A DNA stretch of 64,000 bases. It comes from Escherichia phage phAPEC8. The position numbers and the translations under genes are program-made. The notes under the pieces are model-generated. The model was given only the letters and a program-made list of their open reading frames with translations, ran no database searches and was not told the DNA's origin. The DNA is taken from sequence record NC_020079.1; one strand, given 5' to 3'. Below are positions 1-64,000 of the stretch, piece after piece (positions within the stretch are counted from its first letter, which is position 1; each line of letters begins with the position of its first letter).

Positions 1-29
1 GGGCGCACCAAGCGCCCTTTCTTTTTATA
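1..29 (+). terminator. Rho-independent terminator (GGGCGCACCAAGCGCCC hairpin + T-run)
   Basis: GC stem-loop followed by TTTCTTTTT; identical copy at 5494-5520. Confidence 0.7.
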
Positions 30-47
30 TGTAGAGGATAAACAAAG

Positions 48-233
48 ATGACTTTAAGCGAGCTTAAAACAGCCTACAACGCAACGTTAAAAATAGCCGT
101 GCGTTACCGTGATGCGTATGGTTTTATCGCGCAGGGCGTGATCCTGGGCTTTTCTGACGATGGTTTGATCTATGTTGATGCACATCATAACAAGGTAAAA
201 CCTGAAAACGTCATTAGCATAAAATATCTTTAA
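48..233 (+). CDS. hypothetical small protein
   Basis: ATG ORF with upstream GAGGA SD-like sequence. Confidence 0.5.
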   Translation: MTLSELKTAYNATLKIAVRYRDAYGFIAQGVILGFSDDGLIYVDAHHNKVKPENVISIKYL

Positions 234-239
234 AAGTGG

Positions 240-268
240 TTGACACCATAACCGGACCTGTTAAACTG
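240..268 (+). promoter_or_regulatory. sigma70-like promoter (TTGACA, 17 bp, TAAACT) followed by GC hairpin
   Basis: -35/-10 hexamers read directly; GGGGAA..TTCCCC stem just downstream. Confidence 0.5.
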
Positions 269-318
269 TATTACATCAGGCGGGGAATAGTTCCCCACCA
301 TACAAAAAGGTAAATATC

Positions 319-525
319 ATGATCACAACAAAACAAGAAAAAATTATTACAGACATTGCCGCAGTAGCCGCTATTGCTATTATTGGTACCTACTATGACA
401 CCGCGCGTCCTTCCTCCTTGCATGAGGTCGCCGCCGTTGCATCAGTTGGCGTGCTGTTTTACGTTGGTAAACGCTATTTATCACCAATGATTAACAAGCT
501 GACACCGTGGAAAAATAAAGGTTGA
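319..525 (+). CDS. small hydrophobic (membrane) protein
   Basis: ORF; Ala/Ile/Val-rich stretches consistent with TM helices. Confidence 0.5.
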   Translation: MITTKQEKIITDIAAVAAIAIIGTYYDTARPSSLHEVAAVASVGVLFYVGKRYLSPMINKLTPWKNKG

Positions 526-576
526 TCCTGTTTTACATTGTGTTATAGTTATCGTGTAGGGCGGCAATGGTGCCGC
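522..576 (+). promoter_or_regulatory. promoter (TTGATC/TATAGT) plus conserved 5' hairpin GTAGGGCGGCAATGGTGCCGC
   Basis: hexamers with 16 bp spacer; 21-nt element repeated at 1787-1807 and 3202-3222. Confidence 0.55.
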
Positions 577-596
577 GCCCCTTTGAGGATGCAATC

Positions 597-881
597 ATGA
601 GTAAAGCTAACACCGTGCTAATGTTTTCCCTGATTAATGATCCCGCTTACTTGTCCAACATGACGCAGGAGGGTGACACATTAACGGCAACATTCACCAA
701 TAAGCTTGACCGAGTGATCATCATCTCACTGAAAACAGTTAGTAAAGGCTTTTACTCGTTAGCTTATCATTGGATCACCGATACCGATGAGACAAGCCAG
801 GACTATAGCGCCCCTTTCCCTGAATCAATGGCACGGGAGATCATCGCCGCCGTTGTAAATGATGGTTTGTTTACTGCATAA
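597..881 (+). CDS. hypothetical protein
   Basis: ORF; start moved to ATG 597 (GAGG SD) because track ATG 567 lies inside the 5' hairpin. Confidence 0.5.
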   Translation: MSKANTVLMFSLINDPAYLSNMTQEGDTLTATFTNKLDRVIIISLKTVSKGFYSLAYHWITDTDETSQDYSAPFPESMAREIIAAVVNDGLFTA

Positions 882-979
882 AATAATTCAGAAAAAGGCT
901 TGCAATCATTTTGGGATAATGTATATTTAATGCATAGGGCGGCGGGAATAGTTCCCAAAGCAAACGAGAGGATTACACG

Positions 980-1099
980 ATGAGCAAGTACACAGTAGAA
1001 TACACGGTAGAAAATCCGGCAGTATCCGAAGGTAAAAAGATGACATTTGCCATCAGTAAAATCGCTTTCGTTGTCACTATCTTATCAATCATCTTATAA
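980..1099 (+). CDS. small hydrophobic protein (39 aa)
   Basis: ATG ORF below track size cutoff, GAGAGG SD upstream, follows promoter+hairpin at 899-957. Confidence 0.4.
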   Translation: MSKYTVEYTVENPAVSEGKKMTFAISKIAFVVTILSIIL

Positions 1100-1109
1100 G
1101 GTGCATACC

Positions 1110-1271
1110 ATGAAAACAGCAGACATTATCAAAGAGATCGCCCTTGCCGCTGACGTTGAGATCGAGGAAGTGATCGCGCTCAATCTTACAGAAAACGATC
1201 TGCGCAACTATGAAGCGGAAAGCGTGAAAGCAAGCGGCGCGGTCCTGGCATATAATCCGGCTAACAAATAG
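1110..1271 (+). CDS. hypothetical small acidic protein
   Basis: internal ATG of track ORF 1047-1271 with AAGGTG SD. Confidence 0.45.
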   Translation: MKTADIIKEIALAADVEIEEVIALNLTENDLRNYEAESVKASGAVLAYNPANK

Positions 1272-1350
1272 TTTGACAAGCTGAATCAACCTGATAAGAT
1301 GTATCACATAGGGGCGACAAGCGCCCCGCCTAACAGAAGAGAGAAAAATC

Positions 1351-1629
1351 ATGACCATCGTTAAATTAACAACCGAAGAAATGAAAACAATGTTAACCAC
1401 TAATTTACAAAATTGGAAAATTGGTGTTGACGTTGAAACAGTGTGCAAGTTGAACGACAAACTAACACCGGACGACATTGAAACGATCATCCGTGCAGAT
1501 TTCTATGATGCTTTATACGATGATTCCACAGTCCTTGAAACGATGTTGGATAACGCTTGGATCAATCCCGATTTGGCGGCTTATGGTCATCTTGCCTTTG
1601 AAGCCATCCATAATGTTTATAATCGTTAA
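1351..1629 (+). CDS. hypothetical protein
   Basis: ORF after promoter (TTGACA 1272-1277) and GC hairpin; SD AGAGAGA. Confidence 0.55.
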   Translation: MTIVKLTTEEMKTMLTTNLQNWKIGVDVETVCKLNDKLTPDDIETIIRADFYDALYDDSTVLETMLDNAWINPDLAAYGHLAFEAIHNVYNR

Positions 1630-1639
1630 GGGGGATAAC

Positions 1640-1750
1640 ATGAATCCGAAAGATATGCAAGCATGGAAAGGGTACGACGATCTAAGCGCCTTGCGCAATA
1701 AGTCAAGCCGTAACCTTAGACGGTTGGAAGCAAAGAAAAAGAAAAAATAG
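1640..1750 (+). CDS. small basic protein (36 aa)
   Basis: ATG with strong SD AAGGGGGA; C-terminal part of track ORF 1478-1750. Confidence 0.4.
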   Translation: MNPKDMQAWKGYDDLSALRNKSSRNLRRLEAKKKKK

Positions 1751-1751
1751 T

Positions 1752-1807
1752 TTGACAAGTCCGCGTAGTCTGGTAATATGTATCTTGTAGGGCGGCAATG
1801 GTGCCGC
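1752..1807 (+). promoter_or_regulatory. promoter (TTGACA, 16 bp, TAATAT) plus conserved 5' hairpin GTAGGGCGGCAATGGTGCCGC
   Basis: hexamers and hairpin read directly. Confidence 0.6.
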
Positions 1808-1828
1808 TCACAAGAAGAGAGAAAAATC

Positions 1829-2113
1829 ATGAAAATCACAAAAAGCCTGACTAATTATGCAGCACGTCGCGGATTATGTTTAACCGTTGAAAACTTAGGG
1901 AAAGAAGACTTTTTGTGTTTTTGGGAGCTTGAAAATGATTGCGAATGGATGTTTTCTTATTCTATCTGCGAAGATCAAAACGGTTGTTTGTTAACCTGGC
2001 GCGGTAATATCTATTTACCGGAAGAAATTAAAGAAGAGCTACCAGGTACGATCATGACAGAGAGACAGCTTAAGGAAGTGATCAATTTTGTAGGGCAAAA
2101 CATTAAAAAATAA
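1829..2113 (+). CDS. hypothetical Cys-rich protein
   Basis: ATG with same leader (AGAAGAGAGAAAAATC) as gene at 1351. Confidence 0.5.
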   Translation: MKITKSLTNYAARRGLCLTVENLGKEDFLCFWELENDCEWMFSYSICEDQNGCLLTWRGNIYLPEEIKEELPGTIMTERQLKEVINFVGQNIKK

Positions 2114-2198
2114 TTTGACAGCAGGCAAACAACGTAGTAAAGTTTATTACATAGAGCGGCGGAATGGTCCACCGCTCACAACAGAAGAGAAACAAATC

Positions 2199-2369
2199 AT
2201 GATCCCGACTATGTTTTATGTATCGCGCAAAGGTCACAATATTTTTTGGTCTGAAGATTTAAATGAAGCTATGACGTTTGCCCGTGATCGTGTTGCTATC
2301 GGTGGCGTTAACATCACTGTAACCGATGAAAACGGTATTGAATACTATAACGGCGACGATGAAGAATAA
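2199..2369 (+). CDS. hypothetical small protein
   Basis: internal ATG of track ORF 2115-2369 after promoter/hairpin, conserved leader. Confidence 0.45.
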   Translation: MIPTMFYVSRKGHNIFWSEDLNEAMTFARDRVAIGGVNITVTDENGIEYYNGDDEE

Positions 2370-2446
2370 TTAATGAGGCGGGGGAGTATTCCCCGCCGTC
2401 AATAGGGCGGGGCAATAAGGCAACGCCCACTAATGAGGGTAAAATC

Positions 2447-2551
2447 ATGTTAGAGAAAATTTTCACGGTTGCAGTGGTTGGCCTGGCGTTATCGGTTGGA
2501 GTAGTTGCAACTATGGCTAACATGATCCTATCTTCCCACGGTATCGGTTAA
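2447..2551 (+). CDS. small hydrophobic peptide (34 aa)
   Basis: ATG ORF below cutoff; SD GAGGG; single TM-like segment. Confidence 0.35.
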   Translation: MLEKIFTVAVVGLALSVGVVATMANMILSSHGIG

Positions 2552-2561
2552 GGTGAAACAA

Positions 2562-2777
2562 ATGATCACGAACAAAACAGGCAAAACGGAATTTTTACGC
2601 GGCTTACAAGTTGGTAAACCTGAGATCTGGCATTGCACGAAGTCCGCGCATAACGAAATGAAAGATTTCACCGCTACTTTACAACGTGTTAAAATATCTA
2701 TTACGCAGAAAAAAGCCTTATTAGTAGTAGAAAACGAGATCCCGCAAACTATTATTATTGTCGAGCGTACAGCATGA
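2562..2777 (+). CDS. hypothetical protein
   Basis: track ORF 2553-2777; ATG 2562 preferred over GTG 2553. Confidence 0.45.
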   Translation: MITNKTGKTEFLRGLQVGKPEIWHCTKSAHNEMKDFTATLQRVKISITQKKALLVVENEIPQTIIIVERTA

Positions 2778-3160
2778 AAACAGAAATCATTATTGAAATC
2801 ATCAACGGCTATAAAGAAGCCTTTATTTTTGCTGAATCAGCAAGGGATCATGAAGGTAATTTTATTGATAACTTAGACGATTATGATTTTTCTCCTAGTG
2901 CGGATCAACGGATCGCCCAGGATGTAACAGCCTTTATTAATGCTAATCTTGCCGCTATCTCTGAGGCAATGAGCGACGGCGCAACAGCCAACCAGATCGG
3001 GAATGATTTACATTTTACCCGTAACAGTCACGGCGTAGGCTTTTGGGATCGCCCTGAAATATACACCACTAACACGGCGAACCGCCTAACCAATGCAGCT
3101 AAGTTTATGCCGAACGTGTCGGCTTACATTGGTGAAGATAATTTGATTTATATTGAATAA
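2774..3160 (+). CDS. hypothetical protein
   Basis: ORF, ATGA overlap with upstream gene. Confidence 0.5.
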   Translation: MKTEIIIEIINGYKEAFIFAESARDHEGNFIDNLDDYDFSPSADQRIAQDVTAFINANLAAISEAMSDGATANQIGNDLHFTRNSHGVGFWDRPEIYTTNTANRLTNAAKFMPNVSAYIGEDNLIYIE

Positions 3161-3166
3161 AAAGTA

Positions 3167-3222
3167 TTGACACAGATCGCCAGTGTGCTAATATTTACCA
3201 CGTAGGGCGGCAATGGTGCCGC
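3167..3222 (+). promoter_or_regulatory. promoter (TTGACA/TAATAT) plus conserved 5' hairpin GTAGGGCGGCAATGGTGCCGC
   Basis: third exact copy of the 21-nt hairpin element. Confidence 0.6.
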
Positions 3223-3241
3223 CGATAATGAGGAAAATAAA

Positions 3242-3541
3242 ATGGAAACTATCGCTATTGTTACCGTAGAAAAACTGGTTGTTGGTGATGTATTCGCGTT
3301 AATGGTACCTAACAGCAGCAAGCTGGGCGCTTATGAAGTGATGGATCATAAAAATGAATCATTTGGCGACGGTTGCACAATGGCGGTAAAATCCTTAAAG
3401 GATGGAATCATCCGTCAAGCTAATTGGCACAAAGGGAATCAAGTCGGATTAATATCAGCTAATTTCTTGCCAGAACAGCAAACGTTAGACCAACTATCAG
3501 GCGGTAAGACGTTAGCCGAACTACTGGAAACAGCGATCTAA
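3242..3541 (+). CDS. hypothetical protein
   Basis: ORF with SD GAGGAAAA. Confidence 0.55.
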   Translation: METIAIVTVEKLVVGDVFALMVPNSSKLGAYEVMDHKNESFGDGCTMAVKSLKDGIIRQANWHKGNQVGLISANFLPEQQTLDQLSGGKTLAELLETAI

Positions 3542-3585
3542 TCAACAAAGGGGCGGCAACGCCCCACATCAGAAAGGAAAAGATT

Positions 3586-3822
3586 ATGAGTATTGCAACA
3601 GTATTAACCGCCGTTAAAACCGCTGAATCATCCGGCTTGCATGTTGAGCTTATAGATCAACCAGGTGGCGATCTCCTTGTCCAGGTTTACCCGCCGAAAG
3701 TAGGGGATGATCATTATTGGTGTTATTCTGATACGTTCGAACAAGTAGACACGAAAGCGATCACAGCCTTTATTTTAAAAGCCGTTGAAGAAAATAACTT
3801 TCATTATAACATCAATCAATAA
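3586..3822 (+). CDS. hypothetical protein
   Basis: ORF preceded by GGGGCGGCAACGCCCC hairpin and A-rich SD. Confidence 0.5.
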   Translation: MSIATVLTAVKTAESSGLHVELIDQPGGDLLVQVYPPKVGDDHYWCYSDTFEQVDTKAITAFILKAVEENNFHYNINQ

Positions 3823-3876
3823 ACCATAAGCAGGGCGGTAACGCCCCATTAAACGCAATAGGAAGAGGATAGACGC

Positions 3877-4161
3877 ATGAAAAAGATGATCGCAGTAGTT
3901 GCCCTGGTTGTTGGTATTAACGCGCCTACACTGGCTAATGAGTTGCCAGAATCCATCACGCTAACCGACATCAACGCAGTGAATCGGATCGGTGTTAATT
4001 ATCGCCTATGCCTTGCCGCTAAAACTTTCCAGGACGGCACGACAGAGTACTACGGATTCGAGGGTATCCGCTGCGGTGAGCTTGCACGCGACCTTAAGGA
4101 AGATCCAGACCTTGAGGCCATACCGATGACCGTAAACGGTAAAGCCCACGTAAACCGCTAA
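3877..4161 (+). CDS. secreted/periplasmic small protein
   Basis: N-terminal signal-peptide-like MKKMIAVVALVVGINAPTLA. Confidence 0.55.
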   Translation: MKKMIAVVALVVGINAPTLANELPESITLTDINAVNRIGVNYRLCLAAKTFQDGTTEYYGFEGIRCGELARDLKEDPDLEAIPMTVNGKAHVNR

Positions 4162-4163
4162 CC

Positions 4164-4298
4164 ATGAGAAAGGTAATCATCACAATGGGGATCGTAGTAG
4201 CAACGCTGGCGCTTATCCCTTTCATGGTTGAACATGTGCTGATCAGTGTTGTCCTTGTAGTCAGTGACCTATTGGAAACGGTTGGCACCTGGTTTTAA
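4164..4298 (+). CDS. small membrane peptide (44 aa)
   Basis: ATG ORF below cutoff; hydrophobic; terminator-like hairpin + T-run at about 4307-4332. Confidence 0.35.
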   Translation: MRKVIITMGIVVATLALIPFMVEHVLISVVLVVSDLLETVGTWF

Positions 4299-4550
4299 GA
4301 TAATAAATAGGGCTTGCAATAGTCCTATTTTTTGTTATACTTGTTGAACGGGCGGCACCTGGGAGCAGGGGAAGATAATCACCGGAAGACTCCGCTATAT
4401 ATTGATAACTAACGCCTATCAAACAACAAAACATCAAAGTAACAAACTATCAAATCTTTACAATTCCACCTATTGACACCGGATCACGCTTACACTATTA
4501 TTTATCACGTAGGGCGAGCAATACAGCAAGCCCACAAAGAGGAAAATAAA

Positions 4551-4919
4551 ATGAGCAAATCAGCAATTAAAGCACTTGAAAAAGCACAAAAAGTGATCGC
4601 CACTTCCACCACTGGCACAAGTATTAATCTGGTCGCTTACTTGGAAGATGAAACTATCCGTAAAAATTGGCGTAATGCTGATTTACTGGCTTGCTTGTTG
4701 ATTAATAGTGTCGCTAATGCTTTCCAGTGTGAAACAGCCGAGAGCCTAGAACAAAACTTGTTCGATAATATGGACCAAGCAATTGAAACATATATCCAAT
4801 CTAATTTGGACAGCTGGAACAGTAAAACATGGCCTGACAGCTTACGCGATACAACTGATCAACTGATCCGCCTTGCCCTGATGGTTGAACGCGATAACGT
4901 TTACAACAGCACAAAGTAA
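4551..4919 (+). CDS. hypothetical protein
   Basis: internal ATG with SD AGAGGAAAA; track ATG 4473 lies inside the TTGACA promoter. Confidence 0.5.
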   Translation: MSKSAIKALEKAQKVIATSTTGTSINLVAYLEDETIRKNWRNADLLACLLINSVANAFQCETAESLEQNLFDNMDQAIETYIQSNLDSWNSKTWPDSLRDTTDQLIRLALMVERDNVYNSTK

Positions 4920-5058
4920 GATTATACAAGGGCGCACTAAGCGCCCTTTAACGTAAAGAAATGTAAATAATGCGCTATTCCCTATTGACAGGGGATCGGC
5001 GTTATATTATATTTAACTCACTGGCAGCAAACAACGAAACGAAACAAAGGACAACACC

Positions 5059-5478
5059 ATGAACATTAAATCAAATAATCCGGCTTACTCCTTCGATAAC
5101 GCTTTTTGTCACGGTAGCGCCGCCAAAGGCTTCGAAATCGATGGTAAATTGGTTATCGTGAACGTTGACGGGGAAGAGGTTGCAGTATATCCGGTAAACG
5201 ATGTTAAAAGCCGTTTACAATGCCGCATGGATGTTACCGCATATCAGCTTGATCCGATCCGTGTAGTTGCCCTGGTATTAGAGGAAGAGATCAAAGCAAT
5301 GCATCACAGCAATAAGTTTATTGGTGACGCGCAGGATAATATGAACGTTTGCCGCCATAAAGTTAATGAAGCACTGAAAGAATGCGGTTTTAAGGATCTG
5401 ATGATCAAACGTGATGAAAAATTCCGCTTTCGTAATGACCTGGCAAACCGGATCTACTCAATCTATGAAGCGTTATAA
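5059..5478 (+). CDS. hypothetical protein
   Basis: ORF after promoter TTGACA 4985-4990. Confidence 0.55.
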   Translation: MNIKSNNPAYSFDNAFCHGSAAKGFEIDGKLVIVNVDGEEVAVYPVNDVKSRLQCRMDVTAYQLDPIRVVALVLEEEIKAMHHSNKFIGDAQDNMNVCRHKVNEALKECGFKDLMIKRDEKFRFRNDLANRIYSIYEAL

Positions 5479-5493
5479 TTGACAACAAAACAA

Positions 5494-5520
5494 GGGGCGC
5501 ACCAAGCGCCCTTTCTTTTT
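5494..5520 (+). terminator. Rho-independent terminator, identical to 1-29
   Basis: GGGCGCACCAAGCGCCC + TTTCTTTTT. Confidence 0.7.
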
Positions 5521-7020
5521 GCCCGAACAATGTTGATAGCTTTCGCCTATGAAAAACCGACACAGAACAAAATTGAATAAATCGCGGTATCGAGCTAATC
5601 AACCATTAAACGAATAACCATACCTCCCAGGGTAACAGGCTGTTAGAGAGCCATTTAAAGCGGTTAAAATCGATCAACAACCAACAACAAACCATCAAAA
5701 ACACCCTTTTACCTCCTTTCTAGTGCAATGATAACCATTATCATCTATCCATGTTTATCTATGCAATATAAGTGCATAACTATAATGTTGATAATAGTTC
5801 GCAACAACTAACTAACCAACAACCTAAAACAATAAGCAAACTAATCATAATCAAAGGAATAATAGCAAGATGATTGATAACGACAAACAATCAAACCATG
5901 ATGAATACTAAGCAAGATAACGATAACACGACAAAACAACCAACTAACGAACAATAACAAACGAAACCATTAAAATAACAACTATTAGCAAAATAGTGCC
6001 TGAATGAAATCATTACAAAACGAATCATTCACAGGATCATCATTAGCACGCTATGCCGGACACATAGCGAGCTAATAATAAGCCAACTACACCCCAACAA
6101 TCATAACCATCGGTGATGGTTATTTCTTGTTACTGCGTAGCTTGCAATAATTGCAAGCGTAATTACGCTTACACTTATTGCGCTGGCTTATTATTAGCAT
6201 TATATGTAATTACCAAGATCATAACATTAGCGCAATAACAATAATCATTGTGGTAATTACAAGATGAGATCATTAGCAAGATGAATAATTGCACGTAGCA
6301 ACATGAGCGAATAGCGACAGGTTGCATAGTGTGCACATAGTGTATAAACATACAAGAAAATAAAGGCTAATCTTTTGGGGGCGAATACTATCGCGTAGCG
6401 ATATGTTGAGCACCTTCTCTTAAACGTAAATAAAATCAGAATAATCTTGATTTATTTTAGTTTTTATGTTAATAAACGTTTAAATAATAATCATTCTCAT
6501 ATAAATAATAGTCCGTTTGTCATGAGCGGGATTAGTTGACAGTGTTCCGTCATATGATGAAGTTGCCAACCCCTTGATAAATAAGCCTTTGTGTGATTTA
6601 TAATCAAGTGGCCCACCTTGTCGCTACGTTGGCATGAAGCTTGCATAAGTCATTGAATACGAATGATAATTATTCTCATTCGCATGATATTTGGGAATTG
6701 TCGCTGCGTGGACCTGACGGCCCGAAAATTCGCGTTAAGCACTTCTTACGTATACGCCATGATTTTTGCCATATGATATTGATTCTATTAGATATTCTTG
6801 CCATGATTGCCATGAAACAGGGTGTCCCGAAATAATCTCTCCCCGTAGATATTTTGGGTTACTTTTTATACAAGAGTGGGGTGTCAAAAATAATCGGTAT
6901 ATATGGGATAATTGATAGGAATCCCCTATGATAATTCGATTGTAATTCCCTAAGATTGATCGTATGATGTTGGTGATTGATGATTGCCATGAAAGATGGC
7001 TAACGATGAGAGGAGATTAT
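5521..7020. other. ORF-poor, A+C-skewed, palindrome-rich non-coding region
   Basis: no credible ORF; CAACAA-type low complexity; palindromes GCGTAATTACGC, TTGCAATAATTGCAA; repeated CATTAGCA and TTGCCATGA motifs. Confidence 0.6.
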
Positions 7021-7021
7021 C

Positions 7022-7366
7022 ATGCAAGAGAGTAAAAATGTTCCGTTGAGTAGTTTACGTCTAATGAAGTTTTACAAAGCTTGGCTTGCTGGTGAGGTAG
7101 AAGGTCACACAACGAGTGGCTTGTGCATATGTTTGATTAAGTATGTAGAGGGAACATATCCTGATGAACTGTTACCTCGTCTACAACAGGAGATGAAATC
7201 ACAGTTTATTGGTGCAGGACTGGATTACAATTTCCCGTTTAATGAAGGTGGTTATGAGGAATACACCTTCGAACATAAAAAACATATTTGCCATAAAAAC
7301 AAACATCGTATACAATGGGTGCTAGATAGAATTCAAGATTACGAAGGAGAGAAAAATGACAAATAG
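7022..7366 (+). CDS. paralog family A member 1 (FY..W / GLC / GL..PFN / R..WV.DR motifs)
   Basis: ORF with SD; shared motifs with six other ORFs. Confidence 0.6.
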   Translation: MQESKNVPLSSLRLMKFYKAWLAGEVEGHTTSGLCICLIKYVEGTYPDELLPRLQQEMKSQFIGAGLDYNFPFNEGGYEEYTFEHKKHICHKNKHRIQWVLDRIQDYEGEKNDK

Positions 7367-7724
7367 TATTCCGTTGAGCAGTGCAACATTGCTTCGCTTC
7401 TATAAAGCATGGATTGCCAACTATCCTGCAATGAATCGCACAACGAGTGGCTTATGTGGTTGTCTGGTAGATTATGTAGATGATTTTGTTGGTGAGACAA
7501 CTAGAGAAGAAGATAGAAGATGGCGGGATAGTTTGTTGGACCGTTTGAAATATGAAATGAGGAAACAATTTACATGTGCAGGGCTGGACTATAATCTTCC
7601 GTTCAATGCAGATTGCATGGATTACCTTTCAGAGTGTATAAACTTGGCGTGTCATACCAACACGTTACGTCTTCAATGGGTGAAAGACAGAATTGAAGAT
7701 GCAAATAATGCTTGCATTGAATAA
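7356..7724 (+). CDS. paralog family A member 2
   Basis: LLRFYKAWI, SGLCGCL, AGLDYNLPFN, RLQWVKDRI. Confidence 0.6.
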   Translation: MTNSIPLSSATLLRFYKAWIANYPAMNRTTSGLCGCLVDYVDDFVGETTREEDRRWRDSLLDRLKYEMRKQFTCAGLDYNLPFNADCMDYLSECINLACHTNTLRLQWVKDRIEDANNACIE

Positions 7725-7773
7725 AAATGTCTGTATAGTGGATGACATAACAGATAGCCAATGAGGAGATGAA

Positions 7774-7983
7774 ATGAAGAATTTGAAAACTGTCACAATG
7801 TTCTTGACTGATCCTACACGTGTGCAAGCACTGGCTAAAGCCAGCCGTGTAGCTGTAGAATTCCAAAACTTTAAGCCGTCCGTTGTGACAGGCAGTGAAA
7901 CGTGTGTTATCGATTTCATTAACGAATACTTCCGAGGGAATCCGGTTAGTCGTTACTTCATTAAGGGTCTGAAGGATGCATAA
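7774..7983 (+). CDS. hypothetical protein
   Basis: ORF with SD GAGGAG. Confidence 0.5.
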   Translation: MKNLKTVTMFLTDPTRVQALAKASRVAVEFQNFKPSVVTGSETCVIDFINEYFRGNPVSRYFIKGLKDA

Positions 7984-7984
7984 T

Positions 7985-8206
7985 ATGAAACGCATGAAAA
8001 TTCGTATTGAGAATGATGGTGGTTATAAAGGATTGGCACATGCAAAATTTCCACTTGTGTTGGAAGCTACGGTGGAATACAGTGGGCTTGCTCATGTGCG
8101 ATTCTCGAAGATGATGGAAGTGCAGGAATGGTTTTGGGACGAGATAGATGCACGAGAAGGAGAAGATTATGTTTTCTTTCCTCACGAATATAACATTGTC
8201 TATTAA
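7985..8206 (+). CDS. paralog family B member 1 (W.W..E...G.DYVFF motif)
   Basis: C-terminal motif shared with 11486-11707; second ATG chosen to avoid overlap. Confidence 0.5.
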   Translation: MKRMKIRIENDGGYKGLAHAKFPLVLEATVEYSGLAHVRFSKMMEVQEWFWDEIDAREGEDYVFFPHEYNIVY

Positions 8207-8209
8207 AGG

Positions 8210-8458
8210 TTGTGTGCAATGATCACACCACAACAGAATGAAGCCGCAATGGATCTTCTTGATAGTTTGTATTTCGATAATTGGTACTCTGAATGTGAAT
8301 GGATGAATATGCAAACTCTGAAAGAGAAGACAAAAGCGTTGATTACAGTAGATCAATTTCTTGCAGAGACGGAAAGAATGAATTATGATATGGCATCTCG
8401 CGCACGACGCGTTTCCATTTTCAATAAAATGTTAGCATTATGGGGAGGTAGAAAATGA
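8210..8458 (+). CDS. hypothetical protein
   Basis: ORF tiling. Confidence 0.5.
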   Translation: MCAMITPQQNEAAMDLLDSLYFDNWYSECEWMNMQTLKEKTKALITVDQFLAETERMNYDMASRARRVSIFNKMLALWGGRK

Positions 8459-8916
8459 GACAACTATCTATACTAGAAGCGCATGTGCAATGTGTTGTAG
8501 ATTATGTCAAAGAACACTCAAGTTTGTTGAATGTAACCTGTGCAGTGCAAAACGATGTAGGTATTGTCTGTGTGCAACATATCTTATCTGAAACTCGTTA
8601 TGAAGTATTTCGTGCCACGTTGTTTGGATGTGATCGAGTACATGTAAACTTCCTGGACTCCAATTATCGTTATGCTTTAGAAAATATTGATGATTATCTT
8701 CCTTGCTCTCCGACAGGATATGTAATGGTAACAGCAAACGAAGTAACGCCAAACAACAGTGAGCAGGAAGCTTTGTTACGGAAGAAAATACGCCAACTAC
8801 AAGTGTTGAATGAACTGAAAGAAGAGATTGAAAAAGAACTAAAAGAAGATTTTGGTATGCTTCCAAAAGACGCTTTGAAATGGTATGATGAACTAGGAGG
8901 AGAGAACAATGTTTAA
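8455..8916 (+). CDS. hypothetical protein
   Basis: ORF, ATGA overlap, SD GGGGAGG. Confidence 0.55.
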   Translation: MRQLSILEAHVQCVVDYVKEHSSLLNVTCAVQNDVGIVCVQHILSETRYEVFRATLFGCDRVHVNFLDSNYRYALENIDDYLPCSPTGYVMVTANEVTPNNSEQEALLRKKIRQLQVLNELKEEIEKELKEDFGMLPKDALKWYDELGGENNV

Positions 8917-9358
8917 AGAAGGTCATGTCTACCGTTTCCAGGATGAGGATTATATGCGATTATATTCTACCTTTGATAACAGCATTGCTGCTATCATTGG
9001 AGAGAATTTTTTCGAGGTGTTGAGCACTGATACAAATGGTAATATCTTGTCAATGGTTGTGATAGGTATGAGAGACGGTATTATCACTGCTGGTGATGGG
9101 GATCGTTACATAATCAATTCGGCTCATATAGATTATTTTGTTGACGGTGGTGGTCGTGGAAAACCTCAAGAAGAACCCGCAGTGAATTTTAAACACTATG
9201 CTATTGTTAAAGGTATGAATGTCCAACTGGTGTCACATTCTTACGAAGAGATCGCCACAGAAGCAAAAAAGATGAAGGAAGAATACCCAATTTCTACTGT
9301 TGAGATCTATGAGCGTATTGGTGTTGTTAGTATTGAGCCTACTGCGGTAATAAAATAA
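8909..9358 (+). CDS. hypothetical protein
   Basis: ORF, SD GGAGGAG. Confidence 0.55.
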   Translation: MFKEGHVYRFQDEDYMRLYSTFDNSIAAIIGENFFEVLSTDTNGNILSMVVIGMRDGIITAGDGDRYIINSAHIDYFVDGGGRGKPQEEPAVNFKHYAIVKGMNVQLVSHSYEEIATEAKKMKEEYPISTVEIYERIGVVSIEPTAVIK

Positions 9359-9367
9359 GGAGTTATT

Positions 9368-9805
9368 ATGTTCAAAGTTAATGCTGTTTACTGTTTCAAA
9401 AGTAAAGCTGCCTGTGAAGCTTTCTCTATGATCTCTGATGAAAATTTCAAAATGGCAGCTTTGATTGAAGGGTCTTGTTTCCGCGTCGAAGATGTTAGTG
9501 AATCAGGGTCTGTTTGCTCATTGACTTTATTGGACAGCGGGGATATTATTGAAGCTGGACAGTATCCGTTCAGAAGTTGGGAGATATTGTTAGCTCGCGG
9601 AGAGCGTAACTTTTTTATGTGTGTGTCTGCGGGGGAAGTTGTGAAAGAAACTAAGGATGTTTCTGTTTACAATTCTGAATTTATAAGTTATAGTGAGTAT
9701 CAACATCTGGAAGGCATTGTTGGTCACTTGTTATCTCTGATTGACGTTGAATGTGACCTGCCTGAATCATTGAAAGAAGAGTTGAAAGCATTAGATCTGT
9801 TATAA
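9368..9805 (+). CDS. hypothetical protein
   Basis: ORF, SD AAGGAG. Confidence 0.55.
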   Translation: MFKVNAVYCFKSKAACEAFSMISDENFKMAALIEGSCFRVEDVSESGSVCSLTLLDSGDIIEAGQYPFRSWEILLARGERNFFMCVSAGEVVKETKDVSVYNSEFISYSEYQHLEGIVGHLLSLIDVECDLPESLKEELKALDLL

Positions 9806-9832
9806 TGTTTCGCACAACGAAAGGAGAATAAG

Positions 9833-10132
9833 ATGAATCTGACCGAACAGTTACGCCGTATTGCAAAAGAAGCTTCCTTCAACTTCCCTGTTGAAGAAGT
9901 GATCGAGACATGTTTTGCTGAAGCACGAGCGGGAAACTCTTCAAGAAATTTCACGCCATCTGATTTTGGTCTGGATAATTCCCCTACCCACCCAGGGGAG
10001 ATCTACAATCAGGTGAAGTGGATGGATGAAGCAGTAGCAATTCTTCGTGAGCGTGGACTTATTGTTTATAAAGAAATGGATTTGAACGGAGCATACGAGT
10101 GGATCACTATTGATTGGTCGGAGGTGAAATGA
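9833..10132 (+). CDS. hypothetical protein
   Basis: ORF, SD AAGGAG. Confidence 0.55.
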   Translation: MNLTEQLRRIAKEASFNFPVEEVIETCFAEARAGNSSRNFTPSDFGLDNSPTHPGEIYNQVKWMDEAVAILRERGLIVYKEMDLNGAYEWITIDWSEVK

Positions 10133-10341
10133 TGGTTACTATTACATTGACAGTTACACAAGAGCAAGCAGAAGAATTGCGTGACGCAGTGGCATACATG
10201 GGACGTTCTTATTATATGCCTCATAAATCTCAAGATGTTTTTGCTACAGCCGTTGAGAAAGCTTTAAACAAATATCGAGAAACTCATGCCGTTCCTAAAG
10301 TATCAGCAGAAGAGTTTGGCACTTGGCACGAAGTTCACTAA
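10129..10341 (+). CDS. hypothetical protein
   Basis: ATG after GGAGGTG; track start 10114 is TTG. Confidence 0.5.
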   Translation: MMVTITLTVTQEQAEELRDAVAYMGRSYYMPHKSQDVFATAVEKALNKYRETHAVPKVSAEEFGTWHEVH

Positions 10342-10351
10342 GGAGGTTTCG

Positions 10352-10585
10352 ATGAAAGGTAACAAGATGAAAGTTAATCAGGTACCAAGCGCATACACTT
10401 TGTGGCTTGCGCGAGCGTTACACCAGACGATCAAAAACCCTAAGAAGCCAATGAAGAGCGGGAAGAAGTTTATGTCTAAGGGCAAAACAACCTTTGGCTT
10501 CACTCGTATGTCTGTTAAGATGAAAAGGCTGGGGTACAAGCCAAACTACGCTCGTTACCCTTCCGAATACAACTGGTTTGACTAA
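10352..10585 (+). CDS. small basic (Lys-rich) protein
   Basis: internal ATG with SD AAGGAGG. Confidence 0.5.
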   Translation: MKGNKMKVNQVPSAYTLWLARALHQTIKNPKKPMKSGKKFMSKGKTTFGFTRMSVKMKRLGYKPNYARYPSEYNWFD

Positions 10586-10598
10586 AAGGAGAAAGATT

Positions 10599-10775
10599 AT
10601 GGCTACTTTTCAACAATTGAAAGATGTTTCACGTTTAGTAAGAAAAATCCGAGAAGCAGACGCTGCTGTGCGGAATGCACTAACACCAGCAGAGCGTGAA
10701 GATCTTGAAGAGGAGGTGAAAACAGCCGAGAATGCTTTTGCTGTGTATCTTTCAACACTGCATACGGGAGGCTAA
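10599..10775 (+). CDS. hypothetical small protein
   Basis: ATG with SD AAGGAG. Confidence 0.5.
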   Translation: MATFQQLKDVSRLVRKIREADAAVRNALTPAEREDLEEEVKTAENAFAVYLSTLHTGG

Positions 10776-11090
10776 ATGTCAGAGGAACTTAAAGAATTTT
10801 ATCAAGCATATCATAACTGGCTGTTAGCTGGTGCTCCAGACAATAATCCTTTCTGGCATGATAAAGGTTTGTGCAGTTGCCTCTATCTTTGGTCTGGTGG
10901 TTATGATGATCTAAATTATGAAATGCAAATGCAATTCCGCGAAGCAGGATTGTCTGAAGAATACCCGTTTGATGACGGAGACTGGTTTAAATATGATTTT
11001 GCACAAAGAAACGGGCTATTGCATTTGAATGCTGCCCGTATAAAATGGGTAAAAGATCATGCTACACAGGAGGATGTGCAATGCCAATAG
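10776..11090 (+). CDS. paralog family A member 3
   Basis: EFYQAYHNWL, KGLCSCL, AGLSEEYPFD, RIKWVKDH. Confidence 0.6.
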   Translation: MSEELKEFYQAYHNWLLAGAPDNNPFWHDKGLCSCLYLWSGGYDDLNYEMQMQFREAGLSEEYPFDDGDWFKYDFAQRNGLLHLNAARIKWVKDHATQEDVQCQ

Positions 11091-11281
11091 TGTTTAGTTT
11101 CTTGGTAATTGTTATGGTTGTTCTTTTCGCGGCATGGCTTTGGGATTTTGACCCAGGAGCAGCGCAGCAAAGAGCTACAGACTGGAAAGAACAATGTATT
11201 GTGCTCAAACATGAACGAAATGCGGAGAAATTTCTTGACCTGGAGTGTGATCGCCTTGTAAGATACAAGCAAGATAAATAA
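11081..11281 (+). CDS. small membrane protein
   Basis: ATG with SD AGGAGG; N-terminal hydrophobic helix. Confidence 0.5.
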   Translation: MPIVFSFLVIVMVVLFAAWLWDFDPGAAQQRATDWKEQCIVLKHERNAEKFLDLECDRLVRYKQDK

Positions 11282-11295
11282 CCTTGAGGTGCAAA

Positions 11296-11484
11296 ATGAT
11301 AATTGAGATTAAACTTGAATATGCTGGGGCTGTTGCTCTGATCGCACAAATGCTTGGAGCAAAGATTGAAGAAGTGTATATCAATGCCTGGAGCGTAGAG
11401 ATTGATGTTCCTATGGACAACATTGCTAATCGCTTGCTGGTGGCAGAGTGTGAACGCACCAACATAATCTACAAAGGAGCATAA
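11296..11484 (+). CDS. hypothetical small protein
   Basis: ATG with SD GAGGTG. Confidence 0.45.
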   Translation: MIIEIKLEYAGAVALIAQMLGAKIEEVYINAWSVEIDVPMDNIANRLLVAECERTNIIYKGA

Positions 11485-11485
11485 T

Positions 11486-11707
11486 ATGAAAATTAGAGTT
11501 TGTGATGTATTGGGTTATGTTGGTTTTGAGAATGTTCAGATTCCTTTTATTGTTGAAGCACATCTTGTTAGTGATGATATGACAACATTCTTTGTTACGA
11601 TAGAAGAAATGTCCAAAGTTGAGGGATGGGAGTGGTTTGAAGAAGATGTTTGGGAAGGTTGTGATTACGTATTTTTCTCTGACGAAGTGAATGTTCTTTC
11701 GGAGTAG
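11486..11707 (+). CDS. paralog family B member 2
   Basis: EGWEWFEEDVWEGCDYVFFSDEVN matches 7985-8206 C-terminus. Confidence 0.5.
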   Translation: MKIRVCDVLGYVGFENVQIPFIVEAHLVSDDMTTFFVTIEEMSKVEGWEWFEEDVWEGCDYVFFSDEVNVLSE

Positions 11708-11709
11708 GT

Positions 11710-11916
11710 ATGTCTCGTTTTACAAAAGCAGTGTCCATATGTAAGAAACAGTATGAAAGTGATTACGGAATATTTAATATTCCAGCGGATCATACAGAGT
11801 ATTGTTCATGTGGTAGCAGAATGAAGAAAACAGTGATTTATGCGGATAATGGAGATGAACTTGTTCCGGTTATGGTTTGCAAAGCTTGTCATTCTGTTAA
11901 AACATTAAAAGCGTAA
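11710..11916 (+). CDS. small Cys-rich (zinc-ribbon-like) protein
   Basis: CSCGSR ... CKACH pairs. Confidence 0.45.
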   Translation: MSRFTKAVSICKKQYESDYGIFNIPADHTEYCSCGSRMKKTVIYADNGDELVPVMVCKACHSVKTLKA

Positions 11917-12011
11917 GGAGTCGGGACACCCGACGATTGGAGCTAAAAATTTTGCGTACAACCCTTTCCGCCCAACAGGGGCGCGTCGGGTAAATAAAGA
12001 GGAGAGTTTAT

Positions 12012-12410
12012 ATGAAAAAGATCATCGTAGGTTTATTGTTACTCATTGCATCACTCGGAACAGCAAATGCGTCTCAAGTTTATGAGTGTGTGTCAGAGGT
12101 GGTTGTTAAAAATCTGAAAGGTGAAGTGATTTCTGGTCCTAAGAAAATGGCTTCTGTTGTCATTAATAAAGATAACTCCTTTATCCTTAAAAATTCAGGT
12201 GGTGCTTTGATGAGTGGCATTCTGCAATACACAGGAGAAAAAAGTAAAGATGGTAGTGCTATGTATGGTTCACAACAGTTTATTGGCACTACTGAAGTTG
12301 TGATGATGCGCACAGAGTATCGAGACACTTTAGCTTGGTTTGCATTTCTAAAAAATGATAAAACAATAACGAATGTTCTTACTCTAGAAGCTGATTGTAC
12401 GCAACGATAA
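12012..12410 (+). CDS. secreted protein
   Basis: signal-peptide-like MKKIIVGLLLLIASLGTANA; SD AGAGGAGAG. Confidence 0.55.
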   Translation: MKKIIVGLLLLIASLGTANASQVYECVSEVVVKNLKGEVISGPKKMASVVINKDNSFILKNSGGALMSGILQYTGEKSKDGSAMYGSQQFIGTTEVVMMRTEYRDTLAWFAFLKNDKTITNVLTLEADCTQR

Positions 12411-12419
12411 GGGGGATTT

Positions 12420-12875
12420 ATGACTAAAATGAGACATTACGCTGTAAACTGCAACGATGCTTGGCGTTTGTGTCCTGATGATCCGACAGAAGGCACATTT
12501 GTAAGATATGAAGATTATAAAAAGTTATCGGATGCTGTAATCGCATTGTTAACTGATATCCGTTCACGTTATCCAGGACAAGATTTCACTTGCCCTCACA
12601 TCAAACTTCTTGCTTGCCTGGTAGAAGGTGAGAAAGAAGTGGAAGATGGCTTCAAGCGTGTAGAGTATCAAGGTGAAACTTTAGATGTTCCTGAATTTGT
12701 TAATTATATTGCAACAGATTCAAGTGGCGAGCGTTATGGTTACACTCATAAACCGGAGATTCCAGATTTCGCTTATGCGTGGCGTATTCCTTATGAAGTT
12801 TTTAATGTTGCAGATTGCTGGTATTTAGGAGAAGGAAACAACCTTAATTGGCGTGATTCCTTGGTTCAGGTTTAA
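12420..12875 (+). CDS. hypothetical protein
   Basis: ORF, SD AAGGGGGA. Confidence 0.55.
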   Translation: MTKMRHYAVNCNDAWRLCPDDPTEGTFVRYEDYKKLSDAVIALLTDIRSRYPGQDFTCPHIKLLACLVEGEKEVEDGFKRVEYQGETLDVPEFVNYIATDSSGERYGYTHKPEIPDFAYAWRIPYEVFNVADCWYLGEGNNLNWRDSLVQV

Positions 12876-12879
12876 CAAT

Positions 12880-13143
12880 ATGAAAGAGACATTACCAGCA
12901 GCATACCGTTTGAATGATGAACGTATTTGGGAGTGGACCGACGTTTCTTGTTTTTACCCTGAAATAGTTCAATATTGGCGAGCAAAAGGGTGTGTTGTAG
13001 TTATCAACCCATGTGGACCAGTGGATGAAGATTGCTTGTATCTCGATGGAAAGTGGCACAGTTATTGTCGCTGGCCTTTTGAGTGGATGTGTAAAGAAGA
13101 TCTCCCAGAGGGTTGGGAGTATCCAAAAGCAAATAGGAGATAA
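12880..13143 (+). CDS. hypothetical Cys/Trp-rich protein
   Basis: ATG 12880 avoids overlap; track start is GTG 12853. Confidence 0.45.
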   Translation: MKETLPAAYRLNDERIWEWTDVSCFYPEIVQYWRAKGCVVVINPCGPVDEDCLYLDGKWHSYCRWPFEWMCKEDLPEGWEYPKANRR

Positions 13144-13144
13144 T

Positions 13145-13507
13145 ATGTCTAAAGATTTTGTTGAAATGTTTGTCAAAGATGAAGAAACTGGTTTAGGCAC
13201 AGGTTTCATTTGTGAAGAAACCTTTAAACGTGAACAAGAAAAAGCTATTCTTATGCGAAACTATGATCACGCATTAGAACAATGGAAAAATGCAGAACAA
13301 AAATGCAAAAACCTTTATGCAGAAAATAGAAAACTACAAGATCAAATGGAGTTGTTAGCTATCAGTTTACGATCTCTCATTTTGGCTGTAGAAGATGGTT
13401 TTAAAAATCCAGATGGTTTTCCTGTGAGCGATATTGAACATGATTTGTATCTTGCTCGTGGTGCTTACTTCTATGTTAAACAGAAGTCTGTAGAAGGAGA
13501 GAAGTGA
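13145..13507 (+). CDS. hypothetical protein
   Basis: internal ATG with SD AATAGGAGA. Confidence 0.5.
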   Translation: MSKDFVEMFVKDEETGLGTGFICEETFKREQEKAILMRNYDHALEQWKNAEQKCKNLYAENRKLQDQMELLAISLRSLILAVEDGFKNPDGFPVSDIEHDLYLARGAYFYVKQKSVEGEK

Positions 13508-13704
13508 TGGAAGAAAAACTGGAACGTATTATCGAGTTAGCCATGTCTATTGGCTACGACGATTGTTTTCTCCAAACTATTGGAGAAACAGAGAACGATT
13601 ACGACTCTTGGGTGAAAGAGTTGGAAGAACTTAAAACTTCCTTGATTGCTGACTTTGCTGAAGCAGAGGATAAAGCAGATCGTTACAACTATCTGTGTCG
13701 ATAA
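13507..13704 (+). CDS. hypothetical small acidic protein
   Basis: ATG after SD GAAGGAGAG. Confidence 0.5.
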   Translation: MEEKLERIIELAMSIGYDDCFLQTIGETENDYDSWVKELEELKTSLIADFAEAEDKADRYNYLCR

Positions 13705-13766
13705 GCCTTGACATTTATTTTATGTATGGTATACATACATTATCAACGTGAGCAAGGTGGTGTAAT

Positions 13767-14039
13767 ATGAATAAAGATCGGTTTCTTTCTTTAGTCGCGG
13801 AAGCTCCTTTTGATGTTCTTGGGGTGAGATTATGGAAAGACAGAAACTATGGGTTAGATGTTCAAACATACTCTCTTTGGTTGGTTGGGGAACACAGCTT
13901 AGATGAAAGCTTGTGCATGGGTAGGGATTCTCGTTCCCTCTGTTTAAAGTTCAGAAGCTTAGAACGCGCAAACAAAGAGCAAGAAAAACTAACGAGGTGG
14001 CTAAATGAAAACAAGCGCAAGGTTGATGGAGTTTTATAA
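13767..14039 (+). CDS. hypothetical protein
   Basis: ORF after promoter TTGACA 13707-13712; SD AAGGTGG. Confidence 0.5.
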   Translation: MNKDRFLSLVAEAPFDVLGVRLWKDRNYGLDVQTYSLWLVGEHSLDESLCMGRDSRSLCLKFRSLERANKEQEKLTRWLNENKRKVDGVL

Positions 14040-14331
14040 AATTTATCTAGCATGGATTGATGTTGGTGCTCCTGATGGTAAACCTTTTCGGCGGGATTGC
14101 GGTTTGTGTGCCAACTTATTCGACTATGTGCACGCGGATGGCTACAATCCCCTTATAACAACCTTGTCAGATGAAATGCACGCACAGTTTTACCACAAAG
14201 GGTTGAGTCAAGAATTACCCTTCAATGAGAACTACGATGCATATGTCTTAGAATCAGATGCAGAGGTATGTCACCTGAATGTGGACAGGATTAATTGGGT
14301 AAGAGATCGTATTGCAGAGGAGGATGAATAA
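14005..14331 (+). CDS. paralog family A member 4
   Basis: MEFYKIYLAWI, CGLCANL, KGLSQELPFN, RINWVRDRI. Confidence 0.6.
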   Translation: MKTSARLMEFYKIYLAWIDVGAPDGKPFRRDCGLCANLFDYVHADGYNPLITTLSDEMHAQFYHKGLSQELPFNENYDAYVLESDAEVCHLNVDRINWVRDRIAEEDE

Positions 14332-14558
14332 TGTCGGATTATAACTGGTATGAACTTGAGGCTGTTTGTCAGTTTTATGACTCAATAGTTCTGCGTGATC
14401 CAATCTGTCAAGAATTGAGTCGCCGTGCAAGTGCATTGGCAATCCGTGTTAAAATAAACGGTTGGAACGCAGATTTGGAAAAAGAGTTGGAATTTCTCTT
14501 AGAAAACACGCGGGTCTTCCGCAAAGTGTTCCCTGAATGGTTTGAGATGGAAGAATGA
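14331..14558 (+). CDS. hypothetical protein
   Basis: ORF, SD GAGGAGG. Confidence 0.55.
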   Translation: MSDYNWYELEAVCQFYDSIVLRDPICQELSRRASALAIRVKINGWNADLEKELEFLLENTRVFRKVFPEWFEMEE

Positions 14559-14773
14559 TCATGTGGATTGTGCGTCTTAAGTATGATGGCAAGTTTCCGT
14601 GGGAGAAAGATGTTTGTGCTTGTGATTCGGCAGCACATGCCAAAGCAGCGGGTCAGGCAGTAGTTGACATGTATAACAACACTTCCGTTGATCCAGAAAT
14701 GGCAGGTGTTACAATGAGCATGTTCACTTACTATTCTTTTGAGGTTTACTATCATGAAGGAGAGTGGAAATGA
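14555..14773 (+). CDS. hypothetical protein
   Basis: ORF, overlaps neighbours by 4 nt. Confidence 0.5.
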   Translation: MIMWIVRLKYDGKFPWEKDVCACDSAAHAKAAGQAVVDMYNNTSVDPEMAGVTMSMFTYYSFEVYYHEGEWK

Positions 14774-15090
14774 GCGAAGAACTATTAACATTTTACCGCA
14801 CGTATTTGGCATGGTTGGAAGCTGGTGCTCCTGAAGGCGAACCGTTCACCCGTTGCACAGGTTTGTGCTCGAACCTCTATGATTTTTACGATATGGGTGA
14901 AAGCGAACGATACGAACCCGTACTGGATGAAATGCATGAGCAGTTCTACCACAAAGATTTGGTTATGGTGTTGCCTTTCAACAGTAATTTTGGAAAGTAC
15001 ACCTTAGAAGCGGAAAAAAGCCGTTGTCATTTGAATGTGGATCGTGTGAACTGGGTAAAAGAACGTGTAGCAGAAGAAATAAATAGTTGA
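14770..15090 (+). CDS. paralog family A member 5
   Basis: MSEELLTFYRTYLAWL, TGLCSNL, LPFN, RVNWVKERV; ATG chosen over GTG 14764. Confidence 0.6.
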   Translation: MSEELLTFYRTYLAWLEAGAPEGEPFTRCTGLCSNLYDFYDMGESERYEPVLDEMHEQFYHKDLVMVLPFNSNFGKYTLEAEKSRCHLNVDRVNWVKERVAEEINS

Positions 15091-15144
15091 CAGAAGGATC
15101 TGTCTTTGTCATAATCATCTCATCGAAACAAAGAGGAGAAAATC

Positions 15145-15699
15145 ATGAAAAAGTTTATTTGCACCCGTTCCACTAACAGTGATATCCTTGTAGGTAAGGT
15201 TATCAAAGGAGAACTCTTCCATGCAAACGGTAAGAAATATATTCTGCTGAAAGATTCTTTCAACGGGGAATATCCGCGCTGCACTTTCTTCAATTACAAC
15301 ACTCCATTTGCTTTAGAAGGAGATGCTTGGGACTGGGCTGAACTTCATCCTTTCTGTGAAGATGGACAGACAGAAGAGCAGGAAGAATCTACGGGAAGTT
15401 TACGTGATAAATTGCGTAATAAAGCACTGCAAGCAAATTCCCATTTTACTGAAATGGTAGACGCCGTTCTATTAGAGATTGAAGATTGTGCGGAACAAGG
15501 GAAGTTTGAAAAATACTTTGAACCTTCCAGTTTTGGTTTGTGCAATAACCCTTCTTCTTATGAACAGATAAGTGAACAGAAAAGAGGGGCAAATGTTGTA
15601 GCTACAATACTACGTGCAAAAGGTTTGGATGTAACATTGGCAACCGCAGAGCACAGTATTTTTGGGATTATCAAACACATCATTATTAGTTGGAACTAA
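15145..15699 (+). CDS. hypothetical protein
   Basis: ORF after promoter TTGACA(15087)/CATAAT with inverted repeat GACAG..CTGTC in the spacer. Confidence 0.55.
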   Translation: MKKFICTRSTNSDILVGKVIKGELFHANGKKYILLKDSFNGEYPRCTFFNYNTPFALEGDAWDWAELHPFCEDGQTEEQEESTGSLRDKLRNKALQANSHFTEMVDAVLLEIEDCAEQGKFEKYFEPSSFGLCNNPSSYEQISEQKRGANVVATILRAKGLDVTLATAEHSIFGIIKHIIISWN

Positions 15700-15709
15700 A
15701 GGAGAGAAT

Positions 15710-16009
15710 ATGCAAGTTGAAGACCTGATCCACATCCTGAATAAAGCCAAAGAGAAGGGTGCTATCAAAGACTGGAAACGTGAAACAAGTGAAGATTTAT
15801 CTCACTGTTGTCGAGAATTTTACATCGAAGGTATTGCTAACGATCATTATACTATTGAATGGTATATCAACTTAATGACTCTTAAGCACGGTTCGTTTGA
15901 GGTTTGGTTTGATGACATTGATGTAAATGGTTTTCATCCTGGCTATAAAATCGCTATGCAGTTATCTTATCGTAGAGAAGTTGTAGCACATTTAGGTTTA
16001 CATAACTAA
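15710..16009 (+). CDS. hypothetical protein
   Basis: ATG with SD AAGGAGAG. Confidence 0.5.
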   Translation: MQVEDLIHILNKAKEKGAIKDWKRETSEDLSHCCREFYIEGIANDHYTIEWYINLMTLKHGSFEVWFDDIDVNGFHPGYKIAMQLSYRREVVAHLGLHN

Positions 16010-16019
16010 GGAGAAAAGA

Positions 16020-16343
16020 ATGCAAGCAGTTGTTAACGAAGCTATTATGAACTTATCCTTCTTGTTAGCTGGTTTAGGAGGTGTCCTCATAGGTTTGGCT
16101 CTTATCTGGTGTATTCGTCGATTAATCGGGTACCGACAAAAAGGTGTTTCATGTTTTGTATCTTACAATTTTACAACTGCTTACAGCAATGAGGTTGGAT
16201 CTGGCAATGCTCAAGCATTTTTACCAACATATCCTCCTACGGTGGAAGATATTCGAAACTTGGAAGTAGAACTTATGGGACTAGGTGATAACTATACATC
16301 TCTAGTTATTCAAAATATTTTTCGACTAAAACAGGGGGAGTGA
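16020..16343 (+). CDS. membrane protein
   Basis: TM-like LSFLLAGLGGVLIGLALIWCI; SD AAGGAGAA. Confidence 0.55.
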   Translation: MQAVVNEAIMNLSFLLAGLGGVLIGLALIWCIRRLIGYRQKGVSCFVSYNFTTAYSNEVGSGNAQAFLPTYPPTVEDIRNLEVELMGLGDNYTSLVIQNIFRLKQGE

Positions 16344-16556
16344 ATGAAGGTACATTACCCTCATCCGTTTGATCCTAAAAACAAAGCCGTAATTCTTCGT
16401 CAGTGGCAACGGGTTTGTCGTACTAAATGTCCAATCAATAGCCCACACAATGTAGACAAGGACTATCTTGGGACATTTGTTGAATACACTTACATAGACA
16501 AAAACAAGCGTAAACAACATGTCGAGGAATACTGCTTAAGAGTAGAATGGCTGTAA
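16344..16556 (+). CDS. hypothetical small protein
   Basis: ORF, SD GGGGGAG. Confidence 0.5.
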   Translation: MKVHYPHPFDPKNKAVILRQWQRVCRTKCPINSPHNVDKDYLGTFVEYTYIDKNKRKQHVEEYCLRVEWL

Positions 16557-16626
16557 ATAATAAATACCTTGACAAGTGTTTATTCGTTTTGTAAAGTGAG
16601 AATACAGCAATGGTTTAGGAGTGGTT

Positions 16627-17298
16627 ATGAAAAAGTTTGTTGTTTACAGTCGTCTTTCTAAACAGAAAAAAGGTGAGGCACAATATGGTATGGAGAGCCA
16701 AGAGAATGATATCCGTTACTTCTTAGACTCTGTGCCTGATGCGGAAGTTATTGGTCAATTTTCTGAATACTATTCGGGTAAGGGCGATTGGAAGCAACGT
16801 AAGGAACTGGTTAAAGCGGTTGAAATGTGTAAAGCTACCGGAGCAACTTTATTGGTAGCTAAAGTTGACCGCTTGGGTCGTAACAACGCCTCCGTAGCAA
16901 CTCTTCTAGAGATGATCGATGTTAAGATAGCCATCATGCCAGACGCAGATAAAATGGTTATACAGCTTCTGTCTGTTCTGGCTGAACAAGAAGTTAGAGG
17001 TATTGCTGATCGTATTAAAAAGGGTCTTGCTGTAGCAAAAAGCAAAGGTGTTTTATTAGGCAGTGCTAATCCTAAAACTGCCGCTGCACGTAGAAAAGGG
17101 AAAATGGAATACAACTCTGTTAAAGCAGACGCTTTTGCAGAGACATTCCGTGAACGCTTGGAGATCCTTAGAGATTTAAATACACCTTACAAAACTATTG
17201 CTGAAAAATTCAATAGTAAGAAAATAGCAACAGCACGTGGTGGTAAATGGGATGCTAAAACTGTTTCTCGTTTGTGTGCCAGACTGAACATTAAATAG
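16627..17298 (+). CDS. small serine recombinase (resolvase/invertase family)
   Basis: YSRLS (Ser nucleophile context), LLVAKVDRLGRN, E-helix LSVLAEQEVRGIADR; own TTGACA promoter at 16571. Confidence 0.7.
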   Translation: MKKFVVYSRLSKQKKGEAQYGMESQENDIRYFLDSVPDAEVIGQFSEYYSGKGDWKQRKELVKAVEMCKATGATLLVAKVDRLGRNNASVATLLEMIDVKIAIMPDADKMVIQLLSVLAEQEVRGIADRIKKGLAVAKSKGVLLGSANPKTAAARRKGKMEYNSVKADAFAETFRERLEILRDLNTPYKTIAEKFNSKKIATARGGKWDAKTVSRLCARLNIK

Positions 17299-17306
17299 GA
17301 GAGGAT

Positions 17307-17729
17307 ATGAAACAAGAAAATGAATCTGTAGATCACTTAATCATGCTGTCAGCCCTTTTTGCCGGATGGGACGTATTTTTTGAAAATTTGTTCAATTCTT
17401 CTACAGATGGTTCCGATTTTATGCGCCAGTTTAAACGACGAACTGTTGAGGACTATGCTTTCTATTCAGGTCGGATTGAAAAAGGTTACGAAGATACAAA
17501 TACAACACTCACCATTAAAGTTTTAGATGTGATGTTTAGTGTTATAGATGCTATCGACGAAAGTCTTCCGATCCTAGACAATTGTAATACGAAAGCCTAT
17601 GTTTACAAAATAGCTCGTGCTTATGTGTCTGCAAACAGTTGTCTTCTTTCCACCCAGATTGCCGTGAACAATCTTGCCAACTTGTTTGATGAAGGAGAAA
17701 CTTTTTATGACAATCGATTTGAAGTGTAA
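17307..17729 (+). CDS. hypothetical protein
   Basis: ORF, SD TAGGAGAGG. Confidence 0.5.
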   Translation: MKQENESVDHLIMLSALFAGWDVFFENLFNSSTDGSDFMRQFKRRTVEDYAFYSGRIEKGYEDTNTTLTIKVLDVMFSVIDAIDESLPILDNCNTKAYVYKIARAYVSANSCLLSTQIAVNNLANLFDEGETFYDNRFEV

Positions 17730-18072
17730 GAGGATTCTTTTAGATTTCTATAATAATTGGTTAGAACACCTCCGTCTCTTTCCAAGAGAAAGTGGTTACG
17801 CTGATGTTGGCTTATGCCGAGGTCTGCGTATGTATATAAGTGATGAATTTCGGGCAGAGCATTCTTTAGCATATTCTGTTTATGGTATGCAATTAGCCAG
17901 TTTTGAAAACGCTGGCTTAGATACAACTTTCCCATTTAACACAGCAAAATCTTTTGATCAAGAGTGTAAGGAAAAACGTTGCATGTTTAATGAAAAACGT
18001 GTACAGTGGGTTAAGGATCGAGTTAAACAACTGGAACAAGAGTTGGATTTCTTCTATGATGAGGCAGAATAA
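17707..18072 (+). CDS. paralog family A member 6
   Basis: LLDFYNNWL, VGLCRGL, AGLDTTFPFN, RVQWVKDRV; ATG after GAAGGAGAA. Confidence 0.55.
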   Translation: MTIDLKCKRILLDFYNNWLEHLRLFPRESGYADVGLCRGLRMYISDEFRAEHSLAYSVYGMQLASFENAGLDTTFPFNTAKSFDQECKEKRCMFNEKRVQWVKDRVKQLEQELDFFYDEAE

Positions 18073-18344
18073 TGGATAGACAAACCTTAAAAACAATGGC
18101 AGATGCCACTAATTCCCCGTACTTTGAAAAAGTAAGTAAATTGGTAGCTCAAGCCGCAGAGGAAGGATATTATAACATAAACATCCATAACCCAAGTCTT
18201 ATACTAGAAATGCCAAGTGATAAGAAGATACAAGAGAGTATCTGTGAAGGTATTGTTAGTTACTGGCGCGAGCGTGGGTGTGGTGCAAACATGGCTTTAG
18301 ACAGTGCAAACATTGTAAGATATATAAATATTTCTTGGGGGTGA
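18072..18344 (+). CDS. hypothetical protein
   Basis: ORF tiling. Confidence 0.5.
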   Translation: MDRQTLKTMADATNSPYFEKVSKLVAQAAEEGYYNINIHNPSLILEMPSDKKIQESICEGIVSYWRERGCGANMALDSANIVRYINISWG

Positions 18345-18348
18345 TTTT

Positions 18349-18960
18349 ATGATTCAATGCACTCATATCCAAATTACTTGGAGAGATGAACTTTACCATT
18401 TGGGACAATTTACTGTAGGGGAAACATACCCTGTCATTAAACATAATCCTAACATCGCAAACTTTGATAGGATGGTTCTTGTTGAGGACGATCTGGGTCA
18501 AACTTATTCTTTAGATCTAAAATATCCGTTTTCTTACGGCTACGATTGGATCGTTACTTTTGAAGACGTGGAGGAAAATAAAACAATGAACGAAAAAAAT
18601 TCTTGGTATTATCGTTGTGAACTGCCGCCAGTAGGTGAAAAGGTTATCTTTGTTCCTGATTTGGAAAGATATTCTTGGGACAGTTCTTATTCTATTCCTA
18701 AAGAAGGCACCGAAGTTGAAGTTATTGCACATCGCACAACTTCGCATGGTAACGATGTAGCAGTTGTTTTCTGGGATGATGAAGGCGCTGCTTGTGCAGG
18801 TGGCTTTGTTGCAGGTAATTTTGAACCCCTGCCAGATCCTTTGAAGGAGGCAATTTTAGGCGTAGCTTCTTTTGGACTCTCTTACACATCTGCACAAGAG
18901 ATCGTAGAAGGTATTTTAAACGGTACCGTTCCAAACGAAATTTTTAAACAGATTAAATAA
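18349..18960 (+). CDS. hypothetical protein
   Basis: ORF, SD GGGGGTGA; hairpin CACCCCGTTCTGCGGGGTG + T-rich tract follows. Confidence 0.55.
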   Translation: MIQCTHIQITWRDELYHLGQFTVGETYPVIKHNPNIANFDRMVLVEDDLGQTYSLDLKYPFSYGYDWIVTFEDVEENKTMNEKNSWYYRCELPPVGEKVIFVPDLERYSWDSSYSIPKEGTEVEVIAHRTTSHGNDVAVVFWDDEGAACAGGFVAGNFEPLPDPLKEAILGVASFGLSYTSAQEIVEGILNGTVPNEIFKQIK

Positions 18961-19011
18961 TAGTTGCACCCCGTTCTGCGGGGTGTTATTGTATATGTAA
19001 AGGAGGCGCTA

Positions 19012-19350
19012 ATGTATTACACTGAAGACTACATATTGTATAACTTTTTTAAAGGTTGGTTGAAATGGGCGGAACAAGCTCCTGTCGGAGATTGTGTTTT
19101 TCCTTGGGATTCTCGTCAAGGCTTGTGTCGTTGTTTGGAAGATTGGCTTATAACCACAAACTACAATTCAGAAACTAAGAAATCTACATCAAACAGATTA
19201 AAAATGTTGTTTGAAGAAGATGGTTTAGATCCAATTTATCCTTTCGGTGAGGAAAGTTTCCACAATGGTCTTTTCCTTGGCACTCAACATTATGATAAAG
19301 ATCGTGTAGATTGGGTAAAAGAAAAGGTAGCACAGTATGAATGGGGTTAA
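19012..19350 (+). CDS. paralog family A member 7
   Basis: FFKGWLKW, QGLCRCL, DGLDPIYPFG, RVDWVKEKV; ATG after AAAGGAGG. Confidence 0.55.
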   Translation: MYYTEDYILYNFFKGWLKWAEQAPVGDCVFPWDSRQGLCRCLEDWLITTNYNSETKKSTSNRLKMLFEEDGLDPIYPFGEESFHNGLFLGTQHYDKDRVDWVKEKVAQYEWG

Positions 19351-19540
19351 GAATTATCACCGCTGGTTAGAAAGCTATCTTAAGAAATGTGAACTTGGTG
19401 TTCCAGGTTATACTTACGACACGGACGAGATTCTTGATGAAATGGAAGTTTGGTTTAAAGAGCCTCGTGAACTATTGGAAAACATTCTAATGGCTTGGGA
19501 TGGTACGGCACAAAGCATTGAAGGAGATAGAAATGAGTAA
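19337..19540 (+). CDS. hypothetical small protein
   Basis: ORF but no clear SD. Confidence 0.35.
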   Translation: MNGVKNYHRWLESYLKKCELGVPGYTYDTDEILDEMEVWFKEPRELLENILMAWDGTAQSIEGDRNE

Positions 19541-19667
19541 GAAATTGTTTAATATTCGTGAGAACCGTGATGGATCGTTCTCTGTAGTCAATGAGTTTAA
19601 CGTTTCGGTTGGGACTTTTATTACTAAACGTCAAGCAGAACAAGTAAGAGATACTTTAAACAAGTAA
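19533..19667 (+). CDS. small protein (44 aa)
   Basis: ATG ORF below cutoff, SD GAAGGAGA. Confidence 0.35.
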   Translation: MSKKLFNIRENRDGSFSVVNEFNVSVGTFITKRQAEQVRDTLNK

Positions 19668-19685
19668 ATTTTTAAGGGGGGACTT

Positions 19686-20105
19686 ATGTTAGGTAAGATC
19701 AAAGCTTTTTTCAAACGTATTGTTGAAGGAAGTCCAACAGAAGGTGCATTAGGAAGATCTCTAACAGGAGAACCGCTTGCCATAATTTCTATCAGTCGGT
19801 ATGGTGGATATTCAATTAAACAAACACCTTTAGGTATAGAAGGTAGTATGCTTTCTTGGACAATATCTCAAGTTGGTGATAACAGGCTTGCAGCTATAGC
19901 ATTGCTTCGTGGGGAGTATGACTATTGTTTATCAGCGCCTTGTAAAAAGCATCTCATAGAGCACATTAGAGACAGAGTAGAAAGAGAAGGCGGATACTTC
20001 TTCGAAACTAAGAGAAACGAACAAGGAACTCTTGACTTCACTAAGGTTTACTGGGACAATCATACTCGTCAAACTGTTGAACAACTTCTGGAGGAAAGAT
20101 GTTAA
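19686..20105 (+). CDS. hypothetical protein
   Basis: ORF, SD AAGGGGGGA. Confidence 0.55.
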   Translation: MLGKIKAFFKRIVEGSPTEGALGRSLTGEPLAIISISRYGGYSIKQTPLGIEGSMLSWTISQVGDNRLAAIALLRGEYDYCLSAPCKKHLIEHIRDRVEREGGYFFETKRNEQGTLDFTKVYWDNHTRQTVEQLLEERC

Positions 20106-20308
20106 AAGCTTTTGCTGTATACTCTACTGTAGGATTCTTTTATTGGATTATAGTTATTGTCGGGTGTTGGTTAGGTTCTTGTGTTGTGATGGGAGAATGG
20201 TTAACATACAATGTATTTGAATGGGATGTAGTTTGTAGATCATTACTTGTTATATGGACTGCTATTGTTTGTTGGATAACTGTTAGTCTAACATTGGATC
20301 TATACTGA
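20099..20308 (+). CDS. small membrane protein
   Basis: two hydrophobic helices; SD GGAGGAAAG. Confidence 0.5.
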   Translation: MLKAFAVYSTVGFFYWIIVIVGCWLGSCVVMGEWLTYNVFEWDVVCRSLLVIWTAIVCWITVSLTLDLY

Positions 20309-20309
20309 T

Positions 20310-20668
20310 TAATAGATGGTAGATAGATGATCATAGTTTATCTACCTTCACTTACGTTTCATACCTCACTATCGTGAGTAACATGAAACATTATTATATA
20401 GAAATCTACTACTCGCTATCGCTCGTAAACATATGTTTAGGGTACCATATTTTTTTGAAAAAGTCAATGCTGATTCACCTATCAATTATCTGTTTAAGAT
20501 AAGTCTTACCTATCAATCTAACTCTTAACTAGTATTGCACCTATAGTCAGACTATTCCTATAGTTATTAACCCTCTTCTTCTATAGAATGTAATTAGATC
20601 CTTGACAAACTCACAAAGCTTGTGTTACATTGTGTCTCACAAGTGAATAATACCGAACAGGAGGAAGA
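20310..20668. promoter_or_regulatory. intergenic regulatory region with nested hairpins, CCTAT(C/A)(A/G) direct repeats and TTGACA promoter (20602)
   Basis: GGTAGATA..TATCTACC and GTTTCAT..ATGAAAC inverted repeats; five CTATCA/CTATAG motifs. Confidence 0.45.
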
Positions 20669-20884
20669 ATGAGTTCCAATTTTCTATACAAAGCAAAAGA
20701 TTCACGAGATGGAGAGAACCATTGGTGGTTGATCACAGGAGATGGTGTTATCATCCTACCGTGGGACGGAGAGACAAAAGTTCAAATACTGGAGAAAGTA
20801 AAAGGTGTTAGTTTTAATGTTAGTCATGACATAACAACTTTCAAAGCTTTTGCTATGAATCCTAGTCTTGTTGCTGAATGGTAA
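20669..20884 (+). CDS. hypothetical protein
   Basis: ORF, SD CAGGAGGAAG. Confidence 0.55.
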   Translation: MSSNFLYKAKDSRDGENHWWLITGDGVIILPWDGETKVQILEKVKGVSFNVSHDITTFKAFAMNPSLVAEW

Positions 20885-20897
20885 TCCAGGAGAAAAT

Positions 20898-21116
20898 ATG
20901 ACTAAAATGTATGCAGCCGTTGATAAGCTGGATGGGTCTGATTCTGTTTTTATTTTGAATAAAATGGGTGTCTTAGTTTATGCCCGAACTTCTCAAAACA
21001 TAGAACACCAAGTGGAAGCAGCACAAATTTTAGAGCAAATAACCCCTCCATACCTATACTCAAATGTTGAGCGTTTTAACGATGCACTTGGTTTGACGTT
21101 AATAGCGGAATGGTAA
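20898..21116 (+). CDS. hypothetical protein
   Basis: ATG after CCAGGAGAAA; track start is TTG 20868. Confidence 0.5.
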   Translation: MTKMYAAVDKLDGSDSVFILNKMGVLVYARTSQNIEHQVEAAQILEQITPPYLYSNVERFNDALGLTLIAEW

Positions 21117-21118
21117 TA

Positions 21119-21316
21119 ATGGCGAAAATGTTGGAAATTGATAATGTCGTAACAATCACTACGTCCACACCTTGTTCTCCTATGCCTTGCCCCTATTGTG
21201 GTGGTGCAGGATATGTTATGGCGGATGTAGGTCAAATTTACGAGTGTAACCCGTGCAAAACCACAGGTTATATCCAAATAGAATCAGAGGAGAAACACTA
21301 TGAGCCAAAACACTAA
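21119..21316 (+). CDS. small zinc-binding protein
   Basis: CPYCGG ... CNPCKTTG pairs. Confidence 0.45.
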   Translation: MAKMLEIDNVVTITTSTPCSPMPCPYCGGAGYVMADVGQIYECNPCKTTGYIQIESEEKHYEPKH

Positions 21317-21749
21317 AGAAAAAGAAGTAATCACGGTAATCCGTCAGATGGAAGGTGCCGAAAACAATGCTTTTGTTACTAAAATTCTTCTTAATATCTT
21401 TGAAGATGTTATTTTAAACAATCCTGGTCATAAAGATTATCAGTATGATGTTATGATGGGGGCTTTGCTTGAGATTAACAAAAACACTTTTGCTGAATAT
21501 GAGCAACACATGCTTTTACCAGAGGAAGATCAGGATTATTTGTTATCTGGTGCTTTAAGTGCACAAGAAAATTTCTACCACGTTCTTAATATGGCTTATG
21601 CAGATGAACTTGCTGTCTCCCTTGAAGAGCGGATTCAAATGGTTCGTGACGTAATGAATGAACAAATCCAAGAAGTTGAAGATCTGGTAGCAGAGCCTTT
21701 AGCAGAAATTCGTGCAGCTATTGAAAAACAAAAAGGAACTCAATCATGA
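21300..21749 (+). CDS. hypothetical protein
   Basis: ORF, SD GAGGAGAAA. Confidence 0.55.
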   Translation: MSQNTKEKEVITVIRQMEGAENNAFVTKILLNIFEDVILNNPGHKDYQYDVMMGALLEINKNTFAEYEQHMLLPEEDQDYLLSGALSAQENFYHVLNMAYADELAVSLEERIQMVRDVMNEQIQEVEDLVAEPLAEIRAAIEKQKGTQS

Positions 21750-21913
21750 TGCAAGTAGGTGATGTGGTTTGTCTTAAAGGTGCAAACAAACAAATGACAG
21801 TAATAGAAAGTTATGGTGAATCTTGTAAAGTAACTTGGTTTGATGAAAACGGTGAGTTGCAACACGCTATATTCGATCAAAAAGCTTTGAGGAAGGTTGA
21901 AGAAAAAGAATGA
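21746..21913 (+). CDS. small protein (55 aa)
   Basis: ATG ORF below cutoff, ATGA overlap both sides. Confidence 0.4.
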   Translation: MMQVGDVVCLKGANKQMTVIESYGESCKVTWFDENGELQHAIFDQKALRKVEEKE

Positions 21914-22173
21914 GCCATCCATCAATATTTTTCTGTTTTGTAGATCTTGAAAACGAGTCTTTAATCGTTGATAGTGAGGGTTACTTCACTTATTGGGAAT
22001 CCGAGCACGAAACTATAAGTGTAGTGAAAGAAATTATGCAAACCAATCCAAATCTACCAGCGCATAAGTACGGTATTGCAAAAGTGTTTGTTACTAAAAC
22101 AGAGTACACAAAAGAGCGAAGCACTTTGTACCATAATATTGAAGTGATTCACTATTTCAAAGATGTTATTTAG
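21910..22173 (+). CDS. hypothetical protein
   Basis: ORF tiling. Confidence 0.5.
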   Translation: MSHPSIFFCFVDLENESLIVDSEGYFTYWESEHETISVVKEIMQTNPNLPAHKYGIAKVFVTKTEYTKERSTLYHNIEVIHYFKDVI

Positions 22174-22181
22174 GAGGTTAT

Positions 22182-22790
22182 ATGGAAGAGAAGATTTGGG
22201 ATGGTAAAGATCCTTTAGAAGTTGGACACGTAGCGCGTGTCAAAAAATCTACTACAGGTCCTGGTTTTTCTGGTTTGTATCATATACCAGAAGAAGGTCA
22301 GCACGTTACAATTTTGGCTCGTGACAAACAAAACGGAGCAACGCCTGTGTGGATTGTTCGTTGGTATGACAAAGATCTTAACATTTGCTTGTCACCTATT
22401 ATGGCTCATTTGCTGGAAGCCCCTTGCTCTGAAGAAGCTCTAATTTTTGTTTCGGCTTTTCAGAAAGCCACAGGTTTAACATTAGATGCAAAAGATGTGC
22501 AAAAAGCATTTGACATTATTCAGGAAGACAACGATACTACATCTAACGACGAACTGGTTGAAGTTACAATCTTATCTTCAGAAGATATCCGAGAGATTGA
22601 TAATTGTGATTTTCCAATCACATTTAAAATGTCGCAGAAAGACATACAGTCATCTGGAAGTTGTTTTGGTATACCTCGTTGGTTTTTTGATTCTATCAAA
22701 AATTCTACTACAGAGGGATCAGACTATGATCAAGATGACATGCTTTGGTTCTTAAAAAACAGAGAGATTGTTCTCTCACCACTTAAATAA
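22182..22790 (+). CDS. hypothetical protein
   Basis: ORF, SD TAGGAGG. Confidence 0.55.
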   Translation: MEEKIWDGKDPLEVGHVARVKKSTTGPGFSGLYHIPEEGQHVTILARDKQNGATPVWIVRWYDKDLNICLSPIMAHLLEAPCSEEALIFVSAFQKATGLTLDAKDVQKAFDIIQEDNDTTSNDELVEVTILSSEDIREIDNCDFPITFKMSQKDIQSSGSCFGIPRWFFDSIKNSTTEGSDYDQDDMLWFLKNREIVLSPLK

Positions 22791-22799
22791 GGAGAAATA

Positions 22800-22901
22800 A
22801 TGGTTTCATTTATCGTAGGTGTAGTTGTAGGCTATCTTATTAACAAATATCAAGACGTTATCACGGCAAAAGTAAAAGACATTTTAGACTCATCTAAATA
22901 A
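22800..22901 (+). CDS. small membrane peptide (33 aa)
   Basis: ATG after AAGGAGAAA; hydrophobic N-terminus. Confidence 0.35.
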   Translation: MVSFIVGVVVGYLINKYQDVITAKVKDILDSSK

Positions 22902-22953
22902 TCTATCAAAGCTGCATCTTCAATAGGTGCAGCCTTTTAAAAGGAGATATGGC

Positions 22954-23127
22954 ATGACTAAACGCACTGATTTTAAATGTATGCATTGTGGGAAATCTTT
23001 TGGGGATCATCAAGCTCGCACATTCAACTGTCCACGTAAAGGTCGCGGAAATTTTAAAGGTTTTAATCCCGCACATGTTTATTCTCCAGATTACGATAAG
23101 CCAGAAGAAGAAAAATTTGTTATTTAA
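22954..23127 (+). CDS. small zinc-finger protein
   Basis: CMHCG ... NCPRKGRG; SD AAAAGGAGA. Confidence 0.5.
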   Translation: MTKRTDFKCMHCGKSFGDHQARTFNCPRKGRGNFKGFNPAHVYSPDYDKPEEEKFVI

Positions 23128-23139
23128 TAAGGAGGTCAT

Positions 23140-23421
23140 ATGGAACTCGTTCAAGAATTGTATAATGCTTTAGGAGCAAAAGGAAAAGATTGGCCCGAAC
23201 ATGCGCTTATTGCTATAAGAGACTCCGATGGTGAGATTAAGTTTTCAAGCGTAAGTAAAGAGCACATCGTAGAAACAAAACTGGGTATTTACATGCGTGG
23301 AACTTATTGCTTATTCAACACCAGAATGGTAGAAGCTCCTGTTATCGAGGATGGAACAAAAGATTGCCCCACAATCGTAACAAAATCTGAATATGAGAAG
23401 TTTTTCTACGCTAAGGCTTGA
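23140..23421 (+). CDS. hypothetical protein
   Basis: ORF, SD TAAGGAGG. Confidence 0.55.
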   Translation: MELVQELYNALGAKGKDWPEHALIAIRDSDGEIKFSSVSKEHIVETKLGIYMRGTYCLFNTRMVEAPVIEDGTKDCPTIVTKSEYEKFFYAKA

Positions 23422-23455
23422 CACAGAAACAATACTATAGGATAGTGATCCTATC

Positions 23456-23490
23456 GTAGCAATAAAACCCGCTTCGGCGGGTTTTTTCAT
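23456..23490 (+). terminator. Rho-independent terminator
   Basis: AACCCGCTTCGGCGGGTT hairpin + TTTTTT. Confidence 0.7.
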
Positions 23491-23512
23491 ATCTGTAGCA
23501 ATAGGAGGTCGT

Positions 23513-23743
23513 GTGTTAAATAAAATCGAAGAAGGTTGTATGGCATTTTTGGTAGATAACCCGTTTCCCTTTATGGTTAAGGTCCATGTAGGAGAGTATT
23601 TAGGTTATGACGAATGGGATTGTAGTATCAATAGTGAAATGCACCACTACCAACCAACAATACTTAAGACGGATCAAATGGCGCGTATTACAGTAGAGGA
23701 TGAATTGATCATTGAGTTATACGAGAGAGCACTACACAAGTAA
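23513..23743 (+). CDS. hypothetical protein
   Basis: GTG start with SD AGGAGG. Confidence 0.45.
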   Translation: MLNKIEEGCMAFLVDNPFPFMVKVHVGEYLGYDEWDCSINSEMHHYQPTILKTDQMARITVEDELIIELYERALHK

Positions 23744-23780
23744 GCTAGAACCCACCTAAATCGAACAGAGACGCTCTAAA

Positions 23781-23812
23781 ATAGAAAAGGCACCCACTTG
23801 GGTGCCTTTGTT
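23781..23812. terminator. bidirectional terminator at convergent junction
   Basis: AGGCACCCACTTGGGTGCCT hairpin with T-rich tracts on both strands. Confidence 0.6.
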
Positions 23813-24085
23813 TTATTCTTCGTTAGATTGCGTTTCAGACGCGTTAAATTCGGTTTCAGTACAGCTTGCTAGGTAACTTATGTTTTGCATCACTACAACT
23901 ACAGGTGTTTGAAGTTTATCTTCTAGCCCAGCAGCCACTTGAGCCAAGGCGTTATCAATATTTGATTTCCTAACGCCTGTTCCATGCCCTGTTGCCAAGT
24001 AAAGATTACCTTCCCCTTTTTGTGTAGCATTGGCAAAGTAGTAAACGTAATGTGCAAGGTAGTAATCACGGATTTCTTCAGTCAT
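23813..24085 (-). CDS. hypothetical protein
   Basis: ORF with SD; preceded by cUUCGg-loop terminator of upstream gene. Confidence 0.5.
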   Translation of the reverse strand: MTEEIRDYYLAHYVYYFANATQKGEGNLYLATGHGTGVRKSNIDNALAQVAAGLEDKLQTPVVVVMQNISYLASCTETEFNASETQSNEE

Positions 24086-24128
24086 TTTATTCTCCTAATA
24101 AGAAAGGGGCCGAAGCCCCTTGAGTGGT

Positions 24129-24929
24129 TTATTTGTTTAAGTGGTCTTCGACCATTTTAATGAAACCTTCATTGCTGAAGGCTGTTGCAGCTTTTTCTCG
24201 GTAAACAAAAACTCCACGATCTTCATAGAGAAGTGTTTCTTCGTAATTAACTCCAGGGTTAACTACAACCATTTTTGTTCCGATGTTAAGAGCAGGAAAA
24301 AGCTCCCAGTTAAAATTGATAACTTGATTAGAGCAACCCACTACAATCACCATATCTTGAGCCGTCAAGCCGTCTAAGATGTGGTACATATCGTTATACA
24401 ATGGGGCAGTCTCCCCAAAGAACACTACATTGGGCTTCACATACTTGTAATCATCTACATCGATAGCAGCATAGCCAACATCTTTGATGATTCTATTGTC
24501 TACGATCACTTCAGGCAGGAAGCCGTGAACATGTAGAACATCTTCATGAACAACACCTGCTTGTTCCAGAAGATCATCTACGTTTGTCGTGATGTTGATA
24601 ACACGATCACAGCCGTACTCTTGGAACCACTCTGCGATCTGGTAATGCGCAGCGTTAGGAGACACACTATCCATCTCTACGCGACGTTTATTGTAGAAGT
24701 CATGAGTTTTACGGTAGAGGTTGTATCCCTCTGCATCTAATCCACCAACAGCGCCAGGAACACACTGTTCTTGCTGGTAGCCAGCACGGAAATTGAAAAT
24801 ATCGCACACTTCAGAAAGGTCGTATTCATCCCACAAAGCTTTCCCACTATCTGTATCAGTGCGGAAAGTACGTACACCGCTATCGGCGCTTAGACCCGCG
24901 CCGCTGATCACTATTAATCGTCTTGGCAT
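24129..24929 (-). CDS. SIR2-family (sirtuin-like) NAD-dependent protein, no zinc-ribbon module
   Basis: GAGLSADSGVRTFR, NAAHYQIAEW, NITTNVDDLLEQAG, HVHG, KPNVVFFGE, VVGCSNQV, VVVNP; no CxxC pairs. Confidence 0.75.
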   Translation of the reverse strand: MPRRLIVISGAGLSADSGVRTFRTDTDSGKALWDEYDLSEVCDIFNFRAGYQQEQCVPGAVGGLDAEGYNLYRKTHDFYNKRRVEMDSVSPNAAHYQIAEWFQEYGCDRVINITTNVDDLLEQAGVVHEDVLHVHGFLPEVIVDNRIIKDVGYAAIDVDDYKYVKPNVVFFGETAPLYNDMYHILDGLTAQDMVIVVGCSNQVINFNWELFPALNIGTKMVVVNPGVNYEETLLYEDRGVFVYREKAATAFSNEGFIKMVEDHLNK

Positions 24930-25417
24930 TCTTCCTCCTCATAATCATCATAATCTTCGTCATCCAAATCGTACACTTCGTCTTGAGAATAACTCACTTC
25001 AAAGTAAATATCAAACTCCGCAAACAAACGTAGAATGTTGGACATGCTGTAATAATTATCGTAGGCAGATTCAGCTTCATAGTAAACATAAAGCAAATGG
25101 TTAGCCTTATCATCTTCCAAATATTTCCCGTCTGCATACGCATAGTCTGCATATGCTTTACCTGCATCTTCCACAAGAGAACGATCAAGCAGAGTAGGAA
25201 ATGGTTTCTCTTTTTCTTTTAGTTTGCTCACCAACCAGTGTGCAATATCATGCCAATCTGCATCCTCTCCGCTGAAGCAGCTTGCGACTTCGCCAAACTT
25301 GGCATCTCCTAAGTCTCCGCTAATAGTGATCATGGTTGAACTATTGTAACCACAAGTCTCGCAATTTGAACAACTGTTGTGCACATGAATTTCTACTTGA
25401 AACATATTTCCTCCCAT
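24914..25417 (-). CDS. hypothetical protein with N-terminal Cys cluster and acidic C-terminus
   Basis: CSNCETCG; DD/EE-rich tail; overlaps SIR2 start by 16 nt. Confidence 0.5.
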   Translation of the reverse strand: MGGNMFQVEIHVHNSCSNCETCGYNSSTMITISGDLGDAKFGEVASCFSGEDADWHDIAHWLVSKLKEKEKPFPTLLDRSLVEDAGKAYADYAYADGKYLEDDKANHLLYVYYEAESAYDNYYSMSNILRLFAEFDIYFEVSYSQDEVYDLDDEDYDDYEEEECQDD

Positions 25418-25463
25418 AAAAGAAAAGCCCCCTGAAACAGGAGGCTTTGTTCAGATATCGGCA

Positions 25464-26117
25464 CTATATCAGACTTTCAAGGTATTTGTCAAGGGCTTCT
25501 TGATCACCTTGACAAACATAGCAACGGAAGTCTTGAGCCGAAGGTTGTTTATTTTCATCCCAGTCCCAATAAACATTACCCTTATAACGTGAACCAGGAA
25601 ACTCAAAAGAGGCTGTATGTGTAATGTATCCTGGGCCACCAGTGAAATCACAGAATGAGAATTGGGGGTATGCCGCCTTTACTGCCTCAATAAACCAAGC
25701 TTTACGATCTAAAGCTTCATTGATGCTATACGCATGTCTCTCCATTTCTTCCCACGTTTTCCAGACACTTCTCTCATCAGGAGAAAAGACAAGCCATTCT
25801 GGAAGGTACAGAGTGTCATAGTAATCATCATATTCGATCTCGGAGGCGCACGAAGCTGACTCCTCCAGTTTTGAGTAATCAAAAGCAGAATATACCCACC
25901 AACCATCTTCCAGTAACGCTTTGATAGGGACGAAGCCTTTATCAGCATATTGATCGAATTGTTTGACACGGTGGCTTGTGCAGTCTTCAAACTCACATTC
26001 TAAACGATATGCACCTTTTCGACGAGCCTCAAGACCGTGTGTACTGAAAATAACAACACTTCCTTCACCATCATTACGATCTACTTGATAAGCAACTACT
26101 GGTTTTGAATTTGACAT
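25464..26117 (-). CDS. hypothetical protein
   Basis: ORF tiling. Confidence 0.5.
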   Translation of the reverse strand: MSNSKPVVAYQVDRNDGEGSVVIFSTHGLEARRKGAYRLECEFEDCTSHRVKQFDQYADKGFVPIKALLEDGWWVYSAFDYSKLEESASCASEIEYDDYYDTLYLPEWLVFSPDERSVWKTWEEMERHAYSINEALDRKAWFIEAVKAAYPQFSFCDFTGGPGYITHTASFEFPGSRYKGNVYWDWDENKQPSAQDFRCYVCQGDQEALDKYLESLI

Positions 26118-26800
26118 TATTTCTCCTTATCTAGAAGATTGTTAGACAAAAACACTGCACGAGCAAAACCACGTGCGGTTAAGGATCTAAGTTGTTTTGT
26201 TTTTGCACTAGCTCCACCTAAGCTTTTCCAACCCCAGAAGCAGCCTATATGATCTACTGGTTTCTTCACTGGTTGAACAAAACCATTGCCGTGCCAAATA
26301 CAAGTTTTCTTTGTATACCCATCACGGGTAGGCATTTTAGGATGAAAGCTTCCTTCCTCTTCAAACAAATACCCACCATACTCATAAGGATCAAAGTAAA
26401 AATCGGGTTTACGCCATAAGGTTGAAAGTTTACCTACTGGGTTCTCAATCATCCAAGGAACATTATATTTGTTACCCAAAGCTTCCACTACACGAATATT
26501 AGCTAAAGCTTCATCTAGTTCCTCTGTGCTACGTTCGTGTTTGCTACCACTACCTGCTAACATAGTGCAAGGTGGAAATCCAAAAATAATATCGGGTTTA
26601 GGTATCCCATGATCTTCAGGGTTGAATGTAGAATCTATCCAGGCATTCACATAGGTTATGTTTGGGTGCTCCATCCTAACCTCGTATTTACCGTGATCCC
26701 CTTCATCAGCGTTTACACAAAAACACTTGTGACCTGCTTCGGCATAACGTAACACCATGATCCCAGATCCGTCAAACATAGACAAAACTGTTTTACTCAT
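26117..26800 (-). CDS. C5-cytosine methyltransferase-like protein
   Basis: FDGSG (motif I-like), GFPPCT (PC motif), ENP (ENV-like); start set at MSKT with SD GGAGGGG. Confidence 0.4.
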   Translation of the reverse strand: MSKTVLSMFDGSGIMVLRYAEAGHKCFCVNADEGDHGKYEVRMEHPNITYVNAWIDSTFNPEDHGIPKPDIIFGFPPCTMLAGSGSKHERSTEELDEALANIRVVEALGNKYNVPWMIENPVGKLSTLWRKPDFYFDPYEYGGYLFEEEGSFHPKMPTRDGYTKKTCIWHGNGFVQPVKKPVDHIGCFWGWKSLGGASAKTKQLRSLTARGFARAVFLSNNLLDKEK

Positions 26801-27206
26801 TACCCCTCCATTCAAGACAAGCCATAACTTTACGCCAATCACTTTCTGTAAGAAAAATCTCGTTTGCTTTCTTCCACAAATCTAAATCGTGAAGGGTTGG
26901 AATACGATATGTTAGTTCACAGAATCTATGCTCTTCTTCTGTAATATAACCAAAATGCAGAGCCACATCGTGAAACCAACACCAACCATGCATCTCTCGA
27001 ACAACATGGTCATGCTGAGACATTGTTTTATGCCGTAAACCTAACCAACAAGGAACAGATACTTTAGTAGTCTTTAATCTGTGATCAACAGTATTAGAGT
27101 ATTCAATAATAGCTGTCAGTTTCAATCGTGCTTTTTCTAAATCCTCATGGGTCACTTTGAAATAACTTTCTGAAAGATATCCACACATATTAATAACCTC
27201 CTTCAA
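26793..27206 (-). CDS. hypothetical protein
   Basis: ORF tiling. Confidence 0.5.
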   Translation of the reverse strand: MKEVINMCGYLSESYFKVTHEDLEKARLKLTAIIEYSNTVDHRLKTTKVSVPCWLGLRHKTMSQHDHVVREMHGWCWFHDVALHFGYITEEEHRFCELTYRIPTLHDLDLWKKANEIFLTESDWRKVMACLEWRGNE

Positions 27207-28131
27207 AAGGCTTAACTACATGTTGATTAGCTTTAAAACGTTCAACATAATCGTTTTCGCCCATGTTTTCATATAGCTTAGTAACAACATAAAAGTTTTC
27301 CCAAGCATATTCCCTAAACCAACCACTAGTGATGGATGTGCAGACTTTAGATAAAGCCATTATAAAACTTTGCTTAGGGGTTGGACCTCCGATCTCTTCA
27401 CCGAAAGGAATTTGTGAACGTTCCAAAGCCAAAACACACGCTTCTTCATAAACACCTAACAGGCGCACATGTTTTGGTTGAGCAAAAAACTTTTCTTTGC
27501 TGGTCATAACTTCACTTCCATCTTTCATATAAGATTTATATGCTGGAGCATCCATTACCGCGATTGCTTCATGGATAGAATCATGATCATAAACATACGG
27601 AACCTCATCACCTTTAAAGAAGTCTTTACTTTTTACGTTTAAGTTCGGATGAGAGTAAGTGTATGTTTCTTTCTCACGCAATTCATAAATACTCTTAAGA
27701 TTTTCTGGGATCTTTGCACCCAGTGACCGCATGAAATGAATATCTTTCATAGTTTTAAAGAAGTGAGGACTATCCTTTTTAAAACGATGACTCATTTTAA
27801 GAAGGTAGAGCACATCTAAAGGAGCAACAACATGTCCAGCGTAAGTTCGACGAACATCATCAGAACCTTCACAATAACTAATCAAAGCTTCTGTGCTATC
27901 TCCTTGAGAAGCAATATCATATTCCAAATGTGCACCAGCTATCATTTTGACATGGCCTTTGTTTCCTTTACGTTCTACAAGTTCAACAAACTCATCTTGA
28001 GAGAACATTTTTGATAATTCTTCCCACTCTTGTTCTGTACACAGGTAATCTAAATCTACACAAGGGCGATACAAGTCTTTTCCCATGTCCATAGCATGAA
28101 TTTGTAATGCACGGCTACCAATTAACACCAT
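27190..28131 (-). CDS. Pol-beta-superfamily nucleotidyltransferase-like protein
   Basis: N-terminal GS-x(n)-VDLD signature (IGSRALQ...CVDLDYL). Confidence 0.4.
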   Translation of the reverse strand: MVLIGSRALQIHAMDMGKDLYRPCVDLDYLCTEQEWEELSKMFSQDEFVELVERKGNKGHVKMIAGAHLEYDIASQGDSTEALISYCEGSDDVRRTYAGHVVAPLDVLYLLKMSHRFKKDSPHFFKTMKDIHFMRSLGAKIPENLKSIYELREKETYTYSHPNLNVKSKDFFKGDEVPYVYDHDSIHEAIAVMDAPAYKSYMKDGSEVMTSKEKFFAQPKHVRLLGVYEEACVLALERSQIPFGEEIGGPTPKQSFIMALSKVCTSITSGWFREYAWENFYVVTKLYENMGENDYVERFKANQHVVKPFEGGY

Positions 28132-28221
28132 AATATTTCTCCTCTATTGGTTGATAGGTTAAGTTTATCAAGCTTCCAGATTCCTGTCAATAAAAAACCC
28201 GCCGAAGCGGGTTATTATTTA

Positions 28222-28494
28222 CTAACACATTGAGGAAGAAGAGATCCAAACACCTCTTGTGGTTAAACCATTTTCATCCAACTCTACACCATAATCTTCA
28301 CAAATGAAATCAATATAGTGATCTGCGGCTGGCGTTCCTGTAGGGTAATAAGTTTCTCCGTTACCGTAGTCACCTATCCAAGCTTGTTCCTGAAACTGTT
28401 CACAAAGTTCTTCAATTTCCTTACGAAACTTTCTTTGTGCTTGTTCCATCTCTTTAACTTTCTTTTTTATCAGCAGTTCGCCTTCAGACTCCAC
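28222..28494 (-). CDS. acidic small protein, paralog 1 (C-terminal W-x-SSS-C)
   Basis: ends GVWISSSSMC; highly acidic. Confidence 0.5.
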   Translation of the reverse strand: MESEGELLIKKKVKEMEQAQRKFRKEIEELCEQFQEQAWIGDYGNGETYYPTGTPAADHYIDFICEDYGVELDENGLTTRGVWISSSSMC

Positions 28495-28503
28495 AATCTC
28501 TCC

Positions 28504-28764
28504 TTAACAGCTACTACTGTGCCAAACGCCTTGAGAATTAACGACGAAACCATCATCACCTTCACCATAACAAGAAGAGGATTGCCAATCTTCAAAACAG
28601 ATTGCGTCATCTTCTAAACTAAGACCAAAACCAGCATCTTCAGCTTCTTTTGTAAGTTCGTCCACTAAAGCCATAATAGCTTGGGCTTTTTCAGTTAATT
28701 CTTCAACATTACGATAACTCATTAGTATTTCTCCTCTGGTTGGAAAACGGAACGACATGCCCAC
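28504..28764 (-). CDS. acidic small protein, paralog 2
   Basis: ends QGVWHSSSC. Confidence 0.5.
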   Translation of the reverse strand: MGMSFRFPTRGEILMSYRNVEELTEKAQAIMALVDELTKEAEDAGFGLSLEDDAICFEDWQSSSCYGEGDDGFVVNSQGVWHSSSC

Positions 28765-29030
28765 ATAGAAGCTTCTTTCAACTTAGTCTTTGCTATTGAA
28801 ATTTGGTCAAGGCGGGTGGATATATTGGTAGACTCTTCCAAATCTTCACAATCATCCAGTTCAGTCCACAATTCAGACATTAGAGCATCAAAGATTAAGC
28901 CTAATCGAACTTCAGCATCTTTAAGAGCATTCACTTTACCAATTTTGTCATCGGTATGCGGTTTATAACCTTTGATATCTTCGATTCCCACTTTACCTCC
29001 TATTAACAACTTAAAGAAGATGGATGCCAA
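28722..29030 (-). CDS. hypothetical protein
   Basis: ORF; overlaps neighbour, start uncertain. Confidence 0.35.
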   Translation of the reverse strand: MASIFFKLLIGGKVGIEDIKGYKPHTDDKIGKVNALKDAEVRLGLIFDALMSELWTELDDCEDLEESTNISTRLDQISIAKTKLKEASMWACRSVFQPEEKY

Positions 29031-29200
29031 TTTGTTCCAGTATTCTCATTTTCATCTTCTGGATCATAATAACCACCCATCCCATATTCAGGGGAGAAAC
29101 TGAAACCTTCACCAGTCTCGTCTGCTAACTGCTCTGCTTCCGCTAAAGCCTCATAAGCTGCTTTTACGGCTTCTTCTACTGTTTTAAACTTGGTCGTCAT
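29003..29200 (-). CDS. acidic small protein, paralog 3
   Basis: ends NWHPSSLSC. Confidence 0.5.
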   Translation of the reverse strand: MTTKFKTVEEAVKAAYEALAEAEQLADETGEGFSFSPEYGMGGYYDPEDENENTGTNWHPSSLSC

Positions 29201-29474
29201 AAAATTTCTCCTCTCCTAAAGACATGTTGACATGAAATGCGCGGTATGTAAATTCGTTGTCCGTTGTGTTAGAATAAAACTCAAATTGAACAACACCATC
29301 TTGAGAAGACAGATACATGCCAATTTGAACTGTTCCTTCTGGTACTAGGTAAGCATACTCTGGACGTAGTGTTACATTGTAAAAATAAAGTTCCCCAACA
29401 CCCATTTCATCCCAAGCTTCCCAAGCGGTAACGAAGTTACTTTCAAAACTTGTTACTGATCTGAACTCTGCCAT
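29184..29474 (-). CDS. hypothetical protein
   Basis: ORF tiling. Confidence 0.5.
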   Translation of the reverse strand: MAEFRSVTSFESNFVTAWEAWDEMGVGELYFYNVTLRPEYAYLVPEGTVQIGMYLSSQDGVVQFEFYSNTTDNEFTYRAFHVNMSLGEEKFYDDQV

Positions 29475-29965
29475 AAAACCTCCTCAATCTTGTAGTTTGA
29501 CTCCATCTCCAACACATTTCCACGAACGTCTCTCCGAAGAAAGGCATAAGCTTTATTAGGTATTGTAGACTCATATTTAACCATATCTGGCACAGCAAAA
29601 GATACTACTACTCCTGCTGGGCTTCTGTCAAGAGCCTTATTAATATTTCTAAGGATATCGTTAGCCAAGATTTCTGCCAATTCTCCAAGAACGGTTTCGG
29701 TTATATCTTTATATCCCATTAAGTATTTGTTGATATCTTTCATCTCTGTATTGTTCAGAGTATAATCCAAAGGATAGAAATTCAAAGCGGAGTCACTTTT
29801 ATGTGTCCACATGAAATGCACCCGATCCGAGCAGAATCGTAACCCTCTTTGAAGAATATCTTCTACAACAGGTAGAATTTCTTTTGTCACATCATTAACC
29901 ATGTTGTAATCTAAGATTTCTGCCAAGTTTGTTCTTTGTTCACCACGTTTACGTTTAGGAATCAC
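29453..29965 (-). CDS. hypothetical protein
   Basis: ORF tiling. Confidence 0.5.
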   Translation of the reverse strand: MIPKRKRGEQRTNLAEILDYNMVNDVTKEILPVVEDILQRGLRFCSDRVHFMWTHKSDSALNFYPLDYTLNNTEMKDINKYLMGYKDITETVLGELAEILANDILRNINKALDRSPAGVVVSFAVPDMVKYESTIPNKAYAFLRRDVRGNVLEMESNYKIEEVLWQSSDQ

Positions 29966-30560
29966 TTGTTATTGCCCTCATTACCAAAGGTCGTAGAAAA
30001 TCGTAAATCTCTTGTTTTGTTTTCCCACGAATATTTAAACAAGGAACATTATTGGCTTTAGCTATCTTCCAAGCCGTAGCTGTTCCACCTTTTGCATCTC
30101 CATGTTTATCAGTATTAGCACAAGCCAACAAGAAACATGATGGAGCAGGATTCTCCAAATCTCTACCTAACACTTGATGCACATTACGTTGGTGCAATTT
30201 TCTAGCACCCTGCTTAAGCTTTTCATAGGCTGGGTGAACATCTTTGATCCATTGCACAGAGATAGCATAGTTCATTGTATCTGGTTTTGCAAGAACAATA
30301 ACATCCCCTGGAATCTGATTACCTTTGAAATTTTCCCAAGGAACATAAATCTCCTTGTTAGTAGGATTTTCAGACTCTTGGACACCTGTTTCAAAAGCAG
30401 AATCACTACCCTCTGCCTTCCCAGACCTTAATTTAAACCCAAGGTTTGAAAGCCATTTCCCTATGCCTACCATCAAAGCCCACTCTTCTTCGGATATGTC
30501 TCTACTTCCAACTCCCGTATAGAACAGTTCTGCCATAATCACCTCAACAAGTAATTTCAA
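29955..30560 (-). CDS. DprA/Smf-like (SLOG-superfamily) Rossmann-fold protein
   Basis: YTGVGSR ... SGKAEGSDSAFETG pattern. Confidence 0.45.
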   Translation of the reverse strand: MKLLVEVIMAELFYTGVGSRDISEEEWALMVGIGKWLSNLGFKLRSGKAEGSDSAFETGVQESENPTNKEIYVPWENFKGNQIPGDVIVLAKPDTMNYAISVQWIKDVHPAYEKLKQGARKLHQRNVHQVLGRDLENPAPSCFLLACANTDKHGDAKGGTATAWKIAKANNVPCLNIRGKTKQEIYDFLRPLVMRAITSDS

Positions 30561-30852
30561 AAGGTGTATACGGTTCCGTATTTCTCATGATCCAAGGACT
30601 GCTAGGATTGCTCGGATCATAAGGACCAAAAGGTTTTATGGTCGGTTGTGTTTCTTTCTTCTGAATCTCTTCAAAAATACGACGAAGTTCAGAATATTCT
30701 TGATCCACCATAAGATTCGGTGCATCTGATTCTACAGCTTGCAGGTTATCTTCCTTAAGAACAATCTCACGAACAAGATTAACATCTTCTGTTTCTAAGA
30801 TAACTTCTTTACGGATATTACCTACACTTTGAATAATTGTAATCTTATACAT
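30544..30852 (-). CDS. hypothetical protein
   Basis: ORF tiling. Confidence 0.5.
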   Translation of the reverse strand: MYKITIIQSVGNIRKEVILETEDVNLVREIVLKEDNLQAVESDAPNLMVDQEYSELRRIFEEIQKKETQPTIKPFGPYDPSNPSSPWIMRNTEPYTPFEITC

Positions 30853-31595
30853 TAATCCTCCTCAAGAGTTGAATAAAATTGAAGACCACCGTCCATATCG
30901 AAATAAGCAAATGTTAAGTTATTATTGAACACAGATCCAGTATCCATATAAACACGATTCGCATTGATAATAGGTGTTTTTACATAAGAGTGTCCATGAA
31001 ACACATAATCCACACCCATCACAACAGGAAGTTTCATTCCCTCTTTAGCACAGTCTACCATATCTCTGTCCCACATAAGTGCTTCAGCAAAACGGTTTTC
31101 CTGTGTTTTTGTCATCTTCGAAATGTATTCTGGGATATCTGTTACAGGGAGATATTCCAAAGAAGATGGATACCCACCATGAATAAACGCAAGTTTCATG
31201 CCTCTGTAGTTAACAATGAGAACAACAGGTAAATCTTCTGTCATCATTGCTAAGGCTGTAGCTCCTTCTTCACCACATTCTTCAAAGACCGTATATCCTC
31301 CATTTTGATACCAACACTCGTAGTAGCTACGATCTCCTTCCAGCATACCTTTAATCATCATGTCTTCATGATTGCCACGAATAGCGTAGCGATTGTGTTT
31401 ACGAGTAAATTCTAAAACACAACGAAAGTTTTGCTTTCCACGGTCAGTAAGATCTCCTAGAGATACAACCACATCTGTATCTCGGATACCTAACTTTGCC
31501 TTTCCTTTTTCATACAAATTATAACAACCGTGTAGATCTCCAATTATAAAAAGATCTTGATCGCTTTTAACAGTAATTTCTCTGTGTATGATCAC
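30852..31595 (-). CDS. Ser/Thr protein phosphatase (lambda PPase-like metallophosphatase)
   Basis: GDLHGCY, GDLTDRG, GNHEDMM, VFHGHS. Confidence 0.9.
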   Translation of the reverse strand: MIIHREITVKSDQDLFIIGDLHGCYNLYEKGKAKLGIRDTDVVVSLGDLTDRGKQNFRCVLEFTRKHNRYAIRGNHEDMMIKGMLEGDRSYYECWYQNGGYTVFEECGEEGATALAMMTEDLPVVLIVNYRGMKLAFIHGGYPSSLEYLPVTDIPEYISKMTKTQENRFAEALMWDRDMVDCAKEGMKLPVVMGVDYVFHGHSYVKTPIINANRVYMDTGSVFNNNLTFAYFDMDGGLQFYSTLEED

Positions 31596-31921
31596 TTATC
31601 CTCCTCAAAATCTAAGAAAATAAAAATATTCACCTTTCCTTCAATCTCTTGTTCTAAAACAAGATCGGCAAATTCTGCATAAGCTTTCTCTTCAACTTTT
31701 TCAATATGTTCTGCGGCATCTTTAAAAGGCGTATCCCCATCCACCTTTACTAATAAGAAAAGAGATCGCATTTCGACGTTTTTACTGTTACGAGGAAGGA
31801 AATCTACAGCTTCAACAATTCTCCAACCCAAATAGCCAGGGGTTTTATGAATCTCCCCTAAATACTTTTCTAAGATTTTACGACCCTCGTCGATAAGGGC
31901 TTGTTCTGTAGTAATTTCCAT
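31592..31921 (-). CDS. hypothetical protein
   Basis: ORF, ATGA overlap. Confidence 0.5.
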   Translation of the reverse strand: MEITTEQALIDEGRKILEKYLGEIHKTPGYLGWRIVEAVDFLPRNSKNVEMRSLFLLVKVDGDTPFKDAAEHIEKVEEKAYAEFADLVLEQEIEGKVNIFIFLDFEEDK

Positions 31922-31931
31922 TCCTTCCTCC

Positions 31932-32522
31932 TCAAATTATTAACGAAACCGCATGACTAAATCTTGGTTCAGATATAACCTCTGCTACAGTCACATATGT
32001 ATCGTGCAGCCAAAAAGATTCTACTCTACAAACACAAATACCGTTGATAATGAAATCTACACAGGCTTTATTATTTTCGCACACTTGTTGACTATAAACA
32101 ACCCCTAAAGAGTCATAAAGTGATCTCACTGTTGCTACCATTTCATCTGTTTCGTCTTCCTGTGAAACAAAGAAAACGAATACAGACAAGTTATTAGCGA
32201 AAGTATTGCTATTCTCTACTTCAACCGACTTACAAGGTAAAAAGGAGTAATATTTACCGTTAGGTATCAATTTCGCCTCAACCTGGTTAAGTATGCTTTG
32301 AGATGGTTTTGTTACATAAAAAAGATTTTCTGTTGGGTTTTCAACATTACTCCTTACTATGCAACGAGTGGGGTTCGAAGGATCAAAAACATGATCGAAA
32401 TCGACACACACAGGTAAGTTAACAACTTTAAACTTTTTGCTAAGAATGCTTACTGCTGTAAAAATCAAACCAGCATTTATTTTGCCAGTGAAAGTTGAAC
32501 GCATAACTACTCCTCGGATCAT
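31932..32522 (-). CDS. hypothetical protein
   Basis: ORF tiling. Confidence 0.5.
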   Translation of the reverse strand: MIRGVVMRSTFTGKINAGLIFTAVSILSKKFKVVNLPVCVDFDHVFDPSNPTRCIVRSNVENPTENLFYVTKPSQSILNQVEAKLIPNGKYYSFLPCKSVEVENSNTFANNLSVFVFFVSQEDETDEMVATVRSLYDSLGVVYSQQVCENNKACVDFIINGICVCRVESFWLHDTYVTVAEVISEPRFSHAVSLII

Positions 32523-32713
32523 TCTACCAAAGAGAATTCCGCCTCTTCCAGGTAGATTACAGACCTTGTTGCATGATATTTAACGCTCCAGAAATTACCT
32601 TCGCGCCGTAAAAGTATCTCATTCACATCAAGATTGCTTAGAAAAACCATATAACTTAAAGCTTGTTGACGCGTTGAGAATTGTTTCTCTAAAAGTTCTT
32701 CTCCGCTCTGCAT
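32519..32713 (-). CDS. hypothetical small protein
   Basis: ORF tiling. Confidence 0.45.
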   Translation of the reverse strand: MQSGEELLEKQFSTRQQALSYMVFLSNLDVNEILLRREGNFWSVKYHATRSVIYLEEAEFSLVE

Positions 32714-32758
32714 AATCCCTCCTTAAAATACTCCCTCCGAAAAGGGAGTATAAGTATA

Positions 32759-32962
32759 TCACGTAGTTGTTATGTTGTCTTCTTGGATTCTAGAATCCAC
32801 TTCTGCAAACATATCTTCTGCACTGTAATTATTTCCAGTCCAGCGTGATAAAAGGATAGCACCAATCTCTTTTGCATGAGATTCGGACTCCGCATAAACG
32901 TTAGTCCCAGTGTCACCTTTTTTCTTTTCATGTGCATAAATGCAGTAATAATTGTAAGCCAT
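32759..32962 (-). CDS. hypothetical small protein
   Basis: ORF tiling. Confidence 0.45.
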   Translation of the reverse strand: MAYNYYCIYAHEKKKGDTGTNVYAESESHAKEIGAILLSRWTGNNYSAEDMFAEVDSRIQEDNITTT

Positions 32963-33198
32963 TAATCTTCCCAGTCATTGCCCTCGGTAGAGTGAACTAA
33001 AGCTCGCACGATACCACCGTAATCTACTGCCTGATTTGCAGCATGTTCGGCATAAACTTCAATGGCTTTTTTGAAGAAAAGAGCAGTAGCTGCTTCAATA
33101 TTATCCATTTCGCCATCTACGTCAGTAGAAAGTGAAAGGTTGAGGCTTTCATCTACTTCATCAAAATCAATAGCCACTGTCATAATTAGTTTACCCAT
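32962..33198 (-). CDS. hypothetical small acidic protein
   Basis: ORF tiling. Confidence 0.45.
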   Translation of the reverse strand: MGKLIMTVAIDFDEVDESLNLSLSTDVDGEMDNIEAATALFFKKAIEVYAEHAANQAVDYGGIVRALVHSTEGNDWED

Positions 33199-33210
33199 AG
33201 TTCACACTCC

Positions 33211-33720
33211 TTAAACAAAATAAAATGGTTGAGAGAGGCCCAAACGATTCTTTGGGTCGTATACATACCAAGCGTATGCTGTCTTATCTGTTCCACCTGC
33301 AACAAACGAAGGCCGTTCTGAAAGGACTATAAGGTTTGTTGGTGGATTCTTTTGATGGAACTCTCGTCGTTTCTTTGACTCCAAGAAGCCCAACCGAAGA
33401 AGATAAATACAAACATCCGCCTCTTTTAAGCTCTTTTCCAAGAACTCCATTGCTAACTTAAATGGAGGATTTGTGATTATAATATCGGGACGATTTTCCC
33501 ATTTATGACTAAAATAATCTTTACCTTCTTCAAGTTCGCAATATTCTGAACCTTCAGGAAAATGGCGATAAATCGCTTCAGCTTCACCTCTACAAGGTTC
33601 TGCAAAAACCCAACCTTCTTCCTTTAGATTTTTGAAATCTATAACACTAAACAAACTATTGATTGCTTTTTGCGGTGTCGGATAATAATCGCTCGTTGGG
33701 CGATCATAATCTAATGCCAT
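33211..33720 (-). CDS. DNA N6-adenine methyltransferase-like protein
   Basis: DIIITNPPF motif IV; EPCRGEA motif I-like. Confidence 0.6.
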   Translation of the reverse strand: MALDYDRPTSDYYPTPQKAINSLFSVIDFKNLKEEGWVFAEPCRGEAEAIYRHFPEGSEYCELEEGKDYFSHKWENRPDIIITNPPFKLAMEFLEKSLKEADVCIYLLRLGFLESKKRREFHQKNPPTNLIVLSERPSFVAGGTDKTAYAWYVYDPKNRLGLSQPFYFV

Positions 33721-34138
33721 CTAAAATCTCCTCTTTTGTAATATTATCCAACTCTTTAAAGGATGAAATCTCGTTTAATAATCCTATTTGATCAGCTTCT
33801 AGAGGATAAGTGTTTTTATCTGTTTTTCTAGACAGGATATCTTCAACAAACTTATCAATAGCCAAAGAAGAATCATAAAATTTTAAAAGTTGGTAATCCA
33901 TAGGAGATATTTTGTCATCTCTTAGAAATATTTCTAACATGTTTTCAGGAGTATCGTGGTTTAGTTTATGTTCACCAAAAATATTAACTTCGTAAACATC
34001 TTTGCCAAACCAACGTTTCTTCTTTTCAACAGTATAGGTTTTTGCCACCAGACCATCTAAACAGTTTCTTGCCCTCTTACATGTTTGACGGTAAGAGTGG
34101 ATAGCGCCTTCAACAAACTTAGCAGGAACTTGTAACAT
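33704..34138 (-). CDS. hypothetical protein
   Basis: ORF; cUUCGg terminator downstream. Confidence 0.5.
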   Translation of the reverse strand: MLQVPAKFVEGAIHSYRQTCKRARNCLDGLVAKTYTVEKKKRWFGKDVYEVNIFGEHKLNHDTPENMLEIFLRDDKISPMDYQLLKFYDSSLAIDKFVEDILSRKTDKNTYPLEADQIGLLNEISSFKELDNITKEEILDGIRL

Positions 34139-34183
34139 TATTAATCTCCTATGTTTAAGAAATGCCCCCGAAGGGGCAGTTTG

Positions 34184-34876
34184 TTAAATAGCGGTTCCTT
34201 CGAAATCCGCCACATTTACGAGATTAATATTTTCAGATTTAGAAGTCAAGTTGTTTTCTGCAACAGATTTTTCTTCAGTATCCGCCTCGTTACCTGCCAC
34301 GTTACGAGGTTCTTCTTCACCGTAGGGATTACCGAATTTCAAAAGATTGATCAATTCTTCTTTGGAGAAGTTTTCTAAATCATCGTCTGTTAATTCAATA
34401 ATCTCGTCTTGTTCTTCAATAAATGTTTCACCACCAGAAAAAGCATCTCGCTTTTTAGCTACTTCCATAGCCTGTTCTGGTGTTGCCCCTGCATCAAGAG
34501 CAGCTAAAGCAAAGTCTGACCCACTTCCTACCGCATAATATTCTTCATCAATCGGATATGCACGTGTTGGGTTGTTACCTTCGTGCAGGAAAATACGTCC
34601 GTCTGGATGAACAACAAGTGCAATAAACTCTTCATCTTCTTTATCTGGATCAGAGTGAATCATCAAACCAGGGACAGCATCACGTGCTGCTTCGCACTGT
34701 AGATTTTGTTCAAACCATTGAAAGAAAGAAAGCACGGAGGTCAGACGACCAGCACCACCTACAAGGTAATCTCCAATTTTTCGGACCTTTTTGAAATTAA
34801 TAGAATCTACACGTCCACCAAAAGTTACCTTACCGTCACTCAAAATCTTATTTTTGGTTGCAATAATTGTCGTCAC
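34184..34876 (-). CDS. HslV-like N-terminal-threonine peptidase with acidic C-terminal extension
   Basis: MTTIIATKN..DGKVTFGG..KKVRK..YAVGSGSDFALAA parallels E. coli HslV; SD GAGGAGG. Confidence 0.65.
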   Translation of the reverse strand: MTTIIATKNKILSDGKVTFGGRVDSINFKKVRKIGDYLVGGAGRLTSVLSFFQWFEQNLQCEAARDAVPGLMIHSDPDKEDEEFIALVVHPDGRIFLHEGNNPTRAYPIDEEYYAVGSGSDFALAALDAGATPEQAMEVAKKRDAFSGGETFIEEQDEIIELTDDDLENFSKEELINLLKFGNPYGEEEPRNVAGNEADTEEKSVAENNLTSKSENINLVNVADFEGTAI

Positions 34877-35379
34877 TATTCTTCCTCCTCTGTTAATGTT
34901 TTAAGAACCGCTTTCCCGCCATTCACATATTTGCAGATGTATTCTATCGCACGTAGTGTCTCTTTGTCAACAAAAATTTGATCAGACGTTGCGAGCGGGT
35001 TATTAAGAAGATCACTGCAATCACGAACAAGCAGTGCTTTCTTATTAAACAAATTACTTAAGAACAGTAACTTCGCCTCTTCTTCTGTTATGTGCAGAAG
35101 GCTAGGATCGGAGCCAGCTATTCCTATTATACAATCAAACAAGCTTTCTTTACTATCAGAAAGTTCTTGAAAATGGTTTAAAAGCCAATCTTCTCCTAGA
35201 CACCAACATTTAAACATTTCCAGTTTATCTCGGAGGGTCATATTCTCTAAAGTAAGAGCAATCTCTTTTTCAATATGGTTTACACAAATTTGACGAAATT
35301 CGTTAGGTTTTACGAGTCCCGTTTGATAGCACTCATCTATACCGCTTCTTCCGATAGCTATTGTTGCTACACCCATCAA
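34876..35379 (-). CDS. hypothetical protein
   Basis: ORF tiling. Confidence 0.5.
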   Translation of the reverse strand: MMGVATIAIGRSGIDECYQTGLVKPNEFRQICVNHIEKEIALTLENMTLRDKLEMFKCWCLGEDWLLNHFQELSDSKESLFDCIIGIAGSDPSLLHITEEEAKLLFLSNLFNKKALLVRDCSDLLNNPLATSDQIFVDKETLRAIEYICKYVNGGKAVLKTLTEEEE

Positions 35380-35411
35380 TCCTCCTTATAAATGGCTTCC
35401 CTGCCATGTTA

Positions 35412-36170
35412 TTAAATAAACACTTCAGTAATCAGTTTAGACAAACGTCCACGTTTATTATCGTCCGTTGTCAGTTCAACGTATCCAATAAAATCTACAA
35501 TTGGCTCACGAACACCTTCTTCATTTTCTGGATATAAAAGTTCCAAAATTTGATGCAGACCATTGCTACGTTTTTTAATTGCATATGTCTGGCGAACATC
35601 GCCTAATACAATAACATGCGTATTAATACCTGCACGTTCAATAAGAAGTTTAAGTGTTTCTGTTGACATAAGTTGTGCTTCGTCAATAATGACGATTGTA
35701 TTATCCAGGGTGGCCCCCAACAAATAGTTAGGAATATTCAATTCGATCTTACCTGATCCAATATCGTTTTCCAATTTGTTGGCTGTCATGAATTGCTGGA
35801 AAATACGTTTTGTAGATTCATAGTGTGCTGCTAGTTTATCTGTTTTATCCCCAGACAAGAAACCAATCTGGTCATCTCCTACTTCAGTAGGGTTCTTGAT
35901 AAAAAGTAGTTTACGGAAGTCTCCTGAACGAAGCATCTGCAAAGCTTTCCATAAAGCAACAGAGGTTTTACCAGTCCCTGCCGGAGCATTTACAACAGTC
36001 AGATCATTCCAGATCATGCTTTGAACAATCTTATTTTGGTCCCCTTCAGGCATAAATTCATCTAAACGGTAATCGTCATTACCTACCGCTTTTGCTGCAT
36101 AACGGCTTTCAATCTTTGCTGAATTAGCCAATTTCTGCCGTTGTGTTTTAGCTGCGGTTTTATTTCCCAT
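35412..36170 (-). CDS. phoH: PhoH-like ATPase
   Basis: Walker A NAPAGTGKTS, Walker B VIIDEAQ; start moved to MGNK after terminator hairpin and SD. Confidence 0.85.
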   Translation of the reverse strand: MGNKTAAKTQRQKLANSAKIESRYAAKAVGNDDYRLDEFMPEGDQNKIVQSMIWNDLTVVNAPAGTGKTSVALWKALQMLRSGDFRKLLFIKNPTEVGDDQIGFLSGDKTDKLAAHYESTKRIFQQFMTANKLENDIGSGKIELNIPNYLLGATLDNTIVIIDEAQLMSTETLKLLIERAGINTHVIVLGDVRQTYAIKKRSNGLHQILELLYPENEEGVREPIVDFIGYVELTTDDNKRGRLSKLITEVFI

Positions 36171-36207
36171 AGTAGCACTCCTTTTAGAAGGGGCCGAAGC
36201 CCCTTTA

Positions 36208-36708
36208 TTAGTTGTAAGCATCTAAAGTTCCAGAAGTCAGAACTTTAATTACTCGTTCAGCACGGTTTGGCGTCTGGCTATACCATTGGCTTTTACGCAT
36301 GTTTTTACCTGCTTGAGTATAATATGCATTGCTGATTAAAGTCAAGCTATTTTGAAACCCTTCAGCACCTTTTAACCCCAACTGGAAAACCATGTTGATT
36401 ATTCCCAATTTACGAGTATCACTAACCTTATCATAGATTGGTGATAAGATAGCACTGTTTTTTATGTCTCTCTTCACTTTTGCAACATCGTCAGCAAAGA
36501 TTTGACGGGCTTCTTTTTCTGTGATAACTCCATTAGTCTTACGACCAAGAAGATTATCTAAGATTTGAATAGCCTTTGCTTTATCTTTTATTTTAGTCAG
36601 AAGGTGTCCTATGCCGACTGTCCAATAACCAAGATGGTCTTGATAAACAGTAAGCTTCAGTCCTTCATCGACTCGTAGCATATCAAACTCATCTACTACT
36701 TTAGCCAT
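36208..36708 (-). CDS. T4-type lysozyme (GH24 endolysin)
   Basis: RVDEGLKLTVYQDHLGYWTVGIGHLLTK, INMVFQLG, WYSQTPNRAERV collinear with T4 lysozyme. Confidence 0.95.
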   Translation of the reverse strand: MAKVVDEFDMLRVDEGLKLTVYQDHLGYWTVGIGHLLTKIKDKAKAIQILDNLLGRKTNGVITEKEARQIFADDVAKVKRDIKNSAILSPIYDKVSDTRKLGIINMVFQLGLKGAEGFQNSLTLISNAYYTQAGKNMRKSQWYSQTPNRAERVIKVLTSGTLDAYN

Positions 36709-36870
36709 TTACTTCCTATTCGTCGTCTCCTACTCCGTGATCCAACTCGTTAAACAACAGATGTTCTGGAGAAGTTTCACGTTTTGGTTTCGTTTTCTTT
36801 ATGTTGGACTTCAGCTCATTTGCCAAAGCACGAGAAAAGATCTTACGTTTCTGTTTACTTTTCATAATTG

Positions 36871-37131
36871 TTACTCCGCAATTTGAGCCATGAGATCACG
36901 CAGTTCGGTAAAACCGCCTACGTATGTTACCTCCCCGTTCACTTCAGACAGAATTTGTGGAAATGTGCGTGGAGGAACTCCGGTAAGATCAACAACTGTT
37001 TTAGTCATTGATTCTAAATCATAGTCTTGATCAAGACTTAAATATTCAAACTGTTTATTGCGCATGGTTAATAGTTGTTTTGACATTTCACAAAATTGAC
37101 AGTTAGGTTTACCAAAAATTACAAATTCCAT
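36871..37131 (-). CDS. glutaredoxin/NrdH-like redoxin
   Basis: 86 aa, N-terminal CQFC active-site motif. Confidence 0.6.
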   Translation of the reverse strand: MEFVIFGKPNCQFCEMSKQLLTMRNKQFEYLSLDQDYDLESMTKTVVDLTGVPPRTFPQILSEVNGEVTYVGGFTELRDLMAQIAE

Positions 37132-37973
37132 TACCTCTCCTTATTAAGTAATACTGCTAAAGACTGTTCAATACCTTTATTTAAATCTGATTTTGTAAGA
37201 TAGTGACTGGTTACTAGTTGTGACTTCATCGGACGTGCTGCTGGAGCATTATAGGTTGAAGCTGATACCGCCGATATCTTAACAGGTTCTGGCATCTGTG
37301 TCAAGATCTTTTCCGCAAACTCCGCCCAAGAAATAAGATGGCTTCCTGCAAAATGGTAAGTCTTAACAGACCTTGACCAACCTGTTCTTAATACTTCAAA
37401 AATAGCTTCTGCTAAATCTGGAGCATATGTTGGACAAGAGAACTGATCAGCAACAATAATAAAATCACGTTGTCCATCATTATAGCGAGACAACATGGTT
37501 TTTAGAAAGTTATTTCCAAATTCGCTATATACCGAGGCTGTTCGAATAATATATGCATTTGGGTTAACTCCTCGCACCATTTTTTCACCAAGTTCTTTCG
37601 TATACCCATAATTGTTTATTGGGTTAGGTGTAGTATCTTCAAAAATAGGATGAGAATAATTAAAAATATAGTCTGTAGAAATATGCACAAAATCAATTTT
37701 AAGTTTGCTGCACACTGCCGCAATATTTGCAGGTCCATACGCATTAACAGCCAAAGCAGTAGCAAAATCATGTTCTGCTTTATCTACAGCCGTATAAGCG
37801 GCGCAATTAATAACACCATCTACATAATCTTCAATAATAGCGTTTCGCACAGCTTCAAAATTTGTAATATCTACACGTTCTTTAGGATAAATTAAAGATA
37901 CATTTGAAGGAGCCACTTTACGTAAAGCTTGTCCCAGTTGTCCATTACCGCCCAATACCAGATATGTTAGCAT
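37131..37973 (-). CDS. rmlD: dTDP-4-dehydrorhamnose reductase
   Basis: N-terminal GGNGQLG Rossmann motif; size and operon context. Confidence 0.8.
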   Translation of the reverse strand: MLTYLVLGGNGQLGQALRKVAPSNVSLIYPKERVDITNFEAVRNAIIEDYVDGVINCAAYTAVDKAEHDFATALAVNAYGPANIAAVCSKLKIDFVHISTDYIFNYSHPIFEDTTPNPINNYGYTKELGEKMVRGVNPNAYIIRTASVYSEFGNNFLKTMLSRYNDGQRDFIIVADQFSCPTYAPDLAEAIFEVLRTGWSRSVKTYHFAGSHLISWAEFAEKILTQMPEPVKISAVSASTYNAPAARPMKSQLVTSHYLTKSDLNKGIEQSLAVLLNKER

Positions 37974-38533
37974 ACACCCTCGCTACGTAACTGTTGAAAA
38001 GATTTAGCCATTGCATCTTTTGTTGATAGAATAGGTTTAAAACCTTCGTCAAAAATCATATCGAAGCCCCAATCGATCCCTATATCAGGATCATCCCAAC
38101 GTAAACTTTGTTCACTAGAAGGGTCGTATGGAGTTGTGCATTTGTATTCAAAGATAGCATCCATACTCAAAACTATAAAACCATGAGCCAAACCAGGCGG
38201 AAGCCAAAACTGCGTATGGTGTCGTGCACGAAGAACAACACCGTCCCAAGCACCGTAAGTTGGACTATCTTTACGTAAATCTACAGCGAAATCCAATACT
38301 TCCCCACTTACACAACGAACTAGCTTACCTTGCGGGTTATTTGTTTGAAAGTGCATTCCTCGCAAAACACCGAAGTTTGATTTAGACATGTTATCTTGAA
38401 CGAAAGTTTGTCTACCAATAATATCTTCGTATTTTTGTTCATTATATGTTTCTAGAAAGAAACCACGATCATCTTTATAAACGTCTGGTTTGATAATTAC
38501 CGCACCTTCAATTTTTGTTTTTTCTACTTTCAT
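37967..38533 (-). CDS. rmlC: dTDP-4-dehydrorhamnose 3,5-epimerase
   Basis: [35 protein letters not shown]; start at internal ATG. Confidence 0.9.
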
Positions 38534-39408
38534 TTTCTCTCCGCTAATTTGAGTAGGTATTGCCCGTACTCTGTTTTCTTCAGTGAGTTTCCATGATACA
38601 CCAAAGTCTCTAAAGAAATCCACCCTTTTTTGAAAGCAATTTCTTCCAAGCACGCAATCTTCAATCCTTGACAGTTCTCAATAGTCTGCACGAATTGACC
38701 AGCTTCCATCAGACTGGCGTGTGTTCCTGTGTCAAGCCAAGTAAATCCTCGTCCGAGAACTTCCACTTGTAACTTCCTGTCTTCTAGGTAGCTGCGATTG
38801 ATATCAGTGATCTCCAGTTCTCCACGCGCGGAAGGGGTTACTTCTAATGCACGTTGAATAACAGAGTTATCATAGAAATACAAACCTGTGACAGCATAAT
38901 CTGATTTAGGATTTTCAGGTTTCTCTTCAATAGAAATAGCTTGACGATTACTCCCAAATTCAACCACACCGAATCGTTCAGGATCTTTCACCAAATACCC
39001 GAAAATACAAGCTCCGCCCCAAACATCTACCATCTCACTGGCGTTAATCAGTAGTTTACCAAAGCTTTGTCCGAAGAATAGGTTGTCACCTAAAATAAGA
39101 GCAACAGAGTCTTCTCCGATAAAATCTTTACCTATGATGAAAGCTTCCGCAAGACCTCGTGGCTCGGATTGGATTGCGTAAGTGAGTTTTATCCCAAACA
39201 TAGACCCATCTCCGAGAAGATACTCAAAGTCTTCCTGATCACCTGGTGTGGTGATGATTAAAATATCCTTAATGTCAGCCAACATCAATACCGATAAAGG
39301 GTAGTAGATCATGGGTTTGTCATACACAGGGAGCAATTGCTTGCTCACACTGCGTGTTACCGGATGAAGGCGGGTTCCACTTCCTCCCGCCAAAATAATA
39401 CCTTTCAT
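38530..39408 (-). CDS. rmlA: glucose-1-phosphate thymidylyltransferase
   Basis: [18 protein letters not shown]. Confidence 0.9.
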
Positions 39409-39416
39409 AACCCTCC

Positions 39417-40409
39417 TTAAATTTTCTCACTCCACCATTGAGGGTTGTTTAAGTACCATTCAATCGTTGAGTAGAGATCTTGTTCAAATGTAGAGTTTGC
39501 ACTCCAGCCCAGTTCAGACTCTATCTTAGAAGGATTGATTTCATAACGCAAGTCATGTCCTTTACGATCTTCAACAAAAGTTATCAAGTTGGAAGAAGGG
39601 TAGGTTACTGCTTCTGGATGTACAGTATCCATATAGTCACAAACCATATAGATGATCTCCATATTGGTTTTGGGATTACGTGTTCCAACATTATACGTTT
39701 GACCTGGTTCTCCACCTGTTGCCACTTGAAGAATAGCTCGCGCATGATCCTCAACAAAAAGCCAGTCTCGCACCTGGTCGCCTTTACCATACACCGGAAT
39801 CTCTTTATTCGTCAAGATACTTGTGATGATTTTTGGGATCAGCTTTTCTGGATGTTGATAAGGCCCAAAGTTATTGGAGCAGTTGGTTATCACAACAGGC
39901 AAATCGTAGGTGCGGTGCCAAGCTTTCACAAGATGGTCAGATGCTGCCTTAGACGCACTGTACGGGCTTGAAGGGGCATAAGCTGTCTCTTCGGTAAAGG
40001 GAACGCCAGAGTCTGCCATATCGCCGTACACTTCGTCTGTGGAGACGTGTACGAACATCTTCAGTTTATTTTTTGGGAGGAGCCTTGCAGCTTCCAATAA
40101 ATTGTATGTACCGATAATATTGGAGTCGATGAAAACTCGTGGATTCTTGATAGAATTATCCACATGACTTTCTGCCGCTAAGTGAATGATGAAGTCAGGA
40201 TTGCACTCTACTACTAAACTTTTGACCTGGGTTTCGTTTGCCAAATCTGTCATGCTTAGTTTAACGTGAGTGATATCGCCTACATTCTCAATATCTGCTG
40301 CATAGCCCATCTTATCAACGACAAAAACTTCGTTATTAGGATCTTGACAAAGAGAGCGCACCACGGCACTCCCAATAAAACCAAGACCACCTGTTACCAG
40401 ATAGCGCAT
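39417..40409 (-). CDS. rmlB: dTDP-glucose 4,6-dehydratase
   Basis: [16 protein letters not shown]; extended SDR fold. Confidence 0.9.
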
Positions 40410-40418
40410 CAGTTCTCC

Positions 40419-40745
40419 TTACCAGACATGTTGAGAAATAATAGTTTCCGTTTTAATGTTATATTTTTCAAGTAGCTTTGCATAGGCTTCTTTTGCATTC
40501 TCATTCAATTGCTCAAGATCTACAGCTATGCTTCCCTCTCCGCCTTCTAAATCAAGGCCATATATGCAATAAGACTCATCCGCATCGTAGAAAGGAGAGA
40601 TGCGGCTTAAGTCCAGACCTTCTTGTAAGAACCAGTTAAAATCTCCATCAAATTCTTCTTCAATTCTAGGATCTTCTCCTACAGCCTCTTCCCATTTATT
40701 AAAAGGTGCACCCTGTAACATACGCCATTCAATATCAATACCCAT
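40419..40745 (-). CDS. hypothetical acidic protein
   Basis: ORF tiling. Confidence 0.5.
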   Translation of the reverse strand: MGIDIEWRMLQGAPFNKWEEAVGEDPRIEEEFDGDFNWFLQEGLDLSRISPFYDADESYCIYGLDLEGGEGSIAVDLEQLNENAKEAYAKLLEKYNIKTETIISQHVW

Positions 40746-40899
40746 TTTTCATCTCCTCCTCTTCTTGAGCAGCTTTAATAATTGCTTCATAAATATCGTA
40801 AGCAATGCCTCCACAACATCTAGCTTCGAAAGCTATTGCTTCTGCAATGTGATCTGTTAATTCTCGTGGAATACGGACATACTCTTTTTCATTCTCCAT
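40735..40899 (-). CDS. hypothetical small protein
   Basis: ORF; start set at internal ATG. Confidence 0.4.
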   Translation of the reverse strand: MENEKEYVRIPRELTDHIAEAIAFEARCCGGIAYDIYEAIIKAAQEEEEMKNGY

Positions 40900-41035
40900 C
40901 TTCCACCTCTTCTTTTTCAAAGACTACTACTCGTCCCTCACCATGACAATTCAGGCAAGGAAATGTTACCATAATTTCCACTTCCATCTGTCCAGTCCCA
41001 CCGCACACAGGACAAAAAATAAGTTTTTCAGCCAT
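40889..41035 (-). CDS. small zinc-ribbon protein (48 aa)
   Basis: ATG ORF below cutoff; CPVCGG ... CLNCHG; TAATG coupling. Confidence 0.4.
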   Translation of the reverse strand: MAEKLIFCPVCGGTGQMEVEIMVTFPCLNCHGEGRVVVFEKEEVEDGE

Positions 41036-41244
41036 TATTCCTCCTTAATTATTTCAAACTTGGCAACACCATTTACAATAATATGACCACAAGACATAAC
41101 TCCTAGCCAAGGATCGCCGTTTTTCTTCAGGCGTTTACCGAATACATCACAAAAACCATTCTTCATTTCGGAGGCTTCATAAGAAGCCCCTTTATCAAAA
41201 ACGTCTTTGAATGTGTCGATTATACCAACACATCTCAAAATCAT
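41035..41244 (-). CDS. hypothetical small protein
   Basis: ORF tiling. Confidence 0.45.
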   Translation of the reverse strand: MILRCVGIIDTFKDVFDKGASYEASEMKNGFCDVFGKRLKKNGDPWLGVMSCGHIIVNGVAKFEIIKEE

Positions 41245-42329
41245 TAGAAGTCAAGCTCCTCATCATCAGAGAGATCTTTGTTAGCTGAATTCAATTTGTA
41301 ATTAGTTAACTGAATCTCTTGGGCTGCTGACTGAATCAAATCAGGATTCAACCATTTTTCCATCCAAGCTAAAGGACTATGTTTAGGTGCTTTAAACTTG
41401 GCTTTCATTTTCAATCGACGATAAATAGGAGCAGCATTGAAATAAACCCACTGTTTAGACAATTCGGCGTTAAGACCTACAATAAAACGACCTTCACTAA
41501 ACAGGTAGTCACACCACTGTTCCTCTTGTTCAACAACAGTGTCGAGGATCAAAGTCAACTCTTCAATATTGTCTTCGTAAATTTTACGCCAAATTGGGTC
41601 ATGCATCAATGCATCAATTACAGCATAATCCATCTTAACATGCAAGATTTCATCTAGCATAATTTTCTGGATCAGTTTACAAGCCCCAACAAACAGTTGT
41701 TGTTCTGCCATAGCAAAAGTAGCAGAGAAGGAAGATATAAACTGAATACCTTCTAATCCAATCAGGGCTACCATCCCTTTAAGAATCAACAATCGAAGTT
41801 CATCGTTAGCTTCAATCAATCCTAGAGCATACTTATGACCAGCTTCTTCCAACTGACCCATGATATCAGCAATGATACCCATACGATTGAAAATTTTATC
41901 ATTAACCATAATCTGATTGATGACTTCAATTGGATCTGGAGTACATTGGCGGATTATTTCAGAATACGTTAACGCATGGAGAACTTCCATTTCACTCTGC
42001 TTCATCATCATAGCACAGGCTTCATTGTTACTCAAGAATGGAGAGAACAAAGTGATGATTGATTTTGCAAGAGAATCATTTTCCCATTGGAACGATAAGT
42101 TTTTAATCATAACGTCATAGTTGTTTTTAGAACAAGCTACGAAATCTTTACGTGTCTGATCCAGATTAACTTCGTTTTCATCCCAATCTTGTGCTTTTTG
42201 AAGTTTGTAGAGTTTGTGCATTTCTGGATAAGTTACGTTAACAGAATCAAAGATCCCTAATTGCTCCCCCAAAAATACTGGATATTTCCCTGTCTTGTAA
42301 ACTTCGTTGTGTAAATTAATTGCTGCCAT
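41244..42329 (-). CDS. nrdB: ribonucleotide reductase class Ia small subunit
   Basis: two E..H iron-ligand motifs (EVLH, EILH); size and adjacency to nrdA. Confidence 0.85.
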   Translation of the reverse strand: MAAINLHNEVYKTGKYPVFLGEQLGIFDSVNVTYPEMHKLYKLQKAQDWDENEVNLDQTRKDFVACSKNNYDVMIKNLSFQWENDSLAKSIITLFSPFLSNNEACAMMMKQSEMEVLHALTYSEIIRQCTPDPIEVINQIMVNDKIFNRMGIIADIMGQLEEAGHKYALGLIEANDELRLLILKGMVALIGLEGIQFISSFSATFAMAEQQLFVGACKLIQKIMLDEILHVKMDYAVIDALMHDPIWRKIYEDNIEELTLILDTVVEQEEQWCDYLFSEGRFIVGLNAELSKQWVYFNAAPIYRRLKMKAKFKAPKHSPLAWMEKWLNPDLIQSAAQEIQLTNYKLNSANKDLSDDEELDF

Positions 42330-42654
42330 TTAAATCCTCCACTATTTCACAAAAACCTCTTAAGCTTAAAATATCTTCTTCCTCAAAATCATTGCTCCGG
42401 TAGAAAGCTTCCAGTGCTTCCCATACGCTTCTACCAAGTATAACAGTCACTGTTTCTTCACTTCTTGCCCTTATTATTGCGTAAGCCGTGGCTTCTGGAT
42501 AAAAAGATTCCCAAATCTGCATGTTAGCTATTTCAAGACCGCCAAGATAATGGTGACACCAAGTAGGGGTAAAATCTTCAGGGCGAATCAACAGAGGCTT
42601 AAACCCAGGTCGGTAGATTGGGGTTACTCCAGGTAAAACTATAAGTGTGCTCAT
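42316..42654 (-). CDS. hypothetical protein
   Basis: start at internal ATG after cUUCGg terminator and SD GAGGAGG. Confidence 0.45.
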   Translation of the reverse strand: MSTLIVLPGVTPIYRPGFKPLLIRPEDFTPTWCHHYLGGLEIANMQIWESFYPEATAYAIIRARSEETVTVILGRSVWEALEAFYRSNDFEEEDILSLRGFCEIVEDLNGSN

Positions 42655-42694
42655 AATCCTCCTCAATAAAAAGGGGCTGAAGCCCCTAGTTTCA

Positions 42695-44935
42695 TCACAT
42701 TTTGCAAGCTTCACAACCACCATCAGAATCTTCTTGTGCTAAAGAGTCTGCTGATTTTGTTCTACTGTTAAGGTAATACAATGACTTGCCACCAAGTCTA
42801 GCAAAATTCAGAATAAACTGCATCTCAGCTTTCACTGATAAACGTCCACCTACCAATTTAGAATAATCTAGCCAAGAATCACAAGAAATTCCTTGGTCCG
42901 TAAACTTGGTAAAGATACCATACATTTCTGCAAGATCTTTAGCCGGAGTGTCCCAGGCAGACTGGTAGAACATTTTCAGTTTTTCATAGTCTGGAACAAT
43001 AAATAATACACTACCTTTCTGACTTTGTTTATACATAATAGTATCACGAACAGGATACAGAGAGTTAGTAGTATTGCTTACCAAACTGCTGGACTCATTA
43101 GGTGCAATAGCAGCCAAGACACTGTTACGGATACCACCTTGTTCAATGATTTCAGCACGTAAGCCTTCCCAGTCCATTTTAAGATCAAAATTACCGATAC
43201 TATCTACTGTTTTAGCATAAGTGTCAATTGGTAGCCAACCTTGAGGCCATTTGGTCTTATCGATCCATTCTGCATTACCTTTTTCCTTAGCCAGACGCAG
43301 AGAGGCTTTTGCCAACCAAAAGTAATGACGTTCTGCAAGTTCATGCATTAATTTTTTAGCATAAGCGTCTGAATAATTTACAAAATTACTTGCCAAATAA
43401 TGCGCTAAGTTTGTAATGCCTACACCAATAGATCTACGTGCTTTAGCAGTTATTTCGTTATGTTTAAATGGATAATCCATTGTTTCAATAACGTTGTCAA
43501 TTGTCAATACAGTGTAGTATGCAACATCCTCATATTCTTCAGGTAAGACACGACCAGCAACAATAGAAGATAAGAAGCATAAAGCCAATTCTTGATTTTC
43601 TGTATTCTCACCAGTAAAGAGATCCGGCATACTGTGGAAAGCTTTAGTTGGTAAGAAGATCTCTTGACACAGGTTTGATTGATACACCGTATCCAGGAAA
43701 GGTGTATGGTTGTTAACGTTGTCAGCAAAGAACATGTAAATACGTCCTGTTTCTGCACGTTGAACAATAATCTCTGTCAGAAGATCACGAGCCTTAACAA
43801 ATTTTTTCTTAATGCGACGACGGCTTACTTTGTCATAAACTGCATCAAACTCTTCTTCACTTTTATACAAAGCTTCATAAAGTTCAGGAGCATCATCACA
43901 ACTAACTAACATCCAATCTTCGTTTTTTGCTGCTCGACGCAAGAACGAACGGTTAACAACAATAGAATAATCCAGTTTGTCTACTCGTTTATCTATAGGT
44001 GTTGTTGGATTCTTCAGTCGAATCAGATCGTCGAAGTCTGGTTCAAGTATGGTAAAGGTAACTGTAGCACTACCTCCACGGCTTGCTTGCTTCGAAGCTC
44101 CAACACTATCTTCCATCCATTTCAGATACGGAAGAAGACCACCATGAATAATACGATTATTCTTAACACCTTGACCTGTGGCACGAGTTTGAAGATTAAC
44201 ACCAATACCTGCGTTATTCAACGTATACTCATGAGCTAAGTAATTAGCAATGGCTAAAGACTCTGCCGTATCGTCTGCACGGAACAAACAACAAGACGCA
44301 CTTCCTTTGATTGGAGTTCGTAGAGTTGTCAGATACGGCGATGGCAGATTAATCTTAAGATCGCTAACATAAGTATAAAGTTTTTTAATATCTTCTATAC
44401 GGCGTTCTTTTGGTTGGATCTCCATAACCTTCATTGCGATACCAATGAAAAGAAACTGTGGAGACTCATGCACCACATCGTTTACTGCATCTCGAATAAG
44501 ATATTTATCTACCATCTGACGTAAAACAGAATAACCATAAGTTAGATTTTTATTATGCTTTACAATCTTACCGATTTCTTTGATCTCTTCATCAGTATAA
44601 TCCATTTTAGCCCAATGTCCACGTTCTACCATATCATGATAAAAGGTATTCAGTGAAGGGATACTGTGGTATCCCCCATGAGCCTGTTTGTAAATCATAC
44701 CCAGAAGAAGTCTTCCTGCCATATCACTGTAAGCTTGTGTTTTCTTGTCAATACACGCTGCAATCATTGCTTTATGCAGATCACGTGTAGACACACCGTC
44801 ATAACACCGCTTCACAGCTTCTAATTCAATTTCAGACCAGTTTAGTTTACCTGCTGCAAATTCAGACCACTTGCGAAGTTTTTCTGGATTAAACTCCTCT
44901 GTCTTACCGTTAGATTTAGTTACAAAACGAATCAA
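42695..44935 (-). CDS. nrdA: ribonucleotide reductase class Ia large subunit
   Basis: 746 aa with N-terminal ATP-cone; C-terminal Cys pair. Confidence 0.9.
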   Translation of the reverse strand: MIRFVTKSNGKTEEFNPEKLRKWSEFAAGKLNWSEIELEAVKRCYDGVSTRDLHKAMIAACIDKKTQAYSDMAGRLLLGMIYKQAHGGYHSIPSLNTFYHDMVERGHWAKMDYTDEEIKEIGKIVKHNKNLTYGYSVLRQMVDKYLIRDAVNDVVHESPQFLFIGIAMKVMEIQPKERRIEDIKKLYTYVSDLKINLPSPYLTTLRTPIKGSASCCLFRADDTAESLAIANYLAHEYTLNNAGIGVNLQTRATGQGVKNNRIIHGGLLPYLKWMEDSVGASKQASRGGSATVTFTILEPDFDDLIRLKNPTTPIDKRVDKLDYSIVVNRSFLRRAAKNEDWMLVSCDDAPELYEALYKSEEEFDAVYDKVSRRRIKKKFVKARDLLTEIIVQRAETGRIYMFFADNVNNHTPFLDTVYQSNLCQEIFLPTKAFHSMPDLFTGENTENQELALCFLSSIVAGRVLPEEYEDVAYYTVLTIDNVIETMDYPFKHNEITAKARRSIGVGITNLAHYLASNFVNYSDAYAKKLMHELAERHYFWLAKASLRLAKEKGNAEWIDKTKWPQGWLPIDTYAKTVDSIGNFDLKMDWEGLRAEIIEQGGIRNSVLAAIAPNESSSLVSNTTNSLYPVRDTIMYKQSQKGSVLFIVPDYEKLKMFYQSAWDTPAKDLAEMYGIFTKFTDQGISCDSWLDYSKLVGGRLSVKAEMQFILNFARLGGKSLYYLNSRTKSADSLAQEDSDGGCEACKM

Positions 44936-44951
44936 CTTCTCCTCCCTATTA

Positions 44952-45206
44952 TTAATGCATATTCAAAACATCTACATCATAACCGAACTTCATTTCATTA
45001 AAAAGTCCATTAGCATATAGAAAACCTTCAAAATGAGTTATGTCATCAAACCCTTTTGCTTTTGCTCGACGGTCTGCTTCTTGTCTTTTAGGAGATAAAC
45101 GTTTTGAAGTGTCTAGAATTACAGTTACATTACAACCAACAGTTTCATCAAAATAGACTTCGATTTCACAGCCTTCATATTTATTATCAGTCATTGTCCC
45201 TCTCAT
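44952..45206 (-). CDS. hypothetical small protein
   Basis: ORF tiling. Confidence 0.45.
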   Translation of the reverse strand: MRGTMTDNKYEGCEIEVYFDETVGCNVTVILDTSKRLSPKRQEADRRAKAKGFDDITHFEGFLYANGLFNEMKFGYDVDVLNMH

Positions 45207-45613
45207 TGATTAGTATCATCTGCTTTCGCAGGATCATAAGAGTTACCGAAATCATCCATCTTAATATGTGACGCACCCCAACCTGTAAATTCTTCATCAC
45301 CAAAATGAAAAATATCATTTTCTTGATAGATTCGTTTAAAACCACAATTAGGTGAAACAGGGAAAGTGAAAAGCGTTGTATTTGAAAACACTACTCGCTT
45401 ATCGTTATTGCTTCGGATATTCACATTACGCTCAACAGAATAGTGTGAATCTTCAGCCATACCCAGCATTACAAGCGACGCTCTAATAACAGCATTTTGT
45501 TTCTCGTGTGGGATATTGCCATTGTGTTTATTTGATTCTAGTTTCCAGATAGGGGTAGACATTACAGTAGACATGCTTACGGTAGCCCAAGTTGTAGTAT
45601 TTACTAATGACAT
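45203..45613 (-). CDS. hypothetical protein
   Basis: start at internal ATG with SD GAAGGAGAA. Confidence 0.45.
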   Translation of the reverse strand: MSLVNTTTWATVSMSTVMSTPIWKLESNKHNGNIPHEKQNAVIRASLVMLGMAEDSHYSVERNVNIRSNNDKRVVFSNTTLFTFPVSPNCGFKRIYQENDIFHFGDEEFTGWGASHIKMDDFGNSYDPAKADDTNQ

Positions 45614-45664
45614 ATTTTCTCCTTCATTTTGAATGGGAGGACTCACCTCCTCCCAGTATTGTGC

Positions 45665-45697
45665 TATATTATACTAAAACTAATACTAAAGTCAATA
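45665..45697 (-). promoter_or_regulatory. sigma70-like promoter (TTGACT, TATAAT) on minus strand
   Basis: consensus hexamers read on reverse complement. Confidence 0.5.
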
Positions 45698-45711
45698 ACT
45701 ATTTAAACAGA

Positions 45712-46710
45712 TCACCATTTAGTATGATTTGTTAAAAGTTGACGATGTTGAATCCAGCCTTTGAAATTGCCAGACCAAAACTTACCATTACGATCTACAT
45801 GGGTAATACCTGGTTCCCAAGAGTTAAAATCCCAAGGAGCATTGATAAACAAATCTTCAAAACAGTTCTCTCCATATTGTTCGCATGTTTCTTGAATTGG
45901 AGTGGCTTGATGTTCAAACGGAGAAGCATGAACCTTGCGCCCAGTCAGCAAACGACCATAGATATCTAAAGCTTTATCTTTAGTTGCATTTAAACGACGA
46001 TAGCTAACCTGTGCACAACATGAAGCTGAAATAGCTTTGGCTTCTTCCAAAGTAAGCACAACAACTTCTCCAGATTCATCTTGAACGTAGTATCCACCAA
46101 AAACAAAATGATCGTCACCTTCTGTGCCAATATTATCGTAGAAATGGTCTACATAAGGTGTGTGCCATTGCCCTGGTTTCAGCACTTCTGGTGTAGATCC
46201 TTCATACTCTTTGTGCATCTCTTTAGCCAAAGCTTCGATAGTAGGATCGGCTTCTTTGTCATCACGTAGCCACCAGAAATTTTCATATTCTGTTGCTGTC
46301 AGAACTGTTTTAATTCGTTGGAAAGGTTCCAGAAGACGGTTTGCAACTTGTTTGTGGTACCCTGCCAAAGAGAATTCTTCTGCAAAACGTGCTGCACTAA
46401 GCGCGGCAAGATCCCACCACTCTTGAGCAGTATAACCTGCATCAATAAGAGCGTCATGATCAACACCTTTATCCTGCATACCAGGTTGGTTAGCCCCAAA
46501 ACGATAAGGACGAGCAGGTTGATTTCGCACCATTTCAATCAGTGTTTTAACAGGTATAGCACGGCTAGAAGCAGCATTACGACTGAACAGGCGGTGAGTC
46601 ATCAATTCTGAATGAATAATACGTGGATATTCTAGTTCAAAAGTTACAATCTCTTTTCCGTCTTCAGTGATGGAATGCGCAATAATACTAGCCGAAATCT
46701 GTTTTGTCAT
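45712..46710 (-). CDS. thyX: flavin-dependent thymidylate synthase-like (ThyX family)
   Basis: ThyX-type signature THRLFSRNAASSRA; 332 aa, longer than typical. Confidence 0.65.
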   Translation of the reverse strand: MTKQISASIIAHSITEDGKEIVTFELEYPRIIHSELMTHRLFSRNAASSRAIPVKTLIEMVRNQPARPYRFGANQPGMQDKGVDHDALIDAGYTAQEWWDLAALSAARFAEEFSLAGYHKQVANRLLEPFQRIKTVLTATEYENFWWLRDDKEADPTIEALAKEMHKEYEGSTPEVLKPGQWHTPYVDHFYDNIGTEGDDHFVFGGYYVQDESGEVVVLTLEEAKAISASCCAQVSYRRLNATKDKALDIYGRLLTGRKVHASPFEHQATPIQETCEQYGENCFEDLFINAPWDFNSWEPGITHVDRNGKFWSGNFKGWIQHRQLLTNHTKW

Positions 46711-46719
46711 TTTTTCTCC

Positions 46720-47328
46720 TTAGTTTTTAAAATTGTTCAAAGTGTTAAAAACATCCAAACATGTTAGCCACTGATCTTCTAAACCTGTGATCACAACATT
46801 TGGTTTTTTCTTTAGTTCTTCTAGATGGTTATCTTTATAAGGCGTATTAAAATATATTTTAACCACTTCATCTGGAAAATATAGTAGGTTATCAGACCTG
46901 TCATCTATTGCTATATCACAAGGCAATAAGTATTTTTCTTTCGTAGCAAAAAAGCCGTTACCAGATCCTTTGCTAAAATCAATCGTATCTAACGTTCTTA
47001 AAACATGCTTATGTTTAGAACTTAAGTGACCACCTTTTGTCACACTTGCGATCAAAAGATTGCTACCTTTCCTTGAAACATACTTTAAGAAATCTGGCAT
47101 ACCTGGAACAAAACCCATTGTATCATAGAGATGAGGATTATCCAGAAATCCGTAAGGATCTATATTGAACTCCTCCCTGAAACCAGGAAAGTAGTTGGTA
47201 AGATCATAGTCTGCATTTTTTGTGAATGTGTCTATCTTAACACCAAGTCCACTAATCTTATTCAACCATTCTAACCAAGCAACATCTAATGGAGCCACAA
47301 CTAAATCCCAATCACATACTATCTGCAT
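46720..47328 (-). CDS. HAD-superfamily 5'(3')-deoxyribonucleotidase-like
   Basis: N-terminal DWDLV (DxD motif I). Confidence 0.45.
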   Translation of the reverse strand: MQIVCDWDLVVAPLDVAWLEWLNKISGLGVKIDTFTKNADYDLTNYFPGFREEFNIDPYGFLDNPHLYDTMGFVPGMPDFLKYVSRKGSNLLIASVTKGGHLSSKHKHVLRTLDTIDFSKGSGNGFFATKEKYLLPCDIAIDDRSDNLLYFPDEVVKIYFNTPYKDNHLEELKKKPNVVITGLEDQWLTCLDVFNTLNNFKN

Positions 47329-47364
47329 AAAACCTCCTCTCTCTTTTAGTATAGTTATCTTATA

Positions 47365-47940
47365 CTAACTTTCAATTTCCTGCAATAGGATTTTGACTAT
47401 TTGTTTGCGGCGTTTCGCTACTGTGCTTTCAGGTTCTATTTTACGCTTCTTCAACCAAGCTTTATCTTTCTTAGCTCTACACAAAGCTATTGCTTCTTTT
47501 TCAGCTTTCGCTTCTTCAAAAGATATACCTTGTTTATCTGCATAAGCAAGAATAGAGTTGCACAATTTACAAACCATTCGCAAATCTTCTTCTTTCACAT
47601 AGATCAAACGGAAAACAAAAAGGGGAATATCCTCAAAACATTGAAGTTGTTTTGCTGCGTGAATATGATCCACTTGGAAGTCTTTCATTCCTCCTCTGTG
47701 TCCACATATTTCGCACTCACAATTCCAAACTTGTTTTGGTTTTCCAGTTTTCTTGTCTATCATCACATTGCCGTCTTTATCTACACGATCAACTTTAAAA
47801 CGCCTTGCATTGATAACCTTAATTTTATTAGGGTGTCTCATCCATGCTTTTCTAAAACATCCCCTAAGATAAGTATAAAATTCAGCTTGTGTTTTCCAGG
47901 GTGTTCCTTCACCCCACATTATTTTTGGTTCACCTGCCAA
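47365..47940 (-). CDS. HNH endonuclease
   Basis: CECEICGH ... DHIHA ... CKLCN. Confidence 0.6.
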   Translation of the reverse strand: MAGEPKIMWGEGTPWKTQAEFYTYLRGCFRKAWMRHPNKIKVINARRFKVDRVDKDGNVMIDKKTGKPKQVWNCECEICGHRGGMKDFQVDHIHAAKQLQCFEDIPLFVFRLIYVKEEDLRMVCKLCNSILAYADKQGISFEEAKAEKEAIALCRAKKDKAWLKKRKIEPESTVAKRRKQIVKILLQEIES

Positions 47941-47980
47941 TATTGCTCACCTTTTTAGCTGTATATTCCCCTGGTGGGAT

Positions 47981-48010
47981 ATTGTGTTTAAAAAACAAAA
48001 GGCGGTCTAA
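47981..48010 (-). terminator. Rho-independent terminator
   Basis: GGCGG..CCGCC hairpin followed by T-run on minus strand. Confidence 0.5.
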
Positions 48011-48107
48011 CCCCGCCTTGCACATTGTTTCTGGAATAGTCAAAGTTAGTAAAAGTTTATCACCTTTTCGGTTGAATATTTTATAAACTTCTCCTGCTCC
48101 ATATTGT

Positions 48108-48509
48108 TTAGTATTGCTCGCCACTAATACGTTCCTTAAGTTGTTTAATAGCTTCGATTGCATCTACATAAGAAGAGTTATACATGTGTTTCAGTGCTAC
48201 TCGTACTAAAGGATCTTTTGTGAAGAAATCAATAAGAAGCATAGCTTGATCATGTTTAGCTGCATTTGTCATAGATGGATAATTTTCACGAACCATATAC
48301 GTGTTATTTTGCATAAGGGTTCTTTCTAGTTCAATACAATGAATAGCTTTATCTAGGTTAATCTGACGTTCACCTTTAATACGTGTTGCGTATTTTGCCA
48401 ATTTGCAAAAACAAGGTGTGCCACCAACCAAATAAGCTAGTTCAATAGGTTGCATTGCCATTTTTGTGTAGTGATCACCGTCAACCTGATTATCAAAAGC
48501 ATTAGACAT
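48108..48509 (-). CDS. hypothetical protein
   Basis: ORF tiling. Confidence 0.5.
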   Translation of the reverse strand: MSNAFDNQVDGDHYTKMAMQPIELAYLVGGTPCFCKLAKYATRIKGERQINLDKAIHCIELERTLMQNNTYMVRENYPSMTNAAKHDQAMLLIDFFTKDPLVRVALKHMYNSSYVDAIEAIKQLKERISGEQY

Positions 48510-48765
48510 AATTTTCCTCCTGAATTCCTACTGCACCTTCTTCTGGGTAGTCTGCATAATAAGCTACCCTACCTTGATAGATAACATCACCATCATTATT
48601 GTAGATTGCTGTATCTTCTTGAATTGTTATTTCAACATCAAGTAAATCTGGGTCTTTCTCGATGGTATAGTTCAAACCTAACATTTCAAACAGTTCGAAA
48701 ATTTCGTTACCTGTTAATGTAATGCTCATATTTCCTCCTTTTATTGTGGTTAGCAGAGTATACAC
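48502..48765 (-). CDS. hypothetical protein
   Basis: ORF tiling. Confidence 0.5.
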   Translation of the reverse strand: MYTLLTTIKGGNMSITLTGNEIFELFEMLGLNYTIEKDPDLLDVEITIQEDTAIYNNDGDVIYQGRVAYYADYPEEGAVGIQEENYV

Positions 48766-48815
48766 TAATATAAAATTTTTGTCAATAAAAAAGGGAGCAA
48801 TAAGCTCCCTGATTA

Positions 48816-49775
48816 TTAGATTCCAATAATAGTTGCTGCTCGTTTATCCTTGGATCTGGTGTTTGCTCTACTACGTGACAAACCGCCGCAAGATTCACAA
48901 CGAATGATATCGAAAGAACTTACCGCAGTGTGGTATTGTTTACCAGTAACAACGTGAACGTGATCACTGCCACAACGAGAACAACGGACCTTCTCATCTG
49001 GGTAATAAGCGGATAAGTTAGGATGCTGTGGAATCCACGGAAGGATTTTCATATACAAATCACGGAGTGAAACAACATCACCATCATTGTAAATCTGCAT
49101 ACGTTCAAAAGCATCACGATCACCTTCACAACATGCTTTCCATAAAGGGAATCCCTCGTTATCCAGTTTTTCACTTTCTGTTTCGAAATATGCTCCCATT
49201 TCTTTAAGGGAGTTGGAAGGAAGTGCAAATTGTTTCTTAGCTGCCTTCAATGTATCAACAACTACATAATTAGAAGGAGGAGCCATATCGTGATATGCAA
49301 ATCGTTGGTTAATGTATGCACGGTCAAACTTATACCCGTTGTGTGCCACAACTACATCTGCCTCATTCAGAAGGTTCCAAAGATCTTGGCAAAGCTCCCA
49401 ATCATCTGTATGATCAATATCAAAAAGAGGATAAGAAGACAAGTTCTTACCTTCCACTTCACCAGTATACAGGTCAGCAGAAGAGTAAGATAACAAATAA
49501 CCCCTACGAATTACTTGATCTGGAGAAATGAAGGCTTTGAATCGACGGAAAGTATATGCAATCTCTGGTGCAGTTTCAACATCAATAATTTTAATAACGG
49601 GTTGTTTCTTTTTAACTAGCTCTTGTTTACTTGCTCCAAATCGTGCAAGGAAATCGTTCACTGTGCTTTTTCTTGTTGGACTACCTAAAACAATTGCTGC
49701 AATATTACGAGAAGACATACCCTCTGCACTCATACTAAGGATATCTGCTTTCTGCTCTTCTGTTAATCTGCTCAC
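48816..49775 (-). CDS. DEDD-type 3'-5' exonuclease-like protein with N-terminal HTH and C-terminal zinc ribbon
   Basis: IIDVET (Exo I), VVVAHNGYKFD (Exo II), C-terminal CSRCG..CESCGG. Confidence 0.5.
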   Translation of the reverse strand: MSRLTEEQKADILSMSAEGMSSRNIAAIVLGSPTRKSTVNDFLARFGASKQELVKKKQPVIKIIDVETAPEIAYTFRRFKAFISPDQVIRRGYLLSYSSADLYTGEVEGKNLSSYPLFDIDHTDDWELCQDLWNLLNEADVVVAHNGYKFDRAYINQRFAYHDMAPPSNYVVVDTLKAAKKQFALPSNSLKEMGAYFETESEKLDNEGFPLWKACCEGDRDAFERMQIYNDGDVVSLRDLYMKILPWIPQHPNLSAYYPDEKVRCSRCGSDHVHVVTGKQYHTAVSSFDIIRCESCGGLSRSRANTRSKDKRAATIIGI

Positions 49776-50461
49776 TCTGCCTCCTGTTGTGAGATGTATG
49801 ACTGAAGCATACTCTCAAATGTTGTATCGTCATTATCCCAGCGTTTCATGTATACCAACTGGAAAATTGTTTCTATCCATTCATCTGTTGTCATATGGAC
49901 TTCTTCTCCATCCCAAGAAGTAAAATTAACACCATCTGGGAACCATGAGTAGTAAGTATCTTTAACTGTTTGGAAAAGTTCTGCTTGAGTTTTACAAGCT
50001 GAAAGAAGATTAAAACAAGTAATATCTCCGAACTTAATATCAAAATCTTGATAAGGTCGGATACTATCTGTTTTATCTCCCATTAGCATCTGATATGCTA
50101 ACCAGTAACTGCCCCAACCTTTAACTTCTTTCTTTTTACCTTTATCTACGATCCATATATCGCCAATAGACTCGTCAATAAGAATTATATCTGGATTTTT
50201 AAATACTCCATCCTCTTTGTAGAAATTAAAAAGGATACTAGGAGTATGTAAACTATCTTTATCTATAGATACTACGATATAAGAAAATTTACCCGTCCTT
50301 TTATAATCTTTATAACCTTGGAAACCATACTTCTCTAACTCATCATCAGCTTCTATTACAGTAACAACATCACCATTGTGGAACTCCACAAGATAATCTT
50401 TGGTTTCTGAAAGCTGAAGTGGTTTGATATCTAATCGTTCAGATTTATATTCTACAGGCAT
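49772..50461 (-). CDS. hypothetical protein; reading frame stays open upstream to 50902 with GVGKT P-loop-like motif
   Basis: ATG ORF; 147 in-frame sense codons upstream without ATG/GTG/TTG. Confidence 0.45.
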   Translation of the reverse strand: MPVEYKSERLDIKPLQLSETKDYLVEFHNGDVVTVIEADDELEKYGFQGYKDYKRTGKFSYIVVSIDKDSLHTPSILFNFYKEDGVFKNPDIILIDESIGDIWIVDKGKKKEVKGWGSYWLAYQMLMGDKTDSIRPYQDFDIKFGDITCFNLLSACKTQAELFQTVKDTYYSWFPDGVNFTSWDGEEVHMTTDEWIETIFQLVYMKRWDNDDTTFESMLQSYISQQEAE

Positions 50462-50902
50462 TTTGAAGGCGTGTCTGAAAGTTTTTCCTACGCCAATAAC
50501 TCCGCAATATTTTTCTAAACGTAGATGTTTTAGAATACCTAAGACTTTTGTTTTAGCTGCTTGGAAGGTGTGTCCGATATCTTCTGGCGGGTATTGCTTA
50601 TCAATGATTTCGAACTCTTCCTTTGTGAAGGGACGTTTGTTTTTGGAGGCTCTTTCTGCATTTGTATCTCCTAGCCAACCTCCAATTTTAGTCTTGCTTT
50701 TACCCCAAAACTCTGTCTTATTTTTAAATTCCTTTTGAGCACCTGAAGGGATGTGCTTCGCAATGATTGTTCTTTTCTCTAATGCAGACGCTGCTTGGAA
50801 AGCGATCTGATCATAATCAATTGCAGCTATTGTTTCTTCATTGACATATAAATGAAGATCTTCAGGTTTAATTAAAATATAACCGCTAATATTTCCCCCT
50901 AG

Positions 50903-51112
50903 TTATTCATCGTCATCCTCTGTTGAGAATGTTTTAGTATACGGACATTGACGACTTTTCGGGATTGCTATAACTTCATCTTGGTTAGCGTTAGAATAGT
51001 AGCAATATTTTGTATTGCCATTAACTTCAGAATCAGACAAGATTAAAGTAATTTGACCTGCTGCTACTGTGAAACTAAAAGCTAAAAGAACGACTGTCAG
51101 AATCTTTTTCAT
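50903..51112 (-). CDS. small secreted protein
   Basis: signal-peptide-like MKKILTVVLLAFSFTVAAG; two Cys. Confidence 0.5.
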   Translation of the reverse strand: MKKILTVVLLAFSFTVAAGQITLILSDSEVNGNTKYCYYSNANQDEVIAIPKSRQCPYTKTFSTEDDDE

Positions 51113-51184
51113 AACGCCTCCTAAAAAGCCTACCTCATTAAGTAGGTAGGCATAATATCATAACTAATCCCGCAAGTCAAGAAC

Positions 51185-52063
51185 TTATTTAAGGATTGTT
51201 GCTTTGGTTAAATCTTCCATCAGACCTCGAATCTCATTGAAGCACAGAAGGACTGAAGCTTCAATACTGCCTTCTTCGTCTGCAAAATATTTCGGAAAAC
51301 GTAGTTTAGAAAGTTTAAACTCTTTATCCACTACGAAATCTACAACACCGTCATATTCAAGACCGATTGCAACAACATCTTTACCATCTTCTTTTAGTTC
51401 GACAGCTTTAGACTCGTATAGGGATTCTTTACTCCAAACAACAACGCCCTCGCTATCCTCCATTTTGATATAATTTCCGAGAGTAATACGATCTGCTTCG
51501 TGATTCTCCAGCAATTCACCAAAACCTTTTACAATAGCTTCTTCATGCACACTAAAACCTACCGAAGGGAAAGTCCCCAGAACGGAACGGAGGAAAGAAG
51601 TAATCTCTTCTGCAACCTTTTTACTTCCATTAAGAACATAAAGAAGATTCGTAGTTTTATCCAAGACAACATAGTTAAAGAAATCTTCAGGTTCTGTTTC
51701 AGGCAATAGTGCAAATTCAATATCTTCCTTCATTGCTTTTACTACTTCTTTATCGACATAAAACTCTTTACCTTCGCTCTCCATGTCCTGACGCATTTCT
51801 TCTAGACGTTCATTCAGAATACGTTTAACTTTCTTTTTATCTACCTTCTTCACAGATTGACCTACATTAAGCAGTTCAAGATCTGAAAACTCTTTTACAA
51901 ATTTAGAGTCATCTTCGAAACGAACAAGACCGATAGTGTGTGACTGGGAGCCTTCTGCTGTTACAAATTCCAGAGGAATATCTGTAATGTTGTTAAGGGA
52001 TGCTACAGAAGCATTGTCACCAACAACCATAGGCAGAGCGGATTTAAAAGATTTTACAAACAT
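51185..52063 (-). CDS. RdgC-like recombination-associated protein
   Basis: FALLPETEPEDFFNYVVLDKTTNLLYV...LRSVLGTFPSV parallels E. coli RdgC. Confidence 0.6.
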   Translation of the reverse strand: MFVKSFKSALPMVVGDNASVASLNNITDIPLEFVTAEGSQSHTIGLVRFEDDSKFVKEFSDLELLNVGQSVKKVDKKKVKRILNERLEEMRQDMESEGKEFYVDKEVVKAMKEDIEFALLPETEPEDFFNYVVLDKTTNLLYVLNGSKKVAEEITSFLRSVLGTFPSVGFSVHEEAIVKGFGELLENHEADRITLGNYIKMEDSEGVVVWSKESLYESKAVELKEDGKDVVAIGLEYDGVVDFVVDKEFKLSKLRFPKYFADEEGSIEASVLLCFNEIRGLMEDLTKATILK

Positions 52064-52119
52064 GTTTCCTCCTATTTAATACATCTCACATTACCGCCCG
52101 TAAAGGGCGGCTTACAACA

Positions 52120-52845
52120 TTACTTGTTAATAATACCTGCAATATTAGGTTTGACAAAGGTCGATGGTTTCATGATCTTACCTTTATCATCAAAGAACAC
52201 ATACACTTTCTGTTTTTCATTATAAACAGCATGAACACCAGTGTATGCCCCTTCTGGACGATTGGCATTTCGTTCTTCAATTGCAGCGCATTCTTGTGCA
52301 ATGGCTGAATCGATATCCGAAGTTTTCCAAGTTTTCAGCAACTGTTGTTTAGTTGGATACTTGGAATCATTACTTTTCAATACCTCTTTAATAACTTTCT
52401 TTTCTGGATATTTTGAACGGATTAGAGTGTCACGAGACATACGCATAATACCAGCAGCCATTAGTGCCATTTGAACTGGCTCTGTAAATGTTTGTTCCAA
52501 AGCATCAAAATCAGTATACACAGTTGGAGTAAAAACATCGCCTACAGCATAGTCCAAGAAATTCATCGTATGTTCTTCACCAAAGAACATGTAAGTCAGA
52601 TAACTGGATACTACAAAAATATCCGCTGCTGCATCCAAGAGTTCTACATGATCGTTTACTTTCGCGGCTGTTTCATACTCTTTAAGCTCTTCACGAACGA
52701 ACCCGATTTGGGACATAAATAACTCTTGAGTGAATTCAGGTTGTTCACCACCTCGTGCTTTGGCATTCCAATCAATTACGTGCTTTGCTGCATTTTTGAA
52801 AAATTCAGTATCGAATTTAATATCTTTAAAAAAATTCTCGATCAT
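52120..52845 (-). CDS. MazG-like nucleotide pyrophosphohydrolase-like protein
   Basis: EELKEYETAA...ELLDAAADIFVV (ExxE...DxxD pattern). Confidence 0.4.
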   Translation of the reverse strand: MIENFFKDIKFDTEFFKNAAKHVIDWNAKARGGEQPEFTQELFMSQIGFVREELKEYETAAKVNDHVELLDAAADIFVVSSYLTYMFFGEEHTMNFLDYAVGDVFTPTVYTDFDALEQTFTEPVQMALMAAGIMRMSRDTLIRSKYPEKKVIKEVLKSNDSKYPTKQQLLKTWKTSDIDSAIAQECAAIEERNANRPEGAYTGVHAVYNEKQKVYVFFDDKGKIMKPSTFVKPNIAGIINK

Positions 52846-52854
52846 TATAACTCC

Positions 52855-53037
52855 TTATTTAAAATAGCTTTCTAGAAAGTTGCTAATATTTACTACAGAC
52901 TCACCCATGTAAATCCCTGCGAAACCGAAAACAAGCATACGTGGAATATTGAAATACCATTTATCTGCCGGAAAAGATGCCAGAATTACAATAGCAATTG
53001 CTATCAACATCATAAGAATTGTTGCTAAAATTATCAT
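52855..53037 (-). CDS. small membrane protein
   Basis: two hydrophobic helices. Confidence 0.45.
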   Translation of the reverse strand: MIILATILMMLIAIAIVILASFPADKWYFNIPRMLVFGFAGIYMGESVVNISNFLESYFK

Positions 53038-53090
53038 AAAAATGCCTCCAGGTATTTTTCACAATGATAAGCTAAGAACATTTTTCCTCC

Positions 53091-54218
53091 TTATTCTGCT
53101 GGTTCCCAAGTGCCTGGGATCATTTCTCGAATACGAACACCAACAGGTTTTGTTGGAATACCTTCATCTGAAAATTCTTCATACTCTATTTCAACGAACT
53201 GATTAATCAAGGTAGAAGCATTCTCTGCTTTACGATAATTGATAGTCTCATGAGCATCTTTACGCATTAAGAATTCGACTACTTTACCATTTTCCATCTC
53301 GCCTGTCAACACTCCATCACCATTTTTATCACTTTTTGAATTTATTACTTTAACTTCAAGCGTATGACGAGGCTTACGTTTAATAACATCATAAGAACGT
53401 TTATCAAATTCGTAAACTCCGTGAGCATTACGATATACTACACCTTCAGCTTTCTCAAGTAAAGCTTTTTCATAGAAAGCATCAAACTGTTCTTGGTTTT
53501 CAATATACTCTGTATGAACTACACAAATAAGCTCATCAAGACCATAATCCTCCACTACTGCCTTAAGAGCAGTAAGAACATCAACACGTTTTTCAAACGG
53601 TAGATCTGGAACTGGAATATCGTATACGTAATAGTTCAGCAAAGGTGTATTTGCATTATGCTTCTTCCAGGCACTGTTAATTTGTTGTAGACTAAGGACA
53701 CCTAACCCAGCAAACACTTCACCATCAAGAGGATGACCAACAACTTCACTAATAAAGTTTGGAATACCTTTCCAATGAGGTGGCAGGTTATACACTTCCC
53801 CAGCTTTTGATAAACACTCCCCTTTCATGTTAATCATAGAACGTAACCCGTTCAGTTTGTATTGTGCATAACCAGGGAACACAACCCTTTCAGGATAATC
53901 TTTATAATCCTGGCATTTCATTGGTGTGGAAGGAACATGGTTTTCAGCTTCTTCTTTTGTTTTATAATAGCCATTCTTTAACTGTTTTGTCCATTTGGCA
54001 AAAGCTTCAAGTTCAGCTTGTTCTTCCGGTGTTGTTTCATTGGAACGACCAATGTTTTTTGCTTCTGCTGTATAAGATTTTTCTGTGATTTTTCCACCTA
54101 CCCTTCCATGAGCTACAGTAACAACTGCACCATCTGTATACACTGTCCACTGTTTAAGTTTTCCTTTTGAATCTTTACCATACAGCGTTTGATTTGTTTG
54201 TTGCATTAGTCCTCCCAT
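53091..54218 (-). CDS. nucleotidyltransferase-superfamily ligase-like protein (DNA or RNA ligase)
   Basis: motif I-like YKLNGLR (KxNG rather than KxDG). Confidence 0.4.
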   Translation of the reverse strand: MGGLMQQTNQTLYGKDSKGKLKQWTVYTDGAVVTVAHGRVGGKITEKSYTAEAKNIGRSNETTPEEQAELEAFAKWTKQLKNGYYKTKEEAENHVPSTPMKCQDYKDYPERVVFPGYAQYKLNGLRSMINMKGECLSKAGEVYNLPPHWKGIPNFISEVVGHPLDGEVFAGLGVLSLQQINSAWKKHNANTPLLNYYVYDIPVPDLPFEKRVDVLTALKAVVEDYGLDELICVVHTEYIENQEQFDAFYEKALLEKAEGVVYRNAHGVYEFDKRSYDVIKRKPRHTLEVKVINSKSDKNGDGVLTGEMENGKVVEFLMRKDAHETINYRKAENASTLINQFVEIEYEEFSDEGIPTKPVGVRIREMIPGTWEPAE

Positions 54219-54538
54219 TTAAAAACTGAAATTTTCAATCTGTTACACACTTCATCCAAATCTGCGTCGAGTAACGTTGTAGATGTTGCCAACATATAAT
54301 CAATGCTTGTGAAACCTTGCCCTTTGGCATAGTCAAACATATCTTCATACATATCTTCTTCAGTCCCGAAACAGAAGTCACCCAAATGCCACATCTTGAC
54401 ACCTGGACTCGTAGCGCATTTATTCCATGCTTCGATCAGTGCTTCTGTCATGTGGTCCATATCTTCCCACGGTCGATATTCAGGAGCAAACTCTCGTATA
54501 CGTTTGTGCATAAAATGCAAATCACTTGTAATAAACAT
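54206..54538 (-). CDS. hypothetical protein
   Basis: ORF; DLH and GD motifs only. Confidence 0.4.
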   Translation of the reverse strand: MFITSDLHFMHKRIREFAPEYRPWEDMDHMTEALIEAWNKCATSPGVKMWHLGDFCFGTEEDMYEDMFDYAKGQGFTSIDYMLATSTTLLDADLDEVCNRLKISVFKWED

Positions 54539-54894
54539 TAGTATAATCCCTCGCTAAATAGGTCACGATCATGACCATTACGTTCGTAGTCAATCTGGTC
54601 TGCGTGTTTTGCAATAATGTATGCATCTTCACGACTCCACCAATTGTAGTATTGATCAATAAAACCTTGATTGTTTGGAAGACAATGCACTTTATCAAGC
54701 ACACCTGCTTCTTTCAATACATTCAACTGTGTAGATAATACAGGATTTGCATGTCGAACACAAGGAATAATTAACTCTTCACCATTATTCAAAATATACT
54801 TATTCGCAGCACAGACTATAACACGTTGCGCATAATGACCCTCACCAATCCAGGTAAGAGGCTGGTAACAAATGTTGTTTTCAATACCACTCAT
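54538..54894 (-). CDS. hypothetical protein
   Basis: ORF tiling. Confidence 0.45.
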   Translation of the reverse strand: MSGIENNICYQPLTWIGEGHYAQRVIVCAANKYILNNGEELIIPCVRHANPVLSTQLNVLKEAGVLDKVHCLPNNQGFIDQYYNWWSREDAYIIAKHADQIDYERNGHDRDLFSEGLY

Positions 54895-55053
54895 TGTTTC
54901 CTAATCCTCCTCTCTTAAGTTATCCTCTAAAAAGCTAGTATCTGGAAGTAAAAGATCATTACTTGTGTCGGGCCAACCCTCTTCTTCTCGGTAGATAAAG
55001 TAACCTTCGTCCTCTTCTTGTTCTGACCAAACCGAATGATGCATGTTCTCTCC

Positions 55054-55398
55054 TTAATAGTGCACACGAATCATTTTAATACCATAACGCAGCATGGATT
55101 CTTTTGCAAGCATGAATTTATCCCCAGCGGCGGGATTAGAAGTATGCACGAAAATGGTAGGTGAACCAAAGCAAGGTTTACCAAACGCCAGAAGTTCTTC
55201 CAGGTACAGGAAAACATCATACCCATCTTGGTCTGACTCCATACCTAAATCATTGTCAAAAGACCACTCGGTTACTCTTCGATACAGTTTAGCAGGATCA
55301 TTAAGAAAAGCCATAGCTTCTTGTGACGTTTTAAACCAAATTGCATCTTCCTGTCCATAGTCGGCTGGGTTCCGCATATCATCTATCCAAACTTTCAT
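55054..55398 (-). CDS. hypothetical protein
   Basis: ORF tiling. Confidence 0.45.
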   Translation of the reverse strand: MKVWIDDMRNPADYGQEDAIWFKTSQEAMAFLNDPAKLYRRVTEWSFDNDLGMESDQDGYDVFLYLEELLAFGKPCFGSPTIFVHTSNPAAGDKFMLAKESMLRYGIKMIRVHY

Positions 55399-55408
55399 AT
55401 AACCTCCT

Positions 55409-55879
55409 CTAAGCTGGCATGATTAAAAAAGAACTCTCCACTTCAAAATGCCAATCCTCCACAAGCCCTGATTCCCAGTCCTTCTCTTCGTGGAAGGAAC
55501 AGATCCAACGGTACATTCCTGGCGGTGTATTCTCCACATCTTCCGGCAACCCATAATCCAAGGCTGTCTTGCCATTCTCTGTAAAACCAGGGTGGAGATT
55601 AGGAGCTTTCAGTACAGAAACCATACCTCCAACATCCACAGCTACGATCCACTCTGTCATGTATGGGCTGTCATATTGAGGCTCATCAGAACCTACCTCA
55701 ACAGCCTCTGTGCGTAAGATGATAATAGGCTGCTCTGTGATTGGGGCTTTGACAATATAACCGTGGTCCTCAAAAAGATCGATAACCTCGAACTCATCGC
55801 CGTTTTCGACACCATAGCTCTTATTCAAAGAGATAAACTTCGGGTTATCATCATAAGCTTTAGTTACTTTAATTCTCAT
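55409..55879 (-). CDS. hypothetical protein
   Basis: ORF tiling. Confidence 0.5.
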   Translation of the reverse strand: MRIKVTKAYDDNPKFISLNKSYGVENGDEFEVIDLFEDHGYIVKAPITEQPIIILRTEAVEVGSDEPQYDSPYMTEWIVAVDVGGMVSVLKAPNLHPGFTENGKTALDYGLPEDVENTPPGMYRWICSFHEEKDWESGLVEDWHFEVESSFLIMPA

Positions 55880-56100
55880 TTTCCCTCCTTCACTTTAACC
55901 TCAAATTCTACAGGCTTACCCTCAATGTAAAAACACTGATACTCTGCCTTATCATCCTCATCACGAGGCCAAGTTACCAAGGAGTTATAGCAATCTTCTG
56001 GTGCTTTGAAGATGGTTTTAGTCTCCATAGTAACATTCCCATTAAGTGTTGCCAATACCACCCACCCAGCTACAGGGATCATAGTGCCTCCACTTTCCAC
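55876..56100 (-). CDS. hypothetical small protein
   Basis: ORF, ATGA overlap. Confidence 0.45.
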   Translation of the reverse strand: MESGGTMIPVAGWVVLATLNGNVTMETKTIFKAPEDCYNSLVTWPRDEDDKAEYQCFYIEGKPVEFEVKVKEGK

Positions 56101-56261
56101 GTTTTACCCTTATCAACCAAGGTCTTTGCTACAGCATACTCCTTCCCATTAACAAGGAAATAATAAACTATAAAAGATTTCCCGATTGTTACTGTCTTAG
56201 TAACCTCTACACGTTTAACACCTTGCATGTATTTTGCCTTACCGGAATAGAGTAAAATCAT
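56079..56261 (-). CDS. hypothetical small protein
   Basis: ORF tiling. Confidence 0.4.
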   Translation of the reverse strand: MILLYSGKAKYMQGVKRVEVTKTVTIGKSFIVYYFLVNGKEYAVAKTLVDKGKTWKVEAL

Positions 56262-56539
56262 TTTGCATTCCTCTTGTTGTTGATAACATCCATAGCAGTA
56301 TATGGTTTATTAGTGCCATGATACTCTAGAATCATTGGAGAGCCTTCTTGCACTACTTCAAAAATACCATAAACAGAACTTTCAGCAAATACCATTTGCT
56401 TCGTTCCTTCATCGTTTACAACGAGAGAAAACTTCTTACCTGTCCCGTTGAGGATCTCGTATTTCTTGCCAGCAGTGAATAATCCAGAGTACCACTCACT
56501 ATCTGTTGCTTTTACACACTTCAGGAAAGTCTTGATCAT
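56258..56539 (-). CDS. hypothetical protein
   Basis: ORF tiling. Confidence 0.45.
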   Translation of the reverse strand: MIKTFLKCVKATDSEWYSGLFTAGKKYEILNGTGKKFSLVVNDEGTKQMVFAESSVYGIFEVVQEGSPMILEYHGTNKPYTAMDVINNKRNAK

Positions 56540-56889
56540 TTCTTTTTGCTCCTCTTCTTAGATTTATCATACAAACCTAACACAGCAGCCTCTTTTGCAC
56601 AAGTAGGGACTGAAGTCATTCCTCTTCGCTTTGCATCGGGCAGGTTGAGCGTCCACCATCCGAACCAGTAGATTTGGTCTTCCGTGAGTGGTTCAGCCAT
56701 TGGATCTGCCTCCTGCTTCTCAAGACGTTGCAACGCTTCTTCAATCTTCTCAATTGGTGTGTCAAAGACGAATGCCTCCGTATCAAACTTATCTTTCTTA
56801 GGAACTGATTTGGCTACTTTGAGAACCTCGTTTTTCGGTTTCTTAGTAACGTTCTTTGGCTTTGATAACTTCTTCGGTGTTTTCGCCAC
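56536..56889 (-). CDS. Lys-rich basic protein
   Basis: N-terminal KKxxK repeats. Confidence 0.45.
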   Translation of the reverse strand: MAKTPKKLSKPKNVTKKPKNEVLKVAKSVPKKDKFDTEAFVFDTPIEKIEEALQRLEKQEADPMAEPLTEDQIYWFGWWTLNLPDAKRRGMTSVPTCAKEAAVLGLYDKSKKRSKKK

Positions 56890-57082
56890 TTACTACCTCC
56901 ATACGATCTAAAAAGTCATTCACAAATCTCCAATAACGTTGACCTGTTCTAAGATCTTCATAGATAACAACAGGATCAAACACTTTAGATATTCCGGCAG
57001 GTTTTGGAAATTCCACGACCGTATATAAGCCACCTTTTGATACACAAGAATAGGTTACACCTGTAATTGGATATTTGCTCAT
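56843..57082 (-). CDS. hypothetical small protein
   Basis: ORF; 47 nt overlap with downstream gene. Confidence 0.4.
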   Translation of the reverse strand: MSKYPITGVTYSCVSKGGLYTVVEFPKPAGISKVFDPVVIYEDLRTGQRYWRFVNDFLDRMEVVSGENTEEVIKAKERY

Positions 57083-57273
57083 TTCTTTACGTACTCCATG
57101 ATTGGGGTATGGTCGCCAGTGAGCGTCACACGGTTGTAGGAAACGTTTTGTGTCTTCAACGTCTCAACCCATTCCAGGAAATGTTCTTTCGCTTCTGTGT
57201 AGTTCTGGGTGCCTTTAACAACATGAATATCATCCAGGGTGACACGGAATACCATTTGAATAACGTCTTTCAT
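57079..57273 (-). CDS. hypothetical small protein
   Basis: ORF tiling. Confidence 0.4.
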   Translation of the reverse strand: MKDVIQMVFRVTLDDIHVVKGTQNYTEAKEHFLEWVETLKTQNVSYNRVTLTGDHTPIMEYVKK

Positions 57274-57386
57274 TTCTTACCTCCTTTGTTGTCAAAATAG
57301 CTTACCAGAACATCGTGAACCACACAAATGGCAAAAATCAGAACAATTGTTGCCAGGATTGGGTTCTCACTAATTAGTGCTATCAT
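57270..57386 (-). CDS. small membrane peptide (38 aa)
   Basis: internal ATG with SD GGAGG; hydrophobic core. Confidence 0.35.
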   Translation of the reverse strand: MIALISENPILATIVLIFAICVVHDVLVSYFDNKGGKK

Positions 57387-57693
57387 CTTTAACCACCTCC
57401 AATTGCCTTTCGAGTTTGACTCTGTTTGAGAACTGATAATGACACAACTTACATTGCATGTCAACAATCTGATCGTGATTTAACCCTACAATTTTAACTT
57501 CCTTTGCACCATCCCACTCCAAATACTCAAAGCCATCCAAATGATTACTCTTGTCCAACAGGAATGCTATCTGCTGCCATTCAATCTGAATGTCATTTAA
57601 ATGATATGCTGCACAGAAGATATCCTCATAGTAAAAGACGATCATTGTCATTGCTTCGTCCAGCACAACTACTTCTTGTCTTGTAAATCTCAT
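57370..57693 (-). CDS. hypothetical protein
   Basis: first gene of minus block; SD GGAGG. Confidence 0.5.
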   Translation of the reverse strand: MRFTRQEVVVLDEAMTMIVFYYEDIFCAAYHLNDIQIEWQQIAFLLDKSNHLDGFEYLEWDGAKEVKIVGLNHDQIVDMQCKLCHYQFSNRVKLERQLEVVKDDSTN

Positions 57694-57699
57694 TCTAGC

Positions 57700-58164
57700 C
57701 TCCTAAACGCGTCTCTGACGCACTTTTTATATATAAGATGATAAATCACCTTACCTAGTAAGTAAGCTTGCTCTACGAGCCTCTTATGAAGCTTAAGTTA
57801 TACTATTGCTACCTGTTTAAGCAAGGTTTTGCACACAGAAAATAATTTTTAATAAAACTCTTGACTTTTGTGTTCGAAGTATGCTACCCTAGAAATCTAT
57901 TAACGAGCGCAGCGAGTTAAGGTTTTAGGTTGTTGATGTAGTACTCTGTACTAAAGCACTGTACTCCGTACTAGATTAATAATTATTAAATATTAATAAA
58001 TAATTATTAGATCTAACAAACAGGTACAGTGTATCAGAACTGGTACGTACATATCAACTTCTATCAATTAAAAAATAAAATAATAAATTATTATAAATAA
58101 TACTTGATCTATAAATCAGTATGAAGTACAGTACGTAACATCTTAACAAGAATGGAGGTGTGCA
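57700..58164. promoter_or_regulatory. divergent intergenic control region with GTAC-containing repeats and AT-rich palindromes
   Basis: TGTACT/AGTACAG half-sites about 8 times; TAATAATTATTAAATATTAATAAATAATTATTA; minus-strand TTGCTT/TATAAC promoter. Confidence 0.5.
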
Positions 58165-58350
58165 ATGATTAGTGAGAATCCGTGCAAATGGCATCATGTG
58201 CCTATTAAAGATTGTATGTCTTGTAATCCACGTTCTATTTATAACATTGCATCTTATGATGATGACAATGTGTTAGACGATGATGAAGGCTGGGAGGATT
58301 TAGATTGGACTGGTTATGAAACCAAAAAGGATAAAATTATTCCTAGTTGA
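58165..58350 (+). CDS. hypothetical small acidic protein
   Basis: ORF, SD GGAGGTG. Confidence 0.5.
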   Translation: MISENPCKWHHVPIKDCMSCNPRSIYNIASYDDDNVLDDDEGWEDLDWTGYETKKDKIIPS

Positions 58351-58387
58351 CTTAAGATATCCTTCGTGCTAAACTAGAAGTGAGGAG

Positions 58388-58639
58388 ATGCCGATCACTC
58401 CCCATTTGGGGTTCGAAGGATATATGCAAAATAGCTTTTATTTTAGGTGCCGTGCTTGTAATAGGCATTTGACAAACCACTCCAGACGTGATAAAAATGG
58501 AGTCATCAAGGAATCAGACCTCTGTTCTATTTGCACAGGTTTGGCTTTTGATGATAGTCCCGAAAGGGTTTATCAGCATCAATGTATAACAGACGTTCTC
58601 GTGTCAAACTTGGTAGAGGACGAACAACTAACAGATTAG
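58388..58639 (+). CDS. small zinc-finger protein
   Basis: CRACN ... CSICTG pairs; SD GAGGAGA. Confidence 0.5.
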   Translation: MPITPHLGFEGYMQNSFYFRCRACNRHLTNHSRRDKNGVIKESDLCSICTGLAFDDSPERVYQHQCITDVLVSNLVEDEQLTD

Positions 58640-58647
58640 GAGGAACA

Positions 58648-58896
58648 ATGTCTCTATTAGAAAAACACGTGTTTGAAGATGGTAACGGCAATGCAGTTTT
58701 TCTTTTCCATCCAGAAAAATACACATCTGAAAACAATGGTACAACTTCTATTGTAATCACTAAAGATGTTAAAGTTATTGATTTCTTGGCTCTGATGCGA
58801 GAGATGGATCTTGAAATTAATACTTTTAACGCAGAAGCTTTGGTTGTTGCTCTTCTGGAAAAGAAAGATAGTGAAGAAGTAGCAGAATATGCTTAA
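58648..58896 (+). CDS. hypothetical protein
   Basis: internal ATG with SD TAGGAGGAA. Confidence 0.5.
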   Translation: MSLLEKHVFEDGNGNAVFLFHPEKYTSENNGTTSIVITKDVKVIDFLALMREMDLEINTFNAEALVVALLEKKDSEEVAEYA

Positions 58897-58903
58897 ATAA
58901 CTA

Positions 58904-58938
58904 TTGACAAACGTATCCTTCATATGTTAGGATACGTT
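58904..58938 (+). promoter_or_regulatory. promoter (TTGACA) overlapped by 9-bp inverted repeat AACGTATCC..GGATACGTT
   Basis: hexamer and palindrome read directly. Confidence 0.5.
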
Positions 58939-59142
58939 CATCAAGTGTGGTAACAGGGTCGTTGACTTTTGTTAAGAGGGGCTTGCACTGCGGTAGTGTT
59001 AGAGACTACTTCTTCAGAGGTTAGCTACCAAAGAGGAAAAGGAATAGTCTCGGCTCAAGAACTTTTACGCTGAAAGTTGGGCTTGGTCTTAGAGAATGTA
59101 GCGGTTCTCTACAATCGTCAGCGTCTCTGTTACCACATTTAT

Positions 59143-59214
59143 GGCCCTGTAGCTCAATGGGAGAGCTGTCGGCTCATAACCGATAGGTAGCTGGATCGAA
59201 ACCAGCCAGGGCCA
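59143..59214 (+). tRNA. tRNA-Met (anticodon CAT)
   Basis: manual cloverleaf: acceptor GGCCCTG/CAGGGCC, loop CTCATAA, T-loop GATCGAA, CCA encoded. Confidence 0.75.
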
Positions 59215-59219
59215 CCAAC

Positions 59220-59291
59220 GTCTTTATGGTGTAATGGATAGCACAGGAGTCTTCTAAACTCTTAGTCAAGGTTCGATTCCTTGTAAAGACA
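59220..59291 (+). tRNA. tRNA-Arg (anticodon TCT)
   Basis: acceptor GTCTTTA/TAAAGAC, loop CTTCTAA, T-loop TTCGATT. Confidence 0.7.
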
Positions 59292-59528
59292 CCAGAACAT
59301 TTTAACATGAATTAGCTCAAGTGATTTGAACCCACTACTGATCATGGTGGCAGAGAATGAGGCAAGTATGTCAGACATTATAAACAAAGGCCACGGTTAC
59401 ATTAGAAGACATAAATGCTCGAAGAGCACCGTTCGTGGAGAACGGGGGTTGGTGGAGTCACCATTCATGGTAAAATGTTTTAAAAAACTATTGACAACTA
59501 ACATTATTTTATGTTAGATTATAAGTAT

Positions 59529-59616
59529 GGAAGGGCAAATCGACGTGGCGACGAAAACGGTCTTGAAAACCGCCGAGCTTGAAAGAGCCTTGGGAGTTCG
59601 ACTCTCCCTCCTTCCG
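59529..59616 (+). tRNA. tRNA-Ser (anticodon TGA), type II
   Basis: long variable arm; loop CTTGAAA; T arm GGGAG-TTCGACT-CTCCC. Confidence 0.7.
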
Positions 59617-59623
59617 CCAGATT

Positions 59624-59706
59624 GGTAGATTGGTGAAATGGTAGCCACGACAGTTTGCTAAACTGTAGTCGGAAACGGCGTGTAGGTTCGAGTCCTACAT
59701 CTACCG
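59624..59706 (+). tRNA. tRNA-Ser (anticodon GCT), type II
   Basis: acceptor GGTAGAT/ATCTACC; stem ACAGT/ACTGT loop TTGCTAA; long variable arm. Confidence 0.7.
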
Positions 59707-59836
59707 CCAAGTTGTTTTTAATGTAGCGTTGCGGCTACTTACTTTAGCAGAGTAAATCTTCGGCAAGTGGCGGTAACCACTTTACCGATACCGCATAGTC
59801 AGTAAGGCGAATACTGGCTACTTTAAAAACAATTTT

Positions 59837-59917
59837 GTGAGATTGGCAGAGTGGTCGATTGCGGGGGACTGTAAATCCCTTCTGAAAGGCGCGGTGGTTC
59901 GAATCCATCATCTCACA
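59837..59917 (+). tRNA. tRNA-Tyr (anticodon GTA), type II
   Basis: acceptor GTGAGAT/ATCTCAC; loop CTGTAAA; long variable arm. Confidence 0.7.
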
Positions 59918-59926
59918 CCAAATTAA

Positions 59927-60009
59927 GATGAGTTGGCTGAATGGTTTAAGCGGCGGACTGTTAATCCGTGTTCGAAAGAACGATATAGGTTCAAATCCTA
60001 TACTCATCG
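59927..60009 (+). tRNA. tRNA-Asn-like (anticodon GTT) with 15-nt variable arm
   Basis: anticodon arm GCGGA-CTGTTAA-TCCGT matches E. coli tRNA-Asn; extra GTTC-GAAA-GAAC hairpin in variable region. Confidence 0.55.
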
Positions 60010-60019
60010 CCAGAATTAT

Positions 60020-60096
60020 GGACTTGTAGAGTTAAGGTAAACCCCCAGTCGCCAAGAGGCTTCTGGAATTGCAGGTATCGAATCCTGCCGAGTCCC
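60020..60096 (+). tRNA. tRNA-like element, non-canonical, anticodon unresolved
   Basis: 7-bp acceptor GGACTTG/CGAGTCC and T-arm-like GCAGG..CCTGC, but no canonical anticodon arm and 8-nt T-loop. Confidence 0.3.
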
Positions 60097-60102
60097 AGCT
60101 TT

Positions 60103-60174
60103 GCTCCTATAGTATAATGGCTATTACAACGGTTTTGTAATCCGTGGATCTCTGTTCGATTCAGAGTGGGAGCA
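60103..60174 (+). tRNA. tRNA-Thr (anticodon TGT)
   Basis: acceptor GCTCCTA/TGGGAGC; loop TTTGTAA; T arm CTCTG-TTCGATT-CAGAG. Confidence 0.65.
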
Positions 60175-60452
60175 CCAACACAACATTAAGGGCACTGTGA
60201 TTGATCGTCGTATCCTGTGCACAAGGTCTGTTCGAAAGACAGTGTTCTTAGTATTGTGTTGATCACACAAAAAGAGTTACCTGAAACTTGACCGGAGTAG
60301 GGTTGGATGGGGCAAAAGAAGAAGCGGCTCTCCCATCGACAGCAACGAAGAATAATATTTGACTTTGGTTTTGTATTATTTTAAGTTAGCTTACCGAACG
60401 TAGGGCTAGTCACCCAACGGGATACTCGTCACTGTCCCACTCAATAAAACTA

Positions 60453-60483
60453 TTGACAACCAATAGTAAAATGTAGTATAGTA
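60453..60483 (+). promoter_or_regulatory. promoter (AACTATTGACAA ... TAGTAT) upstream of tRNA-Gly
   Basis: -35 TTGACA, 16 bp spacer, -10-like hexamer. Confidence 0.5.
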
Positions 60484-60493
60484 AAGATGTAGG

Positions 60494-60564
60494 GCGTTCT
60501 TGGTGTAGCGGTAGCATTCCGTCCTTCCAAGTCGGCGGCACGAGTTCGATCCTCGTAGAACGCT
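60494..60564 (+). tRNA. tRNA-Gly (anticodon TCC)
   Basis: acceptor GCGTTCT/AGAACGC; D-loop AGCGGTAG; loop CTTCCAA; T arm ACGAG-TTCGATC-CTCGT. Confidence 0.7.
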
Positions 60565-60666
60565 CCAAATTATTTAATAAAGGGTTGCCAGAAAACTTTC
60601 TCTTTTACTCATGGTTTTCTCCTTCTCTCACACCTCTTCTGGTTGCCCTTCATTAAATGATTTATT

Positions 60667-60739
60667 GGTTTGTAGTGTAGTCCGGTAGCACACGACACTT
60701 TGACTGTCGTAGGTTTGGTTCAAATCCAGACAGACCAGC
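60667..60739 (+). tRNA. tRNA-Gln (anticodon TTG)
   Basis: acceptor TGGTTTG/CAGACCA; stem CGACA/TGTCG loop CTTTGAC. Confidence 0.7.
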
Positions 60740-60834
60740 CATATAACAAAGGTGAGTCACTACCTCAAGTGTGAAGTTAAAAACGAGGAGCCGCCGAACA
60801 CTTTCTTTTGCGGCGTACCTTTAGAATGTTATGA

Positions 60835-60908
60835 CGGAATTTAGCTCAGTTTGGTAGAGTGTACGCTTTGGGAGCGTATTGTCGCAGGTTCGAATCCTGC
60901 AATTCCGA
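60835..60908 (+). tRNA. tRNA-Pro (anticodon TGG)
   Basis: acceptor CGGAATT/AATTCCG; D arm TAGCTCAGTTTGGTAGAG; loop TTTGGGA; T arm GCAGG-TTCGAAT-CCTGC. Confidence 0.8.
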
Positions 60909-60917
60909 CCAATTAAA

Positions 60918-60988
60918 TGTTTCGTAGTTCAATGGTAGAACCCACGACTGATAATCGTGAGATACAAGTTCGATTCTTGTCGAAACAA
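60918..60988 (+). tRNA. tRNA-Ile (anticodon GAT)
   Basis: acceptor TGTTTCG/CGAAACA; stem CACGA/TCGTG loop CTGATAA. Confidence 0.75.
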
Positions 60989-60993
60989 CCAGT

Positions 60994-61062
60994 TTCCCGT
61001 TAGACTTACAGGATAAGAGTTCCACAATTTATTGTGACGCTGGTTCGAATCCAGCACGGGAT
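60994..61062 (+). tRNA. degenerate tRNA-like element (possible tRNA pseudogene)
   Basis: 6-bp acceptor TCCCGT/ACGGGA and canonical T arm GCTGG-TTCGAAT-CCAGC, but anticodon region is a palindrome with no 7-nt loop. Confidence 0.3.
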
Positions 61063-61069
61063 ACATAAT

Positions 61070-61145
61070 AGCGGGATAGAGGAGTCTGGTCGTCCTCGCC
61101 AGTTTCATATGCTGGAGATCATTGGTTCAAATCCAATTCCCGCCT
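61070..61145 (+). tRNA. tRNA with CAT anticodon (Met, initiator or Ile-lysidine)
   Basis: D arm GAGG..CCTC; stem CCAGT/GCTGG loop TTCATAT; A1-C72 mismatch. Confidence 0.6.
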
Positions 61146-61355
61146 CCAAATATCGCTTGCCAGCGGTATCTTTGAAGACCTTGCCTGGTTCCTTCTAAGA
61201 TGGAGGGGTGCGACTCCTTAACGCACAATTATAATAAAGCATTTCAAATTAACAGTATTTATTAGCCTCCTTATTGGAGGCTTTTTGCTATCTATTGAAT
61301 AAAACTTGACTTATTATTTTTTATATGTTAAGATAAAGTTTAGGAGGATTTTATT

Positions 61356-61652
61356 ATGCCTAAACTAAAACGTGGTCGTGGAAGACCAACAGCCGAAATG
61401 CAACAGATTTACGCAATGGATGCGGCGCAAGCAAGTGTAAAAGAATTATTTGCAGAGCATTATTTAGAAGCTATGCGGTATATTGTTGAACTTGTTAATG
61501 ATAAGGATGCAGCAAAACCTCTCCGCTTCCAAGCAGCTAAAGCTATTAAAGAGCAAGTAGAAGAATGGTTAGAAGAACATTATGAAGCTATGGAAGAAGA
61601 AACCCCTGCCGTGCAGAATACAGATGACGTTCCTAAAAAGATCGTAATCTAA
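61356..61652 (+). CDS. hypothetical protein with N-terminal AT-hook-like motif
   Basis: KRGRGRP motif; promoter TTGACT at 61306; SD AGGAGG. Confidence 0.5.
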   Translation: MPKLKRGRGRPTAEMQQIYAMDAAQASVKELFAEHYLEAMRYIVELVNDKDAAKPLRFQAAKAIKEQVEEWLEEHYEAMEEETPAVQNTDDVPKKIVI

Positions 61653-61699
61653 TCCCTCTCCTCTCTTGGGGCTTTGCCCCTCCTCCTTGTTATTTTTAA

Positions 61700-61735
61700 C
61701 ACCCCTCTCCGAAAGGTTAGGGGCTTTTTTATTTT
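61700..61735 (+). terminator. Rho-independent terminator
   Basis: CCCCTCTCCGAAAGGTTAGGGG hairpin + TTTTTTATTTTT. Confidence 0.6.
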
Positions 61736-61814
61736 TAATGCTTGCAATTATATATCATTTTGTGATAAGATCAGATATGAGGAGGATAAAATATGCGCAA
61801 TTTTGTAGTTAAAA

Positions 61815-62030
61815 ATGATTTTAACCGTTCTTCTTATCATAAAGATAAAAAGAATGATTACACACGGGCTTGGAACTTGGAGGAAGAACTTTATGATGAC
61901 AGAGAAGACTTGGGAAGAGATCCTAGCGGAGGCTCAACCAATGGAAGTGAAGAAGATAGTTAACAACGCCCCTTCTCTTCCTAAAATAAAATTTTATGAG
62001 AAAGTAGAAGATAATGAATCTAAAGACTAA
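61815..62030 (+). CDS. hypothetical small protein (frame and start uncertain)
   Basis: track ORF; competing 59-aa ORF 61793-61969 in another frame has the stronger SD. Confidence 0.3.
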   Translation: MILTVLLIIKIKRMITHGLGTWRKNFMMTEKTWEEILAEAQPMEVKKIVNNAPSLPKIKFYEKVEDNESKD

Positions 62031-62406
62031 AACTGTATTAAGTTTTGTTTTAATTGTTGTTCTTATTCTTGCCGGAATGTTTGCTTATAACAAGATACGT
62101 GAGTCTGGCTACAAAGATGGTGTTGCCTATCAAACGCAAGTATATCAAGCAGCCCAAGCAAAAGCAAAACAAGATTTTGATGTTCTTCAAAAAAGAGCAG
62201 ATGAAGAAAGAGCATTATTAAATACTCAAATAAACAACTTGTCTAAAAACAATGCACAATTAAAAGCAGATTTAGAGAAGAAGAAACAAACGATCAATGA
62301 GGATACAACGAATTATGCAAAAACTAATTCTGGCAGTATGTCTTGCTTTGCCCCTAATGATGACGGGTTGTTCATCATCAACAAAAGTTTCCCCAGTTCT
62401 TATTGA
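62014..62406 (+). CDS. i-spanin (Rz-like) candidate
   Basis: N-terminal TM helix then Gln/Ala/Lys-rich coiled-coil-like region; overlaps lipoprotein ORF. Confidence 0.5.
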   Translation: MNLKTKTVLSFVLIVVLILAGMFAYNKIRESGYKDGVAYQTQVYQAAQAKAKQDFDVLQKRADEERALLNTQINNLSKNNAQLKADLEKKKQTINEDTTNYAKTNSGSMSCFAPNDDGLFIINKSFPSSY

Positions 62407-62641
62407 TGAGTGTAAGGCTGTAGCCATAGAAAAGGTTAAAGGTCCAGATTCGGACTTGATGGATAAAGTATCGACACCTGTGCCATACACTAAAAATCAA
62501 ATTGCAAAAGGGGTTAGTAGATCTGAAGTTGTTAACAACCAAACTCAAAACAATGCTCTTTGGGAGCAAGATAGACGAAAGGTTCTAGGTTTACAAACAT
62601 ATATTAAAACACTGCAAGAAAAAGGTATTATTGCTGAATAA
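62315..62641 (+). CDS. o-spanin (Rz1-like) lipoprotein candidate
   Basis: lipobox-like LMMTGC after hydrophobic signal; +1 frame overlap with i-spanin. Confidence 0.5.
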   Translation: MQKLILAVCLALPLMMTGCSSSTKVSPVLIDECKAVAIEKVKGPDSDLMDKVSTPVPYTKNQIAKGVSRSEVVNNQTQNNALWEQDRRKVLGLQTYIKTLQEKGIIAE

Positions 62642-62650
62642 GGAGGGAAT

Positions 62651-64000
62651 GTGGCAAAGAAAAAGGCAGCAGGTAGTTTAGCTGGAGTAGATATTGAAGT
62701 AAAGGCTCAACCAGGTAAACAGACTCTTGCAATGGATTTAATGCCAGAAGTTATGATTTATGGTGGTGCCGCTGGATGTGTTTCTGCTGAAACGGAATAT
62801 CTTACAAAAGATGGTTGGAGGCAGATTAGTGAATATTCGGGAGAGGATATTTACCAATACAATCCTAAGAATAAGCGTTTAGAATTGGTAACACCTTATT
62901 TTGTAGAATATGATTTAAATGGAGATAACCTATACAGAATAACAAATGGTGTAGGATTGTTCCAAGAACTTAGTATGGAACACCGTTTTGTATTCTATAA
63001 GAAAAAGAAATCAAAGAAACATTTCGAGATTCTTGTAGGAGATCTTATTGCATTACAGCAAATAGGAAAACCCCTGCGAGGTTATGTAGAAAATCCATTC
63101 GGTAAACGTGTTCCTTTTAACATACCTGGTAAAAAGAGCACTTACTTAAAAATACACGAGGTTATTTCAACAGATGATAAGAAATATTGTTTTGAGACTC
63201 CAAGCAGCTATATTGTCTTTAGACGTGGCGATCACTGCTTCGTTACTGGGAATAGCGGCAAGTCTCGTCTGCTATTGCTGAAAGCTTTAAAATACGCCTA
63301 CAAAGACCCTTTGTTTGGTGGAATACTTTTCCGTAAGAACACCACTGCTCACCGTAAACCAGGTGGTCTGTTTACAGAAGCAAAACGTTTGTATCTTCCT
63401 TTACAACCACACGTAAAAGAAAGTACAATGGATATCATTTTTGAAGCCACTGGTGGTGGAACCCTCAAATTTGACCATTTGGAAAATGATAACGTAACAG
63501 CAGAAACAAACCATCAGGGTACACAGTATTCAATGGTAGGTTTTGACGAGTTAACCCACTTCACACAATATGAAATGCTCTATCTTCTGGGACGTATGCG
63601 TTCAGAGTCAGAAACAAGTTTCATGTTGTGCACATGTAACCCTGACGCAGATAGTTGGGTTTTGAATTGGGTGTTACCTTATCTTGATGAGGGTGGTTAT
63701 CCTAGAGAAGATATGTGTGGTAAACAAAAATATTTCATCATTGTTAACGATGAACCTGTTTTTGCTGACACACCTGAAGAACTGAAAGAAAAATATCCAG
63801 AGAACTGTTTCATGGAAAACCCTAATACAGGGGAGACAGTTGTTATTGAACCACAAACTTTCGTATTTATTGGTGGGACAATATTTGATAACCCAGAACT
63901 CATTAGGCTTAACCCTAATTACTTAGCACAGCTTAAATCACAAACAGCTATCAAAAGAGCACAGCTTCTGGACGGTTGTTGGTTTGCACGTATCCAGAAA
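62651..64000 (+). CDS. terL: terminase large subunit-like P-loop ATPase (runs off window end), interrupted by mini-intein
   Basis: GTG start after SD AGGAGGG; Walker B MVGFDELTHF; canonical Walker A GAAGSGKS only if 62777-63253 is removed. Confidence 0.55.
   Translation, partial: MAKKKAAGSLAGVDIEVKAQPGKQTLAMDLMPEVMIYGGAAGCVSAETEYLTKDGWRQISEYSGEDIYQYNPKNKRLELVTPYFVEYDLNGDNLYRITNGVGLFQELSMEHRFVFYKKKKSKKHFEILVGDLIALQQIGKPLRGYVENPFGKRVPFNIPGKKSTYLKIHEVISTDDKKYCFETPSSYIVFRRGDHCFVTGNSGKSRLLLLKALKYAYKDPLFGGILFRKNTTAHRKPGGLFTEAKRLYLPLQPHVKESTMDIIFEATGGGTLKFDHLENDNVTAETNHQGTQYSMVGFDELTHFTQYEMLYLLGRMRSESETSFMLCTCNPDADSWVLNWVLPYLDEGGYPREDMCGKQKYFIIVNDEPVFADTPEELKEKYPENCFMENPNTGETVVIEPQTFVFIGGTIFDNPELIRLNPNYLAQLKSQTAIKRAQLLDGCWFARIQK
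62777..63253 (+). mobile_element. mini-intein (159 aa) in terminase P-loop
   Basis: starts CVSAETEY (block A-like), SMEH (block B-like), ends ...FVTGN before Ser +1; no endonuclease domain. Confidence 0.5.

Follow-up and report, generated by a model that had tools for sequence, protein, structure and literature searches.

The 2019 paper on the ASFV DNA ligase (AsfvLIG) described the N-terminal domain (NTD) of this enzyme as a completely novel fold, unlike that of other ligases. The domain binds duplex DNA, which is contacted by its beta7-alpha3 loop. The AsfvLIG paper also named Asn153, Leu211, Leu402, and Gln403 as unique active-site residues and linked them to recognition of the nick and to the efficiency of catalysis; activity was lower, not higher, in mutants that contain N153D. 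The catalytic core of the ASFV ligase had already been grouped with bacterial and phage ligases by Yutin and Koonin (2009), and a 2020 review (PMC7470946) describes bacterial ligases in which a WGR domain is fused to an NT-OB_2 core. In human LIG1, Asp570 forms a salt bridge with Arg871 of the OB domain, beside Phe872. On the phage side, the rV5 orthologue of the protein studied here, gp88, is listed among the replication enzymes. In the literature that we searched, the coverage of which was incomplete, we found no biochemically characterised phage member of this clade, nor a paper tying the AsfvLIG NTD to the WGR fold or to the phage ligases of the PHROG family phrog_114.

We analysed a 64,000-nt stretch of Escherichia phage phAPEC8 (NC_020079.1), referred to below as the window. 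A preliminary description of this DNA had pointed to a 375-aa ORF with a ligase-like motif I, YKLNGLR, in which Asn takes the place of the Asp of the usual KxDG, and had considered a DNA ligase, an RNA-repair ligase, or a related enzyme. The ORF is real, the motif occupies its residues 120–126 (K121, N123, G124, and R126), and the replacement of Asp by Asn was read correctly (N123). The features of the gene are collected in Table 1. The first ATG of the longest ORF is probably not the one used. At 54208–54204 the sequence reads TAATG, where the TAA ending the preceding ORF and the second in-frame ATG (Met5) of the ligase ORF overlap; the upstream sequence is AAATGGGAGGACTAATGCAA, with GGGAGGA just ahead of TAATG, and in relatives the ligase is annotated from the equivalent of Met5 as a 371-aa protein. 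Because of this overlap, the GGGAGGA element, and the annotation of the relatives, the true coding sequence is most likely 53091..54206, encoding 371 aa from Met5. Residues are numbered here according to the 375-aa ORF, so that K121 corresponds to K117 of the 371-aa protein.

Table 1. Features of the predicted ligase gene in the 64,000-nt window of phage phAPEC8 (residue numbers refer to the 375-aa ORF).
Feature	Coordinates	Strand	Details
Longest ORF of the ATP-dependent DNA ligase	53091..54218	minus	375 aa, ATG; stop codon 53091-53093
Probable true start	54204..54217	minus	GGGAGGA Shine-Dalgarno, then TAATG (Met5)
N-terminal domain, residues 5-98	53925..54206	minus	Four-strand sheet and long helix, WGR-like fold
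Adenylation (nucleotidyltransferase) domain, residues 99-283	53370..53924	minus	PF01068 at residues 99-282; conservation among 263 members
Motif I codons K121-L122-N123-G124-L125-R126	53841..53858	minus	Aligned to AsfvLIG K151-R-N153-G
OB-fold domain, residues 284-375	53094..53369	minus	Profile alignment to ASFV ligase; PF14743 weak; R364 in 254/263

Results of the profile searches placed the protein in the ligase superfamily. In Pfam, PF01068 (DNA_ligase_A_M) matched residues 99–282 with 38.6 bits against a gathering threshold of 26.2, and it was found in all 60 family members tested; in PHROGs, the match was to phrog_114, "ATP-dependent DNA ligase" (E 2.2e-74). NCBIfam returned only DNA-ligase models, all of them sub-threshold, with the Lig E-type PRK09125 as the best. 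The OB-domain model PF14743 (OB_2) also stayed sub-threshold in the query (14 bits vs. a threshold of 28) and reached E<=0.01 in 19 of the 60 members. The earlier assignment to the ligase-like nucleotidyltransferases is thus confirmed, the protein being a covalent nucleotidyltransferase of this superfamily by PF01068 and phrog_114. Homologues are numerous: gp119 of Escherichia phage EF1-1, which carries the annotation "ATP-dependent DNA ligase", matches the translated ORF at 100% identity, and a word-index search recovered 383 homologues. With megablast, positions 52000–56000 matched 126 phage records, mostly Escherichia phages of the genus Phapecoctavirus (phAPEC8-like, ~150 kb), the best of them at 95–98% identity. 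A tblastn search extended the family to 1,009 phage records, including rV5-like, Felix O1-like, and PAK_P1-like phages, in which the gene is mostly annotated as DNA ligase. A HMMER search of 1.84 billion cluster representatives (50% clusters) gave 18,388 matches at E<=1e-3, 3,492 of them at E<=1e-30; among the 150 matches listed, most were full-length at ~350–400 aa. As judged from PF01068, phrog_114, and these numbers of homologues, YKLNGLR is not a chance motif. The gene call as such was already known, since the identical protein carries the DNA-ligase annotation in GenBank.

A profile built from 60 homologues and run against all PDB sequences retrieved only DNA ligases, with the ASFV ligase clearly at the top (E 5.6e-24), followed by Lig E, PBCV-1, T4, Pmar, archaeal, and human LIG1/3/4 enzymes. 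Profile positions 37–363 aligned to AsfvLIG residues 74–411, that is, to the end of the NTD and both catalytic domains. In the reciprocal search, AsfvLIG residues 74–411 matched a single PHROG, phrog_114, with E 6.5e-51. We also built an AlphaFold2 model with a 60-sequence alignment (pLDDT 93.9, pTM 0.83), which shows a beta-rich domain at residues 285–364. In a Foldseek search of the PDB with this model, the three AsfvLIG-DNA catalytic complexes came first (TM 0.76–0.77 over ~410 aligned columns), then T4 ligase, Lig E, PBCV-1, and Pmar-Lig; the best 50 matches listed were all DNA ligases. As the open, non-catalytic AsfvLIG complex gave a TM of just 0.48, the model adopts the closed, DNA-encircling arrangement.

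The catalytic motifs were compared in an alignment of the 263 family members that possess motif I. In the query, the adenylation domain carries motif I (K121-L-N-G-L-R126), motif III (D165-G-E167), motif IIIa (Y199-D200), motif IV (E258-G259), and motif V (K280-x-K282), and the OB domain carries the motif VI-like P355-T-K-P-V-G-V-R-I-R364. K121 and G124 are present in all 263 members, and E167, E258, G259, K280, and K282 in 262; R126, D165, D200, and R364 are kept in at least 95% (R126 in 250, R364 in 254). Motifs III, IIIa, IV, and V are all intact in the ORF and kept in at least 95% of members. It is K121 that is predicted to accept AMP, and with motifs I, III, IIIa, IV, V, and VI intact, nothing in the sequence points to a degenerate enzyme. 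The family profile continues through the ASFV OB domain up to residue 411, including the ...GIP-x-x-x-x-VG-x-RE segment. According to the profile alignment, the nick-site dyad T356-K357 of the query occupies the position of L402-Q403 in ASFV and of R871-F872 in human LIG1. Two deviations were seen elsewhere in the family. Asn replaces Arg126 of motif I in 10 of the 263 members and Asp165 of motif III also in 10; since the division into N- and D-type is identical for both (8+2), these are probably the same sequences, which would form one doubly altered active-site sub-lineage. In six members (P0124, P0145, P0160, P0176, P0177, and P0187; 706–785 aa), motif I is interrupted by an apparent intein of ~330–400 aa, inserted as ...KL(N/D)G / CF.Y ... 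VHN / CR..., so that splicing would give back KL(N/D)GCR.

The NTD was analysed separately with a profile from 44 diverse members, which retrieved the AsfvLIG NTD (E 1.3e-4) and 2ra8 (E 0.039); the aligned segment of 2ra8 is Pfam WGR (E 1.4e-18). The domain shows the features by which a WGR fold is recognised, namely a long helix against which an antiparallel sheet packs, and a W...G(K/R)xGG signature. Its conserved loop K54-N55-x-G57-x-x-N60-E-T62 aligns with the DNA-contacting loop of the AsfvLIG NTD. A direct assignment to Pfam WGR was not obtained: PF05406 gave no match in the query NTD at E<=10 and in none of 60 members at E<=0.01. We attribute to chance a weak Pfam RNase_H match on the NTD (E 0.0077–0.076, sub-threshold), as the fold search leads to WGR and AsfvLIG. 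The NTD is thus homologous to that of AsfvLIG and has a WGR-type fold, the WGR link coming from structure and one marginal profile match.

Compared with the described ligases, the phage protein stands closest to AsfvLIG, yet at only ~21–25% sequence identity. The AsfvLIG NTD comprises 120 residues and that of the phage ligase ~95. Two of the four residues singled out in AsfvLIG are present in the phage enzyme (N123 and L177), whereas its OB dyad is T356-K357, not Leu-Gln. The two ligases also differ in their biology: base-excision repair in a eukaryotic virus for AsfvLIG (NP419L; PDB 6imj, 6imk, 6iml, and 6imn) and presumably phage replication for the query. The phrog_114 ligases of rV5 (gp88), Felix O1-like, and PAK_P1-like phages are full-length orthologues of 26–35% identity and like architecture; they are annotated as DNA ligases, and their motif I has Asn or Asp depending on the lineage. 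The minimal NT-OB_2 enzymes Lig E (4d05, 6gdr, and 8u6x) and PBCV-1 ligase (2q2t) have the catalytic core in common with the phage ligase (profile E 5.5e-19 and ~7e-16, respectively; Foldseek E ~1e-17 to 1e-18) but not an N-terminal DNA-binding domain, and the aligned motif I of Lig E is KLDG vs. KLNG in the phage protein. PBCV-1 ligase has the canonical KxDG. The bacterial WGR-NT-OB_2 ligases (delta-proteobacteria, Planctomycetia, and one Prochlorococcus), compared by their description in PMC7470946, follow a like domain logic; however, their WGR domain is seen by Pfam, while the phage NTD has no PF05406 match. We did not retain the Rhizobium phage P10VF ligase (9fzx) as a characterised relative, because it is T4/Pmar-like and has another DNA-binding domain.

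Taken together, the ORF is, with high probability, the ATP-dependent DNA ligase of the phage, combining a WGR-like N-terminal DNA-binding domain with nucleotidyltransferase and OB domains and using canonical chemistry. The comparisons above establish the family to which it belongs, the integrity of its motifs, and its fold and architecture. From these we infer its chemistry, substrate preference, and role in vivo. Lys121 would attack ATP to form ligase-AMP, with motif VI of the OB domain orienting the pyrophosphate; AMP would then be passed to the 5′-phosphate at the nick, and attack by the 3′-OH would seal it. The three domains would ring the nicked duplex as they do in the ASFV ligase, the NTD standing in for the helical DNA-binding domain that cellular ligases have. 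Asn123 would lie at the nick-proximal position of the canonical Asp. The usual OB partner of that Asp, Arg followed by Phe, is replaced in the query clade by Thr356-Lys357, so the Asp-Arg salt bridge is expected to be absent, as in the ASFV enzyme. The ligase would seal Okazaki fragments as well as recombination and repair nicks during phage replication, independently of the NAD-dependent LigA of the host, a role proposed on the basis of genomic context and the annotation of rV5-like phages.

As Asn in motif I was the feature that had left the identity of the enzyme ambiguous, we followed this position across the family. Motif I is KxNG in 161 of the 263 members, KxDG in 100, and KxEG in 2. 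On a UPGMA tree from which the tested columns had been left out, Fitch parsimony required ~33 changes at residue 123, and 25 contrasts of N- and D-type sister clades were found, i.e., at least 25 independent switches. Position 123 is thus evolutionarily labile. Since KxNG is the majority state here and that of the active ASFV DNA ligase, Asn at motif I is not a mark of RNA specificity; it does not discriminate between DNA and RNA ligases and should not be taken to do so. The equivalents of Arg871 and Phe872 of LIG1 are residues 356 and 357, Thr and Lys in the query clade. Arg356 was present in 26 of the 100 Asp-type and in none of the 161 Asn-type members (Fisher p ~1e-12, phylogeny ignored), and in the five sister contrasts with Arg356 on the Asp side, the Asn side never had Arg356. 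An apparent covariation of N123/K357 vs. D123/F357 was rejected: it largely reflects the clades, as in the 25 contrasts a flip at 123 is seldom accompanied by a change at 357; only the Arg356-Asp123 exclusivity survives, with phylogeny not formally accounted for. This exclusivity is a signature, in natural variation, of the Asp-Arg contact known from human LIG1. We infer that Asn may mark ligases which, like AsfvLIG, do without the Asp-Arg contact at the nick, with no change of substrate class. According to a passage of PMC4797309 that cites this result, Asp29 in motif I of the Chlorella virus ligase is indispensable for step 2, the adenylylation of DNA; the kinetic equivalence of the Asn enzyme therefore cannot be assumed.

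A missing Asp-Arg salt bridge and Phe wedge might give rise to a DNA ligase with relaxed discrimination at the nick, similar to the error-prone ASFV ligase, which might accept mismatched nicks, nicks with damaged or modified bases, or RNA-containing nicks. This would refine the DNA-ligase reading rather than exclude it, and we regard it as rather unlikely. In its favour are motif I Asn and Leu177 (ASFV Leu211, human Phe635), which the phage enzyme and AsfvLIG have in common, the Thr-Lys dyad in place of the canonical Arg-Phe, and the restriction of Arg356 to Asp-type members; in the AsfvLIG paper, moreover, these four positions are connected to how the nick is recognised and how efficiently it is sealed. 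Yet the OB dyad is unlike the Leu-Gln of ASFV, changes in the four residues of AsfvLIG altered efficiency and complex assembly but not clearly fidelity, and 25 or more toggles between Asn and Asp among close relatives suggest near-neutral drift. In its wider form this reading is an equally speculative proposal: the Asn-type phage ligases (N123/L177/T356-K357) and AsfvLIG would together constitute a WGR-clamped lineage lacking the Asp-Arg bridge and the Phe wedge, which may seal nicks that canonical enzymes reject.

A further reading, in which the KxNG motif reflects Rnl-type chemistry of an RNA ligase or RNA-repair ligase, is very improbable. The preliminary description was correct in stating that KxNG occurs in some RNA ligases; fungal Trl1 and MthRnl, where the Asn is dispensable, have it as motif I, and it is present also in the Rnl1-type ligase of sister phages. 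PF09414 (RNA_ligase; Rnl2/Rnl3/Rnl5) matched the query weakly (E 0.011, 16.3 bits), but this is below its threshold of 27 bits, and it reached E<=0.01 in just 2 of the 60 family members. PF09511 (Rnl1) had no match in the ORF, and the capping-enzyme families were absent from its Pfam matches even at E<=10. Searches against the ligase and capping families, which the preliminary description had proposed as a check, therefore left PF01068 as the model that passes. No RNA ligase was among the best 50 structural matches, the C-terminal domain has an OB fold of the DNA-ligase type that includes motif VI, and the NTD matches the AsfvLIG domain shown to bind duplex DNA. Moreover, immediately upstream the sister phages encode a distinct Rnl1-family RNA ligase, accompanied by a phosphoesterase and a P-loop protein that resembles kinases. 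We therefore rejected an RNA-ligase identity on profile, fold, and context; with architecture in addition, the ambiguity between DNA ligase, RNA-repair ligase, and related enzyme raised by the preliminary description falls in favour of a DNA ligase. A catalytically impaired or degenerate homologue, as might be expected from the loss of the motif I Asp given the cited essentiality of Chlorella virus Asp29, is hardly credible either, as the remaining catalytic residues are invariant, Asn predominates across hundreds of phage lineages that are plainly under purifying selection, the ASFV ligase, which shares this Asn, is active and crystallised and is less active in N153D-containing mutants, and the gene is kept in >1,000 phage records.

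The genomic context agrees with a DNA ligase. The gene is part of a long block of minus-strand genes for replication, recombination, and nucleotide metabolism, which includes an RdgC-like exonuclease (phrog_724), a MazG-like pyrophosphohydrolase (phrog_671), exonucleases, a DNA polymerase exonuclease subunit, thymidylate synthase, and ribonucleotide reductase. The GC skew turns abruptly from positive to negative at ~24 kb and becomes positive again at ~58 kb, and these points (~24000 and ~58000) bound the minus-strand early/replication block that holds the ligase. In EF1-1 (L003 7469–10747), we observed HNH endonuclease genes amid the ribonucleotide reductase and thymidylate synthase genes, and also a dTDP-rhamnose-type cluster with glucose-1-phosphate thymidylyltransferase, dTDP-4-dehydrorhamnose 3,5-epimerase, and two epimerases/dehydratases.

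In phages EF1-1 and SKA64, the interval between the ligase and the upstream phrog_839 gene contains a Metallophos_2 phosphoesterase, an Rnl1-family RNA ligase, an AAA_33 P-loop kinase-like protein, and three small genes. The RNA ligase of EF1-1, gp124 (L001 2924–3856; PF09511, 59.5 bits), is of the T4 Rnl1 family and shares with the phage DNA ligase the covalent lysine nucleotidyltransferase superfamily and the KxNG motif. Since its motif I is K-V-N-G, both the RNA and the DNA ligase have KxNG in this phage lineage. However, gp124 is the product of a separate gene, has neither an OB/motif VI domain nor a WGR-like NTD, and is absent from the window. The lineage thus has a dedicated RNA healing-and-sealing cassette distinct from the ligase ORF, which is further evidence that the ORF encodes a DNA ligase.

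Compared with EF1-1 and SKA64, ~2.3 kb is missing from the window, with a junction near 54352–54358 where the flanks overlap by 7 nt. The missing stretch covers the C-terminal two-thirds of the phosphoesterase, the Rnl1-family RNA ligase, the P-loop kinase-like protein, and the three small genes. A chimeric 110-aa ORF remains (54206–54538, minus strand), in which the N-terminus of the phosphoesterase (phrog_547) is joined to the C-terminal end of a small protein (phrog_16431). The junction was contiguous in none of 120 matching phage records, and the Rnl1-type RNA ligase gene of the sister phages was absent from the whole 64,000-nt window. The RNA-repair cassette has thus been lost from the window by a 2.3-kb deletion. 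Another difference lies just past the ligase stop codon, where a 139-bp indel between TTCTTAGC direct repeats (53071–53078) deletes the greater part of a 64-aa small ORF that EF1-1 and SKA64 possess and leaves a 15-codon remnant. We considered it as a second unusual deletion and rejected this, as it is a common polymorphism: many other phapecoctaviruses align with the window here without interruption.

As a gene call, the ORF changes nothing, as the identical protein is already annotated and the orthologues are routinely counted among the replication genes of rV5/phAPEC8-like phages. What the comparison adds concerns the family. The NTD fold and the residues Asn153 and Leu211, which had been called unique to ASFV, are common to thousands of phage ligases, and the NTD fold is of the WGR type. 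This bears on arguments that treat these features as ASFV-specific drug targets and on a phage origin of AsfvLIG, and the family offers many uncharacterised enzymes for enzyme discovery. If the proposal of a WGR-clamped lineage with relaxed specificity is true, such ligases may seal mismatched, damaged, hypermodified, or ribonucleotide-containing ends, the Asn-type phage ligases would represent a large natural reservoir of relaxed-specificity ligases, and the "unique" features of the ASFV ligase would be a phage inheritance.

Follow-up and report, generated by a model that had tools for sequence, protein, structure and literature searches.

The intergenic gap at which two of the four transcription blocks of Escherichia phage phAPEC8 diverge contains a cluster of nine GTAC tetranucleotides that is unique in the genome and specific to its clade, interleaved with predicted promoters and A/T-only tracts that are conserved across genera. 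We tentatively suggest that this locus is an early promoter hub which may double as a transcription-activated primary origin of replication. To our knowledge, neither the replication origin nor the early regulatory logic has been established for Phapecoctavirus, phi92-like or rV5-like phages, and we found no description of this region in the literature that was searched.

The divergent gap and its GTAC cluster

The window analysed here is a stretch of 64,000 nucleotides of the phAPEC8 record (NC_020079.1). It is 97–99% identical to phages ESCO25 and ESCO13, and the genus is Phapecoctavirus. A sequence-only reading of the window had placed a control region in a 465-bp gap at 57700–58164; by the list of open reading frames the gap measures 471 bp (57694–58164), flanked by a minus-strand ORF of 107 aa and a plus-strand ORF of 61 aa (Table 1). 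In phi92-like phages, homologues of the 107-aa protein (about 44% identity) are found at this position. The protein is 92% identical in phiWec188 and phiWec190, which lack the GTAC array, and thus does not co-vary with the array. Downstream of the 61-aa gene follow two small ORFs and 11 tRNA genes (59143–61145), after which the order in ESCO13 is spanin, terminase and structural genes, with terL about 4.5 kb downstream of the locus.

Table 1. Features of the divergent gap, its flanking genes and the methyltransferase gene, in window coordinates.
Feature	Position	Strand	Remarks
C5-cytosine DNA methyltransferase, 227 aa	26117–26800	-	Motifs FDGSG, FPPC and ENP, from the translation; trans-acting candidate for GTAC modification
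107-aa protein, function unassigned, PHROG 14390	57370–57693	-	Opens the leftward block of about 36 kb; PHROG match, no Pfam match
Small hairpin GCGTC-TCT-GACGC	57709–57721	-	In the leader of the leftward gene, beside the ribosome-binding site; invariant in 11 phages
19-nt A/T-only tract	57839–57857		Directly upstream of the P1 -35; third-longest A/T run in the window
P1, distal rightward promoter (predicted)	57861–57890	+	TTGACT (57861–57866), 18-nt spacer, extended -10 TGcTACCCT (57882–57890)
Conserved leader box CGAGCGCAGCGAG (57904–57916)	57900–57920	+	In the P1 leader; closed by stem TTAAC/GTTAA
TTAAGGTTT / AGGTT short tandem repeats	57917–57935	+	Variable copy number
117-bp imperfect inverted repeat	57936–58052		GTAC blocks around the A/T core
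Left GTAC array, GTACTCTGTACTA and GTACTCCGTACTA	57941–57973	+	Units 20 bp apart; four GTACT here, five in most relatives
35-nt A/T-only imperfect palindrome	57975–58009		Core of the large inverted repeat; candidate DNA-unwinding element
Right GTAC array, GGTACAGTG and GGTACGTAC	58024–58050	-	Opposite orientation to the left array
P3, leftward promoter-like site (predicted)	58028–58057	-	TTGATA (58057–58052), 18-nt spacer, extended -10 TGaTACACT (-10 at 58033–58028)
37-nt A/T-only tract	58066–58102		Between back-to-back P3 and P2; longest in the window, second-longest in ESCO13
P2, proximal rightward promoter (predicted)	58104–58134	+	TTGATC (58104–58109), 17-nt spacer, TACAGT (58127–58132)
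First rightward gene, 61 aa, Cys-rich, PHROG 26411	58165–58350	+	

Nine of the 65 GTACs in the window (57941, 57948, 57961, 57968, 58024, 58043, 58047, 58126 and 58131) fall within 194 bp (57941–58134). The tetranucleotide is otherwise avoided genome-wide, with 65 copies in the window against 158 ± 13 in shuffles, and it is the most depleted 4-bp palindrome of the genome (O/E about 0.3). Against a background expectation of 0.17 GTAC per 194 bp, the Poisson probability of finding at least nine is 3e-13; multiplied by the number of window positions it becomes about 2e-8. In dinucleotide-preserving shuffles of the 471-bp gap (n = 5000) the mean was 2.4 and the maximum 8, nine never being reached, and shuffles of the 211-bp core averaged 1.5 and never exceeded 6. 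GTAC is furthermore the top enriched tetramer of the gap when compared with the remainder of the window (P = 7.5e-10). Since the motif is both the most enriched tetramer and more frequent than in any shuffle, its frequency exceeds what the local composition predicts, and the proposed cluster of GTAC-containing half-sites is real and far above chance.

The same holds when motif enrichment is followed over a whole genome, as the sequence-only reading had advised. Among the 200-bp windows of ESCO13 this locus has 10 GTACs, the runner-up, which lies within an rml gene, has 6, and the rest have no more than 3; the total for that genome is 145 in 149.8 kb, where 443–531 are expected. The tandem GTACT-N0-3-GTACT is found at this locus only in the 150-kb genome. 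Half-sites in both orientations had also been described, and extended CTGTAC/ACTGTAC cores are indeed present on both strands, in plus-strand orientation on the left and in minus-strand orientation on the right and at 58126–58134. GATC adds two further sites in the window, and three to four in relatives, to the clustered putative methyltransferase targets.

The long A/T-only palindrome noted earlier is borne out as well, as the 35-nt run, which is imperfect, with 16-nt arms that are 88% complementary; AGATCT, with its GATC, adjoins it at 58009–58014. This run and the 37-nt tract lie 56 bp apart, and the expected number of runs of at least 35 nt is about 0.002. In the complete ESCO13 genome (149.8 kb) the two A/T runs of the locus (38 and 36 nt) are the longest of all, the equivalent of the 35-nt run ranking first, and phi92 has a 35-nt A/T-only run in the same place. 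The 37-nt tract could be a shared UP element, a spacer or a second unwinding element. It is annotated as an unnamed 'repeat_region' in the record of phage nepoznato.

The 35-nt run forms the centre of the 117-bp inverted repeat, of which the outer arms are ATGTAGTAC / GTACGTACAT, the middle arms GCACTGTAC / GTACAGTGT and the inner arms TAGAT-TAATAATTATT / AATAATTATTAGATCTA. Folded as DNA, the repeat reaches -17.1 kcal/mol, compared with -7.9 ± 2.0 for shuffled sequences (z = -4.7), and none of 200 shuffles was as stable.

Predicted promoters and their conservation

Three nested promoters of the sigma70 type, P1, P2 and P3, are predicted among the GTAC and A/T elements, and this arrangement is supported by their sequence. 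A consensus scan for promoters returned 10 sites, against 5.9 ± 2.6 in shuffles, so that a single match is weak evidence; P3 was its top-scoring site on the minus strand. P1 combines a consensus -35 with an extended -10, and its predicted start (about 57897) would lie 78 nt upstream of the 35-nt run, placing a promoter directly upstream of an easily unwound A/T element. P3 faces P1, with GTACGTAC in its spacer and a GTAC at its predicted start (near 58021), and P2, for which a start at 58139–58141 is predicted, has its -10 overlapped by GTACAGTAC (58126–58134), which contains two GTACs. The suggestion of a divergent promoter region stands as far as sequence and cross-genus conservation are concerned, but not as a simple back-to-back pair, as P1 and P3 face each other and P2 is the proximal rightward promoter.

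P1 shows no variation among 11 phapecoctaviruses and is also conserved in the phiWec lineage and in phi92, which represents the sister genus. It belongs to a family of three copies in the ESCO13 genome, TTGACT...TG[CG]TACCCT, and its leader box CGAGCGCAGCGAG is 100% kept from Phapecoctavirus to phi92, where the flanking stem reads CCCC(C)/GGGG. The two other P1-type promoters are trailed by a variant of the leader box, CGAGCGATAGCGAG. A scan of IMG/VR for TACCCT-N8-28-CGAGCGCAGCGAG gave 15 loci, mostly on unrelated high-G+C contigs and close to chance by a rough estimate, and was discarded. The TTAAGGTTT / AGGTT repeats that follow have one to two additional copies in UP17, Ro121lw and anhysbys.

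More generally, both the phiWec lineage and phi92 retain P1, the A/T tract and P2, with TTGACT-N17-TAGAGT at the position of P2, whereas the intervening sequence diverges. In phi92, ATACT repeats stand at the positions homologous to GTACT. In the phiWec lineage the homologue of the right array reads GTTAGATAG...GCTCTATAC, with the GTACs lost, and phiWec188 retains the P3 elements as TTGATC-N18-TGtTACTAT, again with the GTACs gone. Since the phiWec lineage has lost the array or carries it in mutated form, and phi92 has ATACT instead, GTAC is not essential to the role of the conserved scaffold. All nine array GTACs are kept in ESCO13, against 38 of the 51 elsewhere, so that the array persists in the face of strong genome-wide depletion; the excess conservation has the right direction but is not significant alone (13 of 51 lost elsewhere, Fisher P = 0.18).

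Two further comparisons were set aside. The GATC cluster of the phiWec lineage might have been a replacement of the array, but three other stretches in 50 kb of that genome equal its 5 GATC per 200 bp, which are thus not significant. The junctions of rV5 differ in gene order and have gaps of 100–185 bp, and are not comparable.

Probable modification of GTAC

The sequence-only reading had left out the most informative context: GTAC is the tetranucleotide that the phage avoids most, and phage-directed modification of its cytosine is probable. The window encodes a 227-aa enzyme that is annotated as a DNA methyltransferase in ESCO13 and as a 'Dcm-like C5 cytosine methyltransferase' in the BASEL phages. 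In the records of two relatives, KKP 3954 and BI-EHEC, 56% and 68% of GTACs, respectively, are altered genome-wide, to ATAC or GTAT or by TA insertions, compared with a mean 4-mer loss of 8–10%. The BI-EHEC genome is documented as nanopore-only, and its record has fragmented, overlapping CDS calls. The loss of GTAC in these two nanopore-derived relatives suggests miscalls that would point to phage cytosine modification at GTAC. The apparent array mutations in the two records were accordingly discarded as evidence that the array is dispensable, since the same change, including 2-bp insertions, affects 56–68% of GTACs throughout these genomes. The GTAC differences of ESCO13 are heterogeneous, unlike those of KKP 3954 and BI-EHEC. 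Modified GTAC has been the subject of an analysis in a related vequintavirus (PMC12548924).

We rejected the idea that the array and the C5-methyltransferase vary together, as phiWec188 has a 93%-identical enzyme and no GTAC array; phi92 has neither. The T1-like phage PaulSarasin encodes a 61%-identical methyltransferase, but its GTAC depletion is too ambiguous to indicate specificity, the O/E being 0.29 from base composition and 0.57 from a Markov expectation.

Candidate functions of the locus

In the reading that we prefer, host RNA polymerase would start at the three interleaved sigma70 promoters. From P1 it would run rightward and enter the palindrome, from P3, beyond the palindrome, it would move leftward to the early/middle block of 36 kb, and from P2 it would proceed rightward through the small ORFs and tRNA genes to the late genes. 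Both A/T-only tracts could thereby be opened by transcription, as P3 and P2 would diverge around the 37-nt tract and P1 would enter the 35-nt palindrome, and a T7-like replisome, consisting of a gp4-type primase-helicase and a family-A polymerase, may then load at the opened tracts. The inverted GTAC repeats around the A/T core and on P2 and P3 would be cis-acting recognition sites that give specificity and timing, and they would probably be read in a manner dependent on cytosine methylation. In favor of this reading are the singularity of the GTAC cluster and its persistence against the depletion, the extreme A/T tracts, the palindrome, the conserved P1 pointing into the A/T core, and the position of the locus where two gene blocks diverge.

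Transcription-activated origins are known from T7, T4 (oriF/oriG) and lambda. The primary origin of T7 consists of promoters phi1.1A/1.1B followed by an A/T-rich region of 61 bp, and T4 oriF/oriG of a promoter and a downstream unwinding element. The phAPEC8 locus resembles these in that a strong intergenic promoter, here a predicted one, leads into an extreme A/T tract, and in the annotation of a DNA primase/helicase and a DNA polymerase I in ESCO13, which correspond to a gp4-type primase-helicase and a family-A polymerase, with no evident initiator gene. Searches of the 15 flanking ORFs with Pfam and PHROGs gave no initiator or DNA-binding gene, the nearest being a sub-threshold HTH_51 match (E = 0.086) in a 118-aa ORF at 54538–54894, and a T7-type origin fits since no dedicated initiator was found. 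Unlike T7 and T4, the locus has three promoters of the host sigma70 type, both face-to-face and back-to-back, and a palindromic A/T core bracketed by inverted GTAC repeats that has no counterpart in either phage, and its origin activity is a proposal made here.

An A/T core with inverted flanking short repeats is the layout of several viral origins, such as HSV oriS/oriL and the SV40 core. HSV-1 oriS/oriL and the SV40 core with its GAGGC pentamers share with phAPEC8 an A/T centre, inverted short motifs and a larger imperfect palindrome between divergent genes; these eukaryotic viruses, however, have origin-binding helicases (UL9, T antigen), of which we found none here, and the likeness is architectural only. 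Iteron origins (lambda ori, SPP1 oriL/oriR, plasmids and P1 oriR) also have repeats beside an A/T tract, and the two 13-bp units 20 bp apart are reminiscent of them. Iteron origins differ in having at least three helically phased iterons of 17–22 bp and an adjacent or enclosing initiator gene, and the phAPEC8 repeats are also inverted. Classical iterons are absent from the gap, where the cores measure 4–5 bp at irregular spacings of 0–8 bp with just two 13-mers, and we found no three or more direct repeats at about 17–22 bp in helical phase. DnaA boxes (TTWTNCACA) are at chance level, with one in the gap (57827) and 10 in the window against 10.5 expected. The Fur consensus (up to 3 mismatches) has no match in the window, Fur-box look-alikes being seen in other non-coding regions of ESCO13, and resemblances to LexA, IHF, SlmA and FadR sites, inspected by eye only, did not hold.

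The locus is a local minimum of cumulative GC skew, and the global minimum of ESCO13 falls not here but at about 131.5 kb, where the second divergent junction lies. We regard GC and AT skew as uninformative about the origin, since they flip at each change of transcription direction. The authors of the rV5 genome likewise saw only transcription-linked changes in their skew analysis (PMC3606486). Several observations argue against an origin, among them the irregular repeats, the chance level of DnaA boxes, the position of the global skew minimum and the loss or replacement of the array in sister lineages. Two of the three A/T tracts, the 19-nt one upstream of P1 and the 37-nt one between P3 and P2, would be explained by UP elements; furthermore, with P1 and P3 both directed at the 35-nt palindrome, joint firing would favor positive rather than negative supercoiling there.

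An explanation that we consider nearly as likely as a hub with an origin is that the locus is purely a transcriptional switch. The GTACs would then be bound as operators by a protein of the phage or the host, or would make the promoters sensitive to methylation, and would time P1/P3 and P2, and thus the leftward early genes against the rightward tRNA and late genes, with the A/T tracts as UP or bending elements and no role in replication. The GTACs on the P2 -10 and at the P3 spacer and start are placed as such elements might be, as are the four to five GTACT in the P1 leader (+45 to +75), and the positions of the 19-nt and 37-nt tracts, the retention of the P3 hexamers in the phiWec lineage and the probable modification of GTAC in these phages all fit. 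Precedents exist in the face-to-face promoter switches of phages 186 and P2 and in the methylation sites within promoter cores of IS10 pIN, Mu mom and pap. As in the pR/pL regions of 186 and P2, two predicted promoters face each other over about 125 bp at the boundary of gene blocks; unlike them, phAPEC8 is strictly lytic and has no repressor or Apl/Cox-type gene at the locus. Other observations speak against a switch: the Pfam and PHROGs searches of the neighbouring genes gave no DNA-binding protein, the GTAC motif occurs at no other promoter in the genome, the core spacing of 0, 1, 3 and 7–8 bp is unlike a dimeric helix-turn-helix operator, and phiWec188 and phiWec190 have the promoters, the neighbour genes and the 93%-identical methyltransferase, yet no GTAC array.

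A more elaborate possibility, which we consider unlikely, is an epigenetic timer autonomous to the phage, in which its own C5-methyltransferase would progressively methylate the nine to ten clustered GTACs that overlap P2 and P3 and flank the A/T core, and the resulting state, with no methylation at entry, hemimethylation once replication has occurred and full methylation later, would gate origin firing, the change from leftward-early to rightward tRNA and late expression, or both. The depletion of GTAC elsewhere would then confine the signal to one locus, or would reflect deamination of m5C wherever selection is absent. Such a timer would be akin to Dam/SeqA at oriC, to P1 pac and to Mu mom, with m5C in GTAC as the mark. 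Clusters of methylation sites (the GATCs of E. coli oriC/SeqA, P1 oriR, P1 pac and the Mu mom promoter) share with phAPEC8 the local pile-up of a short palindromic motif, here a putative methyltransferase target, at a locus of origin or promoter character, and phage-encoded methyltransferases. They differ from it in motif, in that the phAPEC8 modification would be of cytosine, and in the genome-wide depletion of GTAC, GATC being depleted neither in E. coli nor in this phage. The sister lineage that has the methyltransferase without the array also sets phAPEC8 apart from methylation-gated systems, and we know of no SeqA-like reader for GTAC.

Also unlikely is a structural element that has no reader of GTAC. 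A cruciform or hairpin formed by the repeat would insulate the convergent P1 and P3 from each other, or cause pausing or attenuation between them, or else would be a hotspot of recombination; the GTAC repeats would have arisen by slippage of GTACT and would only provide the G+C clamps of the stem. The stability of the palindrome and that of the P1 leader RNA (z = -3.3 against shuffles) are consistent with this, as are the variable copy number of the neighbouring repeats, a 14-bp deletion between GTACT units in dw-ec, one end copy in the nieznany record that is a 66-bp deletion variant, and the ATACT units of phi92. Clamps, however, do not require nine to ten copies of the tetranucleotide that the genome avoids most, and the isolated GTAC pair at the P2 -10 lies outside the palindrome. 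Neither arm is trailed by a terminator-like U/T tract, and Rfam gave no family match other than tRNAs, at E ≤ 1 over 57300–59300 and at gathering thresholds over the whole window.

A packaging signal or genome terminus is close to refuted, and we consider it very improbable. P1 pac has 4 + 3 TGATCA/G hexamers, and the phAPEC8 layout of five and three methylatable short palindromes around a centre of about 50 bp (four to five repeats on one side, three on the other) would resemble it, with the large terminase gene about 4.5 kb away and a GenBank record, that of nieznany, that starts and finishes inside the region. The ends of that record, however, overlap and differ by the 66-bp deletion, which indicates an assembly break and not a terminus, and the termini of this group lie elsewhere: phi92 has an annotated direct terminal repeat of 343 bp upstream of gp001, about 47 kb from the equivalent junction, and PhageTerm places the repeat of BME3 in the same non-coding region, which is homologous to about 5556–7020 of the window. 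According to a 2025 paper, genomes of Stephanstirmvirinae end in direct terminal repeats (PMC12695924).

We thus favor, tentatively, an early promoter hub with a transcription-activated origin, and the locus is the best single candidate for both the origin and early regulation in these phages. Should reading of the array depend on methylation, a lytic phage would here be using its own cytosine methyltransferase in regulation and not in protection only, which is rare. Phapecoctaviruses, phi92-like and rV5-like phages are among the commonest broad-host-range coliphage isolates and are used in therapy cocktails. The avoidance of GTAC and its apparent modification, which seems to corrupt nanopore-only assemblies, are relevant to the quality control of their genomes, and the modification would also bear on the interplay with restriction and type IV systems and on phage engineering.

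GTAC sites and A/T tracts at a divergent junction

We find nine GTAC sites in the gap (57694-58164) between a minus-strand 107-aa ORF (57370-57693) and a plus-strand 61-aa ORF (58165-58350), all of them within 57941-58134. The sequence-only reading had described clustered GTAC half-sites here, and the clustering proves stronger than stated: at the background rate 194 bp would hold 0.17 GTAC (Poisson P ~3e-13 for nine), 5000 dinucleotide-preserving shuffles of the gap never reached nine, and the frequency of GTAC, the most enriched tetramer of the gap, exceeds expectation. As was also claimed, the repeats occur in both orientations, the right block being inverted relative to the left. Overall the motif is scarce, with 65 sites in the whole window vs 158 +/- 13 in shuffles. 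It is the most depleted 4-bp palindrome of ESCO13, a complete annotated relative (145 observed vs 443 (Markov) to 531 (composition) expected), where GATC shows no depletion and tandem GTACT pairs are absent from the rest of the genome. In most relatives the left block includes a fifth GTACT, and the window is one GTAC short (CTAAAGCACTG vs the consensus CTCAAGTACTG). A 7-bp deletion at ~57796 is private to the window, and the TTAAGGTTT / AAGGTTTT unit at 57917-57935 differs in copy number in the alignment (1-3 in UP17, Ro121lw and anhysbys). The second-densest GTAC cluster (39960-40108) lies inside the dTDP-glucose 4,6-dehydratase (rml) gene, at 4 GTAC/150 bp in the window and 6/200 bp in ESCO13 (~35825), and may be a sign that the rml genes were recently acquired. 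The phage also has four glycosyltransferases adjoining its primase-helicase.

The long AT-only palindrome of the earlier reading is present as an imperfect palindrome of 35 nt, all A/T, that separates the two GTAC blocks, and is followed 56 bp later by a 37-nt A/T-only run. Their ESCO13 equivalents are the two longest A/T-only runs of that genome, in which ~0.002 such runs are expected. Together, the GTAC blocks and the A/T core form a 117-bp imperfect inverted repeat (fold z = -4.7 vs shuffles). The record of phage nieznany (MN850598) has both its ends inside this region, overlapping by ~330 bp, and one end copy lacks the counterpart of window ~58030-58095, 66 bp that take in the right GTAC block, P3 and half of the 37-nt tract. 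This suggests that the phage stock included a deletion variant or that the palindrome was mis-assembled.

Over the 2 kb that surround the gap, identity to ~60 genomes of Phapecoctavirus (phAPEC8-like myoviruses of the subfamily Stephanstirmvirinae) is 97-98.7%, ESCO25 being the closest. The gap separates a minus-strand block, which in ESCO13 spans ~36 kb and encodes ligases, exonucleases, an aerobic ribonucleotide reductase, dTDP-sugar genes and two DNA methyltransferases, from a plus-strand block with three small ORFs, tRNA genes, spanin, large terminase, portal, head and tail genes. ESCO13 is laid out in four transcription blocks with two divergent and two convergent junctions; the gap's junction is the larger and more elaborate of the divergent ones, the other being only 118 bp. 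A cREC_REC gene in the minus-strand block lies ~2 kb from a gene matching, by synteny, the RNA ligase of ESCO13 and nepoznato, and this proximity suggests a putative RNA-repair module.

Features of the gap region and of related loci (window positions unless another genome is named)
Feature	Position	Strand	Remarks
C5-cytosine methyltransferase, 227 aa	26117-26800	-	motifs FDGSG, FPPC, ENP
NPPF-type adenine methyltransferase, 169 aa	33211-33720	-	
cREC_REC (cyclic-phosphate-processing receiver) domain protein, 114 aa	55054-55398	-	E = 4e-17
P1, TTGACT-N18-TGcTACCCT	57861-57890	+	prediction from sequence
P1-type family copy	57861-57916 (P1 with its box)	+	
P1-type family copy	20467-20410	-	
P1-type family copy	ESCO13 129854	-	
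Left block, two 13-mers GTACTC[TC]GTACTA	57941-57973		20 bp apart
Right block, GGTACAGTG and GGTACGTAC	58024-58050		inverted orientation
P3, TTGATA-N18-TGaTACACT	58057-58028	-	best minus-strand site; prediction from sequence
P2, TTGATC-N17-TACAGT	58104-58132	+	just upstream of first rightward gene; prediction from sequence
Rightmost GTAC pair, GTACAGTAC	58126-58134		
Eleven tRNA genes	59143-61145	+	directly downstream of gap

Predicted promoters and their conservation

The predicted sigma70-like promoter P1 is unchanged in 11 of 11 aligned phapecoctaviruses and is retained in phi92, which belongs to a different genus, and in the divergent phiWec lineage (phiWec188/179/190 and PsgM04F), which a 2025 paper (PMC12695924) treats as a genus of its own. 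P1 is one of three copies of an ESCO13 promoter family, TTGACT-N17/18-TG[CG]TACCCT, each followed after ~13 nt by a box, CGAGCG(C or AT)AGCGAGT, which may serve as leader element, operator or small RNA. One copy, on the minus strand, occupies a 361-bp intergenic gap between ESCO13 gp044 and gp045 and fires against the plus-strand early block around it. The leader box of P1 is also kept in phi92, and the stem closing it is TTAAC/GTTAA in the window and CCCC/GGGG in phi92, which hints that the P1 leader is structured.

Since P3, the predicted leftward promoter, is positioned to the right of P1, the two point toward each other from either side of the palindrome, and P3 and P2 diverge from the 37-nt A/T tract between them. 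GTACs coincide with the predicted -10 of P2 and, in P3, with the spacer and the predicted start; in the P1 leader they lie at +45 to +75. The eleven downstream tRNA genes are probably transcribed from P1 and P2. More sigma70-like promoters with an extended -10 are found at ESCO13 57298, 57885 and 59707, ahead of several tRNA genes. Our literature search found no transcript mapping for the genus.

What is conserved through the subfamily is the scaffold of P1, leader box, A/T tract and P2; conservation does not extend to the repeats in between. In phi92, ATACT stands in place of the window's GTACT (...ATACTCTATACT... compared with ...GTACTCCGTACT...), and a 35-nt A/T-only run is also carried. 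The phiWec lineage has lost the left GTAC block, and its right block reads GTTAGATAG...GCTCTATAC; its GATC/AGATCT repeats at the locus are nothing exceptional against the rest of that genome. At the P2 spot both lineages have TTGACT-N17-TAGAGT, and the P3 hexamers persist in phiWec188 as TTGATC-N18-TGtTACTAT despite the loss of the GTACs there. Between the 107-aa gene and the promoters, the phiWec lineage carries an additional minus-strand gene (L003 1573-1785), whose 70-aa product matched no family.

In the main Phapecoctavirus clade the observed/expected ratio of GTAC is 0.27-0.37, rising to 0.6 in phiWec188 and 0.72-0.75 in phi92; array presence and GTAC depletion run parallel across lineages. 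Tetranucleotide avoidance is lineage-specific. In 50 kb of phiWec188 there are 0 CTAG vs 77-184 expected.

Probable modification of GTAC

In our alignment KKP 3954 (OR067838) and BI-EHEC (OL505078) carried apparent mutations exactly at the array GTACs, and we mapped every window GTAC onto 50 kb of each. GTAC sites were altered at 27/48 (56%) in KKP 3954 and 34/50 (68%) in BI-EHEC, against an average 4-mer loss of 8-10% and with overall identity still at 97%. GTAC ranks first among 4-mers for loss in both, and GATC is normal. Nearly all altered sites read ATAC or GTAT, i.e., C read as T on either strand, and some are TA insertions; GTACs lost in ESCO13 show heterogeneous changes. BI-EHEC was sequenced by nanopore only (Guppy 4.0.11, Flye, Medaka; PMC8686590), and its record has fragmented, overlapping CDS calls. 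The simplest reading is a systematic base-calling error at a modified cytosine, and GTAC is thus probably a modified motif in phapecoctavirus DNA. The apparent array loss in these two phages, with GTACs hit genome-wide, is then an artefact, and the array would be a local concentration of a motif that is otherwise avoided and probably methylated. The public KKP 3954 and BI-EHEC genomes would then carry dozens of motif-specific errors as well as frameshifts.

We infer that the 227-aa C5-methyltransferase could make GTA(m5C). Pfam recognises neither this enzyme nor the 169-aa adenine methyltransferase, and their vequintavirus homologues are ~47% identical each. In a 2025 study, GATC was assigned to the adenine enzyme of the vequintavirus Bas51, and the methods quantified modified bases at GTAC too (PMC12548924); D79 and T83 of the 169-aa enzyme match positions at which loss of function is reported for the GATC methyltransferase of Bas51. 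A third methyltransferase is annotated in ESCO13 between portal and head genes, outside the window. The array-less phiWec188/190 retain the 107-aa neighbour protein and the C5-methyltransferase at 92-93% identity; neither co-varies with the array. The adenine enzyme of phiWec188 looks frameshifted; in phi92 this C5-methyltransferase is missing, and the syntenic position is occupied by a different, canonical C5 enzyme. We regard it as unlikely that the array is a phage-autonomous m5C timer.

Possible functions of the region

We tentatively favor the reading that the gap is an early promoter hub doubling as a transcription-activated origin, in which the GTAC repeats would be clade-specific recognition or timing sites. 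An origin is suggested by the uniqueness of the locus, by two A/T tracts more extreme than any other in the genome, by the inverted repeats round an A/T core into which a conserved, strong predicted promoter reads, and by its place at the divergence of two transcription blocks in a phage with a T7-like replisome and no evident initiator. The T7 origin and T4 oriF/oriG consist of a promoter followed by an unwinding element, and the gap is likewise arranged, predicted P1 reading into the A/T core. Convergent transcription from P1 and P3 would not favor opening of the central palindrome, which weakens the origin reading. GC skew was uninformative as an origin test at the gap, and both a DnaA-box origin and a classical iteron origin are ruled out, the latter by the lack of long phased repeats and of an adjoining initiator gene.

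A purely transcriptional switch, operator-based or methylation-sensitive, is nearly as likely: GTACs are placed on predicted P2 and P3, and two of the A/T tracts lie where UP elements would sit. Against a simple operator model, we found no regulator, the motif marks none of the other promoters, and its cores are unevenly spaced. The origin and switch readings are the two survivors and are mutually compatible; under either, that GTAC itself is essential is disfavored, as sister lineages keep the scaffold without it. No known RNA family matched at the gap, and we consider it improbable that the region is a structure-only element. A packaging signal is hardly credible. A genome terminus or pac site here is ruled out, as the annotated 343-bp direct terminal repeat of phi92 lies ~47 kb from its equivalent junction and the PhageTerm repeat of BME3 maps, like that of phi92, to a non-coding region homologous to window ~5556-7020. 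Direct terminal repeats are reported for Stephanstirmvirinae genomes (PMC12695924), and from the homology of this large non-coding region (ESCO13 1-1465) to that holding the 342/343-bp repeat in phi92-like BME3, the physical genome ends are probably located there. It contains several palindromes, including 6144-6181 and 6062-6207. The remaining probability falls to something we have not considered.

In PMC and bioRxiv we found no account of the gap region, an origin, or GTAC avoidance or modification in Phapecoctavirus, and three GenBank records label parts of the region only as an unnamed 'repeat_region'. In conclusion, the kind of element is familiar, namely a promoter/origin region with repeats and A/T tracts, and it is the combination that is new: the most avoided, apparently methylated tetranucleotide forms a cluster unique in the genome, round the longest A/T tracts and over nested predicted promoters.

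Follow-up and report, generated by a model that had tools for sequence, protein, structure and literature searches.

Host sigma-70 promoters of the extended -10 type are known from the early genes of virulent coliphages, and they are the closest described counterparts of three predicted promoters in the tRNA region of Escherichia phage phAPEC8, here referred to as P1, P2 and P3. The latter resemble them in the TTGACA hexamer, the TAnnnT element, a spacing of 17-18 nt and an A-rich upstream stretch and, in the case of P1 and P2, also in the TG motif. Promoters of the same kind have been predicted in the relative rV5, where 11 of 33 carry an extended -10 element (PMC3606486). While the optimal sigma-70 spacer measures 17 nt, that of P1-P3 is 18 nt throughout. 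Compared to typical sigma-70 early promoters, P1-P3 are predicted elements, are situated inside a cluster of tRNAs and ncRNAs, and have inferred starts 2-5 nt before the ends of mature RNAs.

Inverted repeats overlapping a promoter are well known as repressor operators, such as lambda OR/OL and the LexA boxes. P1 likewise bears a dyad across the spacer, the -10 element and the start of a sigma-70 promoter; however, this dyad occurs in a single copy, its arms are not conserved in sequence and reach up to 16 bp, and the spacing of its half-sites varies. Another set of counterparts acts at the level of RNA: T7 early mRNAs end in protective 3'-terminal hairpins once RNase III has processed them, and in T4 the tRNA cluster also yields two additional stable RNAs, species 1 and 2. 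The phAPEC8 cluster is similar in that a long precursor would hold mRNA, tRNAs and stable RNAs with boundary stems, as predicted here, and the hairpin at P1 directly follows a stop codon and lacks a U-tract, as in the processed RNAs. In contrast, the P1 region has no homology to the T7 or T4 elements and no Rfam match, and its stem of 14-16 bp is smaller than typical RNase III sites.

In T4-type phages, a sigma-70-like promoter may be combined with a stem-loop that attenuates incoming transcription, an arrangement termed PeSL (promoter-early stem-loop; PMC2839356, PMC4122927) and defined by an AT-rich upstream region, a stable stem-loop and an intergenic position (PMC2839356). P1 shares with the PeSLs the strong sigma-70-like promoter, the AT-rich upstream sequence, the stable stem-loop and the intergenic location beside small ORFs of unassigned function. 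It differs from them in that the stem overlaps the promoter instead of lying beside it, is of mixed composition without a G-run/C-run or a U-tract, occurs once, whereas PeSLs are repeated motifs prone to recombination, and lies ahead of a stable RNA in place of an ORFan. True repeats of PeSL-type cassettes are found in the early region of this phage.

Results

Layout of the tRNA cluster

In the stretch of DNA analysed here (64,000 nt of record NC_020079.1, hereafter the window), about 3.4 kb (57861-61282) form a block of features that all point the same way: three small ORFs, 12 tRNAs and several structured RNAs other than tRNAs. All features described in the following are located on the + strand. 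The first promoter of the block (57861-57890; TTGACT-18-TACCCT with TGn) was found by a consensus scan and is conserved in the sister clade; another one overlaps the stop of a 61-aa ORF (58347-58375; TTGACT-17-TAAACT with TGn) and reads TTGACT-17-TACACT in the sister clade. The terminator scan returned no strong terminator in the block before 61264 and none on the + strand between 57861 and P1, and the two promoters would be expected to feed read-through transcripts toward P1. The unit ends at 61264-61334 with a strong intrinsic terminator (61264-61282; AGCCTCC-TTATT-GGAGGCT followed by TTTTG), which is also annotated in ASO2A, an AT-rich stretch and the next promoter (61306-61334; TTGACT-17-TAAGAT with TGn), an order that is also that of a PeSL. 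Together with P1-P3, six promoters of one class, TTGAC(A/T), 17-18 nt, usually TGn and then TAnnnT, are thus present within 3.5 kb. The class is dense in the early region as well and sparse in the structural module.

The RNAs of the cluster are tightly folded (z -4 to -6) and have long closing stems. Downstream of P1 lies a structured RNA of 203 nt (58940-59142; MFE -76.8, z -5.9), which ends 1 nt before tRNA-Met(CAT) at 59143 and is closed by a stem of about 22 bp (58943-58965 with 59119-59141). Alifold on three sequences gave 73 pairs, 12 of them with changes on both sides. The 203-nt RNA matched no Rfam family at E<=1, and across 56000-64000 the same threshold returned tRNAs and sub-threshold noise only. 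The tRNA-Ser(TGA) at 59529-59615 is supported by an Rfam tRNA-clan match of 37 bits and by the tRNAscan annotation in ASO2A. ARAGORN missed this tRNA in the window, but it is called at the same place in close and sister relatives, in one of them by ARAGORN.

Three promoters with a conserved core

The original prediction had placed three promoters with a shared extended -35 context at 58904, 59491 and 60453. Each of these positions proved to be the first T of a TTGACA within an exact copy of AACTATTGACAA. The copies, at 58899-58910, 59486-59497 and 60448-60459, all on the + strand, are the only ones in about 150 kb of this genome type (the window plus two further sequences). Allowing up to one mismatch, the window holds four such sites compared to 0.83 expected, a number that was reached in none of 100 shuffles.

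P1 (58899-58933) consists of the AACTA context, the -35 hexamer TTGACA (58904-58909), an 18-nt spacer, TG (58925-58926) and the -10 element TAGGAT (58928-58933), and its start is inferred near A58940. P2 (59486-59520) has the same context and spacer length, with TTGACA at 59491-59496, TG at 59512-59513 and TAGATT at 59515-59520; the inferred start near A59527 lies 2 nt before tRNA-Ser(TGA). P3 (60448-60482) again combines the AACTA context, TTGACA (60453-60458) and an 18-nt spacer, here with TATAGT (60477-60482); transcription would start near G60489, 5 nt upstream of tRNA-Gly (60494). P3 matches the consensus at 11/12 positions and has the best -10 of the three, though it is without the TG at -15/-14 that P1 and P2 conserve as TGTTA(G/A)nnT. 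In the consensus scan, which gave 25 sites overall compared to 21.9 in shuffles, P1-P3 were at the top of the list with scores of 10-11/12 (P1 TTGACA-18-TAGGAT, P2 TTGACA-18-TAGATT, P3 TTGACA-18-TATAGT) and an exact TTGACA in all three. Downstream of each inferred start, a structured RNA follows within 2-5 nt, namely the 203-nt RNA (P1), tRNA-Ser(TGA) (P2) and tRNA-Gly (P3). The annotation of ASO2A marks nine promoters, with P1-P3 not among them, and no start-site, 3'-end or transcript mapping for Phapecoctavirus was found in the open-access literature.

The window, part of the genome of a phAPEC8-like myovirus (Phapecoctavirus), is 97-98% identical to Phapecoctavirus genomes over 3.5 kb, while the sister clade is about 73% identical around P1. 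In the sister clade, TTGACA and the -10 element with its TGn are retained at a distance of 17-18 nt while spacers and flanks vary: P1 reads TTGACA-17-TAAGAT with TGT, and P2 reads TTGACA-18-TAGATT with TTTTATGT kept, as it also does in the Justusliebigvirus ALITA. This phage of another genus keeps the elements of both P2 and P3 in equivalent places upstream of tRNA-Ser(TGA) and tRNA-Gly. The P3 hexamers are retained in all relatives examined, with changing flanks, and within-genus SNPs avoid the hexamers of P1-P3. Since two genera have kept hexamers, spacing and TGn although their spacers differ, the constraint appears to be that of a promoter at the level of DNA and not that of an RNA motif. 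From their sequence and conservation, we infer that P1-P3 belong to the early-type promoters of the phage and are recognized by host sigma-70.

The original prediction of three promoters is thus supported, as core elements and spacing are conserved in the sister clade and, for P2 and P3, in another genus; the 12-mer as a functional 'extended -35' is not. At P1 and P2 the sister clade reads AAGTATTGACAA and GGTGTTGACAA, with the AACTA context lost at both, and at P3 two phages of the same genus read AAGTCTTGACAA and have lost the context as well. TTGACA itself is invariant in all relatives examined, and across them only TTGACAA and the -10/TGn are fixed. A role of AACTATTGACAA as a required element was therefore rejected; going by these comparisons, it is a lineage-specific coincidence or the result of local homogenisation.

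The inverted repeats at P2 and P3

Perfect inverted repeats had been predicted at two promoters (AACGTATCC/GGATACGTT at P1, CTAACAT/ATGTTAG at P2), and both are indeed present; P3, however, carries a third that had been missed, and the one at P1 is larger than had been recognized. The P2 repeat (59498-59517; arms 59498-59504 and 59511-59517) and the P3 repeat (ACTATTG/CAATAGT over the -35; 60449-60467, arms 60449-60455 and 60461-60467) are AT-rich and perfect over 7 bp, and neither is conserved. The dyads of P1, P2 and P3 are unrelated in sequence to each other. The window contains 87 perfect repeats of at least 7 bp with a loop of 3-15 nt compared to 56 +/- 6 in shuffles, about one per 735 bp. 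Folding placed P2 at z -1.8 to -2.0 and P3 at z -0.8 to -2.1, no better than about 3-5% of shuffles.

At P2, the right arm is the conserved extended -10 element (TTTTATGTTAGATT) and the left arm is freely varying spacer. The left arm is broken by a T>A change in three phages of the same genus and reads TCAACAT in the sister clade and GCAAGAT in ALITA, in each case without compensation. The P3 repeat is reduced to 5 bp in two related sequences, one of them from the sister clade, and lost in two phages of the same genus, again uncompensated. An operator at P2, as originally proposed, is not supported by this pattern. In these alignments, the repeats at P2 and P3 appear as dispensable by-products of AT-rich spacers beside a conserved extended -10 element or -35 context.

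The P1 palindrome

The P1 palindrome spans the promoter from the -35 hexamer to +5 (58904-58944), with arms of 16 nt (58904-58919 and 58929-58944) that are 88% paired. Its inner stem, which covers the spacer, the -10 element and +1, comprises ten perfect pairs (AACGTATCCT, 58910-58919, with AGGATACGTT, 58929-58938) and encloses a 9-nt loop, TCATATGTT; the 9-nt arms of the original prediction correspond to 58910-58918 and 58930-58938. A 2x2 internal loop (CA/CA) separates the inner stem from an outer stem, TTGA/TCAA. As RNA, the element folds with -18.5 kcal/mol (z -4.2 to -4.9), and P1 is the only one of the three promoters far beyond shuffles. At least 10 bp of perfect repeat are found four times in the 64-kb window, P1 among them, compared to 1.0 in shuffles. 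A hairpin over the promoter is not a general rule, since 15 other (non-tRNA) promoters gave a mean z of about 0.

The stem is positioned in a 46-nt gap between the 203-nt RNA and the stop of an 82-aa ORF (58648-58896; PHROG 15056, function not assigned), 7 nt downstream of this stop. It is followed by CAUCAAGUGUGG and no U-tract, does not appear in the list of the terminator scan, and was rejected as an intrinsic terminator as it lacks a U-tract. A search of about 150 kb (the window plus two further sequences) for a second P1 palindrome with up to four mismatches gave weak chance matches only. The half-site AACGTATCCT occurs 12 times in the window with up to one mismatch, where 3.2 are expected; the extra copies are all coding, and an operator regulon built from them was rejected as none has an inverted partner. 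We treat this excess as compositional.

In the sister clade, five of the 20 arm positions differ, yet all ten pairs hold through the changes A-T>G-C, C-G>T-A and A-T>G-T, and the -10 change TAGGAT>TAAGAT is matched by a C>T in the left arm. The sole non-Watson-Crick pair, G (left) with T (right), corresponds to a G-U pair in the + strand RNA and to C-A on the other strand. The loop shrinks from 9 nt in the window to 8 nt, and the spacing of the arms from 19 to 18 nt. Although loop and flanks have diverged, the stem has a z of -4.9 in both clades. Pairing would be kept under random substitution with P = 0.004-0.023; when only transitions were allowed, 2.3% of the trials with five random changes preserved every pair with no more than one G-T.

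Using the upstream ORF and the conserved RNA start as queries against IMG/VR, and queries of 441 nt and 81 nt against the phage collection, we recovered two deep haplotypes and two SNP variants only (IMG/VR, JGI metagenomes and phage collection). Across 62 genomes, the region shows at least 99% identity. The only SNPs within the element, those of WPEC1 (C>T) and B15 (CA>TG), both close the internal loop, so that both variants lengthen the stem and none shortens it. In B15, it is perfect over 16 bp (41 bp in all, -25.8 kcal/mol, z -8.3). GTDB genomes scanned with a 17-mer gave 18 matches, all of them unrelated and due to chance. Drawn from two deep haplotypes and two SNP variants, this covariation shows, at the level of sequence comparison, that the P1 repeat is under selection for pairing. 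Symmetric evolution of this kind is also expected of a site bound by a dimeric protein.

The tRNA-Gly promoter of ALITA, which follows a CDS stop, is covered by an unrelated stem rich in G+C (z -3.4). In this phi92-like genus, where the stem is at least 96% identical, no covariation was found, and the only SNP weakens a G-T pair. The ALITA stem was therefore rejected, as not informative, as an independent replicate of P1.

Discussion

Our findings suggest that P1-P3 are sigma-70 promoters in a block without a strong terminator, that the P1 stem acts in read-through transcripts as an RNA hairpin of the PeSL kind and not as an operator, and that the P2 and P3 repeats are dispensable, a combination we regard as moderately probable. 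P1-P3 would re-initiate transcription at three points in the block of about 3.4 kb. As their inferred starts lie 2-5 nt before folded RNAs, they would raise the dose of the downstream tRNAs and RNAs, and this independently of upstream read-through. Polymerases starting at the promoters of 57861 and 58347 would read through the DNA of P1, and the resulting RNA may fold into a hairpin of 14-16 bp that directly follows the stop codon of the 82-aa ORF and adjoins the closing stem of the 203-nt RNA. This hairpin could mark the boundary between mRNA and stable RNA and, once the downstream RNAs have been cut out, might serve as a stem that protects the 3' end or attenuates. Promoter and stem would thereby form a compressed version of a PeSL-like composite. 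With 14 pairs and a 2x2 loop (16 perfect pairs in B15), the P1 stem is short for RNase III, which acts on about 20 bp or more of dsRNA, often with an internal loop; the neighbouring closing stem of the 203-nt RNA reaches about 22 bp.

Selection on the P1 repeat makes a function tied to the palindrome likely. The single copy, the covarying arms, the G-T pair, the change in spacing from 19 to 18 nt, the 16-bp stem of B15 and the lack of a recognizable DNA-binding domain in adjacent ORFs nevertheless point to a stem of nucleic acid more than to a repressor site, and the stem most likely works as an RNA hairpin, as we infer from these features. The promoters as such are ordinary; what stands out is that a single stretch of 41 bp holds both a promoter and a stem-loop under selection, so that the same bases must serve both recognition by RNA polymerase and pairing. 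P1 may thus provide a compact and testable case of overlapping constraints at the DNA and RNA levels.

Genomes of Phapecoctavirus and phi92-like phages are widely used as therapy candidates, and their records lack promoters in the tRNA cluster. P1-P3 and the promoters at 57861, 58347 and 61306 define predicted transcription units for the cluster and would assign it to the programme of the host polymerase, that is, to the early type. They also draw attention to the cluster's unstudied conserved structured RNAs, probably the more rewarding subject.

Alternatively, the palindrome may be a cis-regulatory switch in the DNA, operated by a dimeric phage regulator or by supercoil-driven extrusion, which times the 203-nt RNA and tRNA-Met/Arg; taken together, we consider such switches unlikely. 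In the form of an operator, through which a dimeric phage or host protein would silence P1 at a set time in infection and thereby also the 203-nt RNA and tRNA-Met/Arg, the original idea, limited here to P1, is rather unlikely, although a perfect 10-bp dyad over spacer, -10 element and +1 takes the classic position for occlusion. Co-evolution with a dimer would give the symmetric changes by which the dyad is kept in both clades, and the roughly 280 ORFs of the phage, most of them unannotated, could include a gene for such a protein. Among the four ORFs flanking P1, however, no Pfam domain was found, DNA-binding domains included, and their PHROGs are all of unknown function. Moreover, about 150 kb of sequence contain only this one site, its arms change between the clades at five of 20 positions and its half-site spacing by 1 bp, and the B15 dyad with 16 bp per arm (41 bp in total) greatly exceeds the size of usual operators. 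A G-T, which fits an RNA of the + strand, is the sole imperfect pair, and P2 and P3 lack related sequence, which argues against a co-regulation of the three promoters.

That none of the repeats is functional, and that the P1 palindrome is a historical accident such as a small inverted duplication in a highly conserved region, is decidedly unlikely. At least 99% identity in 62 genomes means that conservation within the genus says little, only two deep haplotypes are available, 2.3% in the transitions-only trials is not vanishingly rare, and P2 and P3 illustrate that such repeats arise and decay. Yet both haplotypes reach a z of about -4.9 despite diverged loop and flanks, the two independent SNP variants lengthen the stem and none shortens it, and a perfect repeat of at least 10 bp, expected about once per 64 kb, is positioned exactly on the promoter.

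It is quite improbable that P1-P3 are not used as promoters, with transcription coming only from upstream and the matches being conserved for other reasons, for example as RNA processing signals. The annotators of ASO2A left P1-P3 unmarked while marking nine other promoters, and the total of the scan is close to that of shuffles (25 compared to 21.9); nevertheless, an exact TTGACA in all three, scores of 10-11/12 at the top of the list, and hexamers, spacing and TGn that are kept across two genera while spacers vary argue for promoters.

Horwitz and Loeb reportedly engineered, in 1988, an E. coli promoter that is regulated by cruciform extrusion. A cruciform or hairpin that forms at P1 on supercoiled DNA, removes the -35/-10 duplex and renders P1 sensitive to supercoiling or replication is hardly credible, since, even though the arms cover the whole promoter from -35 to +5, flank an AT-rich centre, pair perfectly over 16 bp in B15 and are conserved in pairing rather than in sequence, an unpaired centre of 9 nt (or 6-8 nt) with inner arms of 10 bp is poor for extrusion, the G-T pair of the sister clade is a C-A mismatch in the hairpin of the other strand, and other promoters of the class have no such element.

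Besides the RNA hairpin that we favour at P1, a weak common pressure may act on the repeats of P2 and P3. By a rough estimate, a repeat of at least 7 bp arises by chance at about 3-4% of promoters, which makes its occurrence at all three unlikely, and the promoters of the tRNA cluster lean, as a group, to negative fold z scores.

Genomic setting and promoters of the tRNA cluster

Over the 3.5 kb around P1, P2 and P3, the predicted plus-strand promoters of the tRNA region, complete Phapecoctavirus genomes match at 96-98% identity, with vB_EcoM_ASO2A as top match; this genus of the Stephanstirmvirinae holds the phAPEC8-like myoviruses, whose genomes are ~150 kb long. Minus-strand genes end near 57693, where a plus-strand block starts. 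It comprises three small ORFs (58165-58896), the tRNA cluster (59143-61148; 11 tRNAs by ARAGORN and, additionally, tRNA-Ser(TGA) at 59529-59615) and, 3' of the cluster, a strong plus-strand terminator (61264-61282), after which a promoter at 61306 precedes genes towards the large terminase. The block accepts foreign cassettes, as shown by Klebsiella phage ZCKP1 (H5/H6, match 37601-41820), where an insertion of ~700 bp annotated as XRE-family/HigA-like HTH antitoxin lies within it. A T4-late-like TATAAATA motif, of which the window holds only three plus-strand copies, is located at 58092-58099, 5' of the first plus-strand ORF in the divergent intergenic region.

The 12-mer AACTATTGACAA, originally predicted to be shared by the three promoters, indeed occurs in exact copies at 58899, 59486 and 60448; the predicted positions 58904, 59491 and 60453 are those of the TTGACA hexamers. 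With at most one mismatch, four sites were found in the window versus 0.83 expected, a number reached by no shuffle. Across the window plus the remainder of ASO2A (L010 and L011), together ~150 kb of this type of genome, the exact 12-mer is limited to P1-P3. In a hexamer scan, P1 (TTGACA-18-TAGGAT), P2 (TTGACA-18-TAGATT) and P3 (TTGACA-18-TATAGT) took top ranks; the first two carry TG at -15/-14. Their common class, TTGAC(A/T)-17/18-(TGn)-TAnnnT, has six members in the 3.5-kb block (57861, 58347, P1, P2, P3 and 61306), is dense in the early region too and is sparse in the structural module. Promoters of the same type were predicted in the related phage rV5 (PMC3606486), and as promoters, P1-P3 are ordinary, additional members of a thoroughly known type. 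Assuming initiation ~7 nt past the -10, transcripts would start near 58940 (P1), 59527 (P2) and 60489 (P3). Downstream of these predicted starts, a 203-nt structured RNA with its closing stem, tRNA-Ser(TGA) and tRNA-Gly would follow after 3, 2 and 5 nt, respectively. An open-access literature search returned no start-site data for Phapecoctavirus, and the ASO2A record carries no promoter annotation in the P1-P3 region.

Conservation was compared at three levels: genus members with 96-99% identity (L003, L009, L012-L016), a sister clade with ~73% identity around P1 (phiWec179/188, PsgM04F, one IMG/VR contig and one metagenome contig; L001, L005-L008), and the other genus Justusliebigvirus (ALITA and phi92; L002, L018). 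Within the genus, SNPs at P1-P3 fall in flanks, spacer and leader, and none in the hexamers. The sister clade has TATTGACA-17-TAAGAT at P1 with TGT retained, GTGTTGACA-18-TAGATT at P2 and CTATTGACA-18-TATAGT at P3. ALITA carries CTTGACA-18-TAGATT ahead of tRNA-Ser(TGA) and CTTGACA-18-TAGAGT ahead of tRNA-Gly, both with TGT, and the spacers are unrelated in sequence despite the shared hexamers. Sparing of the hexamers together with retention across genera is what functional promoters would be expected to show. Within the 12-mer, only TTGACAA is invariant. AACTA is replaced by AAGTA at P1 and GGTG at P2 in the sister clade, and by AAGTC at P3 in B15 and Ro121lw of the same genus. Judged from these alignments, the threefold identity is therefore lineage-specific, by coincidence or local homogenisation, and does not mark an extended -35 that is required.

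Inverted repeats at P2 and P3 are not maintained

Perfect inverted repeats had been predicted at two of the promoters. Both are present and perfect, but the P1 repeat is longer than described and P3 has one as well. At P1, 10 perfect pairs (58910-19/58929-38) continue past a 2x2 mismatch as TTGA/TCAA, resulting in 16-nt arms (58904-19/58929-44); P3 has a perfect 7-bp repeat, ACTATTG (60449-55)/CAATAGT (60461-67). Perfect repeats of at least 7 bp with a loop of 3-15 nt occur 87 times in the window (~1/735 bp) versus 56 ± 6 in shuffles, and those of at least 10 bp 4 times versus 1.0. As a single strand, P1 folds at -18.5 kcal/mol (z -4.2; -4.9 with a tighter window). For P2 (z -1.8 to -2.0) and for P3 (z -0.8 to -2.1), at least a few percent of shuffles fold equally well. 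As a chance repeat at all three promoters together is still somewhat unlikely, evolutionary comparison was used to decide.

The right arm of the P2 repeat (CTAACAT/ATGTTAG) belongs to a conserved extended -10 block, TTTTATGTTAGATT, that is identical in all three lineages. Its left arm is spacer and reads CAAACAT in three genus members (T>A, uncompensated), TCAACAT or TCAGCAT in the sister clade and GCAAGAT in ALITA, so that the proposed operator did not withstand the comparison. The P3 repeat has decayed to 5 bp in phiWec188/PsgM04F and is lost in B15/Ro121lw. Not being maintained, neither repeat is an operator of consequence. Elsewhere in the window, the inverted repeat TTTGTCAAGG-12 nt-CCTTGACAAA at 25485-25516 has 10 perfect pairs and gives each strand a TTGACAA; on the minus strand it is accompanied by a good TGn and TATAGT -10 (promoter at 25492).

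The P1 repeat evolves as a paired stem

In the sister clade, the P1 stem reads ttgacaAGCGTGTCTTattttgttAAGATACGCTttatcaa. Five of the 20 arm positions differ from the window and all 10 pairs are kept, by two compensatory changes (A-T>G-C, C-G>T-A) and one change to G-T, with additional pairs both inside and outside the stem. One compensated change lies in the -10 itself (TAGGAT>TAAGAT) and is matched by C>T in the opposite arm. When five substitutions were placed at random, all pairs survived with no more than one G-T in 2.3% of trials if only transitions were allowed, and in 0.4% at a ts:tv of 2:1. Both haplotypes fold with z ~ -4.9 to -5.0. The only within-genus SNPs inside the element hit the 2x2 internal loop, and both extend the stem: C58939>T gains one pair in WPEC1, and in B15, CA>TG completes the stem to 16 perfect pairs, TTGACAAACGTATCCT/AGGATACGTTTGTCAA (-25.8 kcal/mol, z -8.3), the two variants possibly being related by descent. 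Compensation and stem-lengthening SNPs thus indicate, on the basis of two deep haplotypes and two variants, that pairing at P1 is under selection. By this comparative evidence, one of the three repeats is a genuine selected stem sharing bases with a promoter. Overall, the original observation holds and its interpretation is upheld in part. No further P1 haplotypes turned up in IMG/VR, in metagenomes or among GTDB genomes.

The palindrome occurs once in ~150 kb. With one mismatch, the half-site AACGTATCCT occurs 12 times in the window versus 3.2 expected (0/100 shuffles). The extra copies, at 10 sites (e.g. 7153, 16226, 21208, 41961 and 51816), are scattered over both strands, and no inverted partner was found for them in the window; the excess is probably compositional.

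A putative boundary hairpin over a re-initiating promoter

The P1 palindrome looks more like a nucleic-acid stem than like a site for a protein: it is single-copy, its arms change freely in sequence and reach 16 bp, their spacing shifts from 19 to 18, and its sole imperfect pair, G(left)-T(right), corresponds to G-U in plus-strand RNA and to C-A on the other strand. As the predicted P1 start lies within the right arm, P1's own transcript cannot hold the stem. The conserved promoters at 57861 and 58347 face P1 with no strong plus-strand terminator between, and read-through from them would transcribe the region. In such RNA, the hairpin would sit 7 nt past the stop of an 82-aa ORF (58648-58896) and abut the ~22-bp closing stem of the 203-nt RNA. 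It may be a boundary hairpin, superimposed on a promoter that would re-initiate transcription. Such a hairpin would protect or set the 3' end of the mRNA made upstream, or attenuate the transcription that arrives from there. On balance, we lean towards this explanation as a whole.

An operator at P1 appears unlikely: dimer sites evolve symmetrically too and the palindrome is ideally positioned for occlusion, yet three of five defining operator tests failed. Somewhat less probable still is a repeat without function, given that repeats like this one are rare and that SNPs lengthen the stem in two phages, albeit ones that may share these by descent. That P1-P3 are not used as promoters at all is doubtful in view of conservation specific to the hexamers and across genera. 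A supercoil-driven DNA structure is highly improbable with so long a loop. An intrinsic terminator was rejected, as the stem is without a U-tract.

Similarity to promoter-early stem-loop cassettes

In T4-type phages, promoter-early stem-loop (PeSL) cassettes combine a sigma-70-like promoter with a stem-loop that affects transcription from upstream (PMC2839356, PMC4122927). P1 resembles them in how it would work, as a composite of promoter and stem-loop, but falls outside their membership because its stem has no second copy, lies over the promoter itself and lacks the G-run/C-run make-up. Repeated early-region cassettes of phAPEC8 and ASO2A also resemble PeSL. In the window (240-5000; promoters at 240, 1273, 1752, 2115, 3167, 4473 and 4985), these run TTGACA-16/17-TAnnnT, a GC-rich stem-loop from ~+8 (e.g. 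GGGCGGCAATGGTGCCGC), the RBS AGAAGAGAGAAAAATCATG and a small ORF. They also lie in ASO2A at 146.9-151.6 kb (L011 36900-41100), where the stem-loops are annotated as terminators ~10 nt downstream of promoters.

A parallel to P1 exists in ALITA: there, too, the promoter of tRNA-Gly comes after a CDS and lies inside a stem (z -3.4), which is GC-rich and unrelated to that of P1; Justusliebigvirus is too uniform there for covariation testing. This stem, AGCCTCT-tgacaa-AGGGGCT around the -35 (L002 3981-4000), looks like a terminator when read on the minus strand. Further -35 repeats in ALITA are AACTAG...CTAGTT and AACTACTTG-acaag-CAAGATAGTT (L002 1871-1894 and 2680-2703). As a group, the tRNA-cluster promoters lean towards negative fold z, whereas other promoters do not.

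Structured RNAs between the tRNAs

The tRNA cluster forms a chain of tightly folded units with pairing ends. Between P1 and tRNA-Met lies the 203-nt RNA (58940-59142; MFE -76.8, z -5.9), for which alifold with the sister clade gave 73 pairs, of which 12 show both-sided changes, and the ~22-bp closing stem. It has no Rfam match, and all records in which it was found (69 phage records) are of Phapecoctavirus. Two tRNA-like remnants (60013-60102, z -2.5; 60992-61069, z -3.5), absent from ARAGORN and Rfam output, show an acceptor-like stem and a T-arm (GGTTCGAATCC-type), with the anticodon arm not callable. Other folded inter-tRNA spacers with long closing stems are located at 59295-59485, 59710-59836 and 60568-60665 (z -4.3, -4.0 and -5.6). 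In some relatives, automatic annotation makes the first a small CDS. Its changes G59340>A and C59400>T, with an intermediate in Mt1B1_P17 that has the G/T change only, may form a pair, left unpaired by alifold. The unit at 60568-60665 has a CU-rich loop on a stem of 24 bp and hardly varies, the sister clade included.
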